NCBI GenBank assembly: GCA_050950505.1
Contig: JBMNHS010000002.1
Location: 90,007-154,006, forward strand
Length of the DNA stretch: 64,000 nt
Reading direction: 5' to 3'
DNA from: Candidatus Methanomethylophilaceae archaeon
GTDB lineage: Archaea > Thermoplasmatota > Thermoplasmata > Methanomassiliicoccales > Methanomethylophilaceae
Under the pieces are notes generated by a model that was not told where the DNA came from, searched no databases, and worked only from the letters and a program-made list of their open reading frames with translations. The position numbers and the translations under genes are program-made. Positions 1 to 64,000 of the stretch are shown here, one piece after another; positions within the stretch are counted from its first letter, which is position 1; each line of letters opens with the position of its first letter.

Positions 1-1794
1 TGCATAAAGAACAGGGTCCGGAAAGAAGTCGAAAGAGGTTGCATAGGTTCGGACCTGAGCTGTCCGTACCACCCGTCACATTTCATCGGGCAGGATTGCA
101 CCTTCTGTTATTGCCCCTTCTACCCCTGCAGGGACCCTTTGCTCGGAAAATCGATAGTTTCCAAGAGAGGCGGAGATATCTGGGATTGTTCCGACTGCCT
201 GTTCATTCACAGAACCGAAGCCGTCGAATTCATCATGAAAGAAATCCGTGACAGAGGTTTCGATAACTGCGATGACGGTGTCATGAAAGAAATTTTGGAA
301 GAAACGAAGAAAAGATTCTGGAGAAAAGGCAAAGCACTGATGGTGCTCGGTGCGACCTCGGATGCCGGAAAATCCATCACCGTGACTGCTTTGTGCAGAA
401 TTTTACAGAGAAAAGGGATGTTGGTGGTCCCTTTCAAATCCCAAAATATGAGTTTGAATTCCAAAGTTACCCGCACCGGTTCGGAGATAGCCATGATTCA
501 GGCGTTGCAGGCACAGGCCGCGGGACTGAAAAACACAAATCATCACATGAATCCTATACTAATGAAGCCAAAGGGCGACACAACCTCCCAGGTAATCGTT
601 CACGGAAAGCCCTTCGGCGATTACGACGTGGAATCCTATTACAGGGAATTTGTTCCCGGCCCCGGCATAAAAGCGGTCAGGGAAAGTCTGGATTTTCTTA
701 AAAATCGGTATGACGCAGTGATTATGGAAGGCGCCGGTTCTCCTGCCGAGATAAACATTTACGATTATGATATTGCCAACATGAAGGCCGCCGAGGCCGC
801 GGATGCGGACTGTATCCTCGTCGTAAACGCCGAATGGGGCGGTTCTTTCGCGTACGCTTTGGGCACCGTCGAACTGATACCGGAAGAAGACAGAAAACGC
901 ATAAAAGGCATCGTCATAAACAACGTTCGGGGAGATCCCGAAAAGATGAAATCCGGAGTGAAGGAACTGGAAGAGCTGACAGGAATACCGGTAATCGGAA
1001 TAATTTCCCACGCAGATGTGAGACTTCCCGCCGAGGATTCGAATTCCTTCAGAATCTCCTGTGAAGCCGGCGACGGAAAGATTACGGTTGCAGTCGTCAA
1101 GTTTCCTAGAATATCGAACTTCTCGGATTTTGACCCTTTGCTGTTGGAAGATGTTTCAATCAGGTTCGTTGAAACCCCTGAAGGATTGGATGACGTCGAC
1201 GCCGTGATACTTCCGGGAACCAAGAACACGATTTCCGATCTGAACTGGATGAAGGACAACGGAATCGCTTTGAAACTGGAGTCGATCAAAGGCAAAATCC
1301 CAATAATGGGAATCTGCGGAGGATACCAGATGATGGGAAAACTCCTTTCGGATCCCGACGGCGTGGAAGGAATCCCTTCCGAAGCCGAAGGATTGGGATT
1401 CTTTGACGACGTCACCGTGTGGAAAAAAGGAACGGATGTTCTCAGACGGGCGGACGGAAAAATACTGTCACGGGGCGGGGACGTGTCCGGATATGAAACA
1501 CACGAGGGAATCACCGAGGTAAAGGAAAATCCGCTGTTCGGATTCAAAACGTTCAACGGGGACTTCATGGAAGGTTCCGTAAGGGAAAACGAGTTGTTGT
1601 TGGGAACCTATCTTCACGGGGTGTTCGATTCCGTCGATTTCAGAAACTATTTCCTTTCGTTCATCGAAAACGCGGGTCAAGGGTCCGGAATCGAGTATTA
1701 CGAATTCTTGGACGAAAATATTGACAGACTCGCGGACGTTTTCGAGAATGCCTTGGACATGGATGCAATCATGAAACTGACGGAGGCGGACTGA
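1..1794 (+). CDS. cobQ: Cobyric acid synthase with fused N-terminal Cys-rich small (zf-like) domain; 5'-partial
   Basis: Frame is open from base 1: CPYHPSHFIGQDCTFCYCPFYPC...WDCSDCLFIH, then GATSDAGKS, PFKSQNMSLNS, EGAGSPAEIN and the GATase motifs GICGGYQM, GYETH, GTYLHG. Confidence 0.93.
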   Translation, partial: CIKNRVRKEVERGCIGSDLSCPYHPSHFIGQDCTFCYCPFYPCRDPLLGKSIVSKRGGDIWDCSDCLFIHRTEAVEFIMKEIRDRGFDNCDDGVMKEILEETKKRFWRKGKALMVLGATSDAGKSITVTALCRILQRKGMLVVPFKSQNMSLNSKVTRTGSEIAMIQALQAQAAGLKNTNHHMNPILMKPKGDTTSQVIVHGKPFGDYDVESYYREFVPGPGIKAVRESLDFLKNRYDAVIMEGAGSPAEINIYDYDIANMKAAEAADADCILVVNAEWGGSFAYALGTVELIPEEDRKRIKGIVINNVRGDPEKMKSGVKELEELTGIPVIGIISHADVRLPAEDSNSFRISCEAGDGKITVAVVKFPRISNFSDFDPLLLEDVSIRFVETPEGLDDVDAVILPGTKNTISDLNWMKDNGIALKLESIKGKIPIMGICGGYQMMGKLLSDPDGVEGIPSEAEGLGFFDDVTVWKKGTDVLRRADGKILSRGGDVSGYETHEGITEVKENPLFGFKTFNGDFMEGSVRENELLLGTYLHGVFDSVDFRNYFLSFIENAGQGSGIEYYEFLDENIDRLADVFENALDMDAIMKLTEAD

Positions 1795-2607
1795 ATGAAA
1801 ATAATGTTTTTGGGAACGGCGTCGGGAGCCGGCAAAACAACGGTTTCCGCAATGTACTGCCGTTATTTGGCCAGGAACGGAGTGTCCGTCGCTCCTTTCA
1901 AAGCTTCAAACTTATCTTTGCGCTCAAAGGAAGTCGCAGGGGGACGCATCGGGATAGGTCAGGCCCTCCAGGCCGAAGCAGCGGGAATCGAACCCACTGC
2001 GGATATGAATCCCGTGTTGTTGGAACCTGTCGGAAAAGGTTCGATCAGGATGTATCTGAACGGCAGTCCTCATTCGGAGATGGATGATAAAAATTACATG
2101 GAAGCCGAATACATTCTTGAGGAAGCCTGCCTGGCTTTCGACAGGTTGTCCGAAAAATATGAAGCAATCGTATGCGAAGGTTCCGGATCCCCTGCCGAAA
2201 TAAACATGAAAAACAGGGACATCGCAAACAAGGGAATGATAAGATCCAGAAACATTCCCGCGGTGCTTGTGGGGGATATCGAAAGAGGCGGCGTGTTCGC
2301 CGCACTGTACGGAACCTGGAAACTTATGCCGGACGACATCAGGAAATGTTTAAAGGGATTCGTAATCAATCGTTTCCGCGGCGACGTTTCAATATTGGAC
2401 AGCGGCATCCGAAAGATAGAAGAGATGACCGGAATGAAGTTTCTGGGACTGCTGCCTTATATGAAATTGGAACTCCCGGAGGAAGATTCCCCGTCCTGCG
2501 ATGACGGAACCGTGGCGGACATAACCGAATCTTTGGATGAGATGATCGGCAAAGCCGAGGAATCCGGATTTGATTTTGACGGTCTCAACAGAATTGCGAA
2601 AAGCTGA
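1795..2607 (+). CDS. CobQ-like protein, synthetase (P-loop) domain only, no glutaminase domain
   Basis: GTASGAGKT, PFKASN, MNPVLL, EGSGSPAEIN, DIERGGVFA, NRFRGD; ends shortly after LPEEDS; ATG directly follows the cobQ TGA. Confidence 0.85.
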   Translation: MKIMFLGTASGAGKTTVSAMYCRYLARNGVSVAPFKASNLSLRSKEVAGGRIGIGQALQAEAAGIEPTADMNPVLLEPVGKGSIRMYLNGSPHSEMDDKNYMEAEYILEEACLAFDRLSEKYEAIVCEGSGSPAEINMKNRDIANKGMIRSRNIPAVLVGDIERGGVFAALYGTWKLMPDDIRKCLKGFVINRFRGDVSILDSGIRKIEEMTGMKFLGLLPYMKLELPEEDSPSCDDGTVADITESLDEMIGKAEESGFDFDGLNRIAKS

Positions 2608-2624
2608 TTATCCGCCGGAAGCAA
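2497..2624 (+). repeat. Direct repeat copy 1 (128 bp): 3' end of cobQ-like gene plus 3' tip of SAMP gene
   Basis: Matches 6324-6451 at 124/128 positions by manual alignment. Confidence 0.95.
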
Positions 2625-2676
2625 TCCCCCTTACAGATTTTCTGTTCCTGAGAGTTCTGATTCTCACGGTTTCTCC
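2608..2676 (-). pseudogene. Internally deleted remnant of the ubiquitin-like (SAMP/ThiS) gene
   Basis: Minus strand reads ETVRIRTLRNRKSV-RGIASGG* versus intact ETVSVRIVMNGKSA...RVASGG*; nucleotide similarity is visible at both ends. Confidence 0.75.
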
Positions 2677-2691
2677 GTCATTCGGATTTTT

Positions 2692-5600
2692 TCATAAACG
2701 CAATCTTCTGATTCCGATCAGCAACGGAACAACCAGCACTACTCCCGCGGCCGCCATCTTGAATTCATATGTGTTCAACCGAGCGGTCCAAGGTTCTTTC
2801 TGCAGGGCACCGCTTACCGTCACGTCCTCGGTAACATTGATAATCAGAATATTTCCGTTGGCAGTTCCGGTGCCCGTATTGTGCCATTGGAACAGTTCTT
2901 CTCCGTCAGGCATCGCCTGCACAGTTAAATCGGAACCGTGGGGAACCGATATATAGTACGATTCTCCGGGACCCGCGATGAATTCCACGGGATCGTTTTC
3001 GTTCAAGACATATACGAACGACGTTTTATCATCAGATTTCACAGTCACAGTGTATACGTTGGCCACAATACCATCAACGGTGATTTCGATGTCTTCGATA
3101 ATGTTCAGCAGTATCATGGAAACCGTGTCTCCGTTGCTTACCGTGGCGATTTCCGTACCGTTCATCAGGATTACGGGTACGGATTCGCTGTATCCTTCCT
3201 TCAGTGAAAATACAAATGCGAAGGATCCCTTATGATTAACAGGCGAAGAGTAACCTTCTGCGGGGACGAGAGTGTATCCGTCTCCGGGTACCAGGACGAC
3301 ATTGTGAGTCATTATCTCAAAGATTACCTCAAAGGTGTGATCGGCGGTGATGTTGAGGAACGTATAGGTTCCTCTGCCGTCCTCATCAATGTTGAAATCG
3401 ACGGAAATACCGTCAGCCAATACTTCACAGATGCAATGCCCTTCGTCAGTCCAGAATGTGAATGTAGCATTGTTTCCGTGTTCAACAACGAAATCACTGT
3501 CAGGGCTTACAGATCCTTCTCCGGACCAATCGACGGTCATCTCATATGTGATTTTCGTGAAAGTCACAAAAATGTCATGGTCGGATTCGACCGAAGATAT
3601 AGTGTAAGTCCAAACTCCTGCGTCCGTTTCAACGGCCGATGCAAACACGTTCACATCGTTATCCGTAAGGGCATCAAGAGTGTATCCTTCGTTCGATGTT
3701 ATGGTTATGGTAACGTCGTCTCCGTATGACGGTTCGTAATCATCGGCTGTGATGCTTCCGTTGCCGGGATTGTTGACGGATATCACGTAATATGCTTCGA
3801 ATTCCACATGTATTGTGTGCGATTCTTCGACCTTCAGGAATGTGTAAGTTCCTATGCCGTCATCATCCACATCATAATCGACGGAAACACCGTCCACTTT
3901 TACATCTTTTATGCGGTATCCTGCATTGGCTTGGAAGGAAAAGATCACTCCGTCGTAAGGTACCTGGGTGTCGGTGGGATCAATATGACCGCCGAATCCG
4001 GCGGATGAGGTTATTGTGTTCAGGAATGCAGGCGACCACTTGGCATACAATGTGAAATCGGAAGTCACGGGCGTTGAAAAATCGTAGGCATTGTTAAAAC
4101 CAGAGTCTAAGAACCATCCTTCGAAGATGTATCCGTAACGGGAAAAGTCTGCAGGCTCCGTCGGTTCTGTTAGTATGCCTCCGTCGAAAACTCTCCCGTC
4201 CGGAACCGGTTCATCACTCTTAGCATTGAACGACACCGTGTGTTTAAGTGCAAGCCACTTGCCTGTTGTTGCGTCGTAAGTGTATTTTTTGACGGCTCTG
4301 TCACTACCCGTCAATTCGGGTCCGTCGGGATCGTAGAACGACCCTCCCGTGGTTTCCGTGGCGTTTTCAGTGAATGTTATGGTTCTGCCCGTCCCACCTT
4401 CTATGGTCAAAATTGACAAATCAAAAGCGTCTATTACCAAGTCTGTCACTTCTCTGTTTTGCCCCGGTAATTTCCAATTGAAAGAAGTTCCGAGTATTGT
4501 GGATGTCGGATTTTCTTTAGCATGAGTTATCGTCAGAGTTCGGATCGGACATGAGTTGAAAACAGCGGTGCCAAAGTCAGTAACGGAATTAGGGATTGTT
4601 ATCGATGACAGATTGGAACAACTGGTGAATACACCGTCACCGATTGTTGTTACAGAATCCGGAATTATTATTGATGTAAGACCGGAGCAGCTAGCAAATG
4701 CATACTTATTGATTGTTGTCACAGAATCCGGAATTGTTATTGATGACAGGCGGGAACAATTATAGAACGCATAATTGTTAATTACAGTCACGGAATCCGG
4801 AATTGTTATTGATGCCAGGAGGGAACAATTATAGAATAAATTAGTTTCTAGCTTATTCAAAGATGGTGATTCTCCGAATTCAATCGATGTCAATCCGCTG
4901 CATCCTGAAAATGTATCACTACCGATTGTTGTCACGGAATCCGGAATTGTTATCGATGACAGGCTGGAGCAGTCCTTAAATGCAGAAATGCCTATGGTTT
5001 TCAGTTTCGATGTTTCAAACAAAACATCGGTCAATTCGACACATCCAAGGAATGCATTTCTATTGATGTCTGTCACAGAATCCGGAATTGTTATTAATGA
5101 CAGGCTGGAGCAGTCCTTAAATGCTTCATTACTTATGATTTTTAGGGAAGACGTTTTCTCAAACACTACCTCCGTCAGGCTCTTGCAATTTTGGAATAAC
5201 TGGGAGCCGATGGTTTCCACGGAGTTCGGAATTACTATTGATATGAGGCCGGTATTTTCAAACACATTTCTACTTATGGATGTTACCGAATTCGGAATCG
5301 TAATGGATTTGAGGCTCGAACAGTTTTTGAAAGCTTCACTTGGTAGTTCTTTCAAAAGAGAATGCTCCCCGAAGAGGACTGTGTCCAACGTGATACAGTT
5401 CGTGAACGCATTGGCATTAATTTTATTTACTGAATCCGGAATTGTAATGGATCCGAGGCTCGAACAGCTTTCAAACGAATTATTCCCGATAGTCTTAATC
5501 GAATTCGGAAGCGTTATTGAATCCAGGGCAGTGCAGCCGGAGAACGTATACTCTCGGATGGTTTCCAAAGAAGATGCGGCATCAAACGTTACTGTTGTCA

Positions 5601-5958
5601 ACACTGTGCAATTCTGAAATGCGTTCTTTTCGATAGTCGTAACTTTGCTACCGATGATTAATGATGTCACATTTGAGTTGTTTTTAAAGGCCGATTCATC
5701 AATTTTGGTCACATTATACGTTATGCTGTTTGATGTGACGGTTGCCGGAATCGTGATTTCGTCCTGATATTCGCCGGAAATCACGGTTGCTTCACCGTTT
5801 TTCGGAACATTCAAATCATAAATTATCCCGTCAACTTCCACGCCGGAAGGCGCACCTTCCGACAAAGGTACCAATGAAAAACCAGCTGCAATCAGTAACA
5901 GCAAAGCGAATGTCGCCATCACTGTTCTCTTTCCCTTGAAATCACTTCGTGCTTTCAT
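2692..5958 (-). CDS. BspA-type leucine-rich-repeat surface protein/adhesin with InlB B-repeat-like domains and C-terminal TM anchor
   Basis: Signal peptide; many LxSITIPDSVTTIGxxAFxxC repeats; YIFEGWF...YDFSTPVTSDFTLYAKW; repeated GYxIxxVxVDG beta domains; hydrophobic C-terminus followed by RRLR. Confidence 0.93.
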   Translation of the reverse strand: MKARSDFKGKRTVMATFALLLLIAAGFSLVPLSEGAPSGVEVDGIIYDLNVPKNGEATVISGEYQDEITIPATVTSNSITYNVTKIDESAFKNNSNVTSLIIGSKVTTIEKNAFQNCTVLTTVTFDAASSLETIREYTFSGCTALDSITLPNSIKTIGNNSFESCSSLGSITIPDSVNKINANAFTNCITLDTVLFGEHSLLKELPSEAFKNCSSLKSITIPNSVTSISRNVFENTGLISIVIPNSVETIGSQLFQNCKSLTEVVFEKTSSLKIISNEAFKDCSSLSLITIPDSVTDINRNAFLGCVELTDVLFETSKLKTIGISAFKDCSSLSSITIPDSVTTIGSDTFSGCSGLTSIEFGESPSLNKLETNLFYNCSLLASITIPDSVTVINNYAFYNCSRLSSITIPDSVTTINKYAFASCSGLTSIIIPDSVTTIGDGVFTSCSNLSSITIPNSVTDFGTAVFNSCPIRTLTITHAKENPTSTILGTSFNWKLPGQNREVTDLVIDAFDLSILTIEGGTGRTITFTENATETTGGSFYDPDGPELTGSDRAVKKYTYDATTGKWLALKHTVSFNAKSDEPVPDGRVFDGGILTEPTEPADFSRYGYIFEGWFLDSGFNNAYDFSTPVTSDFTLYAKWSPAFLNTITSSAGFGGHIDPTDTQVPYDGVIFSFQANAGYRIKDVKVDGVSVDYDVDDDGIGTYTFLKVEESHTIHVEFEAYYVISVNNPGNGSITADDYEPSYGDDVTITITSNEGYTLDALTDNDVNVFASAVETDAGVWTYTISSVESDHDIFVTFTKITYEMTVDWSGEGSVSPDSDFVVEHGNNATFTFWTDEGHCICEVLADGISVDFNIDEDGRGTYTFLNITADHTFEVIFEIMTHNVVLVPGDGYTLVPAEGYSSPVNHKGSFAFVFSLKEGYSESVPVILMNGTEIATVSNGDTVSMILLNIIEDIEITVDGIVANVYTVTVKSDDKTSFVYVLNENDPVEFIAGPGESYYISVPHGSDLTVQAMPDGEELFQWHNTGTGTANGNILIINVTEDVTVSGALQKEPWTARLNTYEFKMAAAGVVLVVPLLIGIRRLRL

Positions 5959-6323
5959 ATTCCATCACCCCGTCGGTACACTTTGCCCATCATCTCGTTT
6001 AATTATGTCGACCAATGAAGTATCATCAAAATAGGCTCTATAAAATGATTTTTCGAAAATTGGGCATAATGTGTTCCTTTAGGATATTCAGGTATGTGAC
6101 ACGGTCTTCGATATTAAACAAAAACCGAAGATTTCATCAAATATCCACAATCGGCAAATCATAAAAAATCAAGTTATGCTCAATACATATCCGATTGATT
6201 TTCTCCGTGATTCAAAAACAGTACATGAGAAAAGACTCAAGAACACGATTTCGGGTCTGAACTGAATAAGTGCAACGGAGTCGCTTCGAAACCTGGGTCA
6301 ATCAAAGACAAAATTTACCATTT

Positions 6324-6451
6324 TGCGACAACGGAACCGTGGCGGACATAACCGAATCTTTGGATGAGATGATCGGCAAAGTCGAGGAATCAGGATTTGA
6401 TTTTGACGGTCTCAACAGAATTGCGAAAAGCTGATTATCCGCCGGAAGCAA
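6324..6451 (+). repeat. Direct repeat copy 2 (orphan 3' fragment of cobQ-like gene)
   Basis: Near-identical to 2497-2624, offset 3827 bp. Confidence 0.95.
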
Positions 6452-6629
6452 CTCTCATCGCCGTAATTTCCATCCCTTCTTTCAAAACCGTGTCTGAAGG
6501 TATAGGTACGTCGTTTACCAAATACAGGTAGGCATTGGGACGGATGTCCAGAGAACGCAGAGCATCGGCTATCGTGCCGGATGCTTCAACTTCTGCGGAT
6601 TTTCCGTTCATGACTATTCTGACGCTCAC
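6435..6629 (-). CDS. ThiS/MoaD/SAMP ubiquitin-like sulfur carrier or modifier (64 aa; GTG start inferred)
   Basis: Beta-grasp size, VNDVPIP...LKEGMEI, C-terminal VASGG. Confidence 0.85.
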   Translation of the reverse strand: MSVRIVMNGKSAEVEASGTIADALRSLDIRPNAYLYLVNDVPIPSDTVLKEGMEITAMRVASGG

Positions 6630-6672
6630 AGTTTCTCTTATACAGACTCTTTGTTGATATTGTTTGTGCCGG

Positions 6673-6908
6673 TTCACCGTTTTTCGGAACATTCAAATCA
6701 TAAATTATTCCGTCAACTTCCACGCCGTAAGGCGCACCTTCCGACGAGGGTACCAATGAAAAATCAAAATAGGTCTCTATAAAACGATTTTTCGAAAATT
6801 GGGCACAATACGTCCTTTCAATATCTTCGGGTATTTGACACGGTCTTCGATATTAAACAAAAACCGAAGATTTCATCAAATATCCGCAATCGATCAATCG
6901 TAAAAAAT
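6673..6908 (-). pseudogene. Remnant copy of bspA 5' coding region and upstream region
   Basis: 6673-6763 matches 5791-5881 and about 6763-6908 matches about 6025-6169; the start-codon segment is deleted. Confidence 0.9.
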
Positions 6909-6995
6909 GTCCAATATTCCGTAAGATACGGGTTTCGGTGTATTTTTTATAGGATTGCGGTTGTATGGTTTTACGCACAGAGGCTGTGGCAATCA

Positions 6996-7607
6996 ATGAA
7001 CCAAAGCAGGCTGGATGATTATTTTAACGAGGAAATATACGTCCTTGACACGGAAACCACGGGTCTGAAAGGCGCTCCGAAAGATGTAATCGTCGACATA
7101 GCGATATGCAAAGCGGATCTTCACGAAGGCACGGTGGAGCCGGTGTATTCTTCGGTGGTGGGTCATGACACGTCGGAATGGGACGAATACAGACGCACCG
7201 CCTGGATTTTCGAAAACACGGACATGACCCTCGAGATGGTTGAATCTGCCCCCCCTTTCGAACAGGTCCGTTCCGAAGTATCCGATATCCTCCGCGGGAA
7301 ATCCGTGACGTCGTACAACACGGGTTACGACATGGACAAGTTCCTCTATCCCGAACCTTGGAATTTCAAAGATCTGTTCAGACTGCGCAGGGACATCATG
7401 GAAGCCGCAATGTATGTCTGCAAATTACCCAGCGAATACTATCGTATGAAATACAGATTTCCCAAACTGGAACACGCTTATTCCGTCATAACCGAAAACG
7501 ACCCCGCCGGCATCCACGGAGTTCAGGACCACAGGGCGCTGTCAGACGCCATCGTAGCCTCCCATCTCATGATACAGATGTACCGCGACGGTACTTATTC
7601 TCCCTGA
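6996..7607 (+). CDS. DEDDh 3'-5' exonuclease (DnaQ-like)
   Basis: LDTETTGL, YNTGYD, HRALSDA. Confidence 0.9.
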   Translation: MNQSRLDDYFNEEIYVLDTETTGLKGAPKDVIVDIAICKADLHEGTVEPVYSSVVGHDTSEWDEYRRTAWIFENTDMTLEMVESAPPFEQVRSEVSDILRGKSVTSYNTGYDMDKFLYPEPWNFKDLFRLRRDIMEAAMYVCKLPSEYYRMKYRFPKLEHAYSVITENDPAGIHGVQDHRALSDAIVASHLMIQMYRDGTYSP

Positions 7608-10213
7608 GCCTCGACGGCATCCCCGTCTTCTTCCATGCTCTTGCGGACTTCTTCCTTAAGTCTTTTGTCGAACCATCTTTCGGTGTGGTCCGAAACGAAT
7701 TTGAAATATCCTCCGCGCAACACCTTCCGGGTGGTAAAGAACCACACCACGGTCAGAAGTATGATGGGTATGTAGTAAACCGCAGGGAACACCGCGGTCC
7801 ACAGGAACGTTATTACCAACGCTTTCGCAAAAGGAACGAAGAATATGAAACAGAAGAGAATCAGCATCAGTATAACCAACCCCGTGGGTCTGAAATCCTT
7901 CACGACTTTTCCGTCGACGGAGAAGACTTTGTGGATGGGCTGAACCATCAGCAGATTCAGTATTCCCGCCAGCACTATGAAGAAGAACATGGCGTTGCGG
8001 GCGTTGATTTCGGCAATTCCCGTTTCGAAAATGATGCTGTCAATTCCGCTGCCTCTCATATGCAGCACAAACAGGTCTTCGTAAAGAAGTCCCGCGGATG
8101 CGGCCATTCCGTGATAGTCTATGTTGATCAAATCCCCGGTTCCCAGATAGAATATGATGTACACCAGGATTCCGAATATCCCCGTCGTCAATGCCGTCGG
8201 TATCGTGAACCTTATGACTCCCGGCAGAATACGGTCTTTGTTCACGTCGGGTTTCGCCCAAACGGTCATAAGGAACGCGGCCACGGACACGGTCATAAGG
8301 GCGTAAACGGTATTCTGGATGGGTTGCAAAGTCACACCGTGCAACATCAGCATGGTGAACAGAATCAGAGTGACCAGAGTAAAGTTCCTGGCCAGGTATA
8401 TTTTGAGGATGTCCCTCATTCCGGTAACGGTTCTTCTGCCCTCCCTCAGGGCTTTGGGCAGAGCGGAGAAATCGTCGTTGACCAACACCATGTCCGCCGC
8501 GCCTCTCGTCGCGCCGGATCCGCTTTCCAAGGAAATTCCCACCTGTGCGGATTTGATGGCTTTTACGTCGTTCACACCGTCTCCCACCATGGCCACGTAA
8601 CGGTTGTTGATCTTCAGCGTGTCGATGATGGTTTCTTTGTGATCCGGCCTCATTCTTCCGAATATGTTGTAATTGAGAATTACTTCCGTTTTCTTTTTCT
8701 CGTCGAGTTTGTCAAGTTCATCCCCGGAAATGATTTTTCTTTCCCCGGGAATTTCAGCCATGTCAAAGAGAGAATTGACGGTATCCGGATCGTCCCCGGA
8801 AATGACTTTGATGTCTATGTTGTTCTCCATGAACACTTCCATGGTTTCCCTGCAGTCGGGACGGAGTTCGTCCGCAATCGCAATGACGCAGACAACGACC
8901 AGTTCCCCGGTTATTTTGTAATCTTCGTCAAATCTGTGAGTTCCCAGACTCTTGCACAGGACGATGGTCCTCAGACCTTTTTTTGACATGGATTTGACAA
9001 TTCGGGTAACGTAACCCGGATCGTTCACATATTCTCTGAGAACATCCCACGCCCCGAGGTAAAGAGCGGTTTCCTTTTTGTCCTTCTCCACCCTGACGGC
9101 GCTGAATTTTCTCTGAGATGAAAATTGGACTTCCTCTATCAGGTTGCTTTTCTCGGAGCCGTATTTGTAATCCAGAACTTCGATGGTGCGGTTCCGGCTT
9201 CCGGTGGCCCCCACGAACAGGCGCATCAGGTCTTTCGCTTCGTCTTCGTCGATGAAATACACCGCATCCTCAAAGAGAAGGCGGTTGCTTGTTATGGTTC
9301 CGGTTTTGTCCATGCAGACGGTATCGACATGGCTCATGGATTCCACGGAATTCGATCTCTGGAGAAGCACTCCCGAGTCCGCCATCCGAATGGCGGCTAT
9401 CATGTACGTAAGGGTGACCAACAGGAACAGGGCCATGGGGACGATGTCCAGAATGACCGCCGCAGCCTTGACCTCCTGGAGGAATGTGGTGAACGTGCCC
9501 AGCATCAGTTTGGACACAAAATACAGAAGAAGCATGACCGCGGCAAAGGAAATCAGCAATTTCGTGACCGCGGCGGTTTCCATCTGCAACGGGGTTTTCT
9601 TCCGTTTGTATTTTCTGGCGCTGACCAGCATGTTGGATGCGTAGGTGTCGCCGCCGAGGGCGGTGGTTCTGAACAACGCTTCGCCGGTGACACAGAAGGA
9701 ACCGGAGTAAACCAATTCCCCTTCTATTTTCCTTACCGAACTGGATTCCCCGGTAAGAGCGGCCTCGTCCATTTCCAGTGACCGGAGATACAATATCTTG
9801 CCGTCGACCAGAACCTGGTCCCCGGCGGTTATCCGGATGATGTCGTCCATGACGATTTCCGACTGATCTATTTCCAGTTCTTTTCCCTCTCTTATCACGG
9901 TCACTTTCGGTCTCAGGGTTATGGCTATTTTGTCCAATCTCCGTTTAGCCTTGATTTCCTGTACAGTCGAGACCATGATGTTGAGGACTATTATTCCGGT
10001 TGCCGACAGGGCGCTGTAAAGATCGCCGGCAAGATACAGCAATATGCCGACAACCATGAAAACCAGATAGAACCAATTGAGAAAATTATCTATGAATATG
10101 TCTTTGTAACTGCGGCTTACGGACGACTCGACCGTGTTCACGAGGCCCTTGGCCCTGCGCTCGGCGACCTCGTTTGCACTAAGCCCGCTAATATTCACAG
10201 AGTCAGAATTCAT
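7595..10213 (-). CDS. Cation-transporting P-type ATPase (CtpE-like)
   Basis: LTGES, DKTGT, ISGDD, MVGDGVND; ATG at 10213 overlaps the end of the upstream gene. Confidence 0.92.
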   Translation of the reverse strand: MNSDSVNISGLSANEVAERRAKGLVNTVESSVSRSYKDIFIDNFLNWFYLVFMVVGILLYLAGDLYSALSATGIIVLNIMVSTVQEIKAKRRLDKIAITLRPKVTVIREGKELEIDQSEIVMDDIIRITAGDQVLVDGKILYLRSLEMDEAALTGESSSVRKIEGELVYSGSFCVTGEALFRTTALGGDTYASNMLVSARKYKRKKTPLQMETAAVTKLLISFAAVMLLLYFVSKLMLGTFTTFLQEVKAAAVILDIVPMALFLLVTLTYMIAAIRMADSGVLLQRSNSVESMSHVDTVCMDKTGTITSNRLLFEDAVYFIDEDEAKDLMRLFVGATGSRNRTIEVLDYKYGSEKSNLIEEVQFSSQRKFSAVRVEKDKKETALYLGAWDVLREYVNDPGYVTRIVKSMSKKGLRTIVLCKSLGTHRFDEDYKITGELVVVCVIAIADELRPDCRETMEVFMENNIDIKVISGDDPDTVNSLFDMAEIPGERKIISGDELDKLDEKKKTEVILNYNIFGRMRPDHKETIIDTLKINNRYVAMVGDGVNDVKAIKSAQVGISLESGSGATRGAADMVLVNDDFSALPKALREGRRTVTGMRDILKIYLARNFTLVTLILFTMLMLHGVTLQPIQNTVYALMTVSVAAFLMTVWAKPDVNKDRILPGVIRFTIPTALTTGIFGILVYIIFYLGTGDLINIDYHGMAASAGLLYEDLFVLHMRGSGIDSIIFETGIAEINARNAMFFFIVLAGILNLLMVQPIHKVFSVDGKVVKDFRPTGLVILMLILFCFIFFVPFAKALVITFLWTAVFPAVYYIPIILLTVVWFFTTRKVLRGGYFKFVSDHTERWFDKRLKEEVRKSMEEDGDAVEAQGE

Positions 10214-13103
10214 TTCCCTTATAAAACTCCTGTACAAGTTCTTCCACGGTTTCAAGAGGAATCGGGTCAAAAACCTCTTTTCCGTTCTCTCCGTCCAAAG
10301 ATACGAAATCCAATATGCATTTCACGTCTTTGCCGTAAAAGCCCGAAACCGCGTGGGCGTAAACACTCAATTGGAATTTGTAAGCGTCAAGATTCCGTTT
10401 GCTGCCGTCGGTTTTGTAATCGTGAACTTCCGCCCGGTCGGGATACAGGACCAGAAGGTCCATGATGCCCTTCAGCGTTACGCCGATGTTTTTCAAAGGG
10501 AGTATGCAGGGTATCTCGGAGTAAATGAGATCCGCATCCTTGACGGATTCCAACACTTCCCTGATTATCGGTACCTCGGGAAGTTTTCCCTCCGGTTCGG
10601 AGGGTTCGATTCCTCTCGACATGCTTTCGGCGATATGGTGTATCCTGGTTCCGTATTCCGCGCCCTTTCCCGACATTTCGTCCGAACCCTCGGCGGGGCT
10701 GCCTTCTTCGAAAGGCATGACTTCACTTACGCTCAGCACTTTTTTGCGGGTTTCGAATTCCGCCAAAACGGGAGGTTCGGCGAGAACGGCGTCGGTGGCT
10801 TTGACGGAAGGTTCAAGATACCCCAAGGTTCCGTGGTATTCTTCGTTCGAAAGACCCTTTATGAATCTGGAAGGCTGGTTTCCGCAAATCATGGTGACAT
10901 ATTGTTTCGCACGGGATATCGCAACGAACAGAGTTCTTCTGTCTTCTCCGAATTCCCGCTCCACAACTTTCCTGACAAGTTCGGATTTCCAGGATTTTCC
11001 TATCCTTTCAAATCCGTCGACATCGATGATTTCCCTGGAGCATCTGATTCCCTCGGTTTCGTTGAAGGATATGAGGGAAGTATCGCCCCGGTGGTTGGGG
11101 ATGACCCCCCGGTTCAGCTGAGGGATGATCACTATCGGATACTCCAGACCTTTGGATTTGTGCATTGTCTGCACCGTCACCGCATCCGCGTCCAAATCCG
11201 CGTCTATGACGTAGGCGTTGTCCTTTTCGATGTCCGTTTCTATTATTCTTATCAGATCGGATATGGTGAGCAACGAAGAACGGTGGGCCGACGACAAAGT
11301 GGAAATTATTGCCTGGGTTATATCGTTGTTAAGTCCGTAATATGAAAATATCGAAGATACCAGATCGGTGATTCTTCTTTTCTTCCGGCTCAGATAATTT
11401 GCGGTCTCGACGAGTTCTTCGGGAATTTCCTTGGATCTTATTATGTGTTTTATTTCCCTCATTCCGTAATCCATGTCCGAGAGAATGCCGGTCAATCCCC
11501 AGGGATTTTCCCGGTTGTTCAGGTATTTGAGCCAGGCCAGCAACAGTTTTCCTTCCCGGGTGGACATTATTTTCACATCCCCCTGAAGGAAGGCGGGAAC
11601 CCCCCTTGCCGTGGCTTCTTCGTAGACCTTTCTGCACATATCCCCGTTTTTGCAGATGACCGCGATGTCCCGGTACCTCGGGGTTCTGAGTTCATTTCCG
11701 TCCAGCACAAGATAATTTCCCGAAACGTAATCCACGATTCTGGAGACGGTTTCCGCTGCCTGGTCTTCGGAAGGCACCTGCACGTACGTCACATGGGTGT
11801 TGTCTCCGATCGACTTGTTTCCGTCTTCGAGATACACCACGGTTTCGGGTCTGAGATTTACGACTTCGTCCTTGTTTCCCGGAATGCTCAAAACCTTGAA
11901 GGAAGTGTCTATTACTTCCCGGGAACTGCGGTAGTTCACGCTTAACGATATTCTCTTGGGTTCGGGAATCCTGAAGGGGATTCTTTCGGTGTCGTCGTTC
12001 AGGTATCGGTGCATTTCAACGGCTTTTTTCTCGAAATCGATGATGTTGTCCACCGAGGCGAATCTGAATCCGTAAATTCCCTGTTTCCAATCTCCGACGA
12101 CGCAGAGGTTGGGTTCTTTCAGCAACATGAGGGAAATCATCATCTGATTTTCGTTCGTGTCCTGGAATTCGTCAATCATGACGTATTTGCAGGACATTCT
12201 TTCCCTGACGCTTCTGTTGTCGTAAAGAACCAGAAACGCAAACACCGAAGTCAGTCCGAAGGTCAGACGGTCATCCGAAACGGAACGGCGGATGAATTCG
12301 TAATAAACATCGTGGACGAAGTTCAGAAGTTCGGTTCTGTCGTCGAAGGCGGCGGCATCAAGAAGTTCGGGAGGCAGTTCGGTTTCTCCGGAGGAATCCG
12401 GCAATTCATCCGCATACAAATCTCCGTTTTTGATATTCTCGCCTATGCTTCCGATTTTTTCTTTCCGTTTGCTTTTGTTTCCGTTCATCTCCCCGAGCAA
12501 CGAACGGACCCCGTCAACGTCCCCCAAAAGATCTTTGCCGTCGTTTCCTCCGAACCAGCCCCTGCGGAGAGGCACGATGCCTTTCGACATGAGTTTGCCG
12601 ATAAGTGCGTACATATCATGAGGAACGGTGCTGGCTATGACGGCAACGTCTCCGTAATCTTCTCCCCGTTCCTCGTTGAACTCATCGAAGAAATCGCTGA
12701 AGTACTCACGGTTGAGGGTTTCGTTTTCGATAAGAACGGCCCCTCTTGTGAGACGTTCTTCCATTCCGAGAAAAGAACTGACTTCCTCCGGGGATTCTTT
12801 GACTATGGAATAACAGAACGAATCAAAGGTTCCGGCCTGAATCAGCCCGGTGTCTTTGTCCAAATCTTTTCCCGAAAGAATTTCTCTTATCCGTTCTTCC
12901 ATTTCCGCGGCGGCGTTCCGGGTGAAGGTCAGCAGAAGTATGTCCTTTGCCTCAACCTCGGGTTTGCTGAGAATGTTCACGTACCGGTTGACGATTGTGA
13001 AGGTTTTTCCGGTGCCGGGGCCCGCGTCCACAACGTAGAATCCGTCAAGATTTTCTGAAATCGCTTTCTGACCCGGATTCGGTTCACGGCTCATTTCAGT
13101 CAT
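10203..13103 (-). CDS. UvrD-family helicase with C-terminal PD-(D/E)XK nuclease (AddA-like)
   Basis: AGPGTGKT, LTFTRNAA, IDEFQD, VGDWKQGIYGFR, NYRS, TMHKSKGLEY, VAISRAK; GIMDLL..DYKT..QLSVY; GAGGAGG upstream of ATG 13103. Confidence 0.9.
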   Translation of the reverse strand: MTEMSREPNPGQKAISENLDGFYVVDAGPGTGKTFTIVNRYVNILSKPEVEAKDILLLTFTRNAAAEMEERIREILSGKDLDKDTGLIQAGTFDSFCYSIVKESPEEVSSFLGMEERLTRGAVLIENETLNREYFSDFFDEFNEERGEDYGDVAVIASTVPHDMYALIGKLMSKGIVPLRRGWFGGNDGKDLLGDVDGVRSLLGEMNGNKSKRKEKIGSIGENIKNGDLYADELPDSSGETELPPELLDAAAFDDRTELLNFVHDVYYEFIRRSVSDDRLTFGLTSVFAFLVLYDNRSVRERMSCKYVMIDEFQDTNENQMMISLMLLKEPNLCVVGDWKQGIYGFRFASVDNIIDFEKKAVEMHRYLNDDTERIPFRIPEPKRISLSVNYRSSREVIDTSFKVLSIPGNKDEVVNLRPETVVYLEDGNKSIGDNTHVTYVQVPSEDQAAETVSRIVDYVSGNYLVLDGNELRTPRYRDIAVICKNGDMCRKVYEEATARGVPAFLQGDVKIMSTREGKLLLAWLKYLNNRENPWGLTGILSDMDYGMREIKHIIRSKEIPEELVETANYLSRKKRRITDLVSSIFSYYGLNNDITQAIISTLSSAHRSSLLTISDLIRIIETDIEKDNAYVIDADLDADAVTVQTMHKSKGLEYPIVIIPQLNRGVIPNHRGDTSLISFNETEGIRCSREIIDVDGFERIGKSWKSELVRKVVEREFGEDRRTLFVAISRAKQYVTMICGNQPSRFIKGLSNEEYHGTLGYLEPSVKATDAVLAEPPVLAEFETRKKVLSVSEVMPFEEGSPAEGSDEMSGKGAEYGTRIHHIAESMSRGIEPSEPEGKLPEVPIIREVLESVKDADLIYSEIPCILPLKNIGVTLKGIMDLLVLYPDRAEVHDYKTDGSKRNLDAYKFQLSVYAHAVSGFYGKDVKCILDFVSLDGENGKEVFDPIPLETVEELVQEFYKGNEF

Positions 13104-15780
13104 CCTCCTCATCCACGGAGACGGGTTCTTTGGTGCATACCGAAACATAACTGCACTTTTCGCAATTCTTCCTGGGCGTTGCCGGGAACTGCGAATCAAT
13201 CATAAGATTGGCGGCTTTGTAGTCTTCGTTCAGTTTATCCAGGAAACCTTCCATGGATTCTTTGGGAACATATACGGCGCCTCTCCAAATCCAATAATTC
13301 AGTTCGTACGCCTTTCCGAGTTTCTTCAGTCCGTCTTCGACCATGCCCCGGTCTTTCTTGGTGTCTTTCAATCCGAAAGAACTCCATATCCGTTCGTTCA
13401 GGGACGGGTTCGAAGCCCACTCTTCGGGAGGAAGTCCCGAGGATACAACGGGATCCACGAATCGTTTCCAGTCGTTGTACAGAACTTCATATTTGGCCAC
13501 ATTTTCAAAATCGCCCTTCAGGGGAGATTCCGTCAACTGCAAAATCTCGGATTTGCCGATGTCCATCAGACGTATGTCCACGGCGCCCGTATCCACAGAA
13601 TCGGTGTTCATGATTTTTCCGTCGATTCCGAAGATGTGGAACAACGTAAACACCCCGCTGTCGGAGAAATTCAGGTCTTTCATCAAGGCGAGATATATAA
13701 GAGGCTGCAGTTCCACATAATCGGCCCGTTCGGGATCGAATCCTTTCACGACATCCTTCCCGGCGTGGAACCGACCGGTTTTGAAATCAATCGAACGGTT
13801 TCCGAGCAACAGGTCCATTTTTCCGAAAATCGGGTTTGCCGAAGACGACAGTTCCACTTCCGTAAGACTGCTGGTCATTTCGAATCCTTCTTCCAGAATC
13901 AGTTCGTTGGGATATTTGCGCGAGGCAATTTCCACATCAAGAGGAACGTCGTCGGGGACGTTTTCGTCGATGAACGTCATAAGATTCTTAAGTCCGATCC
14001 GAATGCGGTCCAAATCCACCCTTTCCATCATGGGACAGGACAATCCCGCATAATCCTTCCCGATTCTTTCCGCATAATATTCCAATCCTTTGTTTCTGAC
14101 CGTTTCGGGATAACAGATGTAAAGTTCCGCGAAATCGTGCAGCAGACTGCCGAAACCCGTATGCTCGTTGTCCGGGATGCTGATGAGATTTCCGTAGTAA
14201 TACGCACGGGGACAATTCACGAATTCGTTATAGGAAGACTTTGAGAATTTCCATTCCTCGGAAGCCACGGCATCCAGACTCATTCCCTCCTTAAGCGGGG
14301 AGATTTCCGGTTCTTCCAGATACCACGAACCTTTTTTGACTTCGGCGATGTCTTTGAAAGAAGTGACGGCTTTGTTTGTTCTTTCAAGTCCGTTTATTCC
14401 GTCAAACAGCAGAGTGGGCCTTGCCACCTTTCCGTCTTTCGTTGCGTTCACGGCATATATTCTCGAGGTTCCCTGCTGCAGCAAAACCCTGAATCTCATG
14501 GCGTCCTTTTCCGCTTCGGCTTTCCTGTCAATGTAAACCTTGCCGGAAACCCGTTCGCTCCATCCGTCGCTGATTCCCAGGAAGGCTACGAAAGAACGGT
14601 CCACGAAAGTGGATTCCCTGCAATCCGCCAGGAGCACGCCCTTCTTCTCATCGTCGGGTATCTGTTCGTTATGACGCAGGTCGGTCACGTTGTTAACGGC
14701 ATAGGTCATCTCCGTGACCAGTTTCGGAGCCACTTTCAAATCGGTGAATTTCAATTCATCCAGCAATATTTTGATCTGAGGTTTGTGACGGTTGTTCACC
14801 ACAAGGTCCGAAACCTCACCGAAAGTCATTTTGTGTATGTTTTTCATACATTCCGCAAGTTCCGCCGCTCTGTCCTTTATGTCCGGGAACCTGGACAGCA
14901 GAACGTTGTCGTATTTTGCCGGAATGTATCCTCCGTAAGCGGAGAACAGTTCTCTGACGTGTCTCACCCTCACGGTGCGGTACTGCATCCCGAATCCCAG
15001 AAATCTCAGGAAATCCCTGATCTGGGAAAGATCTCTGACGGTCATGGTGTTTTTGAAAGGAATCCCCCGTCGGTAAAGGGCGGCACGGACGGCATCGGCG
15101 ATCTCGCCGCCGGAGTCCATGACTATCGCGATGTCTTCCGCTCTTTCCGGATCTATCAGGTCGACGACGTTTTCGGCAAGCTGTCTGTCGTTGCCTATTT
15201 CGTAAATGACGTCAATGTCGTATCCGCCGTTCCAATCGATCAGGTCAATCTCTTCGTGTCTTATGGGAACGAAGTGCTTGTCAAGGTCGTCGAAGAAATC
15301 CAATCCTATGACGGCCGTTTTTCTGTTTGAAAAAATATTTTCCGAAATGACCAACCCCGCTCTTCCTTCTTCATGGTATTTTTCGGGAACGAATTCGCCC
15401 ATTGCCTTTTCCAACGTCGGCAGGGCGGCGAAAGAGTCGTAGACGTTCCGGGACCGTTTCGTATACAGGTATTTGCGGACCTCGGCGGTGTATCTCCGTA
15501 TCTCCCTTATATTCTCAATTTCGCCGTGGACATACTTGAAATTGTAGCCGGTTTCTTCGGCAACGGTGGCGACCACTTCGAGTTCGCTCATGAGAGAAGT
15601 GCCCAAAATCTGTGAGGAAAGTTGAACGGCAAGTTGTCTCGGGGTGTAGGCAAATCCCCCCACGTGGGGTCTTTCAATCCGCCCGTTAAGAGCGGTCGCG
15701 AGAGGGGCGTCGTTGGTGATGACGAGATCGAAATCTTTGATCTCGTCGTAAATCTCATCAATGCTCTTTATTCTGTACAC
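13096..15780 (-). CDS. AddB-like protein: degenerate helicase region plus PD-(D/E)XK nuclease with 4-Cys Fe-S staple
   Basis: FSKSSYNEFVNCP, GSLLH, GKMDL, IDFKTG, QPLIY, CEKCSYVSVC; overlaps the AddA-like gene. Confidence 0.82.
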   Translation of the reverse strand: MYRIKSIDEIYDEIKDFDLVITNDAPLATALNGRIERPHVGGFAYTPRQLAVQLSSQILGTSLMSELEVVATVAEETGYNFKYVHGEIENIREIRRYTAEVRKYLYTKRSRNVYDSFAALPTLEKAMGEFVPEKYHEEGRAGLVISENIFSNRKTAVIGLDFFDDLDKHFVPIRHEEIDLIDWNGGYDIDVIYEIGNDRQLAENVVDLIDPERAEDIAIVMDSGGEIADAVRAALYRRGIPFKNTMTVRDLSQIRDFLRFLGFGMQYRTVRVRHVRELFSAYGGYIPAKYDNVLLSRFPDIKDRAAELAECMKNIHKMTFGEVSDLVVNNRHKPQIKILLDELKFTDLKVAPKLVTEMTYAVNNVTDLRHNEQIPDDEKKGVLLADCRESTFVDRSFVAFLGISDGWSERVSGKVYIDRKAEAEKDAMRFRVLLQQGTSRIYAVNATKDGKVARPTLLFDGINGLERTNKAVTSFKDIAEVKKGSWYLEEPEISPLKEGMSLDAVASEEWKFSKSSYNEFVNCPRAYYYGNLISIPDNEHTGFGSLLHDFAELYICYPETVRNKGLEYYAERIGKDYAGLSCPMMERVDLDRIRIGLKNLMTFIDENVPDDVPLDVEIASRKYPNELILEEGFEMTSSLTEVELSSSANPIFGKMDLLLGNRSIDFKTGRFHAGKDVVKGFDPERADYVELQPLIYLALMKDLNFSDSGVFTLFHIFGIDGKIMNTDSVDTGAVDIRLMDIGKSEILQLTESPLKGDFENVAKYEVLYNDWKRFVDPVVSSGLPPEEWASNPSLNERIWSSFGLKDTKKDRGMVEDGLKKLGKAYELNYWIWRGAVYVPKESMEGFLDKLNEDYKAANLMIDSQFPATPRKNCEKCSYVSVCTKEPVSVDEEDD

Positions 15781-15874
15781 GTTTCAGTATCCTTCGGATT
15801 ATAGTAATGTTTTGTGTTTTACCTTTAAACACTCAATCGGCGGGTTTAATTACAATCGTCAATGTAGGACATCC

Positions 15875-16429
15875 GTGTCATCTATTTTTGTCGTGGAAGT
15901 CAACAGTGACGGAGACGAAGGGTATCCCGAAAACGTCGTTGTCGAAGTGGGGATATGCCGTATAAACACGGAAACTCTGGATTACGATTCGGTTTACGGA
16001 GAGCTGATTGAAAAGGACCCCCTGAACCTGGGAAAGGCTTCTTTGGACAATCTCACCGACAGAGCCGGAATCGACGTCAGGGAACTGTATCTCGGTCTCC
16101 CGGAAGAAAACGTGGTTTTCGACGTAAGGAAAATTCTGAAGGGGCAGGATGTAGCATGCTTCGACGTCCGTGAAACCTTCATGAAATATCTTTTGAACGA
16201 TCCTTGGGATCTGACCAAGGAAGCCATGATCATGCCCGCCGTTTCGATCAGAGTGCCAAAAAGCCTCGGTTTGAAAAAGGACGGTTCCCTTCAGGACAGA
16301 ATCGCCGCCGCGTACAACGCTCTGTGCCCCGGGGATCCCGCAGGAGTCAAAGACGGACGGAGAGCGTTGCATCTGGCTCAGATGACTTCGGAAATTCTCA
16401 TAAGACTGCGCAAAGAAGGCATGTATTAA
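15875..16429 (+). CDS. Catalytically degenerate DEDDh exonuclease paralog (GTG start inferred)
   Basis: Colinear with 6996-7607 (V.IC, VY, IL.G..V, K.L...PW, AY......DPAG, RAL, G.Y), but catalytic residues are replaced. Confidence 0.75.
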   Translation: MSSIFVVEVNSDGDEGYPENVVVEVGICRINTETLDYDSVYGELIEKDPLNLGKASLDNLTDRAGIDVRELYLGLPEENVVFDVRKILKGQDVACFDVRETFMKYLLNDPWDLTKEAMIMPAVSIRVPKSLGLKKDGSLQDRIAAAYNALCPGDPAGVKDGRRALHLAQMTSEILIRLRKEGMY

Positions 16430-16863
16430 AGTCTGAAAAGTCCGAACACCGTTCCGAACTTCGTTTCGGCCAGCTGCGCAAGGTATGACGAGATGTAAAT
16501 TATCGACAGAATTATCATTGCGAACACCAGCAGCACCCGCGTAATCGAACCCACGCCGTCCCACCAGGACACACAACCCAACAACGACAGGAACAGAACC
16601 AGGCCCACCGCGAGAAAATGCCAACCTCTTCGGTTCTCATGGTTAAGGTAAATCAGCCCCAACCCCTGGAATCCGAATATTCCCGGCAGCACCGCCAGAA
16701 CAAAAGCCAAGGTTTTGTTTTTTTCTTTTTCCCCGCGCACCAGAGTTCTGCGGGGCGGTTCGCGGGAAACGGTGTTTCTCGGAACGGAACCGTAACATTT
16801 GGGGCAAACCGTGCCGGTGGACGGCATATGTTCTCCGCAGTGAGGGCATCTTTTGTCGGTCAT
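16426..16863 (-). CDS. Zinc-ribbon plus TM2-like membrane protein
   Basis: CPHCG...CPKC; KNKTLAFVLAVLPGIFGFQGLGLIYL; about 3 TM segments. Confidence 0.75.
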   Translation of the reverse strand: MTDKRCPHCGEHMPSTGTVCPKCYGSVPRNTVSREPPRRTLVRGEKEKNKTLAFVLAVLPGIFGFQGLGLIYLNHENRRGWHFLAVGLVLFLSLLGCVSWWDGVGSITRVLLVFAMIILSIIYISSYLAQLAETKFGTVFGLFRL

Positions 16864-16965
16864 GTTTTCCTTCCGTACGCTTCTTTCCAATTCTTTGACG
16901 GTATATAAGTGAAACGGACCGTGAAAAACCCAAGGATTATAGCGGTAACCACGTTTACGTAGAAT

Positions 16966-18300
16966 ATGGCCGAAACACTGACTGTGACTCAGCTCAACAA
17001 CCGGGTGAAGTCGATTCTGGCGGAATCAAGCCACGTCAAAGATATCTGGGTGATGGGAGAGATCTCCAACCTTACCCGGGCGGCCAGCGGACATTATTAC
17101 TTTACTTTAAAAGATGAGATCTGCGAATTGAAATGCATCATGTTCAGAACCCACAGATCCAGAATCGATTTCGAACCCGAAGAGAACATGAAGGTAAAAG
17201 TTTTCGGAAGGGCGGACATTTACGTTCAGAGAGGCACCTACCAGTTCATAATCGAAACCATGGAACGTTCGGGCGTGGGCGAACTGTACATTCAATTCGA
17301 AAAGCTGAAAAGAGAATTGGAAGCCGAAGGTCTGTTTGACGATTCCAGGAAAAAGAAACTTCCCCCCTTCCCGAGAACCGTCGGGGTGGTCACGTCGGAA
17401 ACGGGGGCGGTCATTCACGATATCATAACCACTTCCGCAAAACTGTTCCCGGCGGACATACTGTTGGCTCCCGCCATGGTTCAGGGCATAGGTGCGGGGG
17501 AATCCATCGTAAGAGGAATAGAGCTTCTGAACAGAATCGGCGTGGACGTCATGATTGTGGGAAGGGGAGGAGGCTCCATAGAGGATCTTTGGGCTTTCAA
17601 CCTTGAAATGGTCGCAAGGGCGATTGCCGCCTCGGAAGTCCCCGTGATTTCGGCGGTGGGTCACGAATCCGACGTGACCATAGCGGACATGGTGGCCGAC
17701 GCAAGAGCCCCAACCCCCACCGGCGCGGCAGAAATGGCTCTTCCCGATCCGGTGTCGCTGATGAACATACTGAGGGGACACGAGCACAGAGCGTCCAAAG
17801 CGCTGACGCACAAGGTAGCGATGATGAAATCCAGACTGGAGACTCTCACAATCAAATCGGATCCCCGCAGAAAACTGGAAGACATCGGCATGCTTCAGAT
17901 AACCATGGACAATCTGATGTCCCGGGCGGATTCTGCCCTTAAATCCAAAGTTCAGTTCATGAGGTCCCGTTACAACGTGGCCGATTCGAAAATATCCCCC
18001 AGAGCGGCGAAAACCGAAATAAAATCCCTGGGGGAATCATTGAATTCCTATTCCGAAAGATTGAAACTCGCAATCAAACGCATAATCAAAGATTCGAATT
18101 CCAAAGCGGAGGCCCTGGGAAAGAGAGCCGACGCTTTGAATCCCCTCGGGGTTCTGACGAGAGGTTACAGCTATGTGACCGATTCTCAAGGAAACACCCT
18201 TACTTCGGCCAAAGCTTTGTCCGAAGGATCGGTGATCGACGTCAGATTCAGGGACGGCAGTGCCGAAGCGGAAGTGAAGAAGGTGAAGAACAATGGATGA
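16966..18300 (+). CDS. xseA: Exodeoxyribonuclease VII large subunit
   Basis: GEISN, SGHYYFTLKD, RGGGSIEDLWAFN, SAVGHESD, APTPTGAAE, LTRGY. Confidence 0.96.
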   Translation: MAETLTVTQLNNRVKSILAESSHVKDIWVMGEISNLTRAASGHYYFTLKDEICELKCIMFRTHRSRIDFEPEENMKVKVFGRADIYVQRGTYQFIIETMERSGVGELYIQFEKLKRELEAEGLFDDSRKKKLPPFPRTVGVVTSETGAVIHDIITTSAKLFPADILLAPAMVQGIGAGESIVRGIELLNRIGVDVMIVGRGGGSIEDLWAFNLEMVARAIAASEVPVISAVGHESDVTIADMVADARAPTPTGAAEMALPDPVSLMNILRGHEHRASKALTHKVAMMKSRLETLTIKSDPRRKLEDIGMLQITMDNLMSRADSALKSKVQFMRSRYNVADSKISPRAAKTEIKSLGESLNSYSERLKLAIKRIIKDSNSKAEALGKRADALNPLGVLTRGYSYVTDSQGNTLTSAKALSEGSVIDVRFRDGSAEAEVKKVKNNG

Positions 18301-18526
18301 TGAAGTAAAAAATATGAGTTTTGAAGAATCCATAACGGCGTTGGAAGAACTTGTCAACGAGTTGGAAAGCGGCAGTTTGGATTTGGACAAAAGTCTTGAA
18401 CTGTACGAACGCGCCACGGCGTTGAGGAACAGATGCAAAGAAATTCTTGAAGAAAGCGAACGCAGGGTTCAGAAAATCATGGAGACTTCCAAGGGAGTCG
18501 AAACCTCAGAGCTCACCTTTGAGTGA
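18293..18526 (+). CDS. xseB: Exodeoxyribonuclease VII small subunit
   Basis: SFEESITALEELVNELESGSLDLDKSLELYE; overlaps xseA. Confidence 0.95.
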   Translation: MDDEVKNMSFEESITALEELVNELESGSLDLDKSLELYERATALRNRCKEILEESERRVQKIMETSKGVETSELTFE

Positions 18527-19369
18527 CCACAGGTCGAAACAGTTGTCCTTGGACCATTTCAGGGTCCTTCCGTACAGTTCGGTTATTGAGAAATACCGTT
18601 CGCTGAACGCCAGCCTCAACGCGCCGGCGAGTTCTCCGCTTCCGAGATTCTTGGCGTTGAAAGAACCGAAGTTGCGCCTCAGTCCGATAAGCAGGACTTC
18701 CACCGCGTCATGGCCCCTGGCATAATCCAAAGGCTCATGATCCGCGGATGCTTCGCGGCGGAAAAGTTTACCCAATTCTCTGCGGTCTATGCATCTGCCG
18801 GCGGTGCAAAGGACGATTTCGTCCAGAAGTTTTTCCTCATCGATCATCAAACTTCTCGGATTGATCATTATCCTGAAATCCAAATCCCTGAAATTCAGAC
18901 TCAGTTTGTATTTTTCCGAAACGTACATCATCAGCCCTATGGGGTAACAGGCGGAAATCACGGCATCGAAAACCGGACCGTATTCGTCCGTGAACGCATC
19001 AAGGGCGTCCCGGTCCGCATATTCCGTCAGAACATCGTCCAATGCGGGACTGGCCAGCAACATGGTTTCCAAATCCCGTTGGTCCGTGCTGAACACCGGA
19101 GGGGTACGTTTCTTGCCTCTTATGCGATCAAGATCCGCATCCACTATGCCGACGATGTTGCCTATGTTGCGGTTGTTCCAGCATTCGTCAACCGCCCGTC
19201 TGACATTGCTTTTCGAATGACCGACGACGATTCTCACTTTCTCATGGCAGAACTTGCCGTACAGTCTGCTGTCGGTCACGCCTTCGACGGCCAATATGGC
19301 TTCGTCGCCGGTGGCCGCAAGCATCGAAATCTCATTCGCAATATCTTCCGGTTTCAGAGTTCTCTGCAT
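18506..19369 (-). CDS. DUF4435 TOPRIM-like nuclease (AriB-like)
   Basis: VEGVTDSRLY, KSNV, GIVDADLD, RDLETML, RGHD. Confidence 0.8.
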   Translation of the reverse strand: MQRTLKPEDIANEISMLAATGDEAILAVEGVTDSRLYGKFCHEKVRIVVGHSKSNVRRAVDECWNNRNIGNIVGIVDADLDRIRGKKRTPPVFSTDQRDLETMLLASPALDDVLTEYADRDALDAFTDEYGPVFDAVISACYPIGLMMYVSEKYKLSLNFRDLDFRIMINPRSLMIDEEKLLDEIVLCTAGRCIDRRELGKLFRREASADHEPLDYARGHDAVEVLLIGLRRNFGSFNAKNLGSGELAGALRLAFSERYFSITELYGRTLKWSKDNCFDLWSLKGEL

Positions 19370-20402
19370 TTAAGTCCCTCAGTTCCCTGGACATATCCCA
19401 CTTATCGTGGATGATCTGCGGGGAGTGTGTGGCCACGATGAACTGAAGATTTCTCAATTCGGCGATGTCCAGGAAGATATCCCCCAAACGCTGTTGCCAT
19501 TCTATGTGCAGGGAATTCTCCGGTTCATCAATCACGACAATAGAGCCTTCGACGGCCTGGAAAAGCAGTCTGTACAATATTACCAGTACGTTTTTTTCTC
19601 CCGAAGACAAAGAATTCAGGGGAAGATCCGCGCCGGAATCCAATTTGAATACCATGTTGTTCTTTTCGTTTATGTGAAGGGTCTTTCCTCTGAACATCCG
19701 GTTCATGATATCTTGGGAAACCACAATGGATTCCGAAAGACGGTAATTGCGGTCAATGTAATCCTCAAGACCGAAAGCCAACTTTTCGTATTCGTCCCTC
19801 TTTCTGGAAACATCGCTGTGGGTGGGGGGGAATCTCAGCGAAGACGGCAGATCCGGCTCAAGTCCCGCACCCTTCATGTAATCGAGTTTTGCCTTCAGAT
19901 CCATGAACAGAAACACCAGTTCCCCGTCGGACATGTCTTTGGCATAATCCCCTTTCGGTTCGACCAGTGCGTTGTTTTCGACGGCATTCCTGATGTTCTC
20001 CCTGAGCTCATCGGCGTAAGCGTCGATTGCGGGGGTCAGATGACCGTCCGGTCCGATGACGACCTGCCGTTCCGGGGAAATGTACATTATTTTGAAAAGT
20101 TCGTTCAGTTCTTCTTTGTCAACGGGATGCTCGATTTCGTTCTTGCTCACCATTATGTCGATGCCGTCCCGCTTGTCCACAATCAATACCACGCCGTCGC
20201 TGAACCCTATGTCGATTCTGTCGAAAGGCAATGCTTCCAGACATTCAACGTCACCCTCCATTGAAGAAATCAGGGCCTTCAGCAGAGTGGTTTTTCCGAA
20301 TCCGTTGGCGGAATAAATGAAAGTGAGCGGGCTCGAACCGATATCCAAATTGCAGTCCGAATGGTACAGCAGACCGTAGACGGTTATGTTCTTGACTTTC
20401 AT
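19332..20402 (-). CDS. ABC-type AAA_15/AAA_21 ATPase (AriA-like)
   Basis: SANGFGKT, LSSGEK, IDEPENSLH, ATHSP; overlaps the DUF4435 gene. Confidence 0.85.
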   Translation of the reverse strand: MKVKNITVYGLLYHSDCNLDIGSSPLTFIYSANGFGKTTLLKALISSMEGDVECLEALPFDRIDIGFSDGVVLIVDKRDGIDIMVSKNEIEHPVDKEELNELFKIMYISPERQVVIGPDGHLTPAIDAYADELRENIRNAVENNALVEPKGDYAKDMSDGELVFLFMDLKAKLDYMKGAGLEPDLPSSLRFPPTHSDVSRKRDEYEKLAFGLEDYIDRNYRLSESIVVSQDIMNRMFRGKTLHINEKNNMVFKLDSGADLPLNSLSSGEKNVLVILYRLLFQAVEGSIVVIDEPENSLHIEWQQRLGDIFLDIAELRNLQFIVATHSPQIIHDKWDMSRELRDLNAENSETGRYCE

Positions 20403-20496
20403 TTCAGGTCAGATATCGGAGTCGGGCTATTATAACCTCCGTACCGTTTTTCCCGAGGGCTATCTTTATTTCAATGAAACAATTCCCGTCATCACG

Positions 20497-21339
20497 ATGA
20501 ACGACGAAAAAGCTCTTTCCGACATAAAGAACGTCATTGCCGCCGGACAGTTGGATACCGCCGAGGTTCTGTTAATGAACCGAGCGTCTTCCGCGGAAGA
20601 TCCCTTGGTAAAAATTCAGTGCGCGTCCATACTGCTGGTGATCGGACGGAGCGAAACCTCCGACGAAGTCCTCGAGGAGCTTTACGATGAGGTTTACGGC
20701 GAAGCCGATATGTTTCCGGTGGCTCAGGCCATGAGAGGTCTGGGAAGAGGGGATCTGGCCCTTGGTCTGCTGGAAGGTTCGGAGGAAAGTGACGACGTTC
20801 TGAGAGAAAAAGCAATGTCGTTCAACATGACCGGCCGTTTCGAAGAGGCCATCGAAAACCTGGAGAAGATTTCGGCAATGACCGCGGACGATTCCGTGCT
20901 GTTTCTCGAATCCCTCGGTTCCCTCGGCAAACACGGCGAGGCTCTGAAACTTTCGGAGAAACTTTCCGAAGAGTTTCCGGACAATTACAATGTGTTGCGC
21001 TCCCGGGGCGGGGCGCTGATCGCCGCCGGCGAAGAGAAGGAAGCCCTCAAGTATGCCAGAAAGCTGATGAAAGCAAACAAAAATTCTGCCGACGCCAACG
21101 CCGTGGGCGCATACGTGATGTACGTCATCGGCAACACAAAGCCCGCCGGGGCATTTTCCTCCAAAGCACTGAGAACGGATCCGACCCATGTCGGCGCAAT
21201 GGAAATTCTCGCACTGAGTCTGGTGGACAGAGGGGAGTTCAAGAAAGCCAGCATAGTCGCCGGGGCCATGAACGAAAAGGAACCCGGAAATCCCGCCGCA
21301 GTGAGGATACTGAGACTGTGCGGCGGCAAATTCTCCTGA
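20497..21339 (+). CDS. TPR-repeat protein (start inferred)
   Basis: Helical repeats such as GRFEEAIENLEK, GKHGEALKL, ALRTDPTH. Confidence 0.8.
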   Translation: MNDEKALSDIKNVIAAGQLDTAEVLLMNRASSAEDPLVKIQCASILLVIGRSETSDEVLEELYDEVYGEADMFPVAQAMRGLGRGDLALGLLEGSEESDDVLREKAMSFNMTGRFEEAIENLEKISAMTADDSVLFLESLGSLGKHGEALKLSEKLSEEFPDNYNVLRSRGGALIAAGEEKEALKYARKLMKANKNSADANAVGAYVMYVIGNTKPAGAFSSKALRTDPTHVGAMEILALSLVDRGEFKKASIVAGAMNEKEPGNPAAVRILRLCGGKFS

Positions 21340-21405
21340 TATCTTCTTGACGGAACGGTCGTCTCAATAGTTCAATATAAATCGGGGAAGTCTGATTAAG
21401 GCGGC

Positions 21406-22656
21406 ATGTGGAAGCAGGTAAGTGAGGATTTCTGGGCCGAGAACCGTTCCTCCAAAGTTGGGGACGTGGAAAAATCCGTCACCGAAATCATTGAAAAAGT
21501 CCGTAAAGAGGGAGACGCCGCATTATTCGAACTGACAAAGAAGTTTGACGGAACGGATCTGAAGCTTCTCGAAGTGACCCGTGAAGAAATCGAAGACGCC
21601 TACGATACGGTGGACCCCGTATTGGTCGAAGAACTCGAAAACGCGGCCTACAACATTCAACGCTTCCATGAAATGCAGGTTCCTCCGGATCTTTGGATCC
21701 GGGAGGTCGAACCGGGAGTAACGCTGGGCGTGAAAAGCACACCGCTGGACACCGTCGGCTGTTATGTTCCCGGGGGAAGGGCTTCCTATCCCAGCACGGC
21801 ACTGATGTGTGTCATTCCCGCAAGAGTCGCGGGAGTGGGGGAAGTCATATGCTGCACCCCCGCACCCGTCAATCCCGTGACCTTGGTCGCCATGGACATC
21901 GCCGGGGCGGACACGATATTCAAAATAGGCGGGGCTCAGGCCGTCGCCGCCATGGCTTTGGGCACCGAAAGCGTCCCAAAAGTTCAGAAAATCGTCGGTC
22001 CGGGAAACGTTTACGTCACTTCGGCGAAAATGCTTCTGAGGAACGAAGTGGAAATCGATTTCCCCGCGGGGCCCAGCGAAATAGGGGTGCTTGCCGATTC
22101 TTCCGCCGATGCAAGGTATCTTGCGGCGGATCTCATCGCCCAGGCCGAGCACGACCCTTCCGCCGCCAGCATCATGATTACCGACGACCCGGATCTTCCC
22201 GACGAAGTCTGGGAACACATGGAAAGCATGATTGAAAACCAACCCCGGAAGGAAATCATTCTGAAAGCTTTGGACAATTCAGGATACATAGTCGCCACCG
22301 ACATGGAGCTTGCCTCCGAGATAATGGACCGCATAGCGCCGGAACACCTTTCGATTCAGACGTCAAATCCCATGGATATGCTGAACCGGGTGAAAAACGC
22401 CGGTTCGATTTTCATAGGTCCGTACACCCCTGTGGCGGCCGGAGATTACGCTTCGGGAACCAATCACGTTCTTCCCACCGCCGGTCACTCCTCAACAGCA
22501 TCGGGACTCAATGTGGCCCACTTCAGAAAAACCTCCACGGTGCAGATGCTGACCCCGGAAGGACTGGACGCGTTGGCCCCCACCATCAAGACCATCGCCG
22601 AAGCCGAAGGACTCATTGCGCACAGCCACTCCGTGGACGTACGTTTTGAAGAGTAA
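21406..22656 (+). CDS. hisD: Histidinol dehydrogenase
   Basis: YVPGGRASYPST, IGGAQAVAA, VGPGN, AGPSE, QAEHD, APEHL, GDYASGTNHVLPT. Confidence 0.97.
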   Translation: MWKQVSEDFWAENRSSKVGDVEKSVTEIIEKVRKEGDAALFELTKKFDGTDLKLLEVTREEIEDAYDTVDPVLVEELENAAYNIQRFHEMQVPPDLWIREVEPGVTLGVKSTPLDTVGCYVPGGRASYPSTALMCVIPARVAGVGEVICCTPAPVNPVTLVAMDIAGADTIFKIGGAQAVAAMALGTESVPKVQKIVGPGNVYVTSAKMLLRNEVEIDFPAGPSEIGVLADSSADARYLAADLIAQAEHDPSAASIMITDDPDLPDEVWEHMESMIENQPRKEIILKALDNSGYIVATDMELASEIMDRIAPEHLSIQTSNPMDMLNRVKNAGSIFIGPYTPVAAGDYASGTNHVLPTAGHSSTASGLNVAHFRKTSTVQMLTPEGLDALAPTIKTIAEAEGLIAHSHSVDVRFEE

Positions 22657-22817
22657 CCGAACGGAAAAGTCTGCGCCGATCGGAAACAGCCGAAAAAAGA
22701 CAATCTTTCGCGACGGCCGGTAATGTAATTTTCAGACGTTGAACGCTGTAACGTTGCGATGTCGGTCGAAGATGTTCGGCAGAATCATTAAATTAAAGTA
22801 AAGTATCCTCACCATTA

Positions 22818-22864
22818 CAAAAGCAGGATATCCCTTGCATGGACATCTGTCCTTATCCCGCTTT
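22818..22864 (-). terminator. Hairpin followed by a T run right after the larE stop
   Basis: AAAGCAGGATA / TATCCCGCTTT arms (10/11) with an inner GGACA-TC-TGTCC stem. Confidence 0.5.
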
Positions 22865-23627
22865 AAAAATCTTTATATCCTTCGGGATCAACCCTGAAGG
22901 ATAACCTTTTTTCTTTCAGTTCCGACATCAATACGGGCAGTTTTTCAGTTACTTTTTCAATATCTTCGGGATAAGTCTGAATCACTCCGCGGTCCCCGCG
23001 GTGTCTGAATCTTACCTGGGAAATTCCCGTCACTTTCCGTATCGTCTCTTCGATTTCTTCTATGTCCTTCAGCAACCCGTCGGCAAGAACAACATCTTCG
23101 GGAATTCTGGTGGCCAGACATGTTTCTTTTATCATGCCTTCGGACCAGGATTTCGAAGTCACGAAGTCCAAAATTTCCTTCCTTGTTATTTTCAGTTCCT
23201 CAAGGGGACTCATCACGCCGGCTTCCGAAGCGGCAAGTTTTCCGGGTCTGCCGGCCTTAAGATCGTCATAATTGTCGCCGCAGATGACATTGTTCATTTC
23301 CAAATCCTCGGCGACGGACCGCACCTCTCTGTAAATTGCTTTTTTGCAGTGGTAACATCTCATGCCGTCGTTGAGTTTCATATCCCCCAAAGTTTTCCAG
23401 TCCAATTCGACGACCGCAAGGGGAATCCCTATCGCGCCGGCAATCCGTACCGCTTCCGATTTCTGTCTGTCGCTTGTGACGGGCAGGTCAACAAACACGG
23501 CGCAAACCCGTTCCAAGGACCGGGCGCAGGCTTCGGCGAGGTAGGAACTGTCGAATCCGCCGGAAAACGCCAACACCGCGGATTCTTTTTCCTTCAATGT
23601 TTCGCAAACCCTCTCGAAACCAATCAT
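22863..23627 (-). CDS. larE: LarE-like ATP-dependent sulfur transferase (PP-loop)
   Basis: AFSGGFDS, RCYHCK, NYDDL..RPG, SPL, CLATRIP; start inferred. Confidence 0.82.
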   Translation of the reverse strand: MIGFERVCETLKEKESAVLAFSGGFDSSYLAEACARSLERVCAVFVDLPVTSDRQKSEAVRIAGAIGIPLAVVELDWKTLGDMKLNDGMRCYHCKKAIYREVRSVAEDLEMNNVICGDNYDDLKAGRPGKLAASEAGVMSPLEELKITRKEILDFVTSKSWSEGMIKETCLATRIPEDVVLADGLLKDIEEIEETIRKVTGISQVRFRHRGDRGVIQTYPEDIEKVTEKLPVLMSELKEKRLSFRVDPEGYKDF

Positions 23628-23678
23628 ACAATCGGGATTTCCGCGAATGTCTTTAATCCTTATCATTATACACAGGCT

Positions 23679-24425
23679 ATGGACGTGAGAGAGGTCCTTG
23701 AACTGTACAGGGAGGGAAAAATCAGCGGGGAAGAAGCCGAGAAGGCACTCCGCACCGATTACATCGAAACCATCGGCAACGAGGTAAACATGGACCTCGG
23801 CAGACAGGCCAGGAAAGGAGTTCCGGAAGTGGTGTACGCCAGAACCAAAACTCCCGGAACCGTGGAAAAGATTCTCCGTTCCTCCGCAGGCAGGGTGTTG
23901 GTGTCCGGGGCAAAGGAAGAGCATTGCGAAGCCGTAAAAGACATCGAAGGCATAGAATTCTTCAAAGAATACGGATGCATCGTTCTGGGAGGATTCCCGG
24001 AAGAAAAATACGGCGCGATAGCGGTAATCACCGCGGGAACTTCCGACATACCGGTGGCCGGCGAGGCAATGCTCATGTCAAGAATGATGGGATGCCGATG
24101 CATCGAATATTTTGACATCGGCGTTTCCGGCATTCACAGACTGATCGAGCCGATGAAAGAGACAATCCGCGAAGACGTGGCCGCAATAGTGGCCGTCGCG
24201 GGGATGGAAGGGGCGTTGCCGACGCTGATATCTTCTTTGTCTCCCGTCCCGGTGATAGGCGTACCCACTTCCACGGGTTACGGATTCGGCGGTGACGGAA
24301 CCGCCGCACTGATGGGCATGCTTCAGTCCTGTTCTCCGGGCCTGAGCGTGGTAAACATCGACAACGGAATAGGGGCCGGCGCGGTGGCGGCAATGATTTC
24401 CAGGGGAAGGTCAAACAAAAAATGA
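23679..24425 (+). CDS. larB: Nickel-pincer cofactor biosynthesis protein LarB (PurE-like)
   Basis: AGTSDIPVA, AGMEGALP, VPTSTGYG, SCSPGLSVVNIDNG. Confidence 0.92.
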   Translation: MDVREVLELYREGKISGEEAEKALRTDYIETIGNEVNMDLGRQARKGVPEVVYARTKTPGTVEKILRSSAGRVLVSGAKEEHCEAVKDIEGIEFFKEYGCIVLGGFPEEKYGAIAVITAGTSDIPVAGEAMLMSRMMGCRCIEYFDIGVSGIHRLIEPMKETIREDVAAIVAVAGMEGALPTLISSLSPVPVIGVPTSTGYGFGGDGTAALMGMLQSCSPGLSVVNIDNGIGAGAVAAMISRGRSNKK

Positions 24426-25690
24426 GTCAACGGACGTTTGTCAATGCGGTAACCGAAGACCCGGAAATCAAATCGGGATTGTGTTCGATATGCAAAGGAT
24501 CCCGGAGGCTCTGCGGCAAAACCAGATGTCCTCTGATGATCAAATTCTACTCACATCAGAAAACGATGCCGTTGATCGACACGAAGGATTTGGCCGGTTC
24601 AACGCCCCCATCCGTTTTCGTCGGACGTTACGGTTATCCGAAAGTCGACGTCGGTCCTCTCATTCCCCCTCAGTTCGGGGATACTTCAGAGATGGACAAA
24701 CCTGAAATGTGGATGGGGAAAACCATAGACGACATTGTGGATTTCAGATTCAGACTAGTCAGGGGCAAAGTAAGGATCAACGCTTATGATTTCGCATCCG
24801 CGGGCAGAGTCGTAGACGACATCCAGGAAATAGCCCTGACCGAACGTCCTCTGGACATAGAAGCCAAATTCTCAAGCAAGCCGAAAGGAAGACTGATTCT
24901 TGACGATGAGGTTCAGCCCTTCGGGCCTTCGGCAAGGATGACTTCCATGAAGAAGGACGCGGGGAAGTTCGAAAGAAATCTTGAAAAAAGTTTTTACGAC
25001 ACCGACATGAACGCCACCGACGCGGTCATCGCCGCCTACCGCAACGGAACGTTGATTTCCGAAATTGAAAAAGCATTTTCCGTTGGGACAATGGGTGTCG
25101 GGAAAAGAAGGAGATTCGTACCCACGAGATGGTCAATCACCGCGGTGGACGACATCATTGGCAAAGATTTGCTGAACCGCACAAAACATTTCGAAACCAT
25201 TGACGAGTACAGAATATACGAATGGGAACAGTTGGACAACAGATGGTGCATTCTGATGATGCCCTGCACATGGAGATACGAACTCATCGAAGCATGGTAT
25301 CCCAACACCACCTGGAATCCCACCGGACGGGAGATCGATATAATCAGCGACCATGAATTTTTCGACGGCCGCAAAGAGTACGCCAAGATCGGCGGATGCT
25401 ATTACGCCGCCAGGATGGCGGTCAATGAGAAACTGATCGAAGAAAGCCGTACCGCCGGCGTTGTGATATTCAGGGAAGCCCACCCCGGTTACGTCATGCC
25501 GGTCGGAGTATGGAACGTACGTGAAAACGTCAGAGCGGCTCTGAAAACCAAACCTTTCGAATACGACACGCTGAACAAAGCCATGGATCATGTGGACCGG
25601 GTGATGGAAATACCGAAAAACACCTGGATCCGGGAATCCGGAATATTGACCGACTGGCACACCCAAAGGAGGATTGAGGATTATTACTAA
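24422..25690 (+). CDS. nreA: Nre family archaeal DNA repair protein
   Basis: CSICKG..LCGKTRCP, PPSVFVGRYGYPKV, VPTRWSITAVD, GGCYYA, PVGVWNVRE; C-terminal PIP box QRRIEDYY. Confidence 0.93.
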   Translation: MSQRTFVNAVTEDPEIKSGLCSICKGSRRLCGKTRCPLMIKFYSHQKTMPLIDTKDLAGSTPPSVFVGRYGYPKVDVGPLIPPQFGDTSEMDKPEMWMGKTIDDIVDFRFRLVRGKVRINAYDFASAGRVVDDIQEIALTERPLDIEAKFSSKPKGRLILDDEVQPFGPSARMTSMKKDAGKFERNLEKSFYDTDMNATDAVIAAYRNGTLISEIEKAFSVGTMGVGKRRRFVPTRWSITAVDDIIGKDLLNRTKHFETIDEYRIYEWEQLDNRWCILMMPCTWRYELIEAWYPNTTWNPTGREIDIISDHEFFDGRKEYAKIGGCYYAARMAVNEKLIEESRTAGVVIFREAHPGYVMPVGVWNVRENVRAALKTKPFEYDTLNKAMDHVDRVMEIPKNTWIRESGILTDWHTQRRIEDYY

Positions 25691-26459
25691 TCTTCTGGAT
25701 TTCACTTCCGATGAAGACTGGGACGGCATTTATGAAACCGTGAAATGCAAACGCGCGTTATCGCCGTCAAAGCTTCCCGAAATGGATTACGCCCTGAATC
25801 CTTACGGGGGCTGCGAGCACGGATGCGTTTATTGTTACGCCCCGGAAGTGACCCATACGGATTGGAAGGGATGGCGGATAGTACGGGTGAAAATCAACAT
25901 CGCCGACCGATTGGCGAAAGAACTGACAAACGTGCGGGGGGTGGTGGGCATCGGCACTGTCACGGATCCGTACCAATACGCCGAGAAAAGATTCATGCTG
26001 ACCCGTCAGTGTCTCGAAGTTCTGAAAAACAAAGGAACCAAGATTCATATTCACACCAAGTCGGATCTGATTCTGAGGGACCGGGATCTGATTTCATCCA
26101 TGGAAAGCGAAGTCGGAATCACTCTCACCACTCTTGACGACAGGATTTCATGCATCACCGAACCCGGTGCGCCCTTGCCCGCGAGAAGGCTGAATGCACT
26201 GAAGGAACTCACTGATGCGGGAATCGGCACTTATGCTCTCGTAGGCCCGGTTCTGAACACTTTGGAAGGCAAAGAAGAGGATTTCGTGAATGCGATCGTC
26301 TCCGCCGGTACGAAGCGTATGAGCCTTGACAGACTCAATCTCCGTCCGAAAATGACCGAAAGGCTCAGTCGGATGGGCATCAAAGGTTCAGACAGGGCGC
26401 TGGAGAAAATACGGAAACTTTCCGAAGATGCGGGTTTGGAAGTTTCCGACGTGTTCTGA
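25674..26459 (+). CDS. Radical SAM protein, spore photoproduct lyase-like; start uncertain
   Basis: NPYGGCEHGCVYCYA, TDPYQ, TKS.LILRD, EPGA. Confidence 0.88.
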   Translation: MRIITNLLDFTSDEDWDGIYETVKCKRALSPSKLPEMDYALNPYGGCEHGCVYCYAPEVTHTDWKGWRIVRVKINIADRLAKELTNVRGVVGIGTVTDPYQYAEKRFMLTRQCLEVLKNKGTKIHIHTKSDLILRDRDLISSMESEVGITLTTLDDRISCITEPGAPLPARRLNALKELTDAGIGTYALVGPVLNTLEGKEEDFVNAIVSAGTKRMSLDRLNLRPKMTERLSRMGIKGSDRALEKIRKLSEDAGLEVSDVF

Positions 26460-26494
26460 CGCGTTACCGACTCTTTCCGGAAATTTCAAAACGT

Positions 26495-27013
26495 TCATTC
26501 GCGGCGGAACCAAAGAAATCTGTTCCACTCGAAAGCCAAAGAATAAAGGGTGAAAGACAGGGAAAGAATCAACAGAACGGCAAGACCGGTGTGGTATGCA
26601 GATCCCGCATTGCAGTATATTGTGGCTCTGACGTAAAGGGCATACCAAAGAATGTAGGCACCCAATCCCGCAAGGAAATAAGTTTTTCTGGTATGTATTT
26701 CACGCTTTCTGTATTTGTGTCCGTGGATTATGTACCATCCGCCGAGGAAATAGCTGAACGCAAGAGCCAAAAAAGGCTTCAGGGGATAAGGCCATTTGCT
26801 CATAAAGAAGAGAAAGTAGACTGTGGACAGTATGGACATACCTATGCCTGTGTAAACAAACCAATCGCCGTCGATGGAGTCACAATCGGCTTTGTACCTT
26901 CTCATGGTTTTCCATATTTTGTGTGAAGATATATATCCTTGACCGATAAAACAATCCTTTTTTATGCCGGGAAGCGGAAAGAAAGCCGAATCGATTCCGT
27001 AATTTTGAAACAT
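26495..27013 (-). CDS. Hypothetical membrane protein (about 4 TM)
   Basis: Hydrophobic segments, fills the intergenic gap; start uncertain. Confidence 0.55.
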   Translation of the reverse strand: MFQNYGIDSAFFPLPGIKKDCFIGQGYISSHKIWKTMRRYKADCDSIDGDWFVYTGIGMSILSTVYFLFFMSKWPYPLKPFLALAFSYFLGGWYIIHGHKYRKREIHTRKTYFLAGLGAYILWYALYVRATIYCNAGSAYHTGLAVLLILSLSFTLYSLAFEWNRFLWFRRE

Positions 27014-27092
27014 TATACATAATGGTTTTATAGACGGCTATTGTCAATTAATTCCGCCGTCATCAGACTCGACGGATTTTGAAAGAAGGCGT

Positions 27093-27701
27093 ATGATGAA
27101 ACGAAACGGTTTGGTAATTGTCAGCATGGCAATCGTACTTTCCATGACGGCTCTGCCGATCGCTATGGGTTACGCCTCAAGTTCCGTATCAATCGGAGAA
27201 AACAGGGTAAATCTCGAGGAAGAAATTTCGGGAGGCATAGTGATACCTCCGGACGATCCCAAATTGGATATAAAAACGGATGAAATCGGCGGACATCCCG
27301 GGTTCTGGATTTACAACCCCGACACTTCAAATGATTATCTGTTGGGCACCACCACAACGAAAACCTTCGATGTGGATCTTCCCGCAAACAGAAAGTTTGT
27401 GATATTGGCGGAAAGGCCCGATTTACTTATTGCGACGACTTATCTGAAATTCACCATAACTTTCGCAGGCGACGAAACCTGGACTTATTACGCTGATAAC
27501 AAAGACGCATCCGGTTCAAAAGATTCCCGGGGCATTGTCTATTATTCCGCCGGATCCGACGAATACCTGAACGGTTCACGGTTGATTCCCCAAAGCAGCA
27601 TCACCGGTTTGGAATTCATGGAATTCGACCGTGACATCGTCCTTACCGTGGATTCGTACAGAGGATTGTCCACGCTGCGTCTGGCCATTATCTTTGAATG
27701 A
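27093..27701 (+). CDS. Hypothetical secreted beta-rich protein, paralog of 58976-59569
   Basis: Signal peptide; shared N-terminal and internal motifs. Confidence 0.7.
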   Translation: MMKRNGLVIVSMAIVLSMTALPIAMGYASSSVSIGENRVNLEEEISGGIVIPPDDPKLDIKTDEIGGHPGFWIYNPDTSNDYLLGTTTTKTFDVDLPANRKFVILAERPDLLIATTYLKFTITFAGDETWTYYADNKDASGSKDSRGIVYYSAGSDEYLNGSRLIPQSSITGLEFMEFDRDIVLTVDSYRGLSTLRLAIIFE

Positions 27702-27838
27702 AAATCATTCTGTTGCGTCCGCGCCGCGAAAACCTTTTCAAAAATAATCCGCAGTTGGGTTTTTTCTTTTGGATATATTACTAATGTTTATATAGAAGAA
27801 CAAAATTACTGATACCTAATACAAACGGAGGATACACT

Positions 27839-29455
27839 ATGTATGGATCTGGAAATCAACCCATTATCGTGCTGAAAGAAGGCACGGAAAGAAGCAAAGA
27901 CAAAGAAGCACAGTTCAACAACATCGCCGCGGCGAAAGCGGTTGCCGATGCGGTAAGGTCCACCCTCGGACCCAAAGGCATGGACAAGATGATGGTCAAC
28001 CCCATCGGTGACGTTGTGATCACCAACGACGGCGTGACCATTCTGAAAGAAGTCGACGTACAGCACCCCGCGGCAAAAATGGTCGTGGAAGTGGCCAAGA
28101 CACAGGATTCCGAATGCGGGGACGGTACCACAACCTCTGTGGTCATCGCCGGAGAATTGCTCAAACAGGCCGAAGAGCTCATTGATGCAAACGTTCATTC
28201 CACCGTCATTACCAACGGTTTCAGGCTTGCCGCGGAAAAAGCCGAGGAAATCCTCAACGAAATCGCAGTCCCCGTGAAGGATGACAAGCTCCTGGAGAAA
28301 GTCGCCGCCACCGCACTCACCGGCAAATCCGTCGGCGATCAGGAAGAAAAACTTTCCGAACTCGTCGTGAAAGCCTGCAGATCCATCGAAGAAGACGGAA
28401 AAGTAGAAGTCGAAGACATCCGCATTCAGAAGAAAGTCGGTGAATCCATCAGCGACTCCAGCATCATCAACGGAATAGTCATCGACAAAGAACGCGTCCA
28501 CCCCCGCATGCCCAAGAAGGTCGAGGGAGCAAAAATCGCTTTGTTCTCCGCACCTCTTGAAGTCAAGAAAACGGAATTCGACGCACAGATTCAGATTACC
28601 GATCCCACAAAGATGAACGCCTTCCTTGAAGAAGAGGAGAACAGCCTCAAACTCATGGTTGAGAACATCAAGAAGTCCGGCGCAAACGTCGTTTTCTCCC
28701 AGAAGGGAATCGACGAGCTCGCACAGCACTATCTTTCCAAAGCGGGAATCTTCGCTTGCAGAAGGCTCAAGCAGAGCGACCTCGAAGCGATTGCCAAGGC
28801 AACCGGCGGAAACGTTGTCGGAAACGTCAATGAAATCACCGAGAAAGACCTGGGAACCGCAGGCACGGTTGAAGAGAAACTCGTCGGAGAAGACGGAATG
28901 GTATTCATCACCGACTGCAAGGACTCCAAAGTCGTCACTCTCTTCGCCCGCGGCGGAACCGAGCATGTGATCGAAGAAGTCAAGAGAGCCATCAACGACG
29001 CGATACGCGTTGTCGCCGTGGCAATCGAAGACGGCAAAATCGTTGCGGGCGCAGGTGCCCCCGAAATCGAAGTCGGCATCAGATTGGCAGCCTACGCAAC
29101 CAGCGTCGGAGGCAGAGAACAGCTCGCCATCGAGAAGTTCGCCAAGGCCATGGAAATCATCCCCTGGACTCTTGCCGAAAACGCGGGAATCGATCCGATC
29201 AACACCATCATCAACCTTAAGAAGGCACACAAGGACCACAAGGACGGAGCCCTTTACGGCATCAACCTTGATACCGGGGAAGCCATCAACGTTCTTGATA
29301 TCAACGTTGTCGAACCCCTCAGGGTCAAGGTGCAGGCAATAAACTCTGCCTATGAAGTCGCCAACATGATTCTCAGAATCGACGACGTCATCACCGCCCG
29401 CAGGTCTGCCCCGCCCCAAGGAGCACCCGGCGGAATGCCTCCGGGAATGATGTAA
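27839..29455 (+). CDS. Thermosome (group II chaperonin) subunit
   Basis: [47 protein letters not shown] tail; GGAGG RBS. Confidence 0.98.
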
Positions 29456-29469
29456 GGCAAACAAACCAA

Positions 29470-29500
29470 GGAGGGGCGTCCTCCCCTCCGTTTCTCCTTT
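29470..29500 (+). terminator. Hairpin terminator after thermosome
   Basis: GGAGGGG-CGTCCT-CCCCTCC followed by a pyrimidine run. Confidence 0.65.
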
Positions 29501-29627
29501 AAACCGCTTTCCGATTTTTCTTCCGTTTATCCCGTATTTCCGGATAATCGCAGGTATCCGAGCCGGATTTTCCGAATCTGCAATTATTAAATAATCCTCC
29601 CGTGAATATGATTCACGATGGAATCAG

Positions 29628-30398
29628 ATGCACGCTGCGCTGTACTCTAGGGTATCGACTGAAGATCAGGCCCGCGAAGGGTTCTCTCTCGATGCTCAGA
29701 TGAAACGGCTGGAAGCATATTGCAAAGTCCGCGGTTGGGAAATCGGGGGACGGTACAGGGACGAAGGATATTCCGGAAGGGACACGGATCGTCCGGAATA
29801 CAGAAGGATGTTCGAAGAGTCCGACAAATGGGACATTCTTCTCGTTCTGAAAATGGATCGTATCCACAGGAACAGTGTGAACTTTGCACTTATGATGGAC
29901 GATCTCCGGAACAAAGGAAAAGAGTTCAATTCCATTCAGGAGAAGTTCGACACTACCACGGCCATGGGAAGATTTGTGATGGATATAATGCAACGAATCG
30001 CCCAGCTGGAAAGTGAACAGATCGGCGAACGGGTAAAAGTGGGAATGACCCGCAAAGCAAGATACGGAACGGGTCCCTTGGGATCCGGTCATCCTTACGG
30101 TTATGTTTATTCGAAAGGAAATCTGGAAGTCATAGAAGACGAGGCCTACACCGTGAAACGCATATACCGCATGTATGCCGACGGCAATTCCATGGGGAAA
30201 ATCGCGGACAGATTGAACGATGACGGAATTCCGGCGAAGAAAGGCGGCAGTTGGAACAGACAGTCCGTCCACAATATCCTGAGGAACCCTTTGTACCTGG
30301 GATACATAGAATGGGACGGAATAACCAGAAAGGGAGACCATTCTCCCATACTGGACAGAAAATCTTATGAGGTGGTGAATGGACCTTTCGAACCCTGA
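29628..30398 (+). CDS. Serine recombinase (resolvase plus recombinase domain), copy A
   Basis: YSRVSTEDQ, DEGYSG, RPEY, KMDRIHRN, AQLESEQIGER, PYGY, ILRNPLYLG. Confidence 0.93.
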   Translation: MHAALYSRVSTEDQAREGFSLDAQMKRLEAYCKVRGWEIGGRYRDEGYSGRDTDRPEYRRMFEESDKWDILLVLKMDRIHRNSVNFALMMDDLRNKGKEFNSIQEKFDTTTAMGRFVMDIMQRIAQLESEQIGERVKVGMTRKARYGTGPLGSGHPYGYVYSKGNLEVIEDEAYTVKRIYRMYADGNSMGKIADRLNDDGIPAKKGGSWNRQSVHNILRNPLYLGYIEWDGITRKGDHSPILDRKSYEVVNGPFEP

Positions 30399-31245
30399 CG
30401 GTCTCAGGGCCGCAGTATACGCAAGAGTATCCACCGACGAACAGGCACAGGAAGGATATTCTCTCGACGCCCAGAAAGAGAATCTCATAAATTACTCGAT
30501 AGCCCAGGGATGGACGGTGTCGAAAGTTTACGTAGACGACGGTTACACCGGAAGAAACACCAAACGTCCGGGTTACGCCAAAATGTTGGAAGAGCAGGAT
30601 TTGTGGGATGTTCTTTTGGTCGTGAAGATGGACCGTATACACAGGAACAGCCGCAATTTCATGGAGATGATGGACGAGCTTGAGAAGAACGGCAAGATGT
30701 TCGTTTCTTCTTCCGAAGCTTTGGACACCACAAACGCCTTGGGACGTTTCGTCGTGGACATGATTCAGAGAATCGCCCAGCTGGAAAGTGAACAGATCGG
30801 CGAAAGGACATACATGGGAATGAGGGAAAAAGCGGAAAACCTGGAAGGCAGCGACACGGGAAAAAGGACCATGGGATTCAATCCCCCTTTCGGGTACGAC
30901 ATAGTCGACGGGGGGCTGTCGCCGGTAGATTGGGAATTGGAAGTCGTCAGAAACATATTCGACTGTTACCGCAACGGAATGACCATTGACGGAATATGCA
31001 CCGAACTCAACAAAAGAGACATACTCACCCGGAGGGAAAATCTGTGGAACGTCTACAATCTGAGGAACATACTGCACAATCCCGTATACGCGGGATACAT
31101 GAGATGGGACGGAATCCTCATAGGTCACGACGCCCCCGTCGCCCTGTCTCCCGAGGACTACAACGAAGTCCAGGAAATCATGGCCTCCAGGGTAAGGGAC
31201 CCGTCCAAAAGAAACGTCGATCTGGTGCCGGTCGCGGAAGAATGA
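30379..31245 (+). CDS. Serine recombinase (resolvase plus recombinase domain), copy B
   Basis: YARVSTDEQ, DDGYTG, RPGY, KMDRIHRN, PPFGY, ILHNPVYAG; overlaps copy A by 20 bp. Confidence 0.93.
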   Translation: MDLSNPDGLRAAVYARVSTDEQAQEGYSLDAQKENLINYSIAQGWTVSKVYVDDGYTGRNTKRPGYAKMLEEQDLWDVLLVVKMDRIHRNSRNFMEMMDELEKNGKMFVSSSEALDTTNALGRFVVDMIQRIAQLESEQIGERTYMGMREKAENLEGSDTGKRTMGFNPPFGYDIVDGGLSPVDWELEVVRNIFDCYRNGMTIDGICTELNKRDILTRRENLWNVYNLRNILHNPVYAGYMRWDGILIGHDAPVALSPEDYNEVQEIMASRVRDPSKRNVDLVPVAEE

Positions 31246-31585
31246 AGGCTTCGTTTCAATTCTGTTTTCGATAAAACCGAGTTCATAAACGGATTTGCAC
31301 AGTCGTTTCCCATGTCGGAAAAATTACCGTTATGAAAAGAATAGAAAGTTAACGTATATTGATATTTTTAGCCTTATATACTGTCTTTTCAACGGTTTTT
31401 TTCGGGAATGAAAAGACCCACATCTGCGGAAATTCGGATTTTCAGTTGGATTTATGCCGTATTTTTGAGATTTTATTATATACTTGTTAAATCCGTTATT
31501 ACTCCGGGATGCACACGATCGGTTTATTTCATGACCGAATCAGTTCGAACAGGATTACACCGAGTGTCTCTCATGGAGATGGAGT

Positions 31586-32113
31586 ATGACAAACAAATGC
31601 ATAGACATGACAGCCTTCGGTCTGTTTTTCGTGGCTTTGGTATCGTTACCTATTGCTCTCATGAGCATAATGATTTACGCCGATAACAGCTACGGAATTT
31701 TGGCCGAAGAGCTGGGACCGTTCCTGATGGTCAGCGCTGTTTTCATTTTGATAGCGGCTATCGGAGCGTATAAGTCGAATTCTAACTTCGGCTCTACGGT
31801 CTTCGGACTTGTGGCCGCGGGTGTATTCTTCGCCGGTTGGGCGGGCGGTTCGCTTTACACGAACCTTTCGCTGGGAATAATTTTCCTGGTAGCGCTCGTC
31901 TGGTCCTACATGGCTCAGAACACACCTGTGTTGACGACTATCCTTCTTACCACGGCACTGATTTTCCTCTTCGGAGGAGTGGCGGTCGCCGAAGGAGACG
32001 GAATCTGGTTGCTCCTTAAGGGCATTGCCGCTTTGGCCAACTTTGTGTTGGCGCTGTACCTTGCCTTTACCCTTGTGAAGGGCGAATGCGAAGGTTGCGG
32101 CTGCCAGGATTGA
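31586..32113 (+). CDS. 6-TM membrane protein, possibly SatP/GPR1/FUN34/YaaH acetate transporter-like
   Basis: AFGLFFVAL start and NFGSTVF motif resemble the family; about 175 aa. Confidence 0.55.
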   Translation: MTNKCIDMTAFGLFFVALVSLPIALMSIMIYADNSYGILAEELGPFLMVSAVFILIAAIGAYKSNSNFGSTVFGLVAAGVFFAGWAGGSLYTNLSLGIIFLVALVWSYMAQNTPVLTTILLTTALIFLFGGVAVAEGDGIWLLLKGIAALANFVLALYLAFTLVKGECEGCGCQD

Positions 32114-32159
32114 GTCTCGTATCAGCCTCAAACGCATTACTCCCTGAAAGGGGAGGTAT

Positions 32160-32210
32160 CCTTCCGTCCGGAGCGCGGAACTGTGTTCGGACGGAAGGGT
32201 TTTTATTTTC
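32160..32210. terminator. Long hairpin between convergent genes
   Basis: CCTTCCGTCCG...CGGACGGAAGG followed by a T run. Confidence 0.6.
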
Positions 32211-32212
32211 AC

Positions 32213-34118
32213 TCAAAACATGCTCAGAACAAGATCGGAGTATGCTATCGGGTCGTCCAAGGGTATGTCGGCCATGATACTTGCCTGACCGTACATGATT
32301 TTCACCATCTTGGCGGCTTTTTCTTTATCCGATTCGATGGACTCTTCAAGAGACCTGAACGCGGGATGCTCCGAGTTGAGTTCCAGAACCCGGGAGGCTT
32401 TGATGTTCTCCCCTTCGCCTCCGGGCATCTCCATGAAGTATTTCTCCATCTCGAAAGTTATGTTGCCCTTGGTGGTCAGGAACACCGCGTGTTTTTTCAA
32501 TTTTCTTGAAATCCTGACCTCAGAAACATCTTTGCCCAGAGTCTCTTTCACGAAATCGACGACATCTTTGTATTTCTCGTCTTTTTCTTCGGCTTCCTTC
32601 TTCTCCTCTTCAGATTCAAGACCCAGATCCTCGGTGGATACGTTGCAGAGCGGCTTTCCGTCATATTCGTTCAGGAAGTTGACCATGAAAGGATCCACTT
32701 CGTCGGTCATCAGCAACACGTCGTATCCTTTCTCAAGGACAGGTTCCATCTGAGGCAGAGTTTTCGCGCGTTCCACGGAGTCGGAGACGATGTAGTATAT
32801 TTTTTCCTGCTCTTCGGCCATTCCTTCGACGTAATCGGCAAAACTCACGGTTTCGCCGTTTGCGGTTTCGAAGAGAACCAGATCTTTCAGGGTGTCCTTG
32901 TCCATACCGTAATTGTCCACTATGCCGTATTTCAGCTGCTGGCCGAAGGCTTTGTGGAATTCTTTGTATGTTTCCGGTTCATCCTTCATCAGGCGTTCCA
33001 ATTCGGATTTTATTTTTCTGGTGAGGTTGGAACCGATGGATTTTAACTGTCTGTCGTGCTGAAGCACCTCTCTTGAAATATTCAGCGAAAAATCCGGAGA
33101 ATCAACGACACCGCGGACGAATCTGAAGTAATACGGCAACAAATCCTCGCATTTGTCCATAATCAACACTCCGGACGAGTACAACTGAAGCCCGGGTCTG
33201 AAATCCCTGGTGTAGAAATCATAAGGCGCGTTCCTGGGCACGAAGAGCATTGCTTTGTAACTGGTGAGTCCCTCGGCGTCCACTCTGATTACGGAAACTG
33301 GATCTTCGTAATCGTAGAACGTTTGTTTGTAGAACTCGATGCACTCTTCGTCGGAAACCTCATCTTTGCTTTTTTGCCAGATGGGAACCATGCTGTTGAT
33401 CAGTTTGTTTTCCGTGAATGTGACGTATTCGGTCTTCGGTTCCCCGTCTTCGTCCTTTCTCGCCGGTCTCTTCCCATTTGCCGGATTCGACATCCATGTA
33501 AATGGGCCAGCGGATGTAGTTGGAGTAATTGACCACGAGCTCCCTCAGACGGTCAATGTTCAGGAATTCGCTGTAGTTTTCGTCTTCGGTGTCTTCTTTG
33601 ATGTGCATTATGATGTCGGTGCCCACGGATTCCCGTTTGGCTTTCTTTATGGTGTAACCGTCAATCCCTTCACTTTCCCACATCGAAGCTTCTTCCTCGC
33701 CGAAGGCCTTGGATATGACGGTGACTTTGTCGGAGACCATGAACGCGGAATAGAATCCGACACCGAATTGGCCGATGACTTCGCTGTCGGCGTTTTCGTC
33801 AAGGCCGGATTTGAAATCGAAAGAGTCGCTGTATGCAATCATTCCGAGATTCTTTTCCATGTCCTTGGCGGTCATACCCACGCCGTTGTCCGACACGGTT
33901 ATTGTGCGGGCTTCCTCATCCGTCGAAACGTCGATGCGGAAATCGTCTCTTGATAAACCGGAGGACGGGTCGGTCATCGCATGATAGTTCATTTTGTCGA
34001 TAGCGTCCGAAGCGTTGGACACTATTTCTCTCAAAAATATTTCTTTATGGGTGTAGATGGAGTTGATCATCAAATCCATCAATCTTTTGGTTTCTGCTTT
34101 GAACTGTTTTTTAGCCAT
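32213..34118 (-). pseudogene. htpG: Bacterial-type Hsp90, split by a +1 frameshift near 33455
   Basis: KQFKAET, NSIYTHKEIFLRE, DNGVGM, GQFGVGFYSAF in one frame; PIW, FVRGVVDS..LNISRE, LELN..H in another. Confidence 0.9.
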
Positions 34119-34368
34119 ATGCATCCTCTTCAATTGATAGAACTGAGTGTTAAGTGTTAGCACTTCTATATAAATATTTGTAATATAAACTTCAGCTTTG
34201 CCGAAGGCTGTTTCCACGGTTGTAAACGACTCCGTAGGCGGAATGAAAAACAAATCAACCACATCGCGGGTTTTTACATTCATTTAATAATGATGAAAAT
34301 TAATCCGAAATCCTGAGATGCGCATTCTTCTGCTTGTGAAGCGGCGCAAAGACGGGTGGGAAACGAAC

Positions 34369-35634
34369 ATGAAAATTGAATTCAAGGGGGGAAGGATAAG
34401 CGGCAGGGTATCCCCTCCTCCGTCAAAGAGTCACACACACCGCGCGTTTTTCATGGCTTCTTTGGCCAAAGGCCGCAGCACGGTCAAACAATCCCTTCTC
34501 AGCGACGATACTTACGCCACATTGGAGGCCTGCGAAGCAATCGGAGCATCGGTAATCCACGACGTGGGAGACGTCTTCATCGACGGAGGAAGACTTCATT
34601 CTCCGAAAAATCCCGTGGATTGCAGAAATTCCGGCACCACCATGAGACTGTTCACGGGAATCTGTTCGTTGTTTTCCCAACCTTCCACAATCACCGGGGA
34701 CGAGACGCTGATCAAACGGCCGATGGGCCCCTTGCTCAATGCGTTGGAACAGCTCGACGTTCATTGCGAGTCGGACAACGGTTTCCCTCCCGTGACCGTC
34801 AGAGGCCCCAACAAAGGCGGAAGCGTGTCCGTGGACGGAAGCAAAAGCTCACAGTACGCCACTTCGCTGATAATGGCCGCGCCCCTGGTTGAAAACGACA
34901 CCGTCGTCACCCTGACGGGAAACATAGTGTCCAGACCTTACATCGATATCACCGTGGACATAATGGAAAAGTTCGGAGCCTCCGTGAAAAGGGATTCCGA
35001 CAAATACACGGTAAAGGGCGGCACTGGGTACAGACCCTGCGACTATACCGTCCCCGGAGATCCCTCGTCCGCGGCGTTCCCCCTGGTCGCCGGTGCTTTG
35101 GGCGGATACGTGACCGTGACCGGACTCGATTCCGAAGAAAAAGGCGACGCCCGCCTGATAAGCATTCTCGAAGACGCAGGATGCGAAATCACAAGGAAAG
35201 ACGGAGAGGTCACGGTAAAGAACAAGGGGCGGATCAAGCCCTTGGAAATCGATATGGGAGATATTCCGGATCTGTTTCCCATTCTTGCAGTTCTTCTCAG
35301 CACGGCGGAGGGAGAAAGCAGGCTTTACGGCGCGCCTCACCTGAGATTCAAAGAAAGCGACCGCATAGAAACCACGGTGGAGATGCTCACCGCCGTAGGC
35401 GCCGACATCCTGCCCACGGAAGACGGCTGCACAATCAAGGGCAAAGAACGTCTCCTGGGCGGAACGGTTGATGCCAAAGACGATCACCGCATACTGATGG
35501 CCGCGGGCATTGCTTCAATTGTCTGCGAAAATCCTGTTGTGTTTGAGGGCGAAGAGTGTTTTTCGATATCTTATCCTGCGTTCCTGACGGATTTGGAGAG
35601 AATCGGTCTGAGGCTTGAAGTAACCGGTGAGTGA
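34369..35634 (+). CDS. aroA: 3-phosphoshikimate 1-carboxyvinyltransferase
   Basis: PPSKSHTHR, NSGTTMR, RPM, SSQY, KESDRI, DHR, SYPAF. Confidence 0.96.
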   Translation: MKIEFKGGRISGRVSPPPSKSHTHRAFFMASLAKGRSTVKQSLLSDDTYATLEACEAIGASVIHDVGDVFIDGGRLHSPKNPVDCRNSGTTMRLFTGICSLFSQPSTITGDETLIKRPMGPLLNALEQLDVHCESDNGFPPVTVRGPNKGGSVSVDGSKSSQYATSLIMAAPLVENDTVVTLTGNIVSRPYIDITVDIMEKFGASVKRDSDKYTVKGGTGYRPCDYTVPGDPSSAAFPLVAGALGGYVTVTGLDSEEKGDARLISILEDAGCEITRKDGEVTVKNKGRIKPLEIDMGDIPDLFPILAVLLSTAEGESRLYGAPHLRFKESDRIETTVEMLTAVGADILPTEDGCTIKGKERLLGGTVDAKDDHRILMAAGIASIVCENPVVFEGEECFSISYPAFLTDLERIGLRLEVTGE

Positions 35635-35902
35635 GATTTTTCCTGAAAACGGTCAAACAGACTTCTTGTTTCAATTTTATCCATACTCTAAACTTTGCGA
35701 TGAATATTCAATTAATCGGGGCAGGCCGTAAAAACAGCAGTGAAAACATACAGAGTTTGGAGTGTGCCGTAAACCGTTCTTCTTTCTAATTTTACATTTG
35801 CATCATACAATCGAATCCAATTCTCAGTCAGAGGCCGTAAGACAAACCCATTAATGATTTTAAAACGTTGAATATTGCTAAAAACACCCCGATTGGAATT
35901 TT

Positions 35903-36473
35903 TCATAAATCAGATAAGTTATTCTGTTTGGCGTATTCTTCAATTCCCAATAATCTCGTATTAAAAAAAATCAATGGATGAAATCCAATATCCGATGAGT
36001 TCGTTCTCGCCCGTCGGAAATTTTTTCGGTAATAATCTGCAATCCTGCAACAGATTATATTCAATATATTCCTCGAATGAGGTGAACCGATCAAAGAAAT
36101 ATCCATATCGTTCTATTACTCCCTTTATGGGACAGTCGCCTCGCTCTCCGTCATAATACTTTTTAATACTTTGAAGAGTAAAATATAGCATATCGTTTAT
36201 TTGATTATGATAGCCTCTGGCCTGACTTATCGTATTGCCGTTTATTTTGTGAGCAGGGAAGAATATTTTTCCTGCGATTGTCCTGGCGAGATGATAGCAA
36301 TTTTCAGCCAGTTCTTTGTTATTTTCATCATAGAAATTATATCCGACACTCCCAAAATCGAATCTCTTGCTGCCGTACAGTTGTCGCATGGCAATTCGTA
36401 GGTCAGGACAGGGGCGATCGGGGGCTGCTCCAGGTCTTTCAGTGCAATAGTGATGATTTACATCTTTCATCAT
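35903..36473 (-). pseudogene. DUF6994-like protein, probable C-terminal frameshift at a T8 tract
   Basis: FP..KING.TISQARG, TL..IK.YY, YG.FF..F.SF..Y....LLQD recalled as DUF6994-like; removing one T restores ...IDFFNTRLLGIEEY. Confidence 0.55.
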
Positions 36474-36725
36474 GATTCTTACAAGACGTTTTCCTCATCC
36501 AATTTTACATCGGGCTTTATGAACGATTTTTTGTTTGTAAAGGCCTTATTGGTCGATTCGTTCATATCGACAATCATTTATCAATATTATCAAAGCAAAC
36601 AACCCATCTGTTTAAAATATTTTCAAAAATTTTTGTGAGAATCCCCGGTTTAAATACTAATTTTTCTAGATTGTGGAGATCATACTAGGTAACAAATTAA
36701 TAATTGGATGATATGTCCAAAATAC

Positions 36726-37568
36726 ATGTTTCAATTGGCGATATACGGCAAAGGTGGAATCGGCAAATCTACTTTGTCGGCCAATATATCTTATGCGTTA
36801 GCAGGCAAAGGTATGAAAGTTTTACAAATCGGGTGCGATCCGAAACACGACTCAACCCGTTTACTTCTTAACGGTAAAACTCAGAACACCGTTATAGATT
36901 ATCTCAGAACCGTTCCTATGGAACGCAGAAACTTGGACGACGTGGTTTCCATTGGATCGGGCAATGTTCATTGCATTGAAGCAGGCGGTCCGGAACCCGG
37001 GGTCGGGTGTGCGGGCAGAGGCATTCTGACGATGCTTGATTTCCTTGAAAAGAACGGACTTAACGAAATAGATTTTGACATAAGGCTTTACGATGTCTTG
37101 GGCGACGTCGTCTGCGGAGGTTTTGCGGTGCCCCTTCGAAAAAACTATGCAGATGCCGTATATATAGTGACGTCCGGTGAGTTCATGTCTCTGTTTGCCG
37201 CAAATAACATATTGAAAGGATTGCGGAACTACGATGACGGGAGACCCCGCGTCGGAGGACTTATTCTAAATCGCAGAGGTTTGGACGGGGAATACAATCA
37301 TGTAAAAAATTTTGCAGACGGAGTCGGACTTCCCATCGTGTCATGCATAAATCGCGGTCCGCTGTTCGCGGAAGCCGAATCAAAGGGCAAGACGGTAATG
37401 GAACTCTTCCCCGATTCCGACGCAGCTTCGGCAATAAACATAATTGCGGAAGATATCATTCAGAAGAATAATGGCTGCGGACAACTCTATTATCCCAACC
37501 CCCTCGATGACGAATTCATGGATTTGATTGCCAGCGGAACTCCGTTGGACGATGGTCAGATAGTCTAA
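36726..37568 (+). CDS. Nitrogenase Fe-protein (NifH)-like ATP-dependent reductase
   Basis: YGKGGIGKST, GCDPKHDST, GGPEPGVGCAGRG, DVLGDVVCGGFA. Confidence 0.93.
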   Translation: MFQLAIYGKGGIGKSTLSANISYALAGKGMKVLQIGCDPKHDSTRLLLNGKTQNTVIDYLRTVPMERRNLDDVVSIGSGNVHCIEAGGPEPGVGCAGRGILTMLDFLEKNGLNEIDFDIRLYDVLGDVVCGGFAVPLRKNYADAVYIVTSGEFMSLFAANNILKGLRNYDDGRPRVGGLILNRRGLDGEYNHVKNFADGVGLPIVSCINRGPLFAEAESKGKTVMELFPDSDAASAINIIAEDIIQKNNGCGQLYYPNPLDDEFMDLIASGTPLDDGQIV

Positions 37569-37784
37569 TCATCTTATTGTGAATCTCAATGTCCGACATT
37601 GAACACGTCATGTCTGTAAAACAAAAATCTATCTCTTTTCTTCGATTTTAAAGACAATATGTAAAACATGCTAGAAATCTAACAGTTATTGATAATCTTT
37701 TACGCATATTTTACACCCGTTAGGATAGATTTTATATACATAATTTGAATTGGACTATACATCCAATTATACGGAGGTACTATT

Positions 37785-39071
37785 ATGGCTAATAATAAAA
37801 TAATGGCCGTTTTTGTTGTTTTAATACTAGCAGTTTCTGCAGGGGCAGTTTACGGACTGTCGAAAGATAACAAAAACGACGACAGCGGTTACAATCACAG
37901 AACAATGGTGTTTGGCAATGCGAACGGCGACGACAAACTTGACGAGAGCGACATCGAAACGCTGAATATGATAATATCCGACGACATCGAAGACTGGGAG
38001 GAAGATTATCCCTTCGCAGATGCCAATCAGGACGGGGTCATCGATCAGAAGGATATCGATGTTGTCAACAAATATCTGAATGATGAACCAACAAGATTGT
38101 ATTATGTCAACGCGTTCGACAGAGTAACCTGGGTGAATTTCCCCTTGGGAGACAAAATAGGCGTTGAAACCGCATCAATAGAGTTTCTGCCTATTTTAGG
38201 TCTGTATGACAAGCTTTATGCCACAGACTCCGGCTACACGATTACAACATACCCTGACAAATATCCGAATGCGCAGGATAAAGTAATCATCGGTTCTCAA
38301 AAAAGCTTCACTGTTGAGCAGGTTATGAACTCTGGTGTGGAAACACTGTTCATGTATCCAGTGCACGGAGACTATTTCTGGGATAAGGCAGAAGAGTCTG
38401 GACTTGCGGACACTGTATCAGTTATCGTATTGGACACGCAAGGAGACAGAGCAGTGGGCGACGTGCTGATGCTGGGTATATTCTTCAAGGTCCAGGAGCG
38501 TGCGAAATTGTATGCTGATTGGTATGATGAAATTGTATCGAAACTTTCCATCATAGGAGACACTGTTGAGAAAAAAGAAGTCAATGTGATAAACGGTTGG
38601 CCGGTAGGATTCACTAAAGGTGAATTCACTGTCTGCGGTTCGGAATTCCGTCCCGTGGGTCATTATCACCATATCATAGATTTCCAGGAAAATTATCGCG
38701 GTCCGGCCAATATGTCGGTGAATTTTGAAAATTTCATTAACAGTTGCACGGATGATATTATTGTGATACTGCACAGAAACAGTGACATTCTGCCGGAAGA
38801 TTTCGGTAGTTATTGTCAGAACAGAATTGAAGAAGCCTTCCCGCACACGGAACAGTTGGCAAACGGAACAATATATGCTGTTGAGTGGGATTGTTCTCCC
38901 AATTTGGGCGGTATCGCCGGAATGTATCTGTTAGCTTCATTCATTTATCCGGAGTATTTCGACACAGAAACCGGATATGAATATCTGCAGTACTTCCTGG
39001 ACAACTTCCACGCTCAGACAGGGTTCGATGCGCATGCCGGATTCGTGTATGCGATTACACCCACGGCCTGA
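37785..39071 (+). CDS. Metal-chelate ABC substrate-binding protein with N-terminal dockerin/EF-hand-like module
   Basis: N-terminal TM/signal; GNANGDDKLDESD and DANQDGVIDQKD; C-terminal ASFIYPEYF; precedes a FecCD permease. Confidence 0.8.
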   Translation: MANNKIMAVFVVLILAVSAGAVYGLSKDNKNDDSGYNHRTMVFGNANGDDKLDESDIETLNMIISDDIEDWEEDYPFADANQDGVIDQKDIDVVNKYLNDEPTRLYYVNAFDRVTWVNFPLGDKIGVETASIEFLPILGLYDKLYATDSGYTITTYPDKYPNAQDKVIIGSQKSFTVEQVMNSGVETLFMYPVHGDYFWDKAEESGLADTVSVIVLDTQGDRAVGDVLMLGIFFKVQERAKLYADWYDEIVSKLSIIGDTVEKKEVNVINGWPVGFTKGEFTVCGSEFRPVGHYHHIIDFQENYRGPANMSVNFENFINSCTDDIIVILHRNSDILPEDFGSYCQNRIEEAFPHTEQLANGTIYAVEWDCSPNLGGIAGMYLLASFIYPEYFDTETGYEYLQYFLDNFHAQTGFDAHAGFVYAITPTA

Positions 39072-39082
39072 AAGGTGATGGA

Positions 39083-40207
39083 ATGGAGGACCAAAGGAAC
39101 AATGTAAGCCCGGTGGTAAAAAGGGCATCTGACCTTTGGTCCTCTTCTTACGAGGAAACAGAACTCAAAGAAGCGTTAAACAGCTACCGCGGCAGCATTG
39201 CGAAAAAAATAGTGTTCATAGCCGTGTGCATCACTGCGGCATTCGTAGTCAGCGGCATTTCTCTGGGAACGGGATCAAGCGATTTCGGGTTTGTCGGTTC
39301 ATATAAAATCTTATGGAACCATATCACCGGCGTACCGCAGAACAAATTGATTGACTACATAATTTGGAATGAACGTCTGCCGCCGATTCTGATGGGTCTC
39401 ATCGGAGGGGCCGGACTTGCGATGGGCGGGGTGGTCATGCAGGGAATTTTCAGAAATCCCCTTGCGGATCCTTACACGACGGGTATATCATCCGGCGCGG
39501 GATTCGGGGCCACCCTGGCCGTCGTAGCAGGCATTACCATAGTCAGCGGCAAATACGCCCTGGTGATAAACGCATTCGTTTTTGCGTTGATTCCGGTAAT
39601 GTTGATTACGTCTGTAGCGAGGATGAAAGGAGCCTCTCCGACTACTATGATAATGGCCGGAATCGCAGTGATGTATATTTTTGGTGCATTCACAACCCTG
39701 TTCAAATTGATGGCGGACCCAAATGCACTGTCTGCTCTGTTCATATGGCAGACAGGTTCTTTGGGTCTGGTCACATGGGAAGAACTTCCGCTTGTTTTTG
39801 CCGTCACGGTAGCAGGTTTGGTTTATGTTCAAATCAATGCCCGCAAACTTAATGTTTTATCCACTGGGGAGGAAACCGCCAAATCCATGGGAATCAACGT
39901 GGAAAATTTAACAAACAAAGTGTTGCTGGTAATGACGCTCGTTGTAGCGACAATCGTCAGTTTTACGGGACTGATAGGGTTTGTAGGACTGGTTTCACCA
40001 CATATTGCCAGGATGGTTGTCGGTGCAGATAACAGATTCTTGTTGCCCGCTTCCGCGGCCTTCGGCGGAATGCTTCTTGTGATTTCCGATCTCATAGGCC
40101 GCACGATAATTGCCCCTTCGACGTTGCAGGTGGGAGTCATCATGGCATTTATCGGCGGACCCATGTTCCTGTATCTGATATTGAGGAGGAAAAAATCCAC
40201 ATGGTGA
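39083..40207 (+). CDS. FecCD/BtuC family permease
   Basis: RLPP, FRNPLADPYTTGISSGA, EETAKSMG, GLIGFVGLVSPHIAR, GGPMFL. Confidence 0.94.
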   Translation: MEDQRNNVSPVVKRASDLWSSSYEETELKEALNSYRGSIAKKIVFIAVCITAAFVVSGISLGTGSSDFGFVGSYKILWNHITGVPQNKLIDYIIWNERLPPILMGLIGGAGLAMGGVVMQGIFRNPLADPYTTGISSGAGFGATLAVVAGITIVSGKYALVINAFVFALIPVMLITSVARMKGASPTTMIMAGIAVMYIFGAFTTLFKLMADPNALSALFIWQTGSLGLVTWEELPLVFAVTVAGLVYVQINARKLNVLSTGEETAKSMGINVENLTNKVLLVMTLVVATIVSFTGLIGFVGLVSPHIARMVVGADNRFLLPASAAFGGMLLVISDLIGRTIIAPSTLQVGVIMAFIGGPMFLYLILRRKKSTW

Positions 40208-40995
40208 CGCGTATTGTTCTGAATGATGTTTCCTTTGAATATACGAAGGGTAAAAAAATACTGCATAACATAAATTTAACTCTGGACAGGCCGGGGTTGA
40301 CATGCATTATCGGCCCTAACGGGGTCGGAAAATCTACTTTGATAAAAATCATAAACAAACTGTTGATACCATCTTCAGGTTTCGTCAGCATAAACGGCAA
40401 GGACGTCAAAGAGATGTCCAGAAAGGAAATTGCCGAGCTGATAGCTTTTGTTCCTGTCGGATTCGCCGATGTTTTTTCCATGAATGTCGTCGATACCGTG
40501 CTGATAGGAAGACATAACAAGAACAAATGGAAAACCTCGGATAATGACATAGCGGTGGTAAAGAAAACGTTGGATGTAATGGGCATGGGAGCGTATTCAG
40601 ACAGGACATACAGCGAGTTATCCGCCGGGCAGTGTCAAAAAATAAACATTGCGAGAGGGCTGGCTCAGGAAACAAAGGTTCTGTTGCTCGATGAACCGAC
40701 TGCAAACCTGGATGTCAAACATCAGATTTACGTTACCGAGCTTCTGCGGGACATCGCAATCAGAAACAACCTGTCCGTGATTATGATAAGTCATGATTTG
40801 AACATCGCTTCAAAATTCGCAGACACTCTGGTAATGATGTCCAAACCGGGGGTAATTCATGCTGTGGGTCAACCTGACGACATCATAACTTCCGACAACA
40901 TTTTCAATGTTTACGGGGCACACAGCAATATTGTGGAACATGAAGGAAGGCCTGCCGTTTTGCTGAGTTACATGATTGACGATGTATTGGAATGA
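40201..40995 (+). CDS. FecE/BtuD family ABC ATPase
   Basis: GPNGVGKST, LSAGQ, LLDEPTANLD, SHDLN. Confidence 0.94.
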   Translation: MVTRIVLNDVSFEYTKGKKILHNINLTLDRPGLTCIIGPNGVGKSTLIKIINKLLIPSSGFVSINGKDVKEMSRKEIAELIAFVPVGFADVFSMNVVDTVLIGRHNKNKWKTSDNDIAVVKKTLDVMGMGAYSDRTYSELSAGQCQKINIARGLAQETKVLLLDEPTANLDVKHQIYVTELLRDIAIRNNLSVIMISHDLNIASKFADTLVMMSKPGVIHAVGQPDDIITSDNIFNVYGAHSNIVEHEGRPAVLLSYMIDDVLE

Positions 40996-40999
40996 TATC

Positions 41000-43120
41000 A
41001 TGTACAAAGTCGCTCTGTACGGAAAAGGGGGAATCGGAAAATCAACCGTCTCTTCGAACATATCTTACGTTTTGAGTTCCAAGGGTTATTCCGTATGCCA
41101 TATCGGTTGCGATCCCAAACATGATTCGACTAAGTCGATAACCATTGAAAAGAATCAGAGAACCGTGTTGGATGTGATACGGGATTACAAACAGGACGTG
41201 GTCGTCTCCGATTTGGTTTCGGAAGGATTGAACGGTATTTGCTGCATAGAAGTCGGCGGACCGGAACCCGGAATAGGATGCGCCGGTCACGGGATGGTCA
41301 CGGCCTTCGACAAACTGAACAAACTCGGATTTAAATCTGAGAATTTTGACGTCGTTCTTTATGATGTTCTGGGAGACGTCGTATGCGGCGGATTCGCAGT
41401 GCCTCTACGGAAAGACAACGCCGATGCGGTTTACATCATCACATCGGGAGAGTTCATGTCGATGTACGCCGCGAACAATATCATGAAAGGGATATTGAAC
41501 TTCAGTGAAGACCATCCTCGCGTTGCGGGACTCATATTGAACAAAAGGGGTTTGGAGAATGAATACGAACGAGTCAAAAGGTTTGCCGACGCCGTTGGTG
41601 TTCCAATCATCGCATCCATAGACCGAGACGAACACTTCCGTAAATCGGAAGTTGCCCGCAGACCCATATCCCAATTGTACCCGGATTCGGAACCGGTACG
41701 GGCCATCAATGAAATAGTCGATAATCTGGCCGCGTTAGTTGACGGACGCGGACAACTCTACTGTGCCAAACCTTTAAATGATGAACAGTTGGAGCAGTTG
41801 GCTTCAGGCAGACCGATTACAGGCTCCCAGGTTATCGATACCGCGGAAACTGAGCCGTTCGATCTGGAAACAAAACGGAATTTATTAAAAGTCTGCGCCA
41901 CAAAAGGGGCCGCAGTCATGGTAGTGTCCGGAATTAAAGACCTTCAAATCATAATACACGGACCCAAAAGTTGCGGTCATATGATAAACACGGCAATCAC
42001 CAATCACCGTATGCCCGGTTTCAACGGGGATTCCCTGGATTATTTGCCGTTGAATAAAGTGCATTGCACATGCATGGACGAAGTCTCCTCCATATACGGA
42101 GGAATACCGAAGCTGGAGGAACAAATATCCGAACTGCTTGCTTTGGGTAAGAAGAATTTTGTTATAATCACGACGTGCGTCTCCGGCATGCTGGGTGATG
42201 ACATAAAAGCTGTTGCGGACCGGGTAAGTAAAGAAAATCCGGATGTGACAGTGATAGACATTCCCGCGGACGGGGTGATGTCCGGAGATGACAAGGGCGG
42301 ACGTATAATCGCTTTGAACAAACTCCTGGATTTGATATGCGTCACCAATACGGCCACAATTGACGGCGTTACGTTGTTCGATGAGTTTTACCGCAGATTC
42401 GAATCAAAAGAAAACAGAGAATCCATAGACAAAATATTCGGATTGATGGGACTGAAGTTGAATCTGAAGCTGTTTGAGGACTGCAGCGTCGAAGAGATAA
42501 TCGGAGCAAAGAAGAACCGATTCACCGTAATGGCAAGGGACAGCGACAACAACAAAATCATGAAGGCGGAACTTGAGAAGAAAGGAATTTCCGTGTACGA
42601 AAATCCGTTGCCCAAAGGGATTCCCGAATCCAAAAAATGGATTGCGGAATTTACCGCAGAAAACAATATAGACGGCACCCGAATCAGAACGTATCTTGAT
42701 TCAATTTGCAGGGAATACCAAGACAGCGTAAAAAAGAATTCACATATTTTCAGCGGCAAGAAGGTCGGAATATATTCAACAACAGAAACGGACTTCGAAT
42801 GGGTTCTTAACGTTTTGAAAGATTTGAACATCGATATAACAGGGATAGCGGTAACACCGGACAATTCTTCAAATTTCTTAAAAAACGGCGATTACGAAAA
42901 ACTTATTAAAAAAGTCAAAGGCAAAGATTTGTCAAAGACGATATCGGGATGGAATGCGGATTACATAATCGGAGACATGGCGTTGCCGGGGAGGAACCGA
43001 AAGAACACCCTCCATTTGGACTATAACGGTGTGTTCTGCGACCCGTCTCTGAATCTGATTGATAAACTTCTGAAACTGAACAACAATAAACGGGAGGGGT
43101 GGAAAGAATGGGGCATATGA
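41000..43120 (+). CDS. NifH - nitrogenase component-1 (NifD/E-like) fusion protein
   Basis: NifH motifs, then VCATKGA, HGPKSC, TTCVSGMLGDDI (three cluster Cys). Confidence 0.9.
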   Translation: MYKVALYGKGGIGKSTVSSNISYVLSSKGYSVCHIGCDPKHDSTKSITIEKNQRTVLDVIRDYKQDVVVSDLVSEGLNGICCIEVGGPEPGIGCAGHGMVTAFDKLNKLGFKSENFDVVLYDVLGDVVCGGFAVPLRKDNADAVYIITSGEFMSMYAANNIMKGILNFSEDHPRVAGLILNKRGLENEYERVKRFADAVGVPIIASIDRDEHFRKSEVARRPISQLYPDSEPVRAINEIVDNLAALVDGRGQLYCAKPLNDEQLEQLASGRPITGSQVIDTAETEPFDLETKRNLLKVCATKGAAVMVVSGIKDLQIIIHGPKSCGHMINTAITNHRMPGFNGDSLDYLPLNKVHCTCMDEVSSIYGGIPKLEEQISELLALGKKNFVIITTCVSGMLGDDIKAVADRVSKENPDVTVIDIPADGVMSGDDKGGRIIALNKLLDLICVTNTATIDGVTLFDEFYRRFESKENRESIDKIFGLMGLKLNLKLFEDCSVEEIIGAKKNRFTVMARDSDNNKIMKAELEKKGISVYENPLPKGIPESKKWIAEFTAENNIDGTRIRTYLDSICREYQDSVKKNSHIFSGKKVGIYSTTETDFEWVLNVLKDLNIDITGIAVTPDNSSNFLKNGDYEKLIKKVKGKDLSKTISGWNADYIIGDMALPGRNRKNTLHLDYNGVFCDPSLNLIDKLLKLNNNKREGWKEWGI

Positions 43121-44367
43121 ACAATGATACGGACCTGGACGGATTGTTCGGGGCATTATTGTCGATATACAGCATAAGGGAGTTCAGAGTGTTGTTTCAC
43201 GGACCCGACGGTTGCAGAAAGTATTTTTCGATGGTATCCGGCTTATCCAACCGAAACTCCGAAGGATTGAAAGGACATCCGGATGAAGATGACGGTGTGA
43301 AAATTTTCGGAACAAGCATGAGTGCCGACGATTTTTTCTCGGACAGTTCCAAAAAAATAAGGAAGAGCGTCGACCTGATACGGAAACTGACAAAGGATCC
43401 CGTTGTGATTCTGCCGTCTCCCGGTGCATCGCTTCTCGGTGTGGATTATAACAACATATGTGCGGATTATGACAACCTCTTAGTCATCGACAGTTCCTTT
43501 GCGTTGAAATCCTTCTATGAAGCATTCGATGAGACCACTCTTAAAATGATAAAGTGGCTCTTACCGGACAAAAATAAAAATCGCAATAACACCGTCAATA
43601 TAATCGGTATCAATCCCTGTTCCAGATGCAAGGATTATTTTATTGATGAGTTGACAGATTTGTTGAAATCAATGGGTATAGACGTGATATGTTGTTTGGG
43701 ATCGGATACTTCAATAAAGACCATAGAGGATTCCGTCAATGCATCCGTCAACATCCTCATATCCCCTGAGTACGGAATCAAGACCGCAGAATATTACAAA
43801 GAAGTCTACGGCATACCTTACATATCGGATTCCGACGGAGCGCCGGTCGGATTTGACTCCATAACTTCATTGGTCGGAAAGATAACGGAGGTGATGCATG
43901 TTTCCGGAACCGGACCGTTGAACGCAATTTCAAAAGCAAAAAAACAAGCATATGCGGGTCTCATGAGAAACCGCGGCGGCGAGTTTGATAAAATCCGGTA
44001 TGCAATTTCAGGCGACGTCTCCATAGTTCTTCCGTTGATAAAATGGCTTAACAGGTCATTTTCCATGGTTCCGTGTTCCGTTTCCATAAACCAACATGAC
44101 GACGGAAGATATGCGGCCGCCGTCGACAGTTTCCTTGAATCCATTGACTGCTGTGATTGTTTGAATGCACCGTTGCCCGACAATGTCGATCTTCTGATTT
44201 CCGACAAAGTGTATTCAAAGTTATTTTTCGCATCCGGCGGTTGCAGGGCATACATAGGATTGGATGTGCTGTCCTCAGGAATCTACGATTTGATGGACAG
44301 GCCCATTCTGGGACTGCAGGGAACCAAGTTCATACTGGATACCATGATCAACCTGCCTCACACCTGA
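43117..44367 (+). CDS. Nitrogenase component-1-like second subunit (NifK/N-like, divergent)
   Basis: DGLFGAL, HGPDGC, SPGASLLG, VNIIG, YGIPY, PVGF, PILG..G; ATGA overlap with the fusion gene. Confidence 0.82.
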   Translation: MNNDTDLDGLFGALLSIYSIREFRVLFHGPDGCRKYFSMVSGLSNRNSEGLKGHPDEDDGVKIFGTSMSADDFFSDSSKKIRKSVDLIRKLTKDPVVILPSPGASLLGVDYNNICADYDNLLVIDSSFALKSFYEAFDETTLKMIKWLLPDKNKNRNNTVNIIGINPCSRCKDYFIDELTDLLKSMGIDVICCLGSDTSIKTIEDSVNASVNILISPEYGIKTAEYYKEVYGIPYISDSDGAPVGFDSITSLVGKITEVMHVSGTGPLNAISKAKKQAYAGLMRNRGGEFDKIRYAISGDVSIVLPLIKWLNRSFSMVPCSVSINQHDDGRYAAAVDSFLESIDCCDCLNAPLPDNVDLLISDKVYSKLFFASGGCRAYIGLDVLSSGIYDLMDRPILGLQGTKFILDTMINLPHT

Positions 44368-44611
44368 GACCTTCCCGACCTAACAAGGAACTCCGATTCG
44401 AAACGTAATCATACGGAAAGAACACAATCTTCCGATAACTTCCATTTGATTTGACAGAGTTTCAAATCAATGAGATTCAGATAAAAGATTTCCGAATATC
44501 CCAAGTAAAACCGTCTAAATGTAAACGGATTCCAACGAATCACGCATCTGTTTCGTATAAAACCAAATCAATGTAAACCCAATACCATTACAGGCCGGAT
44601 TCAAAGATAAG

Positions 44612-45262
44612 ATGATCAAAGCAATATTGTTCGACATGGACGGTGTTCTGATTGACACCGAGAGGATCAACCTCAGATTCACCATTGAGGCCGCCAAGGA
44701 TTTCGGATTCGATCTGAAGCCGGAAGATGCACTGAAGCAAAGAAGCACTGCGCCGGAGGAGTCTGACCGATACTACCGTTCCGTGTACGGCGAAGATTTT
44801 GATTTTTATGCCATACGGGATGAACGGAGAAGACGTATGCGTGATTTTATCGAAGAAAACGGTTTGGATCTCAAAGAAGGTGTCAGAGAAGTTTTTGAAC
44901 ATCTTGAAAAAATGAATCTGAAGAAAGCGGTGGTCACATCCACACAATACGACAGAGCGATGAACTACATCCGAATGCTGGGTATAGAAAACAGATTTGA
45001 TGCCATCGTTTCCGCATCCATGGTTGAACGCGGAAAACCCTATCCAGATGTTTATCTTTATGCCACGGAAAAAATCAACGAGAAACCTGAAAACTGCATT
45101 GCGGTTGAAGACTCGCCCAACGGCGTCCGCGCCGCATACGGGGCAGGTTGCAAAGTAGCCATTTTTCCCGATCTGACCGAACCCGACGAAGAGATGCGCA
45201 ACATGGGAACCTGGGTGCTGAAGTCCATGGAAAGCCTCATCGGAATCTTGGACGAATCATAG
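44612..45262 (+). CDS. HAD family phosphatase (beta-PGM-like)
   Basis: FDMDGVLIDT, VTS, GKPYPD, EDSPNG. Confidence 0.92.
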   Translation: MIKAILFDMDGVLIDTERINLRFTIEAAKDFGFDLKPEDALKQRSTAPEESDRYYRSVYGEDFDFYAIRDERRRRMRDFIEENGLDLKEGVREVFEHLEKMNLKKAVVTSTQYDRAMNYIRMLGIENRFDAIVSASMVERGKPYPDVYLYATEKINEKPENCIAVEDSPNGVRAAYGAGCKVAIFPDLTEPDEEMRNMGTWVLKSMESLIGILDES

Positions 45263-45377
45263 GAAAAATGATTATTCGGCAATCTCTTCCATCGATTGAT
45301 TCCAAGGATATCCATGGACAAAATATCAATTTCGAAAAGATAAAAATTTTTTATTTTCAAACATAATAAAAATTAAG

Positions 45378-45405
45378 CTTTATATATAGAGTTGACTTGT
45401 CAACT
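45378..45405 (+). promoter_or_regulatory. TATA box followed by a palindromic operator, probable MarR autoregulatory site
   Basis: TTTATATATA then AGTTGAC-TT-GTCAACT (45390-45405). Confidence 0.65.
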
Positions 45406-45408
45406 AAT

Positions 45409-45834
45409 GTGGATTGGAAAGCGGAGAGGCATATCACACCAAGAGTGATAAAGCAATACTTGGACAAAAAAATGACTGCCCGCATGGAATCGCTGGGATT
45501 GCAGGGTTCCCAGGGGGCGTATCTGATGACCGTGGCCGAGATTCCCGGGGCGTCCATGAAAGAAGTGTCGGCATACATGATTGTGGACAAATCAATCACA
45601 ACCCGCACCATGGGTGCGTTAATCGATGCGGGTTTTGTATCAAACGAAAGCAGGGATGCAAGGCGTTACAGTCTGGTACTCACTGAGAAAGGGAAAGACG
45701 CGGTGAAAGTAATCGAGAAGATATCCAACGAAATTTGGGAGGAGCTTCTCTCCGATCTTACCGAACAGGAATTGGCCGCCTTCAAATCGGCACTCGCCAA
45801 AATAAACGCCAAATTCAACGAGGAGACCGATTGA
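45409..45834 (+). CDS. MarR family regulator (GTG start inferred)
   Basis: VDKSITTR..LIDAGFV...DARRYSLVLTEKG. Confidence 0.88.
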   Translation: MDWKAERHITPRVIKQYLDKKMTARMESLGLQGSQGAYLMTVAEIPGASMKEVSAYMIVDKSITTRTMGALIDAGFVSNESRDARRYSLVLTEKGKDAVKVIEKISNEIWEELLSDLTEQELAAFKSALAKINAKFNEETD

Positions 45835-47585
45835 TGATTTTCAAATATATCAACAGAAAAGAATGGTCCCTTGTTGCCGTATGTTTAGTTCTGGTATGTT
45901 TCCAGGTCTATCTCGAATTGGAAATTCCGGGATATATGGCTCAAATCACGACTTTGCTTACCACGGGCGGAACAGTTGAGCAAATCATGAACCAGGGGTG
46001 GCCCATGATCGGTGCCGCACTCGGAAGTTTATTGATGGCAATTCTTGTCGGAGCCGTCGCCGCATACATTGCGGCGTCTTTGGCTCAGCGTCTGCGCAAG
46101 TTGCAGTTTGACAAAGTGGGATTGTTCTCCAAGGCTGAAACCGGCAAATTCTCTCTTGCAAGCCTCATAACGCGTTCCACAAACGATATCACTCAGGTTC
46201 AGACCGCTTTTGCAATAGGGATGCAGGTCATCATGAGAGCACCGATAATGGCAATATGGGCTCTCGTGAAAATTTCAAGCAAGGATATGACCTGGACTCT
46301 GGCGATGGCCGTTGCCATAGCGGTTCTGATGTCAACGATATCCGTTGTGATGTACCTCGTAATACCGCGTTTCAAGATAATGCAAAGGTTAACGGACAAT
46401 GTCAACCGCATAACCGAGGAAGGGTTGACCGGAGTGAGGGTGGTCCGCGCATACAATGCAGAGAGTTACCAGGAGGCCAAGTTCGAGGTTGCCAATGATG
46501 ATTTGACATCCACGAATCTGTTCACAAGCCGTACCATGGCGGTCATGTCTCCCATAATATCTACGGTAATGAGCCTGCTTTCTTTGTCAATATACATCAT
46601 CGGCGCGATTTTGATATCCGCCGCACCGAGTCTCAACCTAAGACTGGAATTGTTCTCGGATATGATTGTATTCTCATCCTATGCGATGCAGGTGGTCATG
46701 GCGTTTATGATGTTGGTGCTGATTTTCATGATCGTCCCGCGCGCCGCCGTGGCAGCCAGACGCATTGAGGAAGTGATCGATACCGAACCCTCCATCGAAA
46801 ACGGCAACATAAGCGAATCTCCCGAAGGGAAAGAAGGGGAAATAGAGTTCAGAAACGTGTCGTTCAGATACCCGGGCGCAGCGGACAGTGTGTTGGAAGA
46901 CGTCAGTTTCAAAGTTGAAAAAGGGGAAACCGTGGCGTTCATAGGTTCAACCGGAAGCGGCAAAAGCACGTTGATAAATCTCGTTCCGCGTTTTTATGAC
47001 GTGACGGGAGGGCAGATACTTGTTGACGGGGTTGACGTCCGCGATTACGAACTTGATGTTCTTCACGGAAAAATCGGGTATGTGCCGCAGAAAGCGATCT
47101 TATTTTCCGGCACGGTGGAAAGCAACGTGAATTACGGGGATACTGACGATAAACGAACGCTGGATGATGTGAAGAAAGCCGTGGCCATCGCTCAGGGAAC
47201 GGATTTCGTGGAGAAGATGGAAAACGGTTACGAAGGCGCAATATCGGAAAGCGGAACAAATCTGTCCGGGGGACAGAAACAACGTTTGGCCATCGCCCGT
47301 GCAATCTGCAGGAAACCGGAATTTTTCATTTTTGACGATTCATTCTCCGCTCTCGATTACAAAACGGACAGGATTCTGAGGGATGCTTTGAAGAAAGAAA
47401 CCTCGGGAGTCACCAGTTTGATTGTGGCACAAAGAATAGGGACCATCATGGAAGCCGATACGATAGTGGTATTGGACGAAGGCCGTGTTGCCGGGATTGG
47501 GAAACACAGGGATTTGCTGGAAAATTGTGAAGTGTACAGAAGCATCGCTTTTTCTCAATTGTCTGAAAAGGAGTTGATGGCATGA
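45834..47585 (+). CDS. ABC exporter, heterodimer half 1 (TMD+NBD, degenerate Walker B DD)
   Basis: SLITRSTND, GSTGSGKST, LSGGQKQR, FDDSFSALD, AQR. Confidence 0.94.
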   Translation: MIFKYINRKEWSLVAVCLVLVCFQVYLELEIPGYMAQITTLLTTGGTVEQIMNQGWPMIGAALGSLLMAILVGAVAAYIAASLAQRLRKLQFDKVGLFSKAETGKFSLASLITRSTNDITQVQTAFAIGMQVIMRAPIMAIWALVKISSKDMTWTLAMAVAIAVLMSTISVVMYLVIPRFKIMQRLTDNVNRITEEGLTGVRVVRAYNAESYQEAKFEVANDDLTSTNLFTSRTMAVMSPIISTVMSLLSLSIYIIGAILISAAPSLNLRLELFSDMIVFSSYAMQVVMAFMMLVLIFMIVPRAAVAARRIEEVIDTEPSIENGNISESPEGKEGEIEFRNVSFRYPGAADSVLEDVSFKVEKGETVAFIGSTGSGKSTLINLVPRFYDVTGGQILVDGVDVRDYELDVLHGKIGYVPQKAILFSGTVESNVNYGDTDDKRTLDDVKKAVAIAQGTDFVEKMENGYEGAISESGTNLSGGQKQRLAIARAICRKPEFFIFDDSFSALDYKTDRILRDALKKETSGVTSLIVAQRIGTIMEADTIVVLDEGRVAGIGKHRDLLENCEVYRSIAFSQLSEKELMA

Positions 47586-49399
47586 GTCCTCCTCCGGGCT
47601 TTATGGGCAGACCCAAACACGGCAAAATAAAGGGAGAGAAACCCAAATCTTTCAGCAATGCATGGAAAAAGCTCTTTTCATATTTGGAAAGATACAAAAT
47701 TGCTGTATGGATTGCGATGATATTCGCATTCATCGGCACCGCATTCACGTTGATAGGTCCGAACAAACTCAGCGATCTGACGGATTTGGTAAAGGATGGT
47801 CTGGTATCCGGCAATGTGGATATGGTTGCCGTTTGGGAAATCGGATATTTCCTGATTGCCATATATGCCGCCAGCGCAATTCTGACGTTCTTGCAGAATT
47901 ACATCATGGCCACCGTATCGCAGAAGACCGCATTGAGACTCCGTACGGACGTTTCGAAAAAGATCAACCGTCTTCCTTTGAAGTATTTTGACAGTTCCAG
48001 CAAAGGGGACATACTGAGCCGCACTACCAACGACATAGACACGTTGGGACAGTCCATGAATCGGAGTCTGGGCACGTTGATTACATCGGTGACCATGCTG
48101 ATAGGTTCCGTGGTCATGATGGCTTATACGAACATGTCAATGATGATTGTCACGGTTCTGTCATCTCTGGCCGGTTTCGTCCTGATGACCCTGATAGTCA
48201 AACGGTCTCAGAAATATTTCGTCAAACAACAGGAATACTTGGGCAAGATGAACGGTCACGTGACGGAAATCTATTCTTCGCATGATGTGGTCAAGGTATA
48301 CAACGGACAGAAAAACGCCACCAAGGAGTTCGACACCATAAACGAAGGTCTGGCGAGCAGCGCGTTCATGTCCCAGTTCCTTTCCGGACTCATGATGCCG
48401 TTGATGAATTTCATCGGCAATCTCGGATATGTGGTTGTGTGCATCTTCGGTGCAATCATGGTCATAAACGGAAACATAACCATAGGCGTCATCGTGGCAT
48501 TCATGATTTACGTACGTCTCTTCACACAGCCGATGTCTCAGCTGGCACAGGCTTTCACGGGCATGCAGTCCGTGGCCGCTTCGGCGGAAAGAGTCTTTGA
48601 ATTCATAGAAGAAGAGGAATTGCCCTCCGAAGAAGATCTTATTCATAAAATGGAGAACGTCAGGGGACACGTGGAATTCAGAGACGTGCACTTTGGCTAC
48701 GTCCCCGGAAAAGAAGTCATCCGCGGATTCTCCGCAACGGTGGAACCGGGTCAGAAAGTTGCCATTGTCGGACCTACGGGAGCGGGAAAAACCACCCTGG
48801 TCAATTTGCTCATGAAGTTCTACGAAACGGACGGCGGCGACATCCTTGTGGACGGCGTTTCAATCAAAGACATGAAACGCAGCGATGTTCACGAACTCTT
48901 CTGCATGGTGTTGCAGGATACCTGGATTTTCGAAGGCACCGTCAGGGAGAACATCGTCTATTCGAAAATGAATGCGACGGATGAAGAAGTGATAGAGGCC
49001 TGCAAAGCCGTAGGAGTCGATCACTTCATACGGACGTTGCCCAACGGATATGACACGATGCTTGACAACACCGCTTCGCTTTCCGTGGGACAGAGGCAGC
49101 AGATCACTATTGCACGTGCGATGGTGGAAAATGCTCCGATGCTCATATTGGACGAGGCAACAAGCTCCGTCGACACGAGAACCGAGAGAATGATTCAGAA
49201 TGCGATGGATGCCATGACCGGCGGGCGTACGTCTTTCGTCATCGCCCACCGTCTTTCCACGATCAAGAATTCGGATATGATATTGTTGATGAAAGACGGT
49301 AATATCGTCGAACAGGGAACTCACGAAGAGCTTCTTGCTTTGGGCGGAGAGTATGAGGAACTGTACAACAGTCAGTTTGAAGATATGTCGGCAATATGA
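47582..49399 (+). CDS. ABC exporter, heterodimer half 2
   Basis: GPTGAGKTT, LSVGQRQ, LDEATSSVD, AHRLST. Confidence 0.94.
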   Translation: MSPPPGFMGRPKHGKIKGEKPKSFSNAWKKLFSYLERYKIAVWIAMIFAFIGTAFTLIGPNKLSDLTDLVKDGLVSGNVDMVAVWEIGYFLIAIYAASAILTFLQNYIMATVSQKTALRLRTDVSKKINRLPLKYFDSSSKGDILSRTTNDIDTLGQSMNRSLGTLITSVTMLIGSVVMMAYTNMSMMIVTVLSSLAGFVLMTLIVKRSQKYFVKQQEYLGKMNGHVTEIYSSHDVVKVYNGQKNATKEFDTINEGLASSAFMSQFLSGLMMPLMNFIGNLGYVVVCIFGAIMVINGNITIGVIVAFMIYVRLFTQPMSQLAQAFTGMQSVAASAERVFEFIEEEELPSEEDLIHKMENVRGHVEFRDVHFGYVPGKEVIRGFSATVEPGQKVAIVGPTGAGKTTLVNLLMKFYETDGGDILVDGVSIKDMKRSDVHELFCMVLQDTWIFEGTVRENIVYSKMNATDEEVIEACKAVGVDHFIRTLPNGYDTMLDNTASLSVGQRQQITIARAMVENAPMLILDEATSSVDTRTERMIQNAMDAMTGGRTSFVIAHRLSTIKNSDMILLMKDGNIVEQGTHEELLALGGEYEELYNSQFEDMSAI

Positions 49400-49416
49400 G
49401 GTAAAGAGGGTATTTG

Positions 49417-49516
49417 TGTCGGGTATACCCTAAACTTTGTGCTTAACGCCTATTTAGTTTAGGGTATACCCTAAAAACTATGTAAAATATGCATCAAATT
49501 TAGGGTATACCATAAA
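49417..49516. repeat. Three palindromic 18-bp repeats (TTTAGGGTATACCCTAAA) at 41-bp period
   Basis: GGGTATACC cores start at 49421, 49462 and 49503; 23-bp unrelated spacers. Confidence 0.9.
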
Positions 49517-49624
49517 CCATTGAATCAAAAACGATTTTGATATCAAACTTTATTGTACGGCATGTAACTGAAGGCAACATTATTGTGGTAAATACTGTGC
49601 AATATATATTGAATGATTCTTAAT

Positions 49625-49656
49625 CTGTTTCACAACACACTGTTTCACAACACACT
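49625..49656. repeat. 15-bp tandem duplication CTGTTTCACAACACA x2
   Basis: Exact adjacent copies. Confidence 0.9.
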
Positions 49657-49805
49657 AAAAGATTTTTATTGATAATCGACTGTTTCAGGACGCGAGAAAA
49701 TCTGTAGAACTTATTATTTTATCGAGGATTTAAATATATAAACCATTGTTAAAATACTTGAAATGCATATTGCATTTAAAAAGATTACTGACAGTTAAGA
49801 AATAC

Positions 49806-51107
49806 TGTTCTAGAAAACAATTAAGTTTACAGCAGTGAAGAGAAACAGACGGAATCGAACGGACGAATGTCCGTGAGATTACGTCTGTTTCTCCGCGAAA
49901 GTAACAGAATGTTTGAAGAAAGTGGGATTCTTTATAGGATTTCGCTATGAAAAAAAAGAATCCCGATAAGAGAGAAGTCAAACGACTAGAAAAACTTGAG
50001 GATGCTAAACAAAATCTGAGGTTGCGTGCCGCCGAGATGGTAAAAGACGGTTTCAGCTACCGCGAAGCGGGAAAAATCCTTGGAATGAGTCATCAGTTTG
50101 TGAAGATCTGGGTCGGAAAACTGCTTGAGAAAAAGCGTGTGAAAAGAACCTTCGTTTATGTATTCAGAAAGTGCGCGAGGAAGCTTGCCGCGACACGGAA
50201 GCCGGGCCCGAGGCCCGGCTTGGACCGTGTCTGCGACAAGATAACGGATATCGTGGTTCCCGTCAGAAAAAAATATCCCTTCCTTGGGGCCGAAAAAATA
50301 AAGGTTATGTCGGGCGCGGACGCGTCCGCGCCCACCGTCCGCAAGGCGCTGGCCAAAGCAGGATTCGGGCCGATTACAAAAAAGAAGGGAAAAGCGTACA
50401 AAACATTCTGCGCAAGATGCCCCAACGAAATGTGGCAGATCGATTACGTCGATATTTACGGAGACAATCTGCTGTCGGTAATAGACGACCATTCCCGCAA
50501 AATACTGTCCGTGAATCTCAGAAAAACCGCCACAACCGATGATGTCCTGGAGATACTGGCTATTGCGATGGAAACCTACGGCAAGCCGAAAAGCATACTT
50601 TCCGACCACGGCACCCAATGGTACGCCGCCAGAGGGGGCGATGCCAGATTCGATAAATTCTGCGAGGAACACGGAATAAATCACATAATGGGGCAGATCC
50701 GAAAACCGACCACCACCGGAAAAGTCGAACGCTGGCACGGAACCATCCGCCGGGAGGCCTGCCTCCCGGCGAACAGAGATACCGAAACGAAAAAAGATAT
50801 TCTGGGCGGGTTTGTCGAATTTTACAATACGTTACGTCCCCATTATGCCCTCGGGCTCAGAACTCCCGACGAAGTCTATTACAAAGCGTGACCCCGCCGT
50901 TTTACATCGGATTGATTCCCAGACAGTCATCCGCGAACAGCGGACGCTTCCGCGCCGAAGGCCGCGGAAGCCTCCGGCAGAGACACTTTTCGCAGAGAGA
51001 CGCCCGCAATCACTCGCGGACATACGTCCGCTCGCTCTCGCGGGCGTCTCTCTATTTATCTGATAAACACTTTTCTTCTTCTGTAAAGATAATCACTTTC
51101 TAAAACA
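49806..51107 (+). mobile_element. IS481-family insertion sequence (about 1.3 kb)
   Basis: TGT...ACA ends; imperfect TIRs TGTTCTAGAAAACAATTAAGTTTACAG / TGTTTTAGAAAGTGATTATCTTTACAG (21/27); no TSD seen. Confidence 0.82.
49947..50891 (+). CDS. DDE transposase, IS481-like (HTH plus integrase core)
   Basis: WQIDY, IDDHSR, SDHGTQW, GKVERWHGT, YNTLRPH.ALG..TP. Confidence 0.92.
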   Translation: MKKKNPDKREVKRLEKLEDAKQNLRLRAAEMVKDGFSYREAGKILGMSHQFVKIWVGKLLEKKRVKRTFVYVFRKCARKLAATRKPGPRPGLDRVCDKITDIVVPVRKKYPFLGAEKIKVMSGADASAPTVRKALAKAGFGPITKKKGKAYKTFCARCPNEMWQIDYVDIYGDNLLSVIDDHSRKILSVNLRKTATTDDVLEILAIAMETYGKPKSILSDHGTQWYAARGGDARFDKFCEEHGINHIMGQIRKPTTTGKVERWHGTIRREACLPANRDTETKKDILGGFVEFYNTLRPHYALGLRTPDEVYYKA

Positions 51108-51142
51108 GAGTGAATTGTAATCGATCGAGTATTCTTTTGTTA

Positions 51143-52351
51143 TTACCGTAACGAAATATTGTCTCCGGTCAGAAACTCTCTCAATTCCAACTCCGTTATT
51201 CCGCCCCTATCCTTATTCATCGAGGGCTGCATGACAATCACAACCTTCCGATAATCATCGTCAACGACTCTCAACGGGCGTATTTCCCTCTCTTCCGCGA
51301 GAGGATCGTTTAATGAATAACAGACTTGTATGTACACGGTACGGACGTCATCAATCGCAACAAAATCTATTTCGTAATTTCCGATTTTCCCTACATATAC
51401 GGTAAAACCTCTGCGTCTGAGTTCGAGATATACAATATTCTCCATTACACGGCCTATATCCGCGTCTCTTTTTCCCAAAACAGCGGTTCTGAGTCCTAAA
51501 TCGGAAACATAAAATTTGTCGTTGACGACCAGCTCTTCCTTAGCCTTTATGTTATATCGTTTGACACGGTAAAACGCAAGCGACTCTTCCAAATATCCAA
51601 GGTAATCGTCAATAGTTTGAAAATTTACCTTTATTCCGTTACCAATCATGAAATCTCTGATGCTTTTTATTGACAGAAGATTGCCTATGTTTCTCATCAG
51701 AAATCTTGAGATTCTTTTCAGCATCTGCGGATTTCTGATGCTGTTTCTCATGATGATGTCCTTCAGAACAACCGTGCTGTAAATATCTTCAAGAACAGCG
51801 ATTTCGGCATCTTCGGAGTCTCTCAGCATCAGTGCCAGGAGAAATCCTCCGTACGTCATGTACTCCATCAGGGAATCGTCAGAATCCGTTTCTCCGGTAA
51901 ACTTAAGGAATTCGTTGTAAGAGAACGTGAACATCTCAATGGTAACGGCACGTCCCGAAAGAAGAGTCGACAGTTTGGAAGAAAACATCATGGAGTTGGA
52001 TCCTGTGACGTAAATGTCGCAATTGGTATTTTCGAAAAGACAAAGAACGGTTTTATCCCAGGATTCCAGCATTTGAATTTCGTCCAACAATATGTACGTC
52101 CGGCCTTGTTTCGCTTTAACCGCTTCTATGACATATTTTGAATTAATTTCGGAGTTCGGAAGATGTGTAAAGTTGATGAATAAGATATTCTCTTCAGCCA
52201 CTCCCGAGGAGAGAAGATAATCTTTGTACAATTTCAATAAAGTGGATTTGCCGCAACGCCTTATCCCTGCTATCGCTTTGATTACAGGCTTATCTTTCAA
52301 TTCGATAAGACGATTGAGATATGTATTCCGCAGGATTATATTTTTCATCAT
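51143..52351 (-). CDS. AAA_14 ATPase with DUF4143 (COG1373-type)
   Basis: GIRRCGKST, LDEIQ, TGSNS, KFYVSDLGLR, ENIVYLEL, EIDFV, YIQV. Confidence 0.9.
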   Translation of the reverse strand: MMKNIILRNTYLNRLIELKDKPVIKAIAGIRRCGKSTLLKLYKDYLLSSGVAEENILFINFTHLPNSEINSKYVIEAVKAKQGRTYILLDEIQMLESWDKTVLCLFENTNCDIYVTGSNSMMFSSKLSTLLSGRAVTIEMFTFSYNEFLKFTGETDSDDSLMEYMTYGGFLLALMLRDSEDAEIAVLEDIYSTVVLKDIIMRNSIRNPQMLKRISRFLMRNIGNLLSIKSIRDFMIGNGIKVNFQTIDDYLGYLEESLAFYRVKRYNIKAKEELVVNDKFYVSDLGLRTAVLGKRDADIGRVMENIVYLELRRRGFTVYVGKIGNYEIDFVAIDDVRTVYIQVCYSLNDPLAEEREIRPLRVVDDDYRKVVIVMQPSMNKDRGGITELELREFLTGDNISLR

Positions 52352-52740
52352 ATAACGTAACTTTATGTGATTATATATAGATTATTACGTTATAAGATGA
52401 ATTATAAATTTATAACATCTCAGTGTCGGCAATGAATTTTTTTCCATCCATTTACTCCAAATTCGGTGATCGACAGTACTAAAGAAACATCTGACTGTAT
52501 GAAACGAGACGGTAAAAGTATCCTGCCGTCCGTTACGATATGAATAAAACAATACTGTTAACTGGACATGTTTTCAACTTAAATTTACAATATCTCGAAT
52601 AATCTATTTCCAGGACAGGTTATTACGGCTTATTTTTAAATACAATAAGACGACCAAAATACCGGCCATAGGGATTATGTTTCAGGGAACCCATTCATAA
52701 TTTACATGATTCATATCGTTATATGCCATAACATCTAAAT

Positions 52741-53565
52741 TCATAAAACATTCCAAATCAAAAGACCCAGTCTATTATTTTGTACGGTATAAACCCAACC
52801 GTCCTCGGCAAAGGAATACACTACATCCTCAATCAATTCAGAAATACCTTCGGAATAATCGTAATGTGAGAATTTCTGTTTGTAATGTTCACACAGCTCC
52901 GCACAACAATTCTCTTTTTCCATCTTATTTTCAAAAATTTTCAATGTGGGTTCTCTGCCGATCGATTTCAGGAAACGGCACGGATAGCGGGTATCGTAAC
53001 CTTCAAATGTATAGTCTTTTCCGAGTTTTCTCCATATTTCGAAATAAATTGAATCTCTGTTTCCCGACATGGACGATATATACATGCAGGTATTTTTGGA
53101 ACACTTTTCCATCCTGAGTATGGATTCATGCGAATTCACGGGAGGACACAATGAAGAGAACGCAACATCGTACGTCTTGTTGGGAACATACAGATTCCAA
53201 TCGACACAATCCGCTTTCAGATGTCTGATTCCTCTGTTTTCGGATTCTCTTTTGATTCTATCAACCATTCTCGGCGATTTGTCGATCGCGGTGATACTTT
53301 TCACATGATTCGAAAATCTTAACGAGTATGTGCCGGGGCCGCATCCAATGTCAAGCAAAGTTACGTTTCTGTTCAGATATTCTTCAGATAAAAGGTAATC
53401 TGTTATTCTGTCGTTAATATCTGCCAATACTCCCTCTTCGTAAGTATCCGCGGAATCGTTCCAAACTCTGTCAATCTGTTCGTCGGAAAGATTCTCTCCG
53501 AAAAAAGGATGTTTGTATCGTACATTGTCCCATTCCGATATCACGGAGCCGGTTTCATATTTCAT
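52741..53565 (-). CDS. Class I SAM-dependent methyltransferase
   Basis: LLDIGCGPGT, AIDKSPRM, YDVAFSSLCP; overlaps the permease. Confidence 0.9.
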   Translation of the reverse strand: MKYETGSVISEWDNVRYKHPFFGENLSDEQIDRVWNDSADTYEEGVLADINDRITDYLLSEEYLNRNVTLLDIGCGPGTYSLRFSNHVKSITAIDKSPRMVDRIKRESENRGIRHLKADCVDWNLYVPNKTYDVAFSSLCPPVNSHESILRMEKCSKNTCMYISSMSGNRDSIYFEIWRKLGKDYTFEGYDTRYPCRFLKSIGREPTLKIFENKMEKENCCAELCEHYKQKFSHYDYSEGISELIEDVVYSFAEDGWVYTVQNNRLGLLIWNVL

Positions 53566-54625
53566 GATGATTACCTCTTTTTCTTAATAACAGGTAAAGG
53601 AGCATAGGGCCTCCGACCAAAGCGGTAATAGCGCCTACGGGCAACATTATGGGTTCGGCGAGGGTTTTAGCCCCGACGTCTGCCAAGAGCAACAAAACAG
53701 AACCGCACAACATTGACGAGGGTATAAGATATTTCATATCCCCTCCGACCACGACTCTGCAGATATGCGGTGCCAACAGACACACAAAGCCGATGGCTCC
53801 CGTAAAACATATCACCATGGCCGTGGAAAGACATGCAGTCAGCATTGCCAAAGTCCTTGTGTTGCCGGGATTGAAACCCAAACTTCTTGCGGTATCGTCC
53901 CCGAGTCTCATGGCATTGACGGGTTTCGATAAAAATACCGATATCAGGATTGACAGAATGAGTGTTACAAAAACATAAGGTATGTGCCAAATAAAGATAT
54001 TGTTCAAATCCCCAATCATCCAGAAAACAACTCTTTTGACCGCATCCGGATCCCCGAAGAACTGAAACAGAGTGTTCACGGCACTGAATATGTATGACAT
54101 CGAAACACCGCACAGAATCATGGTCGCAGGGGAAATATTTCGTATTCTGGATGCGAGAAGAATAACTCCAATCGGTATAAGAGCGAAGATGAACGCATTC
54201 AGTATAATACCATAGATGTTGGATGCCAGAGTCATACCGGCCAATATCGCTATTGCCGCCCCGAGTCCTGCGCCGGAAGACACGCCCAGCGTATACGGTG
54301 TGGCCAAAGGGTTTCTCAGAACGGATTGTATGAGACAACCGCCCAACGCGAGTATTGCTCCGCCTATGACGGCCATAAGTATTCTGGGCAATCTTAGGTT
54401 AATCACAATCATCCGCATCTGCCCGGTAATATCATACGTACCAGGAAAAATCTCGTTAACAAAAACTCTGTATACGTCATTAAAAGATATGTTTGACACT
54501 CCGACCGTAATTGAATACAGGAATATCAGAACAACCAAAACGGATAACGTAATGATGAAAATTATTCTTTTCAGAAGGATTTTTCTTACTTTTTCTTCCT
54601 CGGAATCGTATATGTTGGCACCCAA
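53555..54625 (-). CDS. FecCD/BtuC family permease
   Basis: RLPR, LRNPLATPYTLGVSSGA, DDTARSLG, GAIGFVCLLAPH. Confidence 0.94.
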   Translation of the reverse strand: MGANIYDSEEEKVRKILLKRIIFIITLSVLVVLIFLYSITVGVSNISFNDVYRVFVNEIFPGTYDITGQMRMIVINLRLPRILMAVIGGAILALGGCLIQSVLRNPLATPYTLGVSSGAGLGAAIAILAGMTLASNIYGIILNAFIFALIPIGVILLASRIRNISPATMILCGVSMSYIFSAVNTLFQFFGDPDAVKRVVFWMIGDLNNIFIWHIPYVFVTLILSILISVFLSKPVNAMRLGDDTARSLGFNPGNTRTLAMLTACLSTAMVICFTGAIGFVCLLAPHICRVVVGGDMKYLIPSSMLCGSVLLLLADVGAKTLAEPIMLPVGAITALVGGPMLLYLLLRKRGNHHEI

Positions 54626-54674
54626 GTAATCAACACCATAAAATATAGATTGTAAATGGTTTGGTGTTCGATGT

Positions 54675-56054
54675 TCAGAATATCGGACTTATGAATACGC
54701 CGTCCACGCTTACGTCGTAATCGCTGACACCCAACCATTCGTTGACGTATTGGTTGTGGATTGCAACGGGATCCAGCTCAAGAAACAGGTCGGGATATAT
54801 TGCCTTGGCGATATACGCCGCGTGCAGTATTCCGCCCGTGGCTCCGTTTCTGAAATCACCGGCCATGATGTAGATATTGTCGTCATCAACGAAATCCATC
54901 ATTGTCCTGCTAGCGGCCAAAGCCTGTGCGGCGTCTATTTCAGTTTTGTCGCTGATACCGTATCCGTGGTTGGGTGTCGATGTCAATTCTGCCCCTCCGT
55001 AGGTGAATCTCACGCAGTGACAAAATATGTAGTCTATATCTGTCGTTATTATCGCTTCAGATCCGACCTTGGCGCTGTAAATTGTCCTGTCAGGCCCTCC
55101 GTTGTACTGCTGGGGTGTCAGGATGTCCTGGGCCACAGAATGCCCTCCGGCAAGCAATAAAGCCTGCCCTTGGGGGTCAATTTTGGTGTAAAGACTCCAT
55201 TCGACGATATTTTCATCGGCAAAGTGAGAGTTGGAGTAGTTGGTCATCAGAACGTTGACTTTGTCTTCCTCTGCAATAGTTTTGGAAATCGAAGCAATGT
55301 CATTCCTGACTTCCAAAAGCCAGTTTATGTAATTCTCTGCGCGCTCGACTCTGTCGAATATGTATCCTGCTTTGAGAATGGCTTGCATATATTCCGACTT
55401 TTCAGGCTCAAGAACATTCGGTCTGTACATTCCCAGATAAATAACGTCGACATTGGAGAGAGCTTCCTGCTTTGCCTCGGTTCCTGCGTAACTGAATGTA
55501 AGCAAAATATCCAAATCAAGACCGGCAACCGCTTCATAATTCGGAGCGTTCATGTTTTCCATATTTACAATATCCGTTCCGCCTTCTCTGAAATAAAAGT
55601 CCCTCAATTGGTAAGGGGCGTTATCGACTGCAACTACCTTATCTTTAACGTTTAATATGCACATCAGTTCGGTGTTGCTGTAATACTCACTTCCGATTCT
55701 TTCTATATCCAGTTTGATTTTCTTGGTGTTTCCGTCACCGTCGATAAGCCAGATGAACTCTGCTGTTCTGTTGATTATTGCTTTAACCTGTTCCAGATCA
55801 AGTTCGTCAATGACACCGTCATTGTTTGCATCCGCCATGGCCGTAGACTCTCTTTCTCCTGCAATAATCTCTTCCAGCGCGGTCAAATCGTTTTCGTCAA
55901 TTTTCCAATCCTTATTGGCATTTCCGAAGACCTCCAACTCGATATTGGGAACATATCCTCCCGGGTTATTTTTTTGATTCAATAACAGAACTCCGGCCGC
56001 ACCGGATACGATAAGTATTGTCACAATAGCGATAACTATGTATTTTTTATTCAT
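54675..56054 (-). CDS. Metal-chelate ABC substrate-binding protein with dockerin/EF-hand-like module
   Basis: VFGNANKDWKIDEND, DANNDGVIDELD, VVAVD, PNYEAV, AKAIYPDLF. Confidence 0.82.
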   Translation of the reverse strand: MNKKYIVIAIVTILIVSGAAGVLLLNQKNNPGGYVPNIELEVFGNANKDWKIDENDLTALEEIIAGERESTAMADANNDGVIDELDLEQVKAIINRTAEFIWLIDGDGNTKKIKLDIERIGSEYYSNTELMCILNVKDKVVAVDNAPYQLRDFYFREGGTDIVNMENMNAPNYEAVAGLDLDILLTFSYAGTEAKQEALSNVDVIYLGMYRPNVLEPEKSEYMQAILKAGYIFDRVERAENYINWLLEVRNDIASISKTIAEEDKVNVLMTNYSNSHFADENIVEWSLYTKIDPQGQALLLAGGHSVAQDILTPQQYNGGPDRTIYSAKVGSEAIITTDIDYIFCHCVRFTYGGAELTSTPNHGYGISDKTEIDAAQALAASRTMMDFVDDDNIYIMAGDFRNGATGGILHAAYIAKAIYPDLFLELDPVAIHNQYVNEWLGVSDYDVSVDGVFISPIF

Positions 56055-56187
56055 AAAAAGGTAATAAGGATGAGTATATTTAATACTAATTCAGTAATTA
56101 GTAACATAGTATACGCTATTAAATTAAATTCATAATATTAATAACATACAAAATCATTATTAATATGCGACGGTCTATCACTAACCA

Positions 56188-56949
56188 ATGGGGTTGCTTA
56201 CCGAAGAAATAACATTTTCATACGGATCGTCTTGTGTACTGAAAGGTATCGGATTCGAACTGAAACAGGGCGAGATTCTCGGAATCATAGGGCCGAACGG
56301 TTCGGGTAAAACAACTTTGATAAAATGCATCAACAGAATACTCGAACCTTCGCAGGGAATGATAACCTTTGATGCTCAGGATATACTTTCAATGAGAGTT
56401 CGAGACGTTGCCCGTATAATGGGGTATGTTCCTCAGGCTTCAATTGACAGTCTTGCATCCCCTACCGTTTTTGAAGTGGTTATGATGGGCAGAATGCCCC
56501 ATTCCACATGGCAATCTTCCGATAAAGATCGCAATGTTACATGGAAAGCTCTTGATGATGTCAATATGAAAGAGTTTGCAACTGTCCCGTTCAGAAATTT
56601 GAGCAGCGGTCAGATGCAAAGAGTCCTGATGGCAAGGGCACTCGCACAAGAGGCAAAAATACTTCTTCTGGACGAACCTACCAGTAACCTTGATTTAAAA
56701 TTTCAAAGGGAAATCATGGAAGCGGTTTCACAACTTGTCAGAACCAAGGGAGTAAGCGTCTGCATGATTCTGCATGACATGGATGCTGTTATGAAATATT
56801 GTGACAAGGTTGTGATTCTGAATGACGGAGTTGTTACGGCCGCAGGAGATGTGGAAGAAGTTCTGACCGCAGAAAATATTCGGGATACTTTTGATGTCGA
56901 TGTTGTCATAGATTACAGTTACGGAAGACCCCATGTTGTGGTTTTGTGA
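56188..56949 (+). CDS. FecE/BtuD family ABC ATPase (divergent from the SBP gene)
   Basis: GPNGSGKTT, LSSGQ, LLDEPTSNLD, LHD. Confidence 0.93.
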   Translation: MGLLTEEITFSYGSSCVLKGIGFELKQGEILGIIGPNGSGKTTLIKCINRILEPSQGMITFDAQDILSMRVRDVARIMGYVPQASIDSLASPTVFEVVMMGRMPHSTWQSSDKDRNVTWKALDDVNMKEFATVPFRNLSSGQMQRVLMARALAQEAKILLLDEPTSNLDLKFQREIMEAVSQLVRTKGVSVCMILHDMDAVMKYCDKVVILNDGVVTAAGDVEEVLTAENIRDTFDVDVVIDYSYGRPHVVVL

Positions 56950-56969
56950 CAATTTGACTGTTATGTCTT

Positions 56970-57665
56970 CTTTCTGTATAATTCATCCGTATTACCGGAG
57001 TTATTTCTTCATCTCCGGCACTTTTAATAAGATTTTCTTTGAACCCGGAGGGTGAGAACAAAATGTAACTTCGTTTTGCATATCCTTTCACAAAGGATGC
57101 CACTCTTTTCAGATTATCCAGATCTTTCATGCTCATGGGAGAGGATTTGAATTCAGAGCTGCCGAACAACACGTTGGAATTAATATCGATTCCGTCAATC
57201 GCGACAATATCAATCATAATATCTGTTTTCAGTTCAGAATCGGACCCCCACCATTTGCTTGCAGTACGGTATTCCGTGTTCATTATTACATGCTGTTTGC
57301 AGATTTCTTCGAACTGTTTACCCATAAATCCCGGAAGTATTTCCTCAATCTTTTCATACGCACCCTCGGAATCATACCTTCATATGTACGGGAGAATCTT
57401 TTCCAACATGCCGTATCTGAATCTGAAAAGACCGTTATTTAATTCATAAACGGCTTTTCTGCGCGAATTTGATATCGGGACTTCTCTTCTGACAATTCCT
57501 GCCGATATCAGTTGTGATATGTTGTTCGGGCAGGTTCCCTTCTCTATTCCGGTGGCTTCGGACATATCCTCGATTTGAGTTTTTCCGTTGGCCAATGCAG
57601 AAATTACGGATCTGAGTATAGACGGATTTGAAAACTCCTACCGTATCAGTTTTGCCGATTCTATT
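56970..57665 (-). pseudogene. C-terminal fragment of archaeal ATPase / DUF234 (COG1672-type) protein
   Basis: FRF, MGKQFEEIC, KWWG, IDIVA, EFK, YILFS; in-frame TAG and TGA; no ATPase N-terminus. Confidence 0.8.
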
Positions 57666-57751
57666 GGAGAACTGGAAGAGCAACCAATGGAAAACTGAAA
57701 CGTAATCATATAAAATATTACGAAAATAATTGCATCTCCGGGGAGGAGAAT

Positions 57752-57950
57752 ATGATGAGTAACGCCCCGTCAGAATATCTATCGCGTGTGACAGAGAATA
57801 AGCTTGAGCGAAAGTTATGTTCTTCCTGCGCAGTGCATATCGAGGGTTCAAAATGGTGCGGGAAGACGTGTACGGCAATGCGTTATTCAAAAAGTTCATT
57901 TTTTACAGCAGATGTGGTGGAAGGACGTCAAAATAAGTTATTTGCTCAAA
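57752..57950 (+). pseudogene. N-terminal fragment of a DUF4143-type ATPase truncated by an IS remnant
   Basis: YLSR....L...L....AVHIEGSKWCGKT.TA, then runs into IS sequence. Confidence 0.65.
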
Positions 57951-58580
57951 CAAACCCCGGACTTTTTAAATCCAGCATTTTCGCATTTTCCGGTGTGTTT
58001 GCCCCGTTATCGAAAACAATCATTGTGTCTTTGGACAAAAGCAGATAAATCTGCTCAAATGTGTCCTTGAAATGCGTCTTGTCCACAATATTTCCCGGAT
58101 TCACTGTCAATCCGACAGGCATTCCCGATTCACCGTCAATCGATAAACCGACGGTGATCTGCAGACGATCCGGTCGTTTATCGCGGGAATACCCGACACG
58201 GACAATCCCTTTTTGGGGCGCCTCGAAATACATGGATGTCCAATCCATGAAAACCGTGTCTATTTTCACACCGTATTTTTTCTTCAGGACGCTGCCTAAA
58301 AAGGAAACAATTTTGTCACTGTTGCGCCCCAGACGTTCAACGGTGCGGATACGGACCATATCGTTACTCAAAATACAATCTAACGGTTCACGGACAATCC
58401 GGTCATTTCCACCGACGTGGAAACCAACGCAATGGTTTCGGCGCAACGGAATTTACCCGAATTCTTTTCAGATTGTCAAGAAAAATACCGATTCCGTTTC
58501 CCGGAACACGGTTTCCGTCAGTATTTTGTTCAAGACCGGAATTGTCACGTTATCGTTCGATTTCGGTGTGTTTGCGTACA
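57950..58580 (-). mobile_element. Degraded IS1634-family transposase fragment (boundaries approximate)
   Basis: FMDWTSMYFE, GYSRDKRPD..QI.VGL, P......PGN..D, IVFDNG. Confidence 0.78.
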
Positions 58581-58975
58581 ATCTTCTCCTTCTGCGGGAC
58601 AGTTCATCATTTTCCCGCCAAACAGAAACCGCCGACGACTGCAAACTTAAAGGATTCGAATCCGATGAAGAATATGGCTTTTTGGCCGGTTTTTGTTTAG
58701 TGACCAATCATAGTCGAAAAGCAACCTTTACTTTACGCCAGCAATCCTGTCGTTTCAAAAAAATCACAACAGGTTTTCACTTACACTCACTCGTAAGTGT
58801 CAGACTCGGGATATATTGCAATTGCCGACCTTTGGATCATTCCTAAAAATCAAATCGTCCGTGTGACTCTATTCTGTTTTTTAAAGAAAATTTTAGGTTG
58901 GTTTATGATAATTATATATAAACATAATGGCATAGTTGTCAGGGTTATGTCCATACTTATGGCGGAGGGAGAAAG

Positions 58976-59569
58976 GTGCTTAAGAACAAAACCATATTGA
59001 TTACGACACTTGCCGTTTCGTTGATGTTGACAGTTCCTATAGCCCTCAGCTCGTCGACCGTGTTCGTCAATGATAATATAGTGTACCTGTTGCCAGACCC
59101 CACAGGCGGTATTGAAGTTGAGGTTGAAGTAGGTCCGGAACTGATTGTAGAGCCTGCGGTAGTAAACGGCTCCTCTGCTTTCCGTGTTCAGTTGAGTGAA
59201 ACCGATACCAATTTCGTGCCTACAAACAGCACTGTCAATTTACAACTCACCATACCTTCGGGCAAGGAATTCATAATTTATGCGTATATTTACAGAGCCG
59301 GGGCTCTTATATCCTCCGATATTGATTTGGACGTCAGTATAAACGGCGGTGAATATTCGGTGCATATCACGGCTCCTTATACGAATTGGACAAATAAGGG
59401 CTATTATTCCGCAAAAAAAGTTGATGCAAACAACGTAATGCTGAAGATCGACACTCCATCACCGAACGATTATATGCTTTGCGAAGAAGGCGAAGCCGTA
59501 TTGGATATCAGTGCAAAGAGAGCCATAAGCGGTCTTACCAAAATGGAATTTTACATAGTATATCGTTGA
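58976..59569 (+). CDS. Hypothetical secreted beta-rich protein, paralog of 27093-27701
   Basis: Signal peptide; PIA.SS.V...N.V.L....GGI. Confidence 0.7.
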   Translation: MLKNKTILITTLAVSLMLTVPIALSSSTVFVNDNIVYLLPDPTGGIEVEVEVGPELIVEPAVVNGSSAFRVQLSETDTNFVPTNSTVNLQLTIPSGKEFIIYAYIYRAGALISSDIDLDVSINGGEYSVHITAPYTNWTNKGYYSAKKVDANNVMLKIDTPSPNDYMLCEEGEAVLDISAKRAISGLTKMEFYIVYR

Positions 59570-59759
59570 GCTCAAGTCCACACACATACTGTTTCACGCG
59601 GTAAAACGCAAAAGAATTTCCGGATAACTAAGGTAATTTATTGTTTTCTCTTTTGATGACATTACACGATTAGAACGAAAGCCGCGCTTCTCCGGCGCGA
59701 TACGTATCACATAAATTCAAAGGTGTTTCATTAATCAAGTCGTGCTGTCAATTTAACGA

Positions 59760-60475
59760 TTATCCATCATTCCTTTCATTGTACAATTTATCCATATCTA
59801 CTAAGATTACGTCCCAGTTCTTGGCTTGCTTTATAAGATTCTTTTCAAACCCGGACGAAGAGAACAGAATGTAATCCCGTTTAGCATATCCTTTTACAAA
59901 GGATGCAGTTCTTTTCAGACTCTCCAAATCATTCATACCCGCCGGTGTGGACTTGAACTCACAACTGCCGAACAGCACGTTTGACGTATTGTCGATGCAG
60001 TCGATGGCAACTATATCAATCTCAGTGTCCGTCTTAAGTTCAGAATCGGACCTCCCCCATTTGCCCACAGTACGGTATTCGGTGTTCATTACCACATATT
60101 GTTTGCAGATTTCTTCGAATCGCTTTCCATAAATTCCGGAAGCATTTTTTTAATATTTTTACAGGCACCCCCGGAATCGTAAGACCGTACGTAAGAGAGA
60201 ACCCCTTCCAACACCCCATGTCTGAATCTAAAAATGCCGTCGTTCAATTCGTAAACTGCTCTTCTGCGTGAATCGGACATATGGGACTCTCTTCTGACCA
60301 TACCAACGGACATCGGTTGCGATATAGTGTTTGAACAGGTTCCTTTTTCTATTCCGGTGGTCTCGGATATTTCCTTGATTTGTGTTTTACCATTAGCCAG
60401 TGCAGAAATTATGGACATTGGTATCGATGAATTCGGAAACTCCTGTCGTATCAGATTTGCAGATTCTTCCAACAA
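59760..60475 (-). pseudogene. Second C-terminal fragment of COG1672/DUF234 ATPase, frameshifted near 60125
   Basis: Clearly homologous to 56970-57665; split over two frames. Confidence 0.82.
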
Positions 60476-60659
60476 TCCGGATGAGGGTTAGGGAAAGTTT
60501 TCGATTATGGATTCTTCAAAAGTATCATACTGAGACAGCCATTTCAAAGACTGAAAAACGTAAACACGGTAAATATCGATTTAATGTCAGATATCAATAC
60601 TATTATAATCGCATCCTATGTTTTATTTTAAGGCATTTCAACTCTGCGGGAGATAAAAA

Positions 60660-61064
60660 ATGAACAATCGAACCAAATTCATCGTCTACTTCATCGGCCT
60701 GTTTATAGTTGCAGCAGGTACGGCCAATCTGATTGCAGATCTGATAATCTCGGATTTCAACTATTCCGGCGAGGTCGTTCTGCCGAATATGATTCTTGTT
60801 ATTTCCGGTTAGATTTTGCTGATTGCCGGTATATTTCTGGTAAAGGCGCTTACGAGGGATTTGTTCTTTTTCTCAATGCTCATTGTATCCGTCATAACCC
60901 TGGCATCGTTCATAGTCAAGATATTCTTCAATCCTGATTTCCTTACCGAGTTTGTCATCGCCGGCGCAGTATCGGCTATTATTGCCGCAATGTTGCACTT
61001 CGTATCCTTGAGAATCGGCGCATATGATACACTGAGCAAACTGGATTACCGAAACGAACGATAA
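60660..61064 (+). CDS. 4-TM membrane protein with in-frame TAG at 60810-60812 (Pyl read-through or pseudogene)
   Basis: ATG 60660 preceded by GGGAGA; 50 sense codons, TAG, then in frame with the 60816-61064 ORF. Confidence 0.7.
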
Positions 61065-61123
61065 TTCAAGTTATCCAAGATATCCTAATCAATCGATACA
61101 ATCGTGGCAATGGATTTTTTTAA

Positions 61124-61738
61124 TCAACCGATACACATTCTGCATGTATTTTTCGTTATGTCAACGACAATCATCCATACCATGAACAGAATAACAAAGA
61201 TCGGTTCGACGAAAGCCAACGGGGTCAGTGCTATCAACACCACACCGGTCACCAAAATAGCGAAAGTCAAAATTGCCACGTGGCAGTTTCTCCTTCTTCT
61301 GGAGTATATCATATAGATTATCATGATGATATATAACGTTCCAAAGAACAGCCAGGTGAATATGCTGTGAAGGATTCCGTAATCCATGGTGAACACGCCT
61401 ACGCCAATCAGAAACACGCCTGCCGGTATAAGGGCACAGAAAGCGTACTTCTTGAGGACAGTTTCGGTTTCACGGCCTTCCATGTATCCGTACAAGCTGA
61501 TACACACACCTGTGACCACACAGCCGGCAAAGAACAGATATTTGGCGAAGGTGTCTGAAATACCCAATTCGCTCATTGTGTTAACGCCGAAAATCCAGGA
61601 GCGGTCAATCAGAGCTCCGGCTATCCAACATACGGCAAAAAACAAAATCCCGATGTAGAGCACGCACGATGAACGTCCAAGTTCAGAGAAACGCATGAAG
61701 CCCGATGGATTTTTCAGAGTATAAGATGTTCTGTTCAC
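61124..61738 (-). CDS. DUF998-like membrane protein
   Basis: NTMSELG, GVGVF...LH....LFF; multiple TM segments. Confidence 0.7.
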   Translation of the reverse strand: MNRTSYTLKNPSGFMRFSELGRSSCVLYIGILFFAVCWIAGALIDRSWIFGVNTMSELGISDTFAKYLFFAGCVVTGVCISLYGYMEGRETETVLKKYAFCALIPAGVFLIGVGVFTMDYGILHSIFTWLFFGTLYIIMIIYMIYSRRRRNCHVAILTFAILVTGVVLIALTPLAFVEPIFVILFMVWMIVVDITKNTCRMCIG

Positions 61739-61841
61739 GTTGAAAATAAAAAACCCGCATACTTACAGAGTTAAAGGGAAAAGGTTAGCAAATTATGGAT
61801 AATTATTAAATTCAACTCCGTTATGTTCCGTTCAAGGTCAT

Positions 61842-63083
61842 ATGAAAACAGCACTGATCATCTTCGTGATAACGTATGCGCTGATATCGGTGCGCGGTGG
61901 CAAAAGAATCAAGATCAGCCGTTCTAACGCGGCTCTCTTGGGCGGCGTCGCAATGATTCTGTTCGGAGTTGTTTCCTTAACCTCTGCTTTTGAATCCATC
62001 AATTTCAATCTGATTTTCCTGCTTTTGGGGATGATGTCTCTTGCAATAGGATTGGAATATTGCGGACTTTTCGAAATAATATCAAATCGGGTCACTTCCA
62101 AAGTTCCCCCCGGGCCCAAATTACTTGCCGTCGTCATGGCGCTGAGTGCGATGTTCGCCGCTTTAATCATGAATGATGCAACCGCGCTGCTTCTGACGCC
62201 GGTGGTAATCCGTGCCTGTATGTCTTTGGATGCGGATCCGTTGCCTTATTTGATGGGGACGATGATGGGTGCGAACATAGGCAGTCTTTCGACGGCGGTC
62301 GGAAATCCGAAAAATGCATTCATTGTTTCCGAATCAGGAATATCATTCATCGACTTTACTTTGCATCAGTTACCCATCGTTCTTATCAGCCTTCCTATTG
62401 TTTTTTTCATACTTGCGATGGTATTCCGTAAAAGACTGAAGGCTAAAGTAATAACAGAAAACAACGATGATGAGGTACTGAACTTGGATAAAACCCGTCT
62501 TATATTTCTGTCGATTGTTTCGATCTTCACTTTCATCGGTTTCATTTTAAGTTCCATGCTGGGTATATCTCTTTGCATCCCCGCAGTAATCGCAGGTTTG
62601 ATTTCCGTAGCCGTGATTTTATCCAAAGACCGCAAAAGGACCAAATGGATAATTCACAAGATTGATTGGCATATTCCGGTGTTTTTTATCGGTCTTTTTA
62701 TACTTATGGACGGTGTCGCCACTTCCGGCCTTTTGGACAAAATAGCAGATTTAATTCCCGGGTTCGGTCCGGGCGAAATCCCGTCATACGCGGCTACATC
62801 GGCATTGGTATTATTGTTGGCAAATCTTATTAGCAATTTGCCCGCGATAGTTTTGATCATCAACATAGTTCCGCAGACCGATATGTTCTTTTACACCTTG
62901 TCCGCCTCCGCCACTTTGGCAGGAAACGCGACTTTGCTCGGATCTGCATGTAACATAATAGTGTCCGAAAAGGCGGCTGCAAAAGGTATCGATATCAACT
63001 TCTGGAAACATATGTCAATCGGCATACCCGTAACTTTCATAACTATCGCCATTCAGTTATTGGTCCATTCAGTTATTTTCTGA
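61842..63083 (+). CDS. ArsB/NhaD/SLC13-type anion permease
   Basis: LLLGMM, MNDAT, ANIGS..TAVGNPKN, IDW, ISNLPA, TLAGNATLLGSACN. Confidence 0.9.
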   Translation: MKTALIIFVITYALISVRGGKRIKISRSNAALLGGVAMILFGVVSLTSAFESINFNLIFLLLGMMSLAIGLEYCGLFEIISNRVTSKVPPGPKLLAVVMALSAMFAALIMNDATALLLTPVVIRACMSLDADPLPYLMGTMMGANIGSLSTAVGNPKNAFIVSESGISFIDFTLHQLPIVLISLPIVFFILAMVFRKRLKAKVITENNDDEVLNLDKTRLIFLSIVSIFTFIGFILSSMLGISLCIPAVIAGLISVAVILSKDRKRTKWIIHKIDWHIPVFFIGLFILMDGVATSGLLDKIADLIPGFGPGEIPSYAATSALVLLLANLISNLPAIVLIINIVPQTDMFFYTLSASATLAGNATLLGSACNIIVSEKAAAKGIDINFWKHMSIGIPVTFITIAIQLLVHSVIF

Positions 63084-63164
63084 AAACGGTTTCATTTGAC
63101 GGATACGTATTGTATAAACAAATGATAACCCGTATAATTTAGTTTATCATTATTAATTAATGTA

Positions 63165-63488
63165 ATTAACGTAATACATTTATTAATTATCGATGATTAG
63201 TTTTTTTAGAATTTTTCTAAAATTAAGCCCGGTTTAGTTGCAAATAAGAACATTGAAGCTCACAATCAGGAATCAAGTAGATTTGTGTTGTATTGCCTTT
63301 GATTTGATGATATGGCTTGTGATAAATCATTACTGTCAAAGGAATCGGTGAGGTTATGAAAATCATTCTTAGTTTGAGGTATTTCTCAGGAGTGTATGAA
63401 TTTTAAAAATTGTATTGAAAGTACCGATTTTCAAAGTATATTGCACTCGAAACGATGTATAGGTAATTAATAAATGTATTACATTAAT
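63165..63488. repeat. 25-bp inverted repeat pair (63165-63189 / 63464-63488) in AT-rich non-coding DNA
   Basis: ATTAACGTAATACATTTATTAATTA versus the reverse complement of the second arm; 1 mismatch. Confidence 0.75.
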
Positions 63489-64000
63489 CAAATTTATTAA
63501 TTATGGTAAATTACTTTTGGTTTATTCTGAAAGAGTTTTTTCATCATTTGCACCGGGTTTATCAAAAAATCAAAAATTCCATGTCCATAACATGTTTTTT
63601 TCATCACCGGAAGTGAGATTCAAAGTCATTTTTTTATGATTTTTCAACTTTCCAAATTTTAACCGTTTAGTCTAGCCTTTTTGACCTCAAAATGGTAAAG
63701 TTAAGTTGACATTCGGGGAGCCGTCGTGGACAAAATATAGGGAAAAACAGGAAAAAAACAAGGTTTTCAGCAAAAAACACATTTTTCACATTCGTGATCA
63801 TAATTTTTTAAAAAAATTAGAATTTTACACCAAATATTGCGTATTTCACGGTTTCTTAAATTAATTAATGTATTACCTTAATTAGATTAATTATTTTATA
63901 AAAACCTATTTTAGAAAATATTAACATAGTTAATAACTTACATTCTGTCGGTTATTGATATTAATATATGTAATAATGCGATTAACTTAATTAATATCAA

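What the first reader, a model, noticed from the sequence alone, without database searches (positions are those of the whole stretch)
36726..44367. Nitrogenase-like reductase (NifH + NifH-NifD fusion + NifK-like) built around a metal-chelate ABC importer
Seen: six co-oriented genes. The last five are overlapping or separated by at most 11 bp: SBP, FecCD permease, ATPase, NifH-NifD fusion, K-like subunit. A standalone nifH lies in front. The D domain keeps three P-cluster-type Cys (VC, HGPxxC, TTC) but I see no FeMo-co ligand motifs. The K-like chain keeps only the HGPxGC Cys. No nifB/E/N, cfbA/B/E or bch genes are nearby. Known: superfamily members reduce N2 (Nif), tetrapyrroles (DPOR/COR, CfbCD) or C-S bonds (MarHDK), normally with a separate Fe protein. 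Inference: an uncharacterised ATP-driven low-potential reductase that acts on whatever the importer brings in, for example reductive metal release from a siderophore/metallophore or remodelling of a salvaged corrinoid, heme or F430. Related group IV loci are seen in anaerobes, but I know of no established substrate.
Basis: partly seen in the sequence, partly recalled or inferred. Interest (0 to 1): 0.85.

Follow-up and report, generated by a model that had tools for sequence, protein, structure and literature searches.

The report
Corrinoid-regulated nitrogenase-like reductase with importer
A methanogen operon joins an uncharacterised nitrogenase-like, ATP-driven reductase (its iron protein fused to the catalytic subunit) to a vitamin-B12/iron-chelate-type importer, and it appears to be switched together with the cell's B12 genes, which points to a possible role in salvaging imported B12-like cofactors.

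Summary
Window 36.7-44.4 kb holds a nifH-like gene, then a tightly packed operon: SBP, FecCD permease, ABC ATPase, NifH-NifD fusion, K-like subunit.

The organism is a small methanogen of Methanomassiliicoccales type. It has a genuine cfbCAEDB cluster elsewhere, so this system is not CfbCD.

D keeps three cluster Cys and K keeps one. There are no FeMo-co/L-cluster ligands. It is therefore neither a nitrogenase nor Mar-type.

The D and K chains of the H-D fusion systems form their own clades.

Importer linkage recurs. A FecCD gene lies within 9 kb of 44 of 72 homologous loci, against roughly 11% expected. It lies beside 7 of the 8 nearest relatives. Unfused bacterial operons show it too.

New here: both promoters carry the palindrome TTGGA-N7-TCCAA. 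The same palindrome precedes the second H-D/K paralog, other FecCD importers, CobN-ChlID, hemA/sirC, cbiD/cbiLFHC and nrdD. It is conserved in relatives.

Two bacterial homologous operons carry cobalamin riboswitches.

Best reading: an ATP-driven reductase acting on an imported corrinoid or similar tetrapyrrole. The substrate is unproven. It is a new variant of a known kind.

The parts
36704..36720 (.). Palindrome TTGGATGATATGTCCAA (TTGGA-N7-TCCAA), candidate operator at the start of the nifH-like gene. It overlaps the first ATG (36708) and ends 6 nt before the likelier ATG at 36726.
   Evidence: 2 matches in the window against 0.21 expected; 13 sites genome-wide; it is the top intergenic palindrome of its type.
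36708..37568 (+). Free NifH-like Fe-protein subunit (286 aa from 36708; likely start 36726). It has the P-loop and both [4Fe-4S] Cys.
   Evidence: PF00142 E 2.7e-88; below the nifH and CfbC cut-offs; it nests inside the clade of H domains of H-D fusions (6-row clade 96*; 70% identical to the L119 fusion H domain), not with CfbC.
37748..37768 (.). Perfect 21-nt palindrome AATTGGACTATACATCCAATT. It lies between a TATA-like TTTTATATAC and the GGAGG/ATG of the SBP gene and is the candidate operator of the importer-reductase operon.
   Evidence: core 37750-37766. The TATA and SD-like elements are read and are inferred.
37785..39071 (+). Membrane-anchored substrate-binding protein: N-terminal helix, dockerin-like Ca-binding module, class-III SBP fold.
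   Evidence: dockerin-like only; model pLDDT 84.1; best folds are iron, siderophore and heme SBPs (4hn9, YiuA, PhuT, CeuE, ShuT); its nearest SBPs (33-36% identity) lie beside the nearest H-D relatives.
39083..40207 (+). FecCD/BtuC-type type-II ABC importer permease.
   Evidence: PF01032 E 2.5e-84. FhuB 199.5, HmuU 195.4, BhuU 173.5, BtuC 139 bits; the best NCBIfam hit is BtuC, below cut-off.
40201..40995 (+). ABC importer ATPase.
   Evidence: ABC_tran. The best NCBIfam hits are the heme and corrinoid ABC ATPases, both below cut-off.
40976..43120 (+). NifH-NifD fusion (714 aa from the TTG; 706 aa from the ATG at 41000). H domain about 41006-41803, linker, D domain about 41894-43117, with Cys C307, C333 and C401.
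   Evidence: the D profile is nearest NifE (197.6 bits), a methanogen NifD (171), MarD (151.6); ChlN scores 57.
43099..44367 (+). K-like (beta-type) partner subunit with a single conserved cluster Cys (C39 in HGPDGC).
   Evidence: model pLDDT 85.7; AnfK TM 0.78/0.73 and BchB TM 0.78/0.78; the profile is nearest MarK (8e-29), the NifN part of NifEN, then BchB.
44612..45262 (+). HAD-IA phosphatase, 245 bp downstream. Membership in the system is uncertain.
   Evidence: It was not recurrent in relatives' loci.
45735..49399 (+). Two ABC exporter half-transporters (616 and 605 aa). A possible export arm; membership is uncertain.
   Evidence: Pairs of such exporters also lie beside the H-D/K genes in L093 and L146 of the window's subclade, and in L015, L016, L110, L112.

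Best explanation
The locus encodes an intact two-component nitrogenase-like (NFL) reductase of an uncharacterised clade, built into a type-II (BtuCDF/FecCD-class) ABC importer operon.

Shown:
- The parts are a free Fe-protein-like H, an H-D fusion and a K-like chain.
- D and K together offer 3 + 1 Cys, enough for one inter-subunit [4Fe-4S] cluster. They have no ligands for a P-cluster or a FeMo-co/L-cluster.
- The importer genes are translationally packed with H-D and K.
- The same module (SBP, FecCD, H-D, K) is inherited together in the nearest relatives.
- Both promoters carry a palindrome shared with the genome's cobamide and tetrapyrrole genes, other FecCD importers, CobN-ChlID and nrdD.
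- Homologous bacterial operons sit behind cobalamin riboswitches.

Inferred:
- The free H pairs with the fused H domain to make the ATP-hydrolysing Fe-protein dimer. H-H-D triple fusions elsewhere have the same domain complement.
- Electrons pass through the D/K [4Fe-4S] cluster to an organic or metal-tetrapyrrole substrate bound in the D/K cavity.
- That substrate is a corrinoid, or a close tetrapyrrole, brought in by the adjoining importer.
- The most natural reaction for an ATP-coupled low-potential reductase is Co(II) to Co(I) reduction, or reductive remodelling, of salvaged corrinoids before adenosylation and re-use.
- Expression is repressed when B12 is plentiful.
For: Architecture and ligands.

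Distinct clade:
- FastTree of 283 PF00148 proteins: D domains of fusions form a clade of 87 (support 97); K chains form a clade of 81 (support 100). Both are apart from the 65-leaf NifD/NifE-type clade. CfbD sits on a long branch.
- All NCBIfam equivalog cut-offs are missed.

Importer linkage:
- A FecCD gene lies within 9 kb of the H-D+K unit in 44 of 72 loci, within 5 kb in 38 of 72 and within 3 kb in 22 of 72.
- The chance expectation is at most about 11% for a 21-kb span. This is my sum: 286 FecCD matches in 41 genomes of about 1.4 Mb.
- 7 of the 8 loci in the window's D subclade carry SBP+FecCD, and the window SBP's nearest homologs come from those loci.
- Bacterial unfused H, D, K genes lie in operons with SBP-FecCD-ATPase in L040, L077, L050, L060, L069, L043, L032.

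Tetrapyrrole neighbours in 81 archaeal loci: CobN in 16, ChlI/D-like in 7, CbiZ in 5.

Regulon:
- TTGGA-N7-TCCAA occurs at 13 sites in the genome. Counted on both strands that is 26, against a shuffle mean of 2.2.
- It ranks first among intergenic palindromes of its type.
- The sites precede the free H, the SBP operon, the C1 H-D/K paralog (1 mismatch), three FecCD importers, ABC ATPases beside CobN-ChlID, cbiD/cbiLFHC, sirC-hemA and nrdD (1 mismatch). NrdJ is also present in the genome.
- There are 73 perfect sites in 1.50 Mb of 80 relatives' loci: 25 upstream of H-D genes and 24 upstream of SBP genes (19 SBP plus 5 labelled SBP?).

Bacterial riboswitches: RF00174 lies directly upstream of the NFL operon in L069 (111 bits) and of an H-D fusion in L020 (54.7 bits), that is 2 of 17 loci scanned.

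H-H-D triple fusions. Origin of the free H from a fusion H domain.

Coding regions are free of indels in 4 independent runs.
Against: - No substrate, activity or expression data exist for any member; no RNA run holds the locus.
- The SBP model resembles iron, siderophore and heme SBPs. BtuF is not among the entries listed. The permease scores higher on FhuB and HmuU than on BtuC.
- Only 2 of 17 bacterial loci have a riboswitch.
- B12 riboswitches and B12 regulons also control B12-independent bypass enzymes, so regulation alone does not prove a role in corrinoid handling.
- 28 of 72 archaeal H-D loci have no FecCD gene within 9 kb, including the genome's own C1 paralog.
- Where an importer is present it is usually 1-5 kb away, not contiguous: within 1.5 kb in only 6 of 72.
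- One bacterial H-D/K locus (L029) is followed by PALP and aminotransferase genes, which suggests sulfur or amino-acid metabolism.
- The system is accessory. In the same genus only 2 of 8 genomes have an H-D fusion.
- The regulator and its ligand are unknown. That the regulon responds to B12 is inferred from its gene content.
Confidence: 0.5

Rival explanations
1. It is a B12-independent bypass enzyme. On this reading it is repressed by B12 for the same reason as MetE or NrdD: it replaces or feeds around a B12-dependent step. An example would be C-S bond cleavage of an organosulfur compound to supply methanethiol or sulfide for methionine, as MarHDK and IsrHDK do.
For: - The riboswitch and regulon logic fits bypass enzymes too; nrdD is in the same regulon.
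- The K profile's best solved relative is MarK (8e-29), and MarD is among the top D hits.
- L029 has PALP and aminotransferase genes after H-D/K.
- Published bacterial Group IV-A/D/E/F clusters co-localise with sulfur genes (passages of PMC13753814).
Against: - The linked transporter is FecCD-class, which carries metal chelates, heme or B12. It is not a sulfonate, thioether or methionine transporter.
- K lacks two P-cluster Cys and D lacks the cofactor Cys that Mar uses (PMC13474568 section 2.4).
- There is no marB/nifB gene next to it.
- The neighbours in archaea are CobN, ChlID and CbiZ.
Confidence: 0.15
2. It serves iron acquisition. The importer brings in heme or a ferric siderophore, and the reductase releases the iron reductively, possibly together with CobN/HmuS-like dechelatases. 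The metal-free ligand is then exported.
For: - SBP fold matches: iron SBP 4hn9, YiuA, PhuT, CeuE, ShuT.
- The permease is nearest FhuB and HmuU. The ATPase's best NCBIfam hit is a heme ABC ATPase.
- CobN homologs neighbour 16 of 81 loci. The CobN homolog HmuS is a heme dechelatase, and its archaeal homologs are unexplained (passages of PMC12583661).
- ABC-2 or ABC exporters are frequent neighbours.
Against: - The shared-operator regulon holds cbi, hemA, sirC and nrdD genes and no recognisable iron-uptake or iron-storage gene among the sites found.
- The genome's CobN has ChlI- and ChlD-like ATPase partners, as inserting chelatases do.
- The bacterial operons carry cobalamin riboswitches.
- Fe(III) chelate reduction does not normally need an ATP-driven reductase (general knowledge).
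Confidence: 0.15
3. It salvages or modifies coenzyme F430 or another nickel tetrapyrrole.
For: - The host is a methanogen.
- Both H domains score almost as well on the CfbC model as on nifH.
- A weaker half-site (ATTGGACACATCATCCA) lies about 70 nt upstream of the cfbC NifH domain.
Against: - Homologous H-D/K and unfused systems occur in non-methanogenic bacteria such as Clostridium, Peptococcaceae, Treponema and Lachnospiraceae.
- Most genomes of the same genus lack the system yet make F430.
Confidence: 0.07
4. It is a NifEN-like scaffold/maturase, or a cryptic nitrogenase, that handles a NifB-derived iron-sulfur cofactor.
For: - The D profile's best solved relative is NifE.
- The 3+1 Cys pattern is what I recall for the NifEN [4Fe-4S] cluster (recalled, not checked in any call).
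- nifB is present in the genome.
- Borrel et al. called the gene 'fused nifH/nifE' (PMC4153887).
Against: - The window's D has no equivalent of NifD Cys275 or His442, and no upstream Cys of the NifE type.
- There is no nifDK to mature.
- nifB is universal in methanogens (abstract listing of bioRxiv 10.1101/2023.10.20.563283).
- The importer coupling would be unexplained.
Confidence: 0.03

Closest known systems
DPOR (BchL/BchN/BchB; Group V nitrogenase-like enzyme)
   Same: - An ATP-dependent Fe-protein plus a D/K-type heterotetramer.
- One inter-subunit [4Fe-4S] cluster held by three Cys of the alpha-type chain and one residue of the beta-type chain, with no complex metallocluster.
- The substrate is a tetrapyrrole.
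- The K model matches BchB at TM 0.78/0.78.
   Different: - Sequence relatedness is low: ChlN scores 57 bits on the D profile, and BchB scores 69 bits against a cut-off of 490.
- The fourth ligand here is Cys. In DPOR it is Asp (PMC13474568, section 2.4).
- H is fused to D.
- The genes are coupled to an importer, not to bch genes.
CfbC/CfbD (Group IV-B, coenzyme F430 synthesis)
   Same: - Occurs in methanogens.
- The NifH-like subunits are of similar score.
- [4Fe-4S] only, with a tetrapyrrole substrate.
   Different: - The genome has its own cfbCAEDB cluster.
- The CfbD model scores 32 bits here against a cut-off of 268.
- CfbD works without a K partner (PMC13474568); this system has one.
MarHDK / IsrHDK (Group IV-C / IV-F, C-S bond cleavage)
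   Same: - H, D, K composition.
- MarK is the best solved relative of the K profile.
- MarD is among the best relatives of D.
   Different: - Mar keeps P-cluster and L-cluster ligands and needs MarB/NifB (PMC13474568, PMC13753814). Here K has one Cys and D has no cofactor Cys.
- There are no sulfur-metabolism neighbours in the window.
- The linked importer is FecCD-class.
NifH + NifEN (FeMo-co maturase)
   Same: - D is nearest NifE by profile.
- 3+1 Cys at the subunit interface (the NifEN pattern is recalled).
   Different: - There are no cofactor-binding Cys and no nif context.
- H is fused to D.
BtuCDF / HmuTUV / FhuBCD type-II ABC importers, and the bacterial B12-riboswitch regulon
   Same: - A FecCD permease, an ABC ATPase and a class-III SBP fold.
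- The regulon content (cbi genes, importers, CobN-ChlID, B12-independent NrdD) mirrors what I recall of B12-riboswitch regulons (Rodionov et al. 2003; recalled, paper not held).
   Different: - No known importer operon of this class carries a nitrogenase-like reductase.
- Control here is by a DNA palindrome, not a riboswitch.

Membership tests
Nitrogenase (Nif/Vnf/Anf) | Six P-cluster Cys: three in D and three in K | tested here: not met
   D has all three. K has only the Cys95 equivalent; the Cys70 position is Gly and the Cys153 position is Ser/Pro.
Nitrogenase (Nif/Vnf/Anf) | FeMo-co ligands Cys275 and His442 in D | tested here: not met
   No Cys or conserved His at the aligned positions in the window's D or in the 9 other H-D or unfused D chains aligned.
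Nitrogenase (Nif/Vnf/Anf) | Scores above the curated NCBIfam cut-offs for nifH, nifD, nifK | tested here: not met
   nifH 312.6 and 283.4 against 394; nifD 72.9 against 653; nifK 19 against 427.
CfbCD | CfbD equivalog score (TIGR03282) and CfbC score (NF033200) | tested here: not met
   CfbD model 32.4 against 268; CfbC model 309.8 and 299.2 against 402. The genome's true CfbD scores 394.4.
CfbCD | Homomeric D without a K partner; cfbA/B/E neighbours | tested here: not met
   A K-like gene overlaps the fusion gene. The cfb cluster is elsewhere.
MarHDK (Group IV-C) | P-cluster and L-cluster (mar2) ligands; dependence on MarB/NifB | tested here: not met
   Ligands are absent. There is no radical-SAM nifB-like gene in the locus; nifB lies on another contig. 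The defining features are taken from PMC13474568 section 2.4 and from passages of PMC13753814.
MarHDK / Isr / Nfa / Groups IV-D, IV-E, VI | Phylogenetic nesting within the published clade | not testable with these tools
   No reference sequences of these groups could be loaded. The groups' sequence lists are in supplements that are closed. Only PDB profile scores were available.
DPOR/COR (Group V) | BchN/BchB or BchY/BchZ equivalog scores | tested here: not met
   BchB model 69 against 490; BchZ 26.7 against 529; BchN-type 22 against 324.
Nitrogenase-like (NFL) superfamily | A NifH-type ATPase with P-loop and two cluster Cys, plus a pair of PF00148 chains | tested here: met
   C102 and C137 invariant; K fold.
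Type-II ABC importer (BtuCDF/FecCD class) | FecCD permease, ABC ATPase, class-III SBP | tested here: met
   PF01032 and PF00005. The SBP is identified by fold only; its Pfam PF01497 was not detected.
Corrinoid (B12) regulon | A shared cis-element with cobamide biosynthesis and transport genes; a cobalamin riboswitch in bacterial homologs | tested here: met
   Palindrome sites. RF00174 upstream of 2 of 17 bacterial loci. The response to B12 itself was not tested.

The most novel reading that the evidence does not exclude
This would be the first nitrogenase-like enzyme of cobamide metabolism: an ATP-driven, importer-coupled 'corrinoid reductase'. It would reduce or remodel corrinoids as they enter the cell, for example Co(II) to Co(I), supplying the missing low-potential reductase of anaerobic and archaeal B12 salvage. 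It would be controlled by a protein-operator B12 regulon (TTGGA-N7-TCCAA) in Methanomassiliicoccales and by cobalamin riboswitches in bacteria.
Probability: 0.35. Interest if true: 0.88.

Novelty: new variant of a known kind. Interest (0 to 1): 0.75.

Why it matters
- Most nitrogenase-like clades still have no function. [quoted passage not shown]
- This clade is large: 2757 homologs scored at E <= 0.001. It occurs in methanogens of digesters, landfills and guts, and in anaerobic bacteria.
- It now has a concrete, testable context: importer coupling, a corrinoid-type regulon and cobalamin riboswitches.
- If the substrate is a corrinoid, tetrapyrrole chemistry by nitrogenase relatives would extend from chlorophyll and F430 to B12. 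It would also explain the many unexplained archaeal CobN homologs and FecCD importers.
- It would bear on B12 economy in methane-producing communities.
- The palindrome is also a candidate handle on archaeal B12 regulation, where riboswitches are lacking.

Tried and rejected
Analyses that led nowhere or were uninformative:
- The window has no tRNA gene and no Rfam family.
- The window has no CobN, CbiZ or ChlID gene. The large ORFs at 2.7-15.8 kb are an LRR surface protein, a P-type ATPase and helicase/nuclease genes.
- Sequence search of the SBP against the PDB gave only dockerin-like hits.
- Permease similarity does not discriminate between substrates.
- No RNA holder is listed for the locus, so nothing can be said on expression.

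Literature searches:
- They found no paper that assigns a function to the H-D fusion clade, describes its importer coupling or describes the palindrome.
- 'CBL-box' gave 0 papers. Rodionov et al. 2003 is not held, so that comparison rests on recall.
- Supplements are closed. File S1 and the figure supplements of PMC13753814 (NFL group sequence lists) and Dataset EV4 of PMC12583661 (archaeal CobN homologs) could show whether this clade is already inside Group IV-D/E or a named CobN cluster.

Ideas rejected:
- Nitrogenase, CfbCD and Mar membership (see the membership tests).
- That the free nifH is a CfbC copy.
- That the fusion is an assembly artefact.

Rows dropped before counts:
- Of 76 fetched places, 4 (L139, L143, L158, L160) had no H-D ORF by my ORF/BLAST labelling. 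They were left out of the 72.
- Sequences shorter than 300 or longer than 700 aa, and loci L001-L009 (duplicates of the own genome), were left out of the tree.

Caveats on the trees and controls:
- The trees are FastTree and a quick IQ-TREE, midpoint-rooted. Relatives are not independent samples.
- The shuffle control keeps mononucleotide content only. Searches (all palindromes of the same form; dinucleotide shuffles of the window) are the better controls.

No complex result exists.

Full report
**Observation**

ORF listing and family scans confirm the six co-oriented genes:
- A NifH-like gene at 36708-37568. The ATG at 36726 gives the usual MFQLAIYGKGG start.
- A 216-bp AT-rich gap.
- A 428-aa anchored protein (37785-39071), a FecCD permease (39083-40207) and an ABC ATPase (40201-40995).
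- A 714-aa NifH-NifD fusion (40976-43120; 706 aa from the ATG at 41000, as in database entry P0001).
- A 422-aa PF00148 protein (43099-44367).
- Gaps or overlaps among the last five genes are at most 11 bp and 22 bp.

The 428-aa protein has no Pfam SBP hit. Its AlphaFold model (pLDDT 84.1) is a class-III SBP behind an N-terminal helix and a dockerin-like module.

Contigs of four other metagenome runs cover the whole 8 kb. Their only indels are at three intergenic places. Near-identical DNA is held by 18 runs that are not possible sources. They come from digesters, bioreactors, landfills, wastewater and manure.

**Host and paralogs**

- The window is the last 64 kb of contig C2 of a 1.33-Mb, 99.6%-complete genome.
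- A thermosome gene and a full cfbC-A-E-D-B cluster with cbi genes on the same contig mark a methanogen. The named homologs are Methanomethylophilaceae/Methanomassiliicoccales.
- The genome has four NifH-type and five PF00148 places: CfbC/CfbD, the window's set, and a second H-D fusion plus K on contig C1 with no importer beside it.
- nifB is on C1.

**What kind of nitrogenase relative**

- All curated NCBIfam cut-offs are missed.
- C307, C333 and C401 of the fusion are invariant in 18 fusions. They align with the three P-cluster Cys of NifD from nif loci fetched here. Nothing aligns with the FeMo-co Cys or His.
- In K only the Cys of HGPxGC is kept. It is invariant in 20 K chains. The other two NifK positions are Gly and Ser/Pro.
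- This gives 3 + 1 Cys for one [4Fe-4S] cluster. DPOR has three Cys plus Asp (PMC13474568, section 2.4). As I recall, NifEN has 3 + 1 Cys.
- In a FastTree of 283 PF00148 proteins from all loci held, the D domains of fusions form one clade (87 leaves, support 97). Their K partners form another (81 leaves, support 100). Both are apart from the NifD/NifE-type clade, with CfbD on a long branch.
- Profile searches of the PDB put D nearest NifE, a methanogen NifD and MarD, and far from ChlN. They put K nearest MarK, NifN and BchB.
- The K model (pLDDT 85.7) superposes on AnfK and BchB at TM 0.78.
- Reference Mar, Isr, Nfa and Group IV-D/E/VI sequences could not be loaded, so placement among the published Group IV subclades stays open.

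**The Fe-protein part**

- Homologs of about 1090 aa are H-H-D triple fusions.
- The window's free H nests inside the clade of fusion H domains. It is 70% identical to one of them and sits in a starred 6-row clade, not with CfbC. It ends in the same linker-like sequence as the fusions.
- The window therefore has the domain complement H + H-D + K.
- I infer that the free H pairs with the tethered H. This was not tested, because complex prediction was lost and then unavailable.

**Is the importer linkage conserved?**

- In loci from the search for related loci, FecCD, ATPase and SBP genes flank H-D/K in four Methanomassiliicoccales records. In one of them (L014) the genes are interleaved on one strand.
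- The same transporter genes lie in operons with unfused H, D, K genes in bacteria: L040 and L077 in the window's gene order, and also L043, L050, L060, L069 and L032. Their extra genes are Peripla_BP_2 SBPs.
- I then fetched 76 H-D places from 151 genomes of the order. 72 of them had an H-D ORF. A FecCD gene lay within 9 kb in 44 of the 72, within 5 kb in 38, within 3 kb in 22 and within 1.5 kb in 6. K was adjacent in 64.
- Genomes of the family have about 7 FecCD matches per 1.4 Mb. This is my sum: 286 matches in 41 genomes. A 21-kb span should therefore hold one in at most about 11% of cases. Relatives are not independent samples.
- In the D tree the window sits with L128, L129, L130, L134, L146, L093, L095 and L092. 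Seven of these eight have SBP+FecCD beside H-D/K, and two also have a pair of ABC exporters like the window.
- The window SBP's best homologs (33-36% identity) are the SBPs of those same loci. The module is therefore inherited as a unit.
- The system is accessory. In the window's genus only 2 of 8 genomes have an H-D fusion.

**Other neighbours**

Across 81 archaeal loci the recurrent families are:
- CobN (16 loci), ChlI/D-like AAA+-VWA proteins (7) and CbiZ (5).
- ABC-2 exporter permeases (15) and FMN_red flavoproteins (11).
- SufBD (6) and MatE (6).

The own genome's single CobN has ChlI- and ChlD-like partners and lies among FecCD importers, not next to either H-D locus.

**A shared operator**

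- Comparing upstream regions showed AATTGGA-N7-TCCAATT-type palindromes before the free H, the SBP operon and the C1 paralog.
- TTGGA-N7-TCCAA occurs at 13 sites in the genome, or 26 counted on both strands against a shuffle mean of 2.2.
- It is the most frequent intergenic palindrome of its form: 9 sites, with the next at 6.
- It occurs twice in the window against 0.21 expected.
- The intergenic sites lie upstream of:
  - three SBP/FecCD importers;
  - divergent ABC ATPases beside CobN-ChlID;
  - divergent cbiD and cbiL-F-H-C;
  - sirC-like plus hemA (1 mismatch);
  - nrdD (1 mismatch), in a genome that also has the B12-dependent NrdJ;
  - both NFL loci.
- In 1.50 Mb of 80 relatives' loci there are 73 perfect sites: 25 upstream of H-D genes and 24 upstream of SBP genes.
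- This gene content is what I recall for bacterial B12-riboswitch regulons. The source could not be read.

**Bacterial cross-check**

Rfam scans of 17 bacterial loci found cobalamin riboswitches in two, both directly upstream of the NFL operon:
- L069 (Clostridium argentinense): an H-D-K-SBP-FecCD-ATPase operon, 111 bits.
- L020 (a Peptococcaceae MAG): an H-D fusion of the window's clade plus K, 54.7 bits.

The other 15 loci have none.

**Reading**

- Shown: an intact NFL reductase of its own clade, with [4Fe-4S]-only ligands. It is genetically welded to a type-II importer. It shares a cis-element with cobamide and tetrapyrrole genes, and it is B12-riboswitch-controlled in two bacterial lineages.
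- Inferred: it uses ATP-driven low-potential electrons on an imported corrinoid-like tetrapyrrole.
- Against: the SBP and the permease look more like iron-chelate or heme systems than like BtuF/BtuC. B12 control also fits a B12-independent bypass enzyme. One bacterial locus has sulfur or amino-acid neighbours. There are no expression or biochemical data.

**Literature**

- The fusion has been noted without a function: 'fused nifH/nifE' in PMC4153887, and cluster 443 in PMC11237513 (passages).
- Reviews list Groups IV-D, IV-E and VI as uncharacterised (PMC13474568, section 2.4 and passages).
- Group VI is linked to radical-SAM genes, not to importers (passages of bioRxiv 10.1101/765248).
- Bacterial IV-A/D/E/F clusters are linked to sulfur genes (passages of PMC13753814).
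- HmuS, a CobN homolog, is a heme dechelatase, and its archaeal homologs are called unexplained (passages of PMC12583661).
- None of my ten searches found the importer coupling, the palindrome or the riboswitch link.

**Verdict**

I narrow it to a corrinoid-regulated, importer-coupled NFL reductase. It is a new variant of a known kind, and its function is still to be shown.

Noticed in passing
own genome: C1:79731, 199183, 861469, 865525/865603, 870387, 874756/874846, 980101, 1091448; C2:10266, 22343, 27258: The palindrome TTGGA-N7-TCCAA marks a candidate regulon outside the window. It covers FecCD importers, CobN-ChlID, cbiD/cbiLFHC, sirC-hemA and nrdD, and there is a half-site before cfbC. 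This could be an archaeal protein-operator counterpart of the B12 riboswitch regulon.
   Followed up: partly
window 32213-33493 and 33360-34283 (- strand): An Hsp90 (HtpG) homolog appears as two overlapping ORFs. One carries the HSP90 domain (426 aa) and the other the HATPase_c domain (307 aa). This may be a frameshift or a split gene.
   Followed up: no
window 30379-31245, 35961-36473, 49947-50891, 51143-52351: A serine recombinase, a DUF6994 protein, an rve-type integrase/transposase and an AAA_14/DUF4143 ATPase bracket the locus. GC content drops to 0.41 at 36-38 kb. Most genomes of the same genus lack any H-D fusion. The locus may sit on an acquired island.
   Followed up: partly
window 52741-56949: A second FecCD importer: SBP with dockerin-like and Peripla_BP_2 domains, a FecCD permease, a SAM methyltransferase on the minus strand, and a divergent ABC ATPase. 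It has no perfect palindrome.
   Followed up: no
proteins P0004-P0018 and L021:2627-5884: Proteins of about 1090 aa are NifH-NifH-NifD triple fusions, and P0093 is a NifH-NifH double. They occur in Myxococcota and in unnamed metagenome contigs. They are tethered Fe-protein dimers.
   Followed up: partly
L040, L077, L050, L060, L069, L043, L032: Bacteria (Treponema, Lachnospiraceae, Ruminococcaceae, Clostridium, Phascolarctobacterium) have unfused H-D-K genes in operons with SBP-FecCD-ATPase. Their D chains form a separate clade of 11. Some lack the Cys62 equivalent, and some K chains lack the remaining Cys.
   Followed up: partly
G104:C1:1531309-1533399 (L094), G058:C1:1373653-1375590 (L143): Some H-D fusion homologs carry one in-frame TAG. 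In an order that encodes pyrrolysine this could be read-through or a broken gene.
   Followed up: no
window 1-1794 and 2692-5958: A CobQ/CbiP-like amidotransferase with an N-terminal Cys-rich zf-like domain lies at the window's start. A 1088-aa BspA-type LRR surface protein follows; a similar 1499-aa one lies near the C1 paralog.
   Followed up: no
L022:7727-8824 and L014:1612-2520: A radical-SAM protein family (f9) is shared between the Methanosarcina H-D/K locus and a Methanomassiliicoccaceae locus.
   Followed up: no
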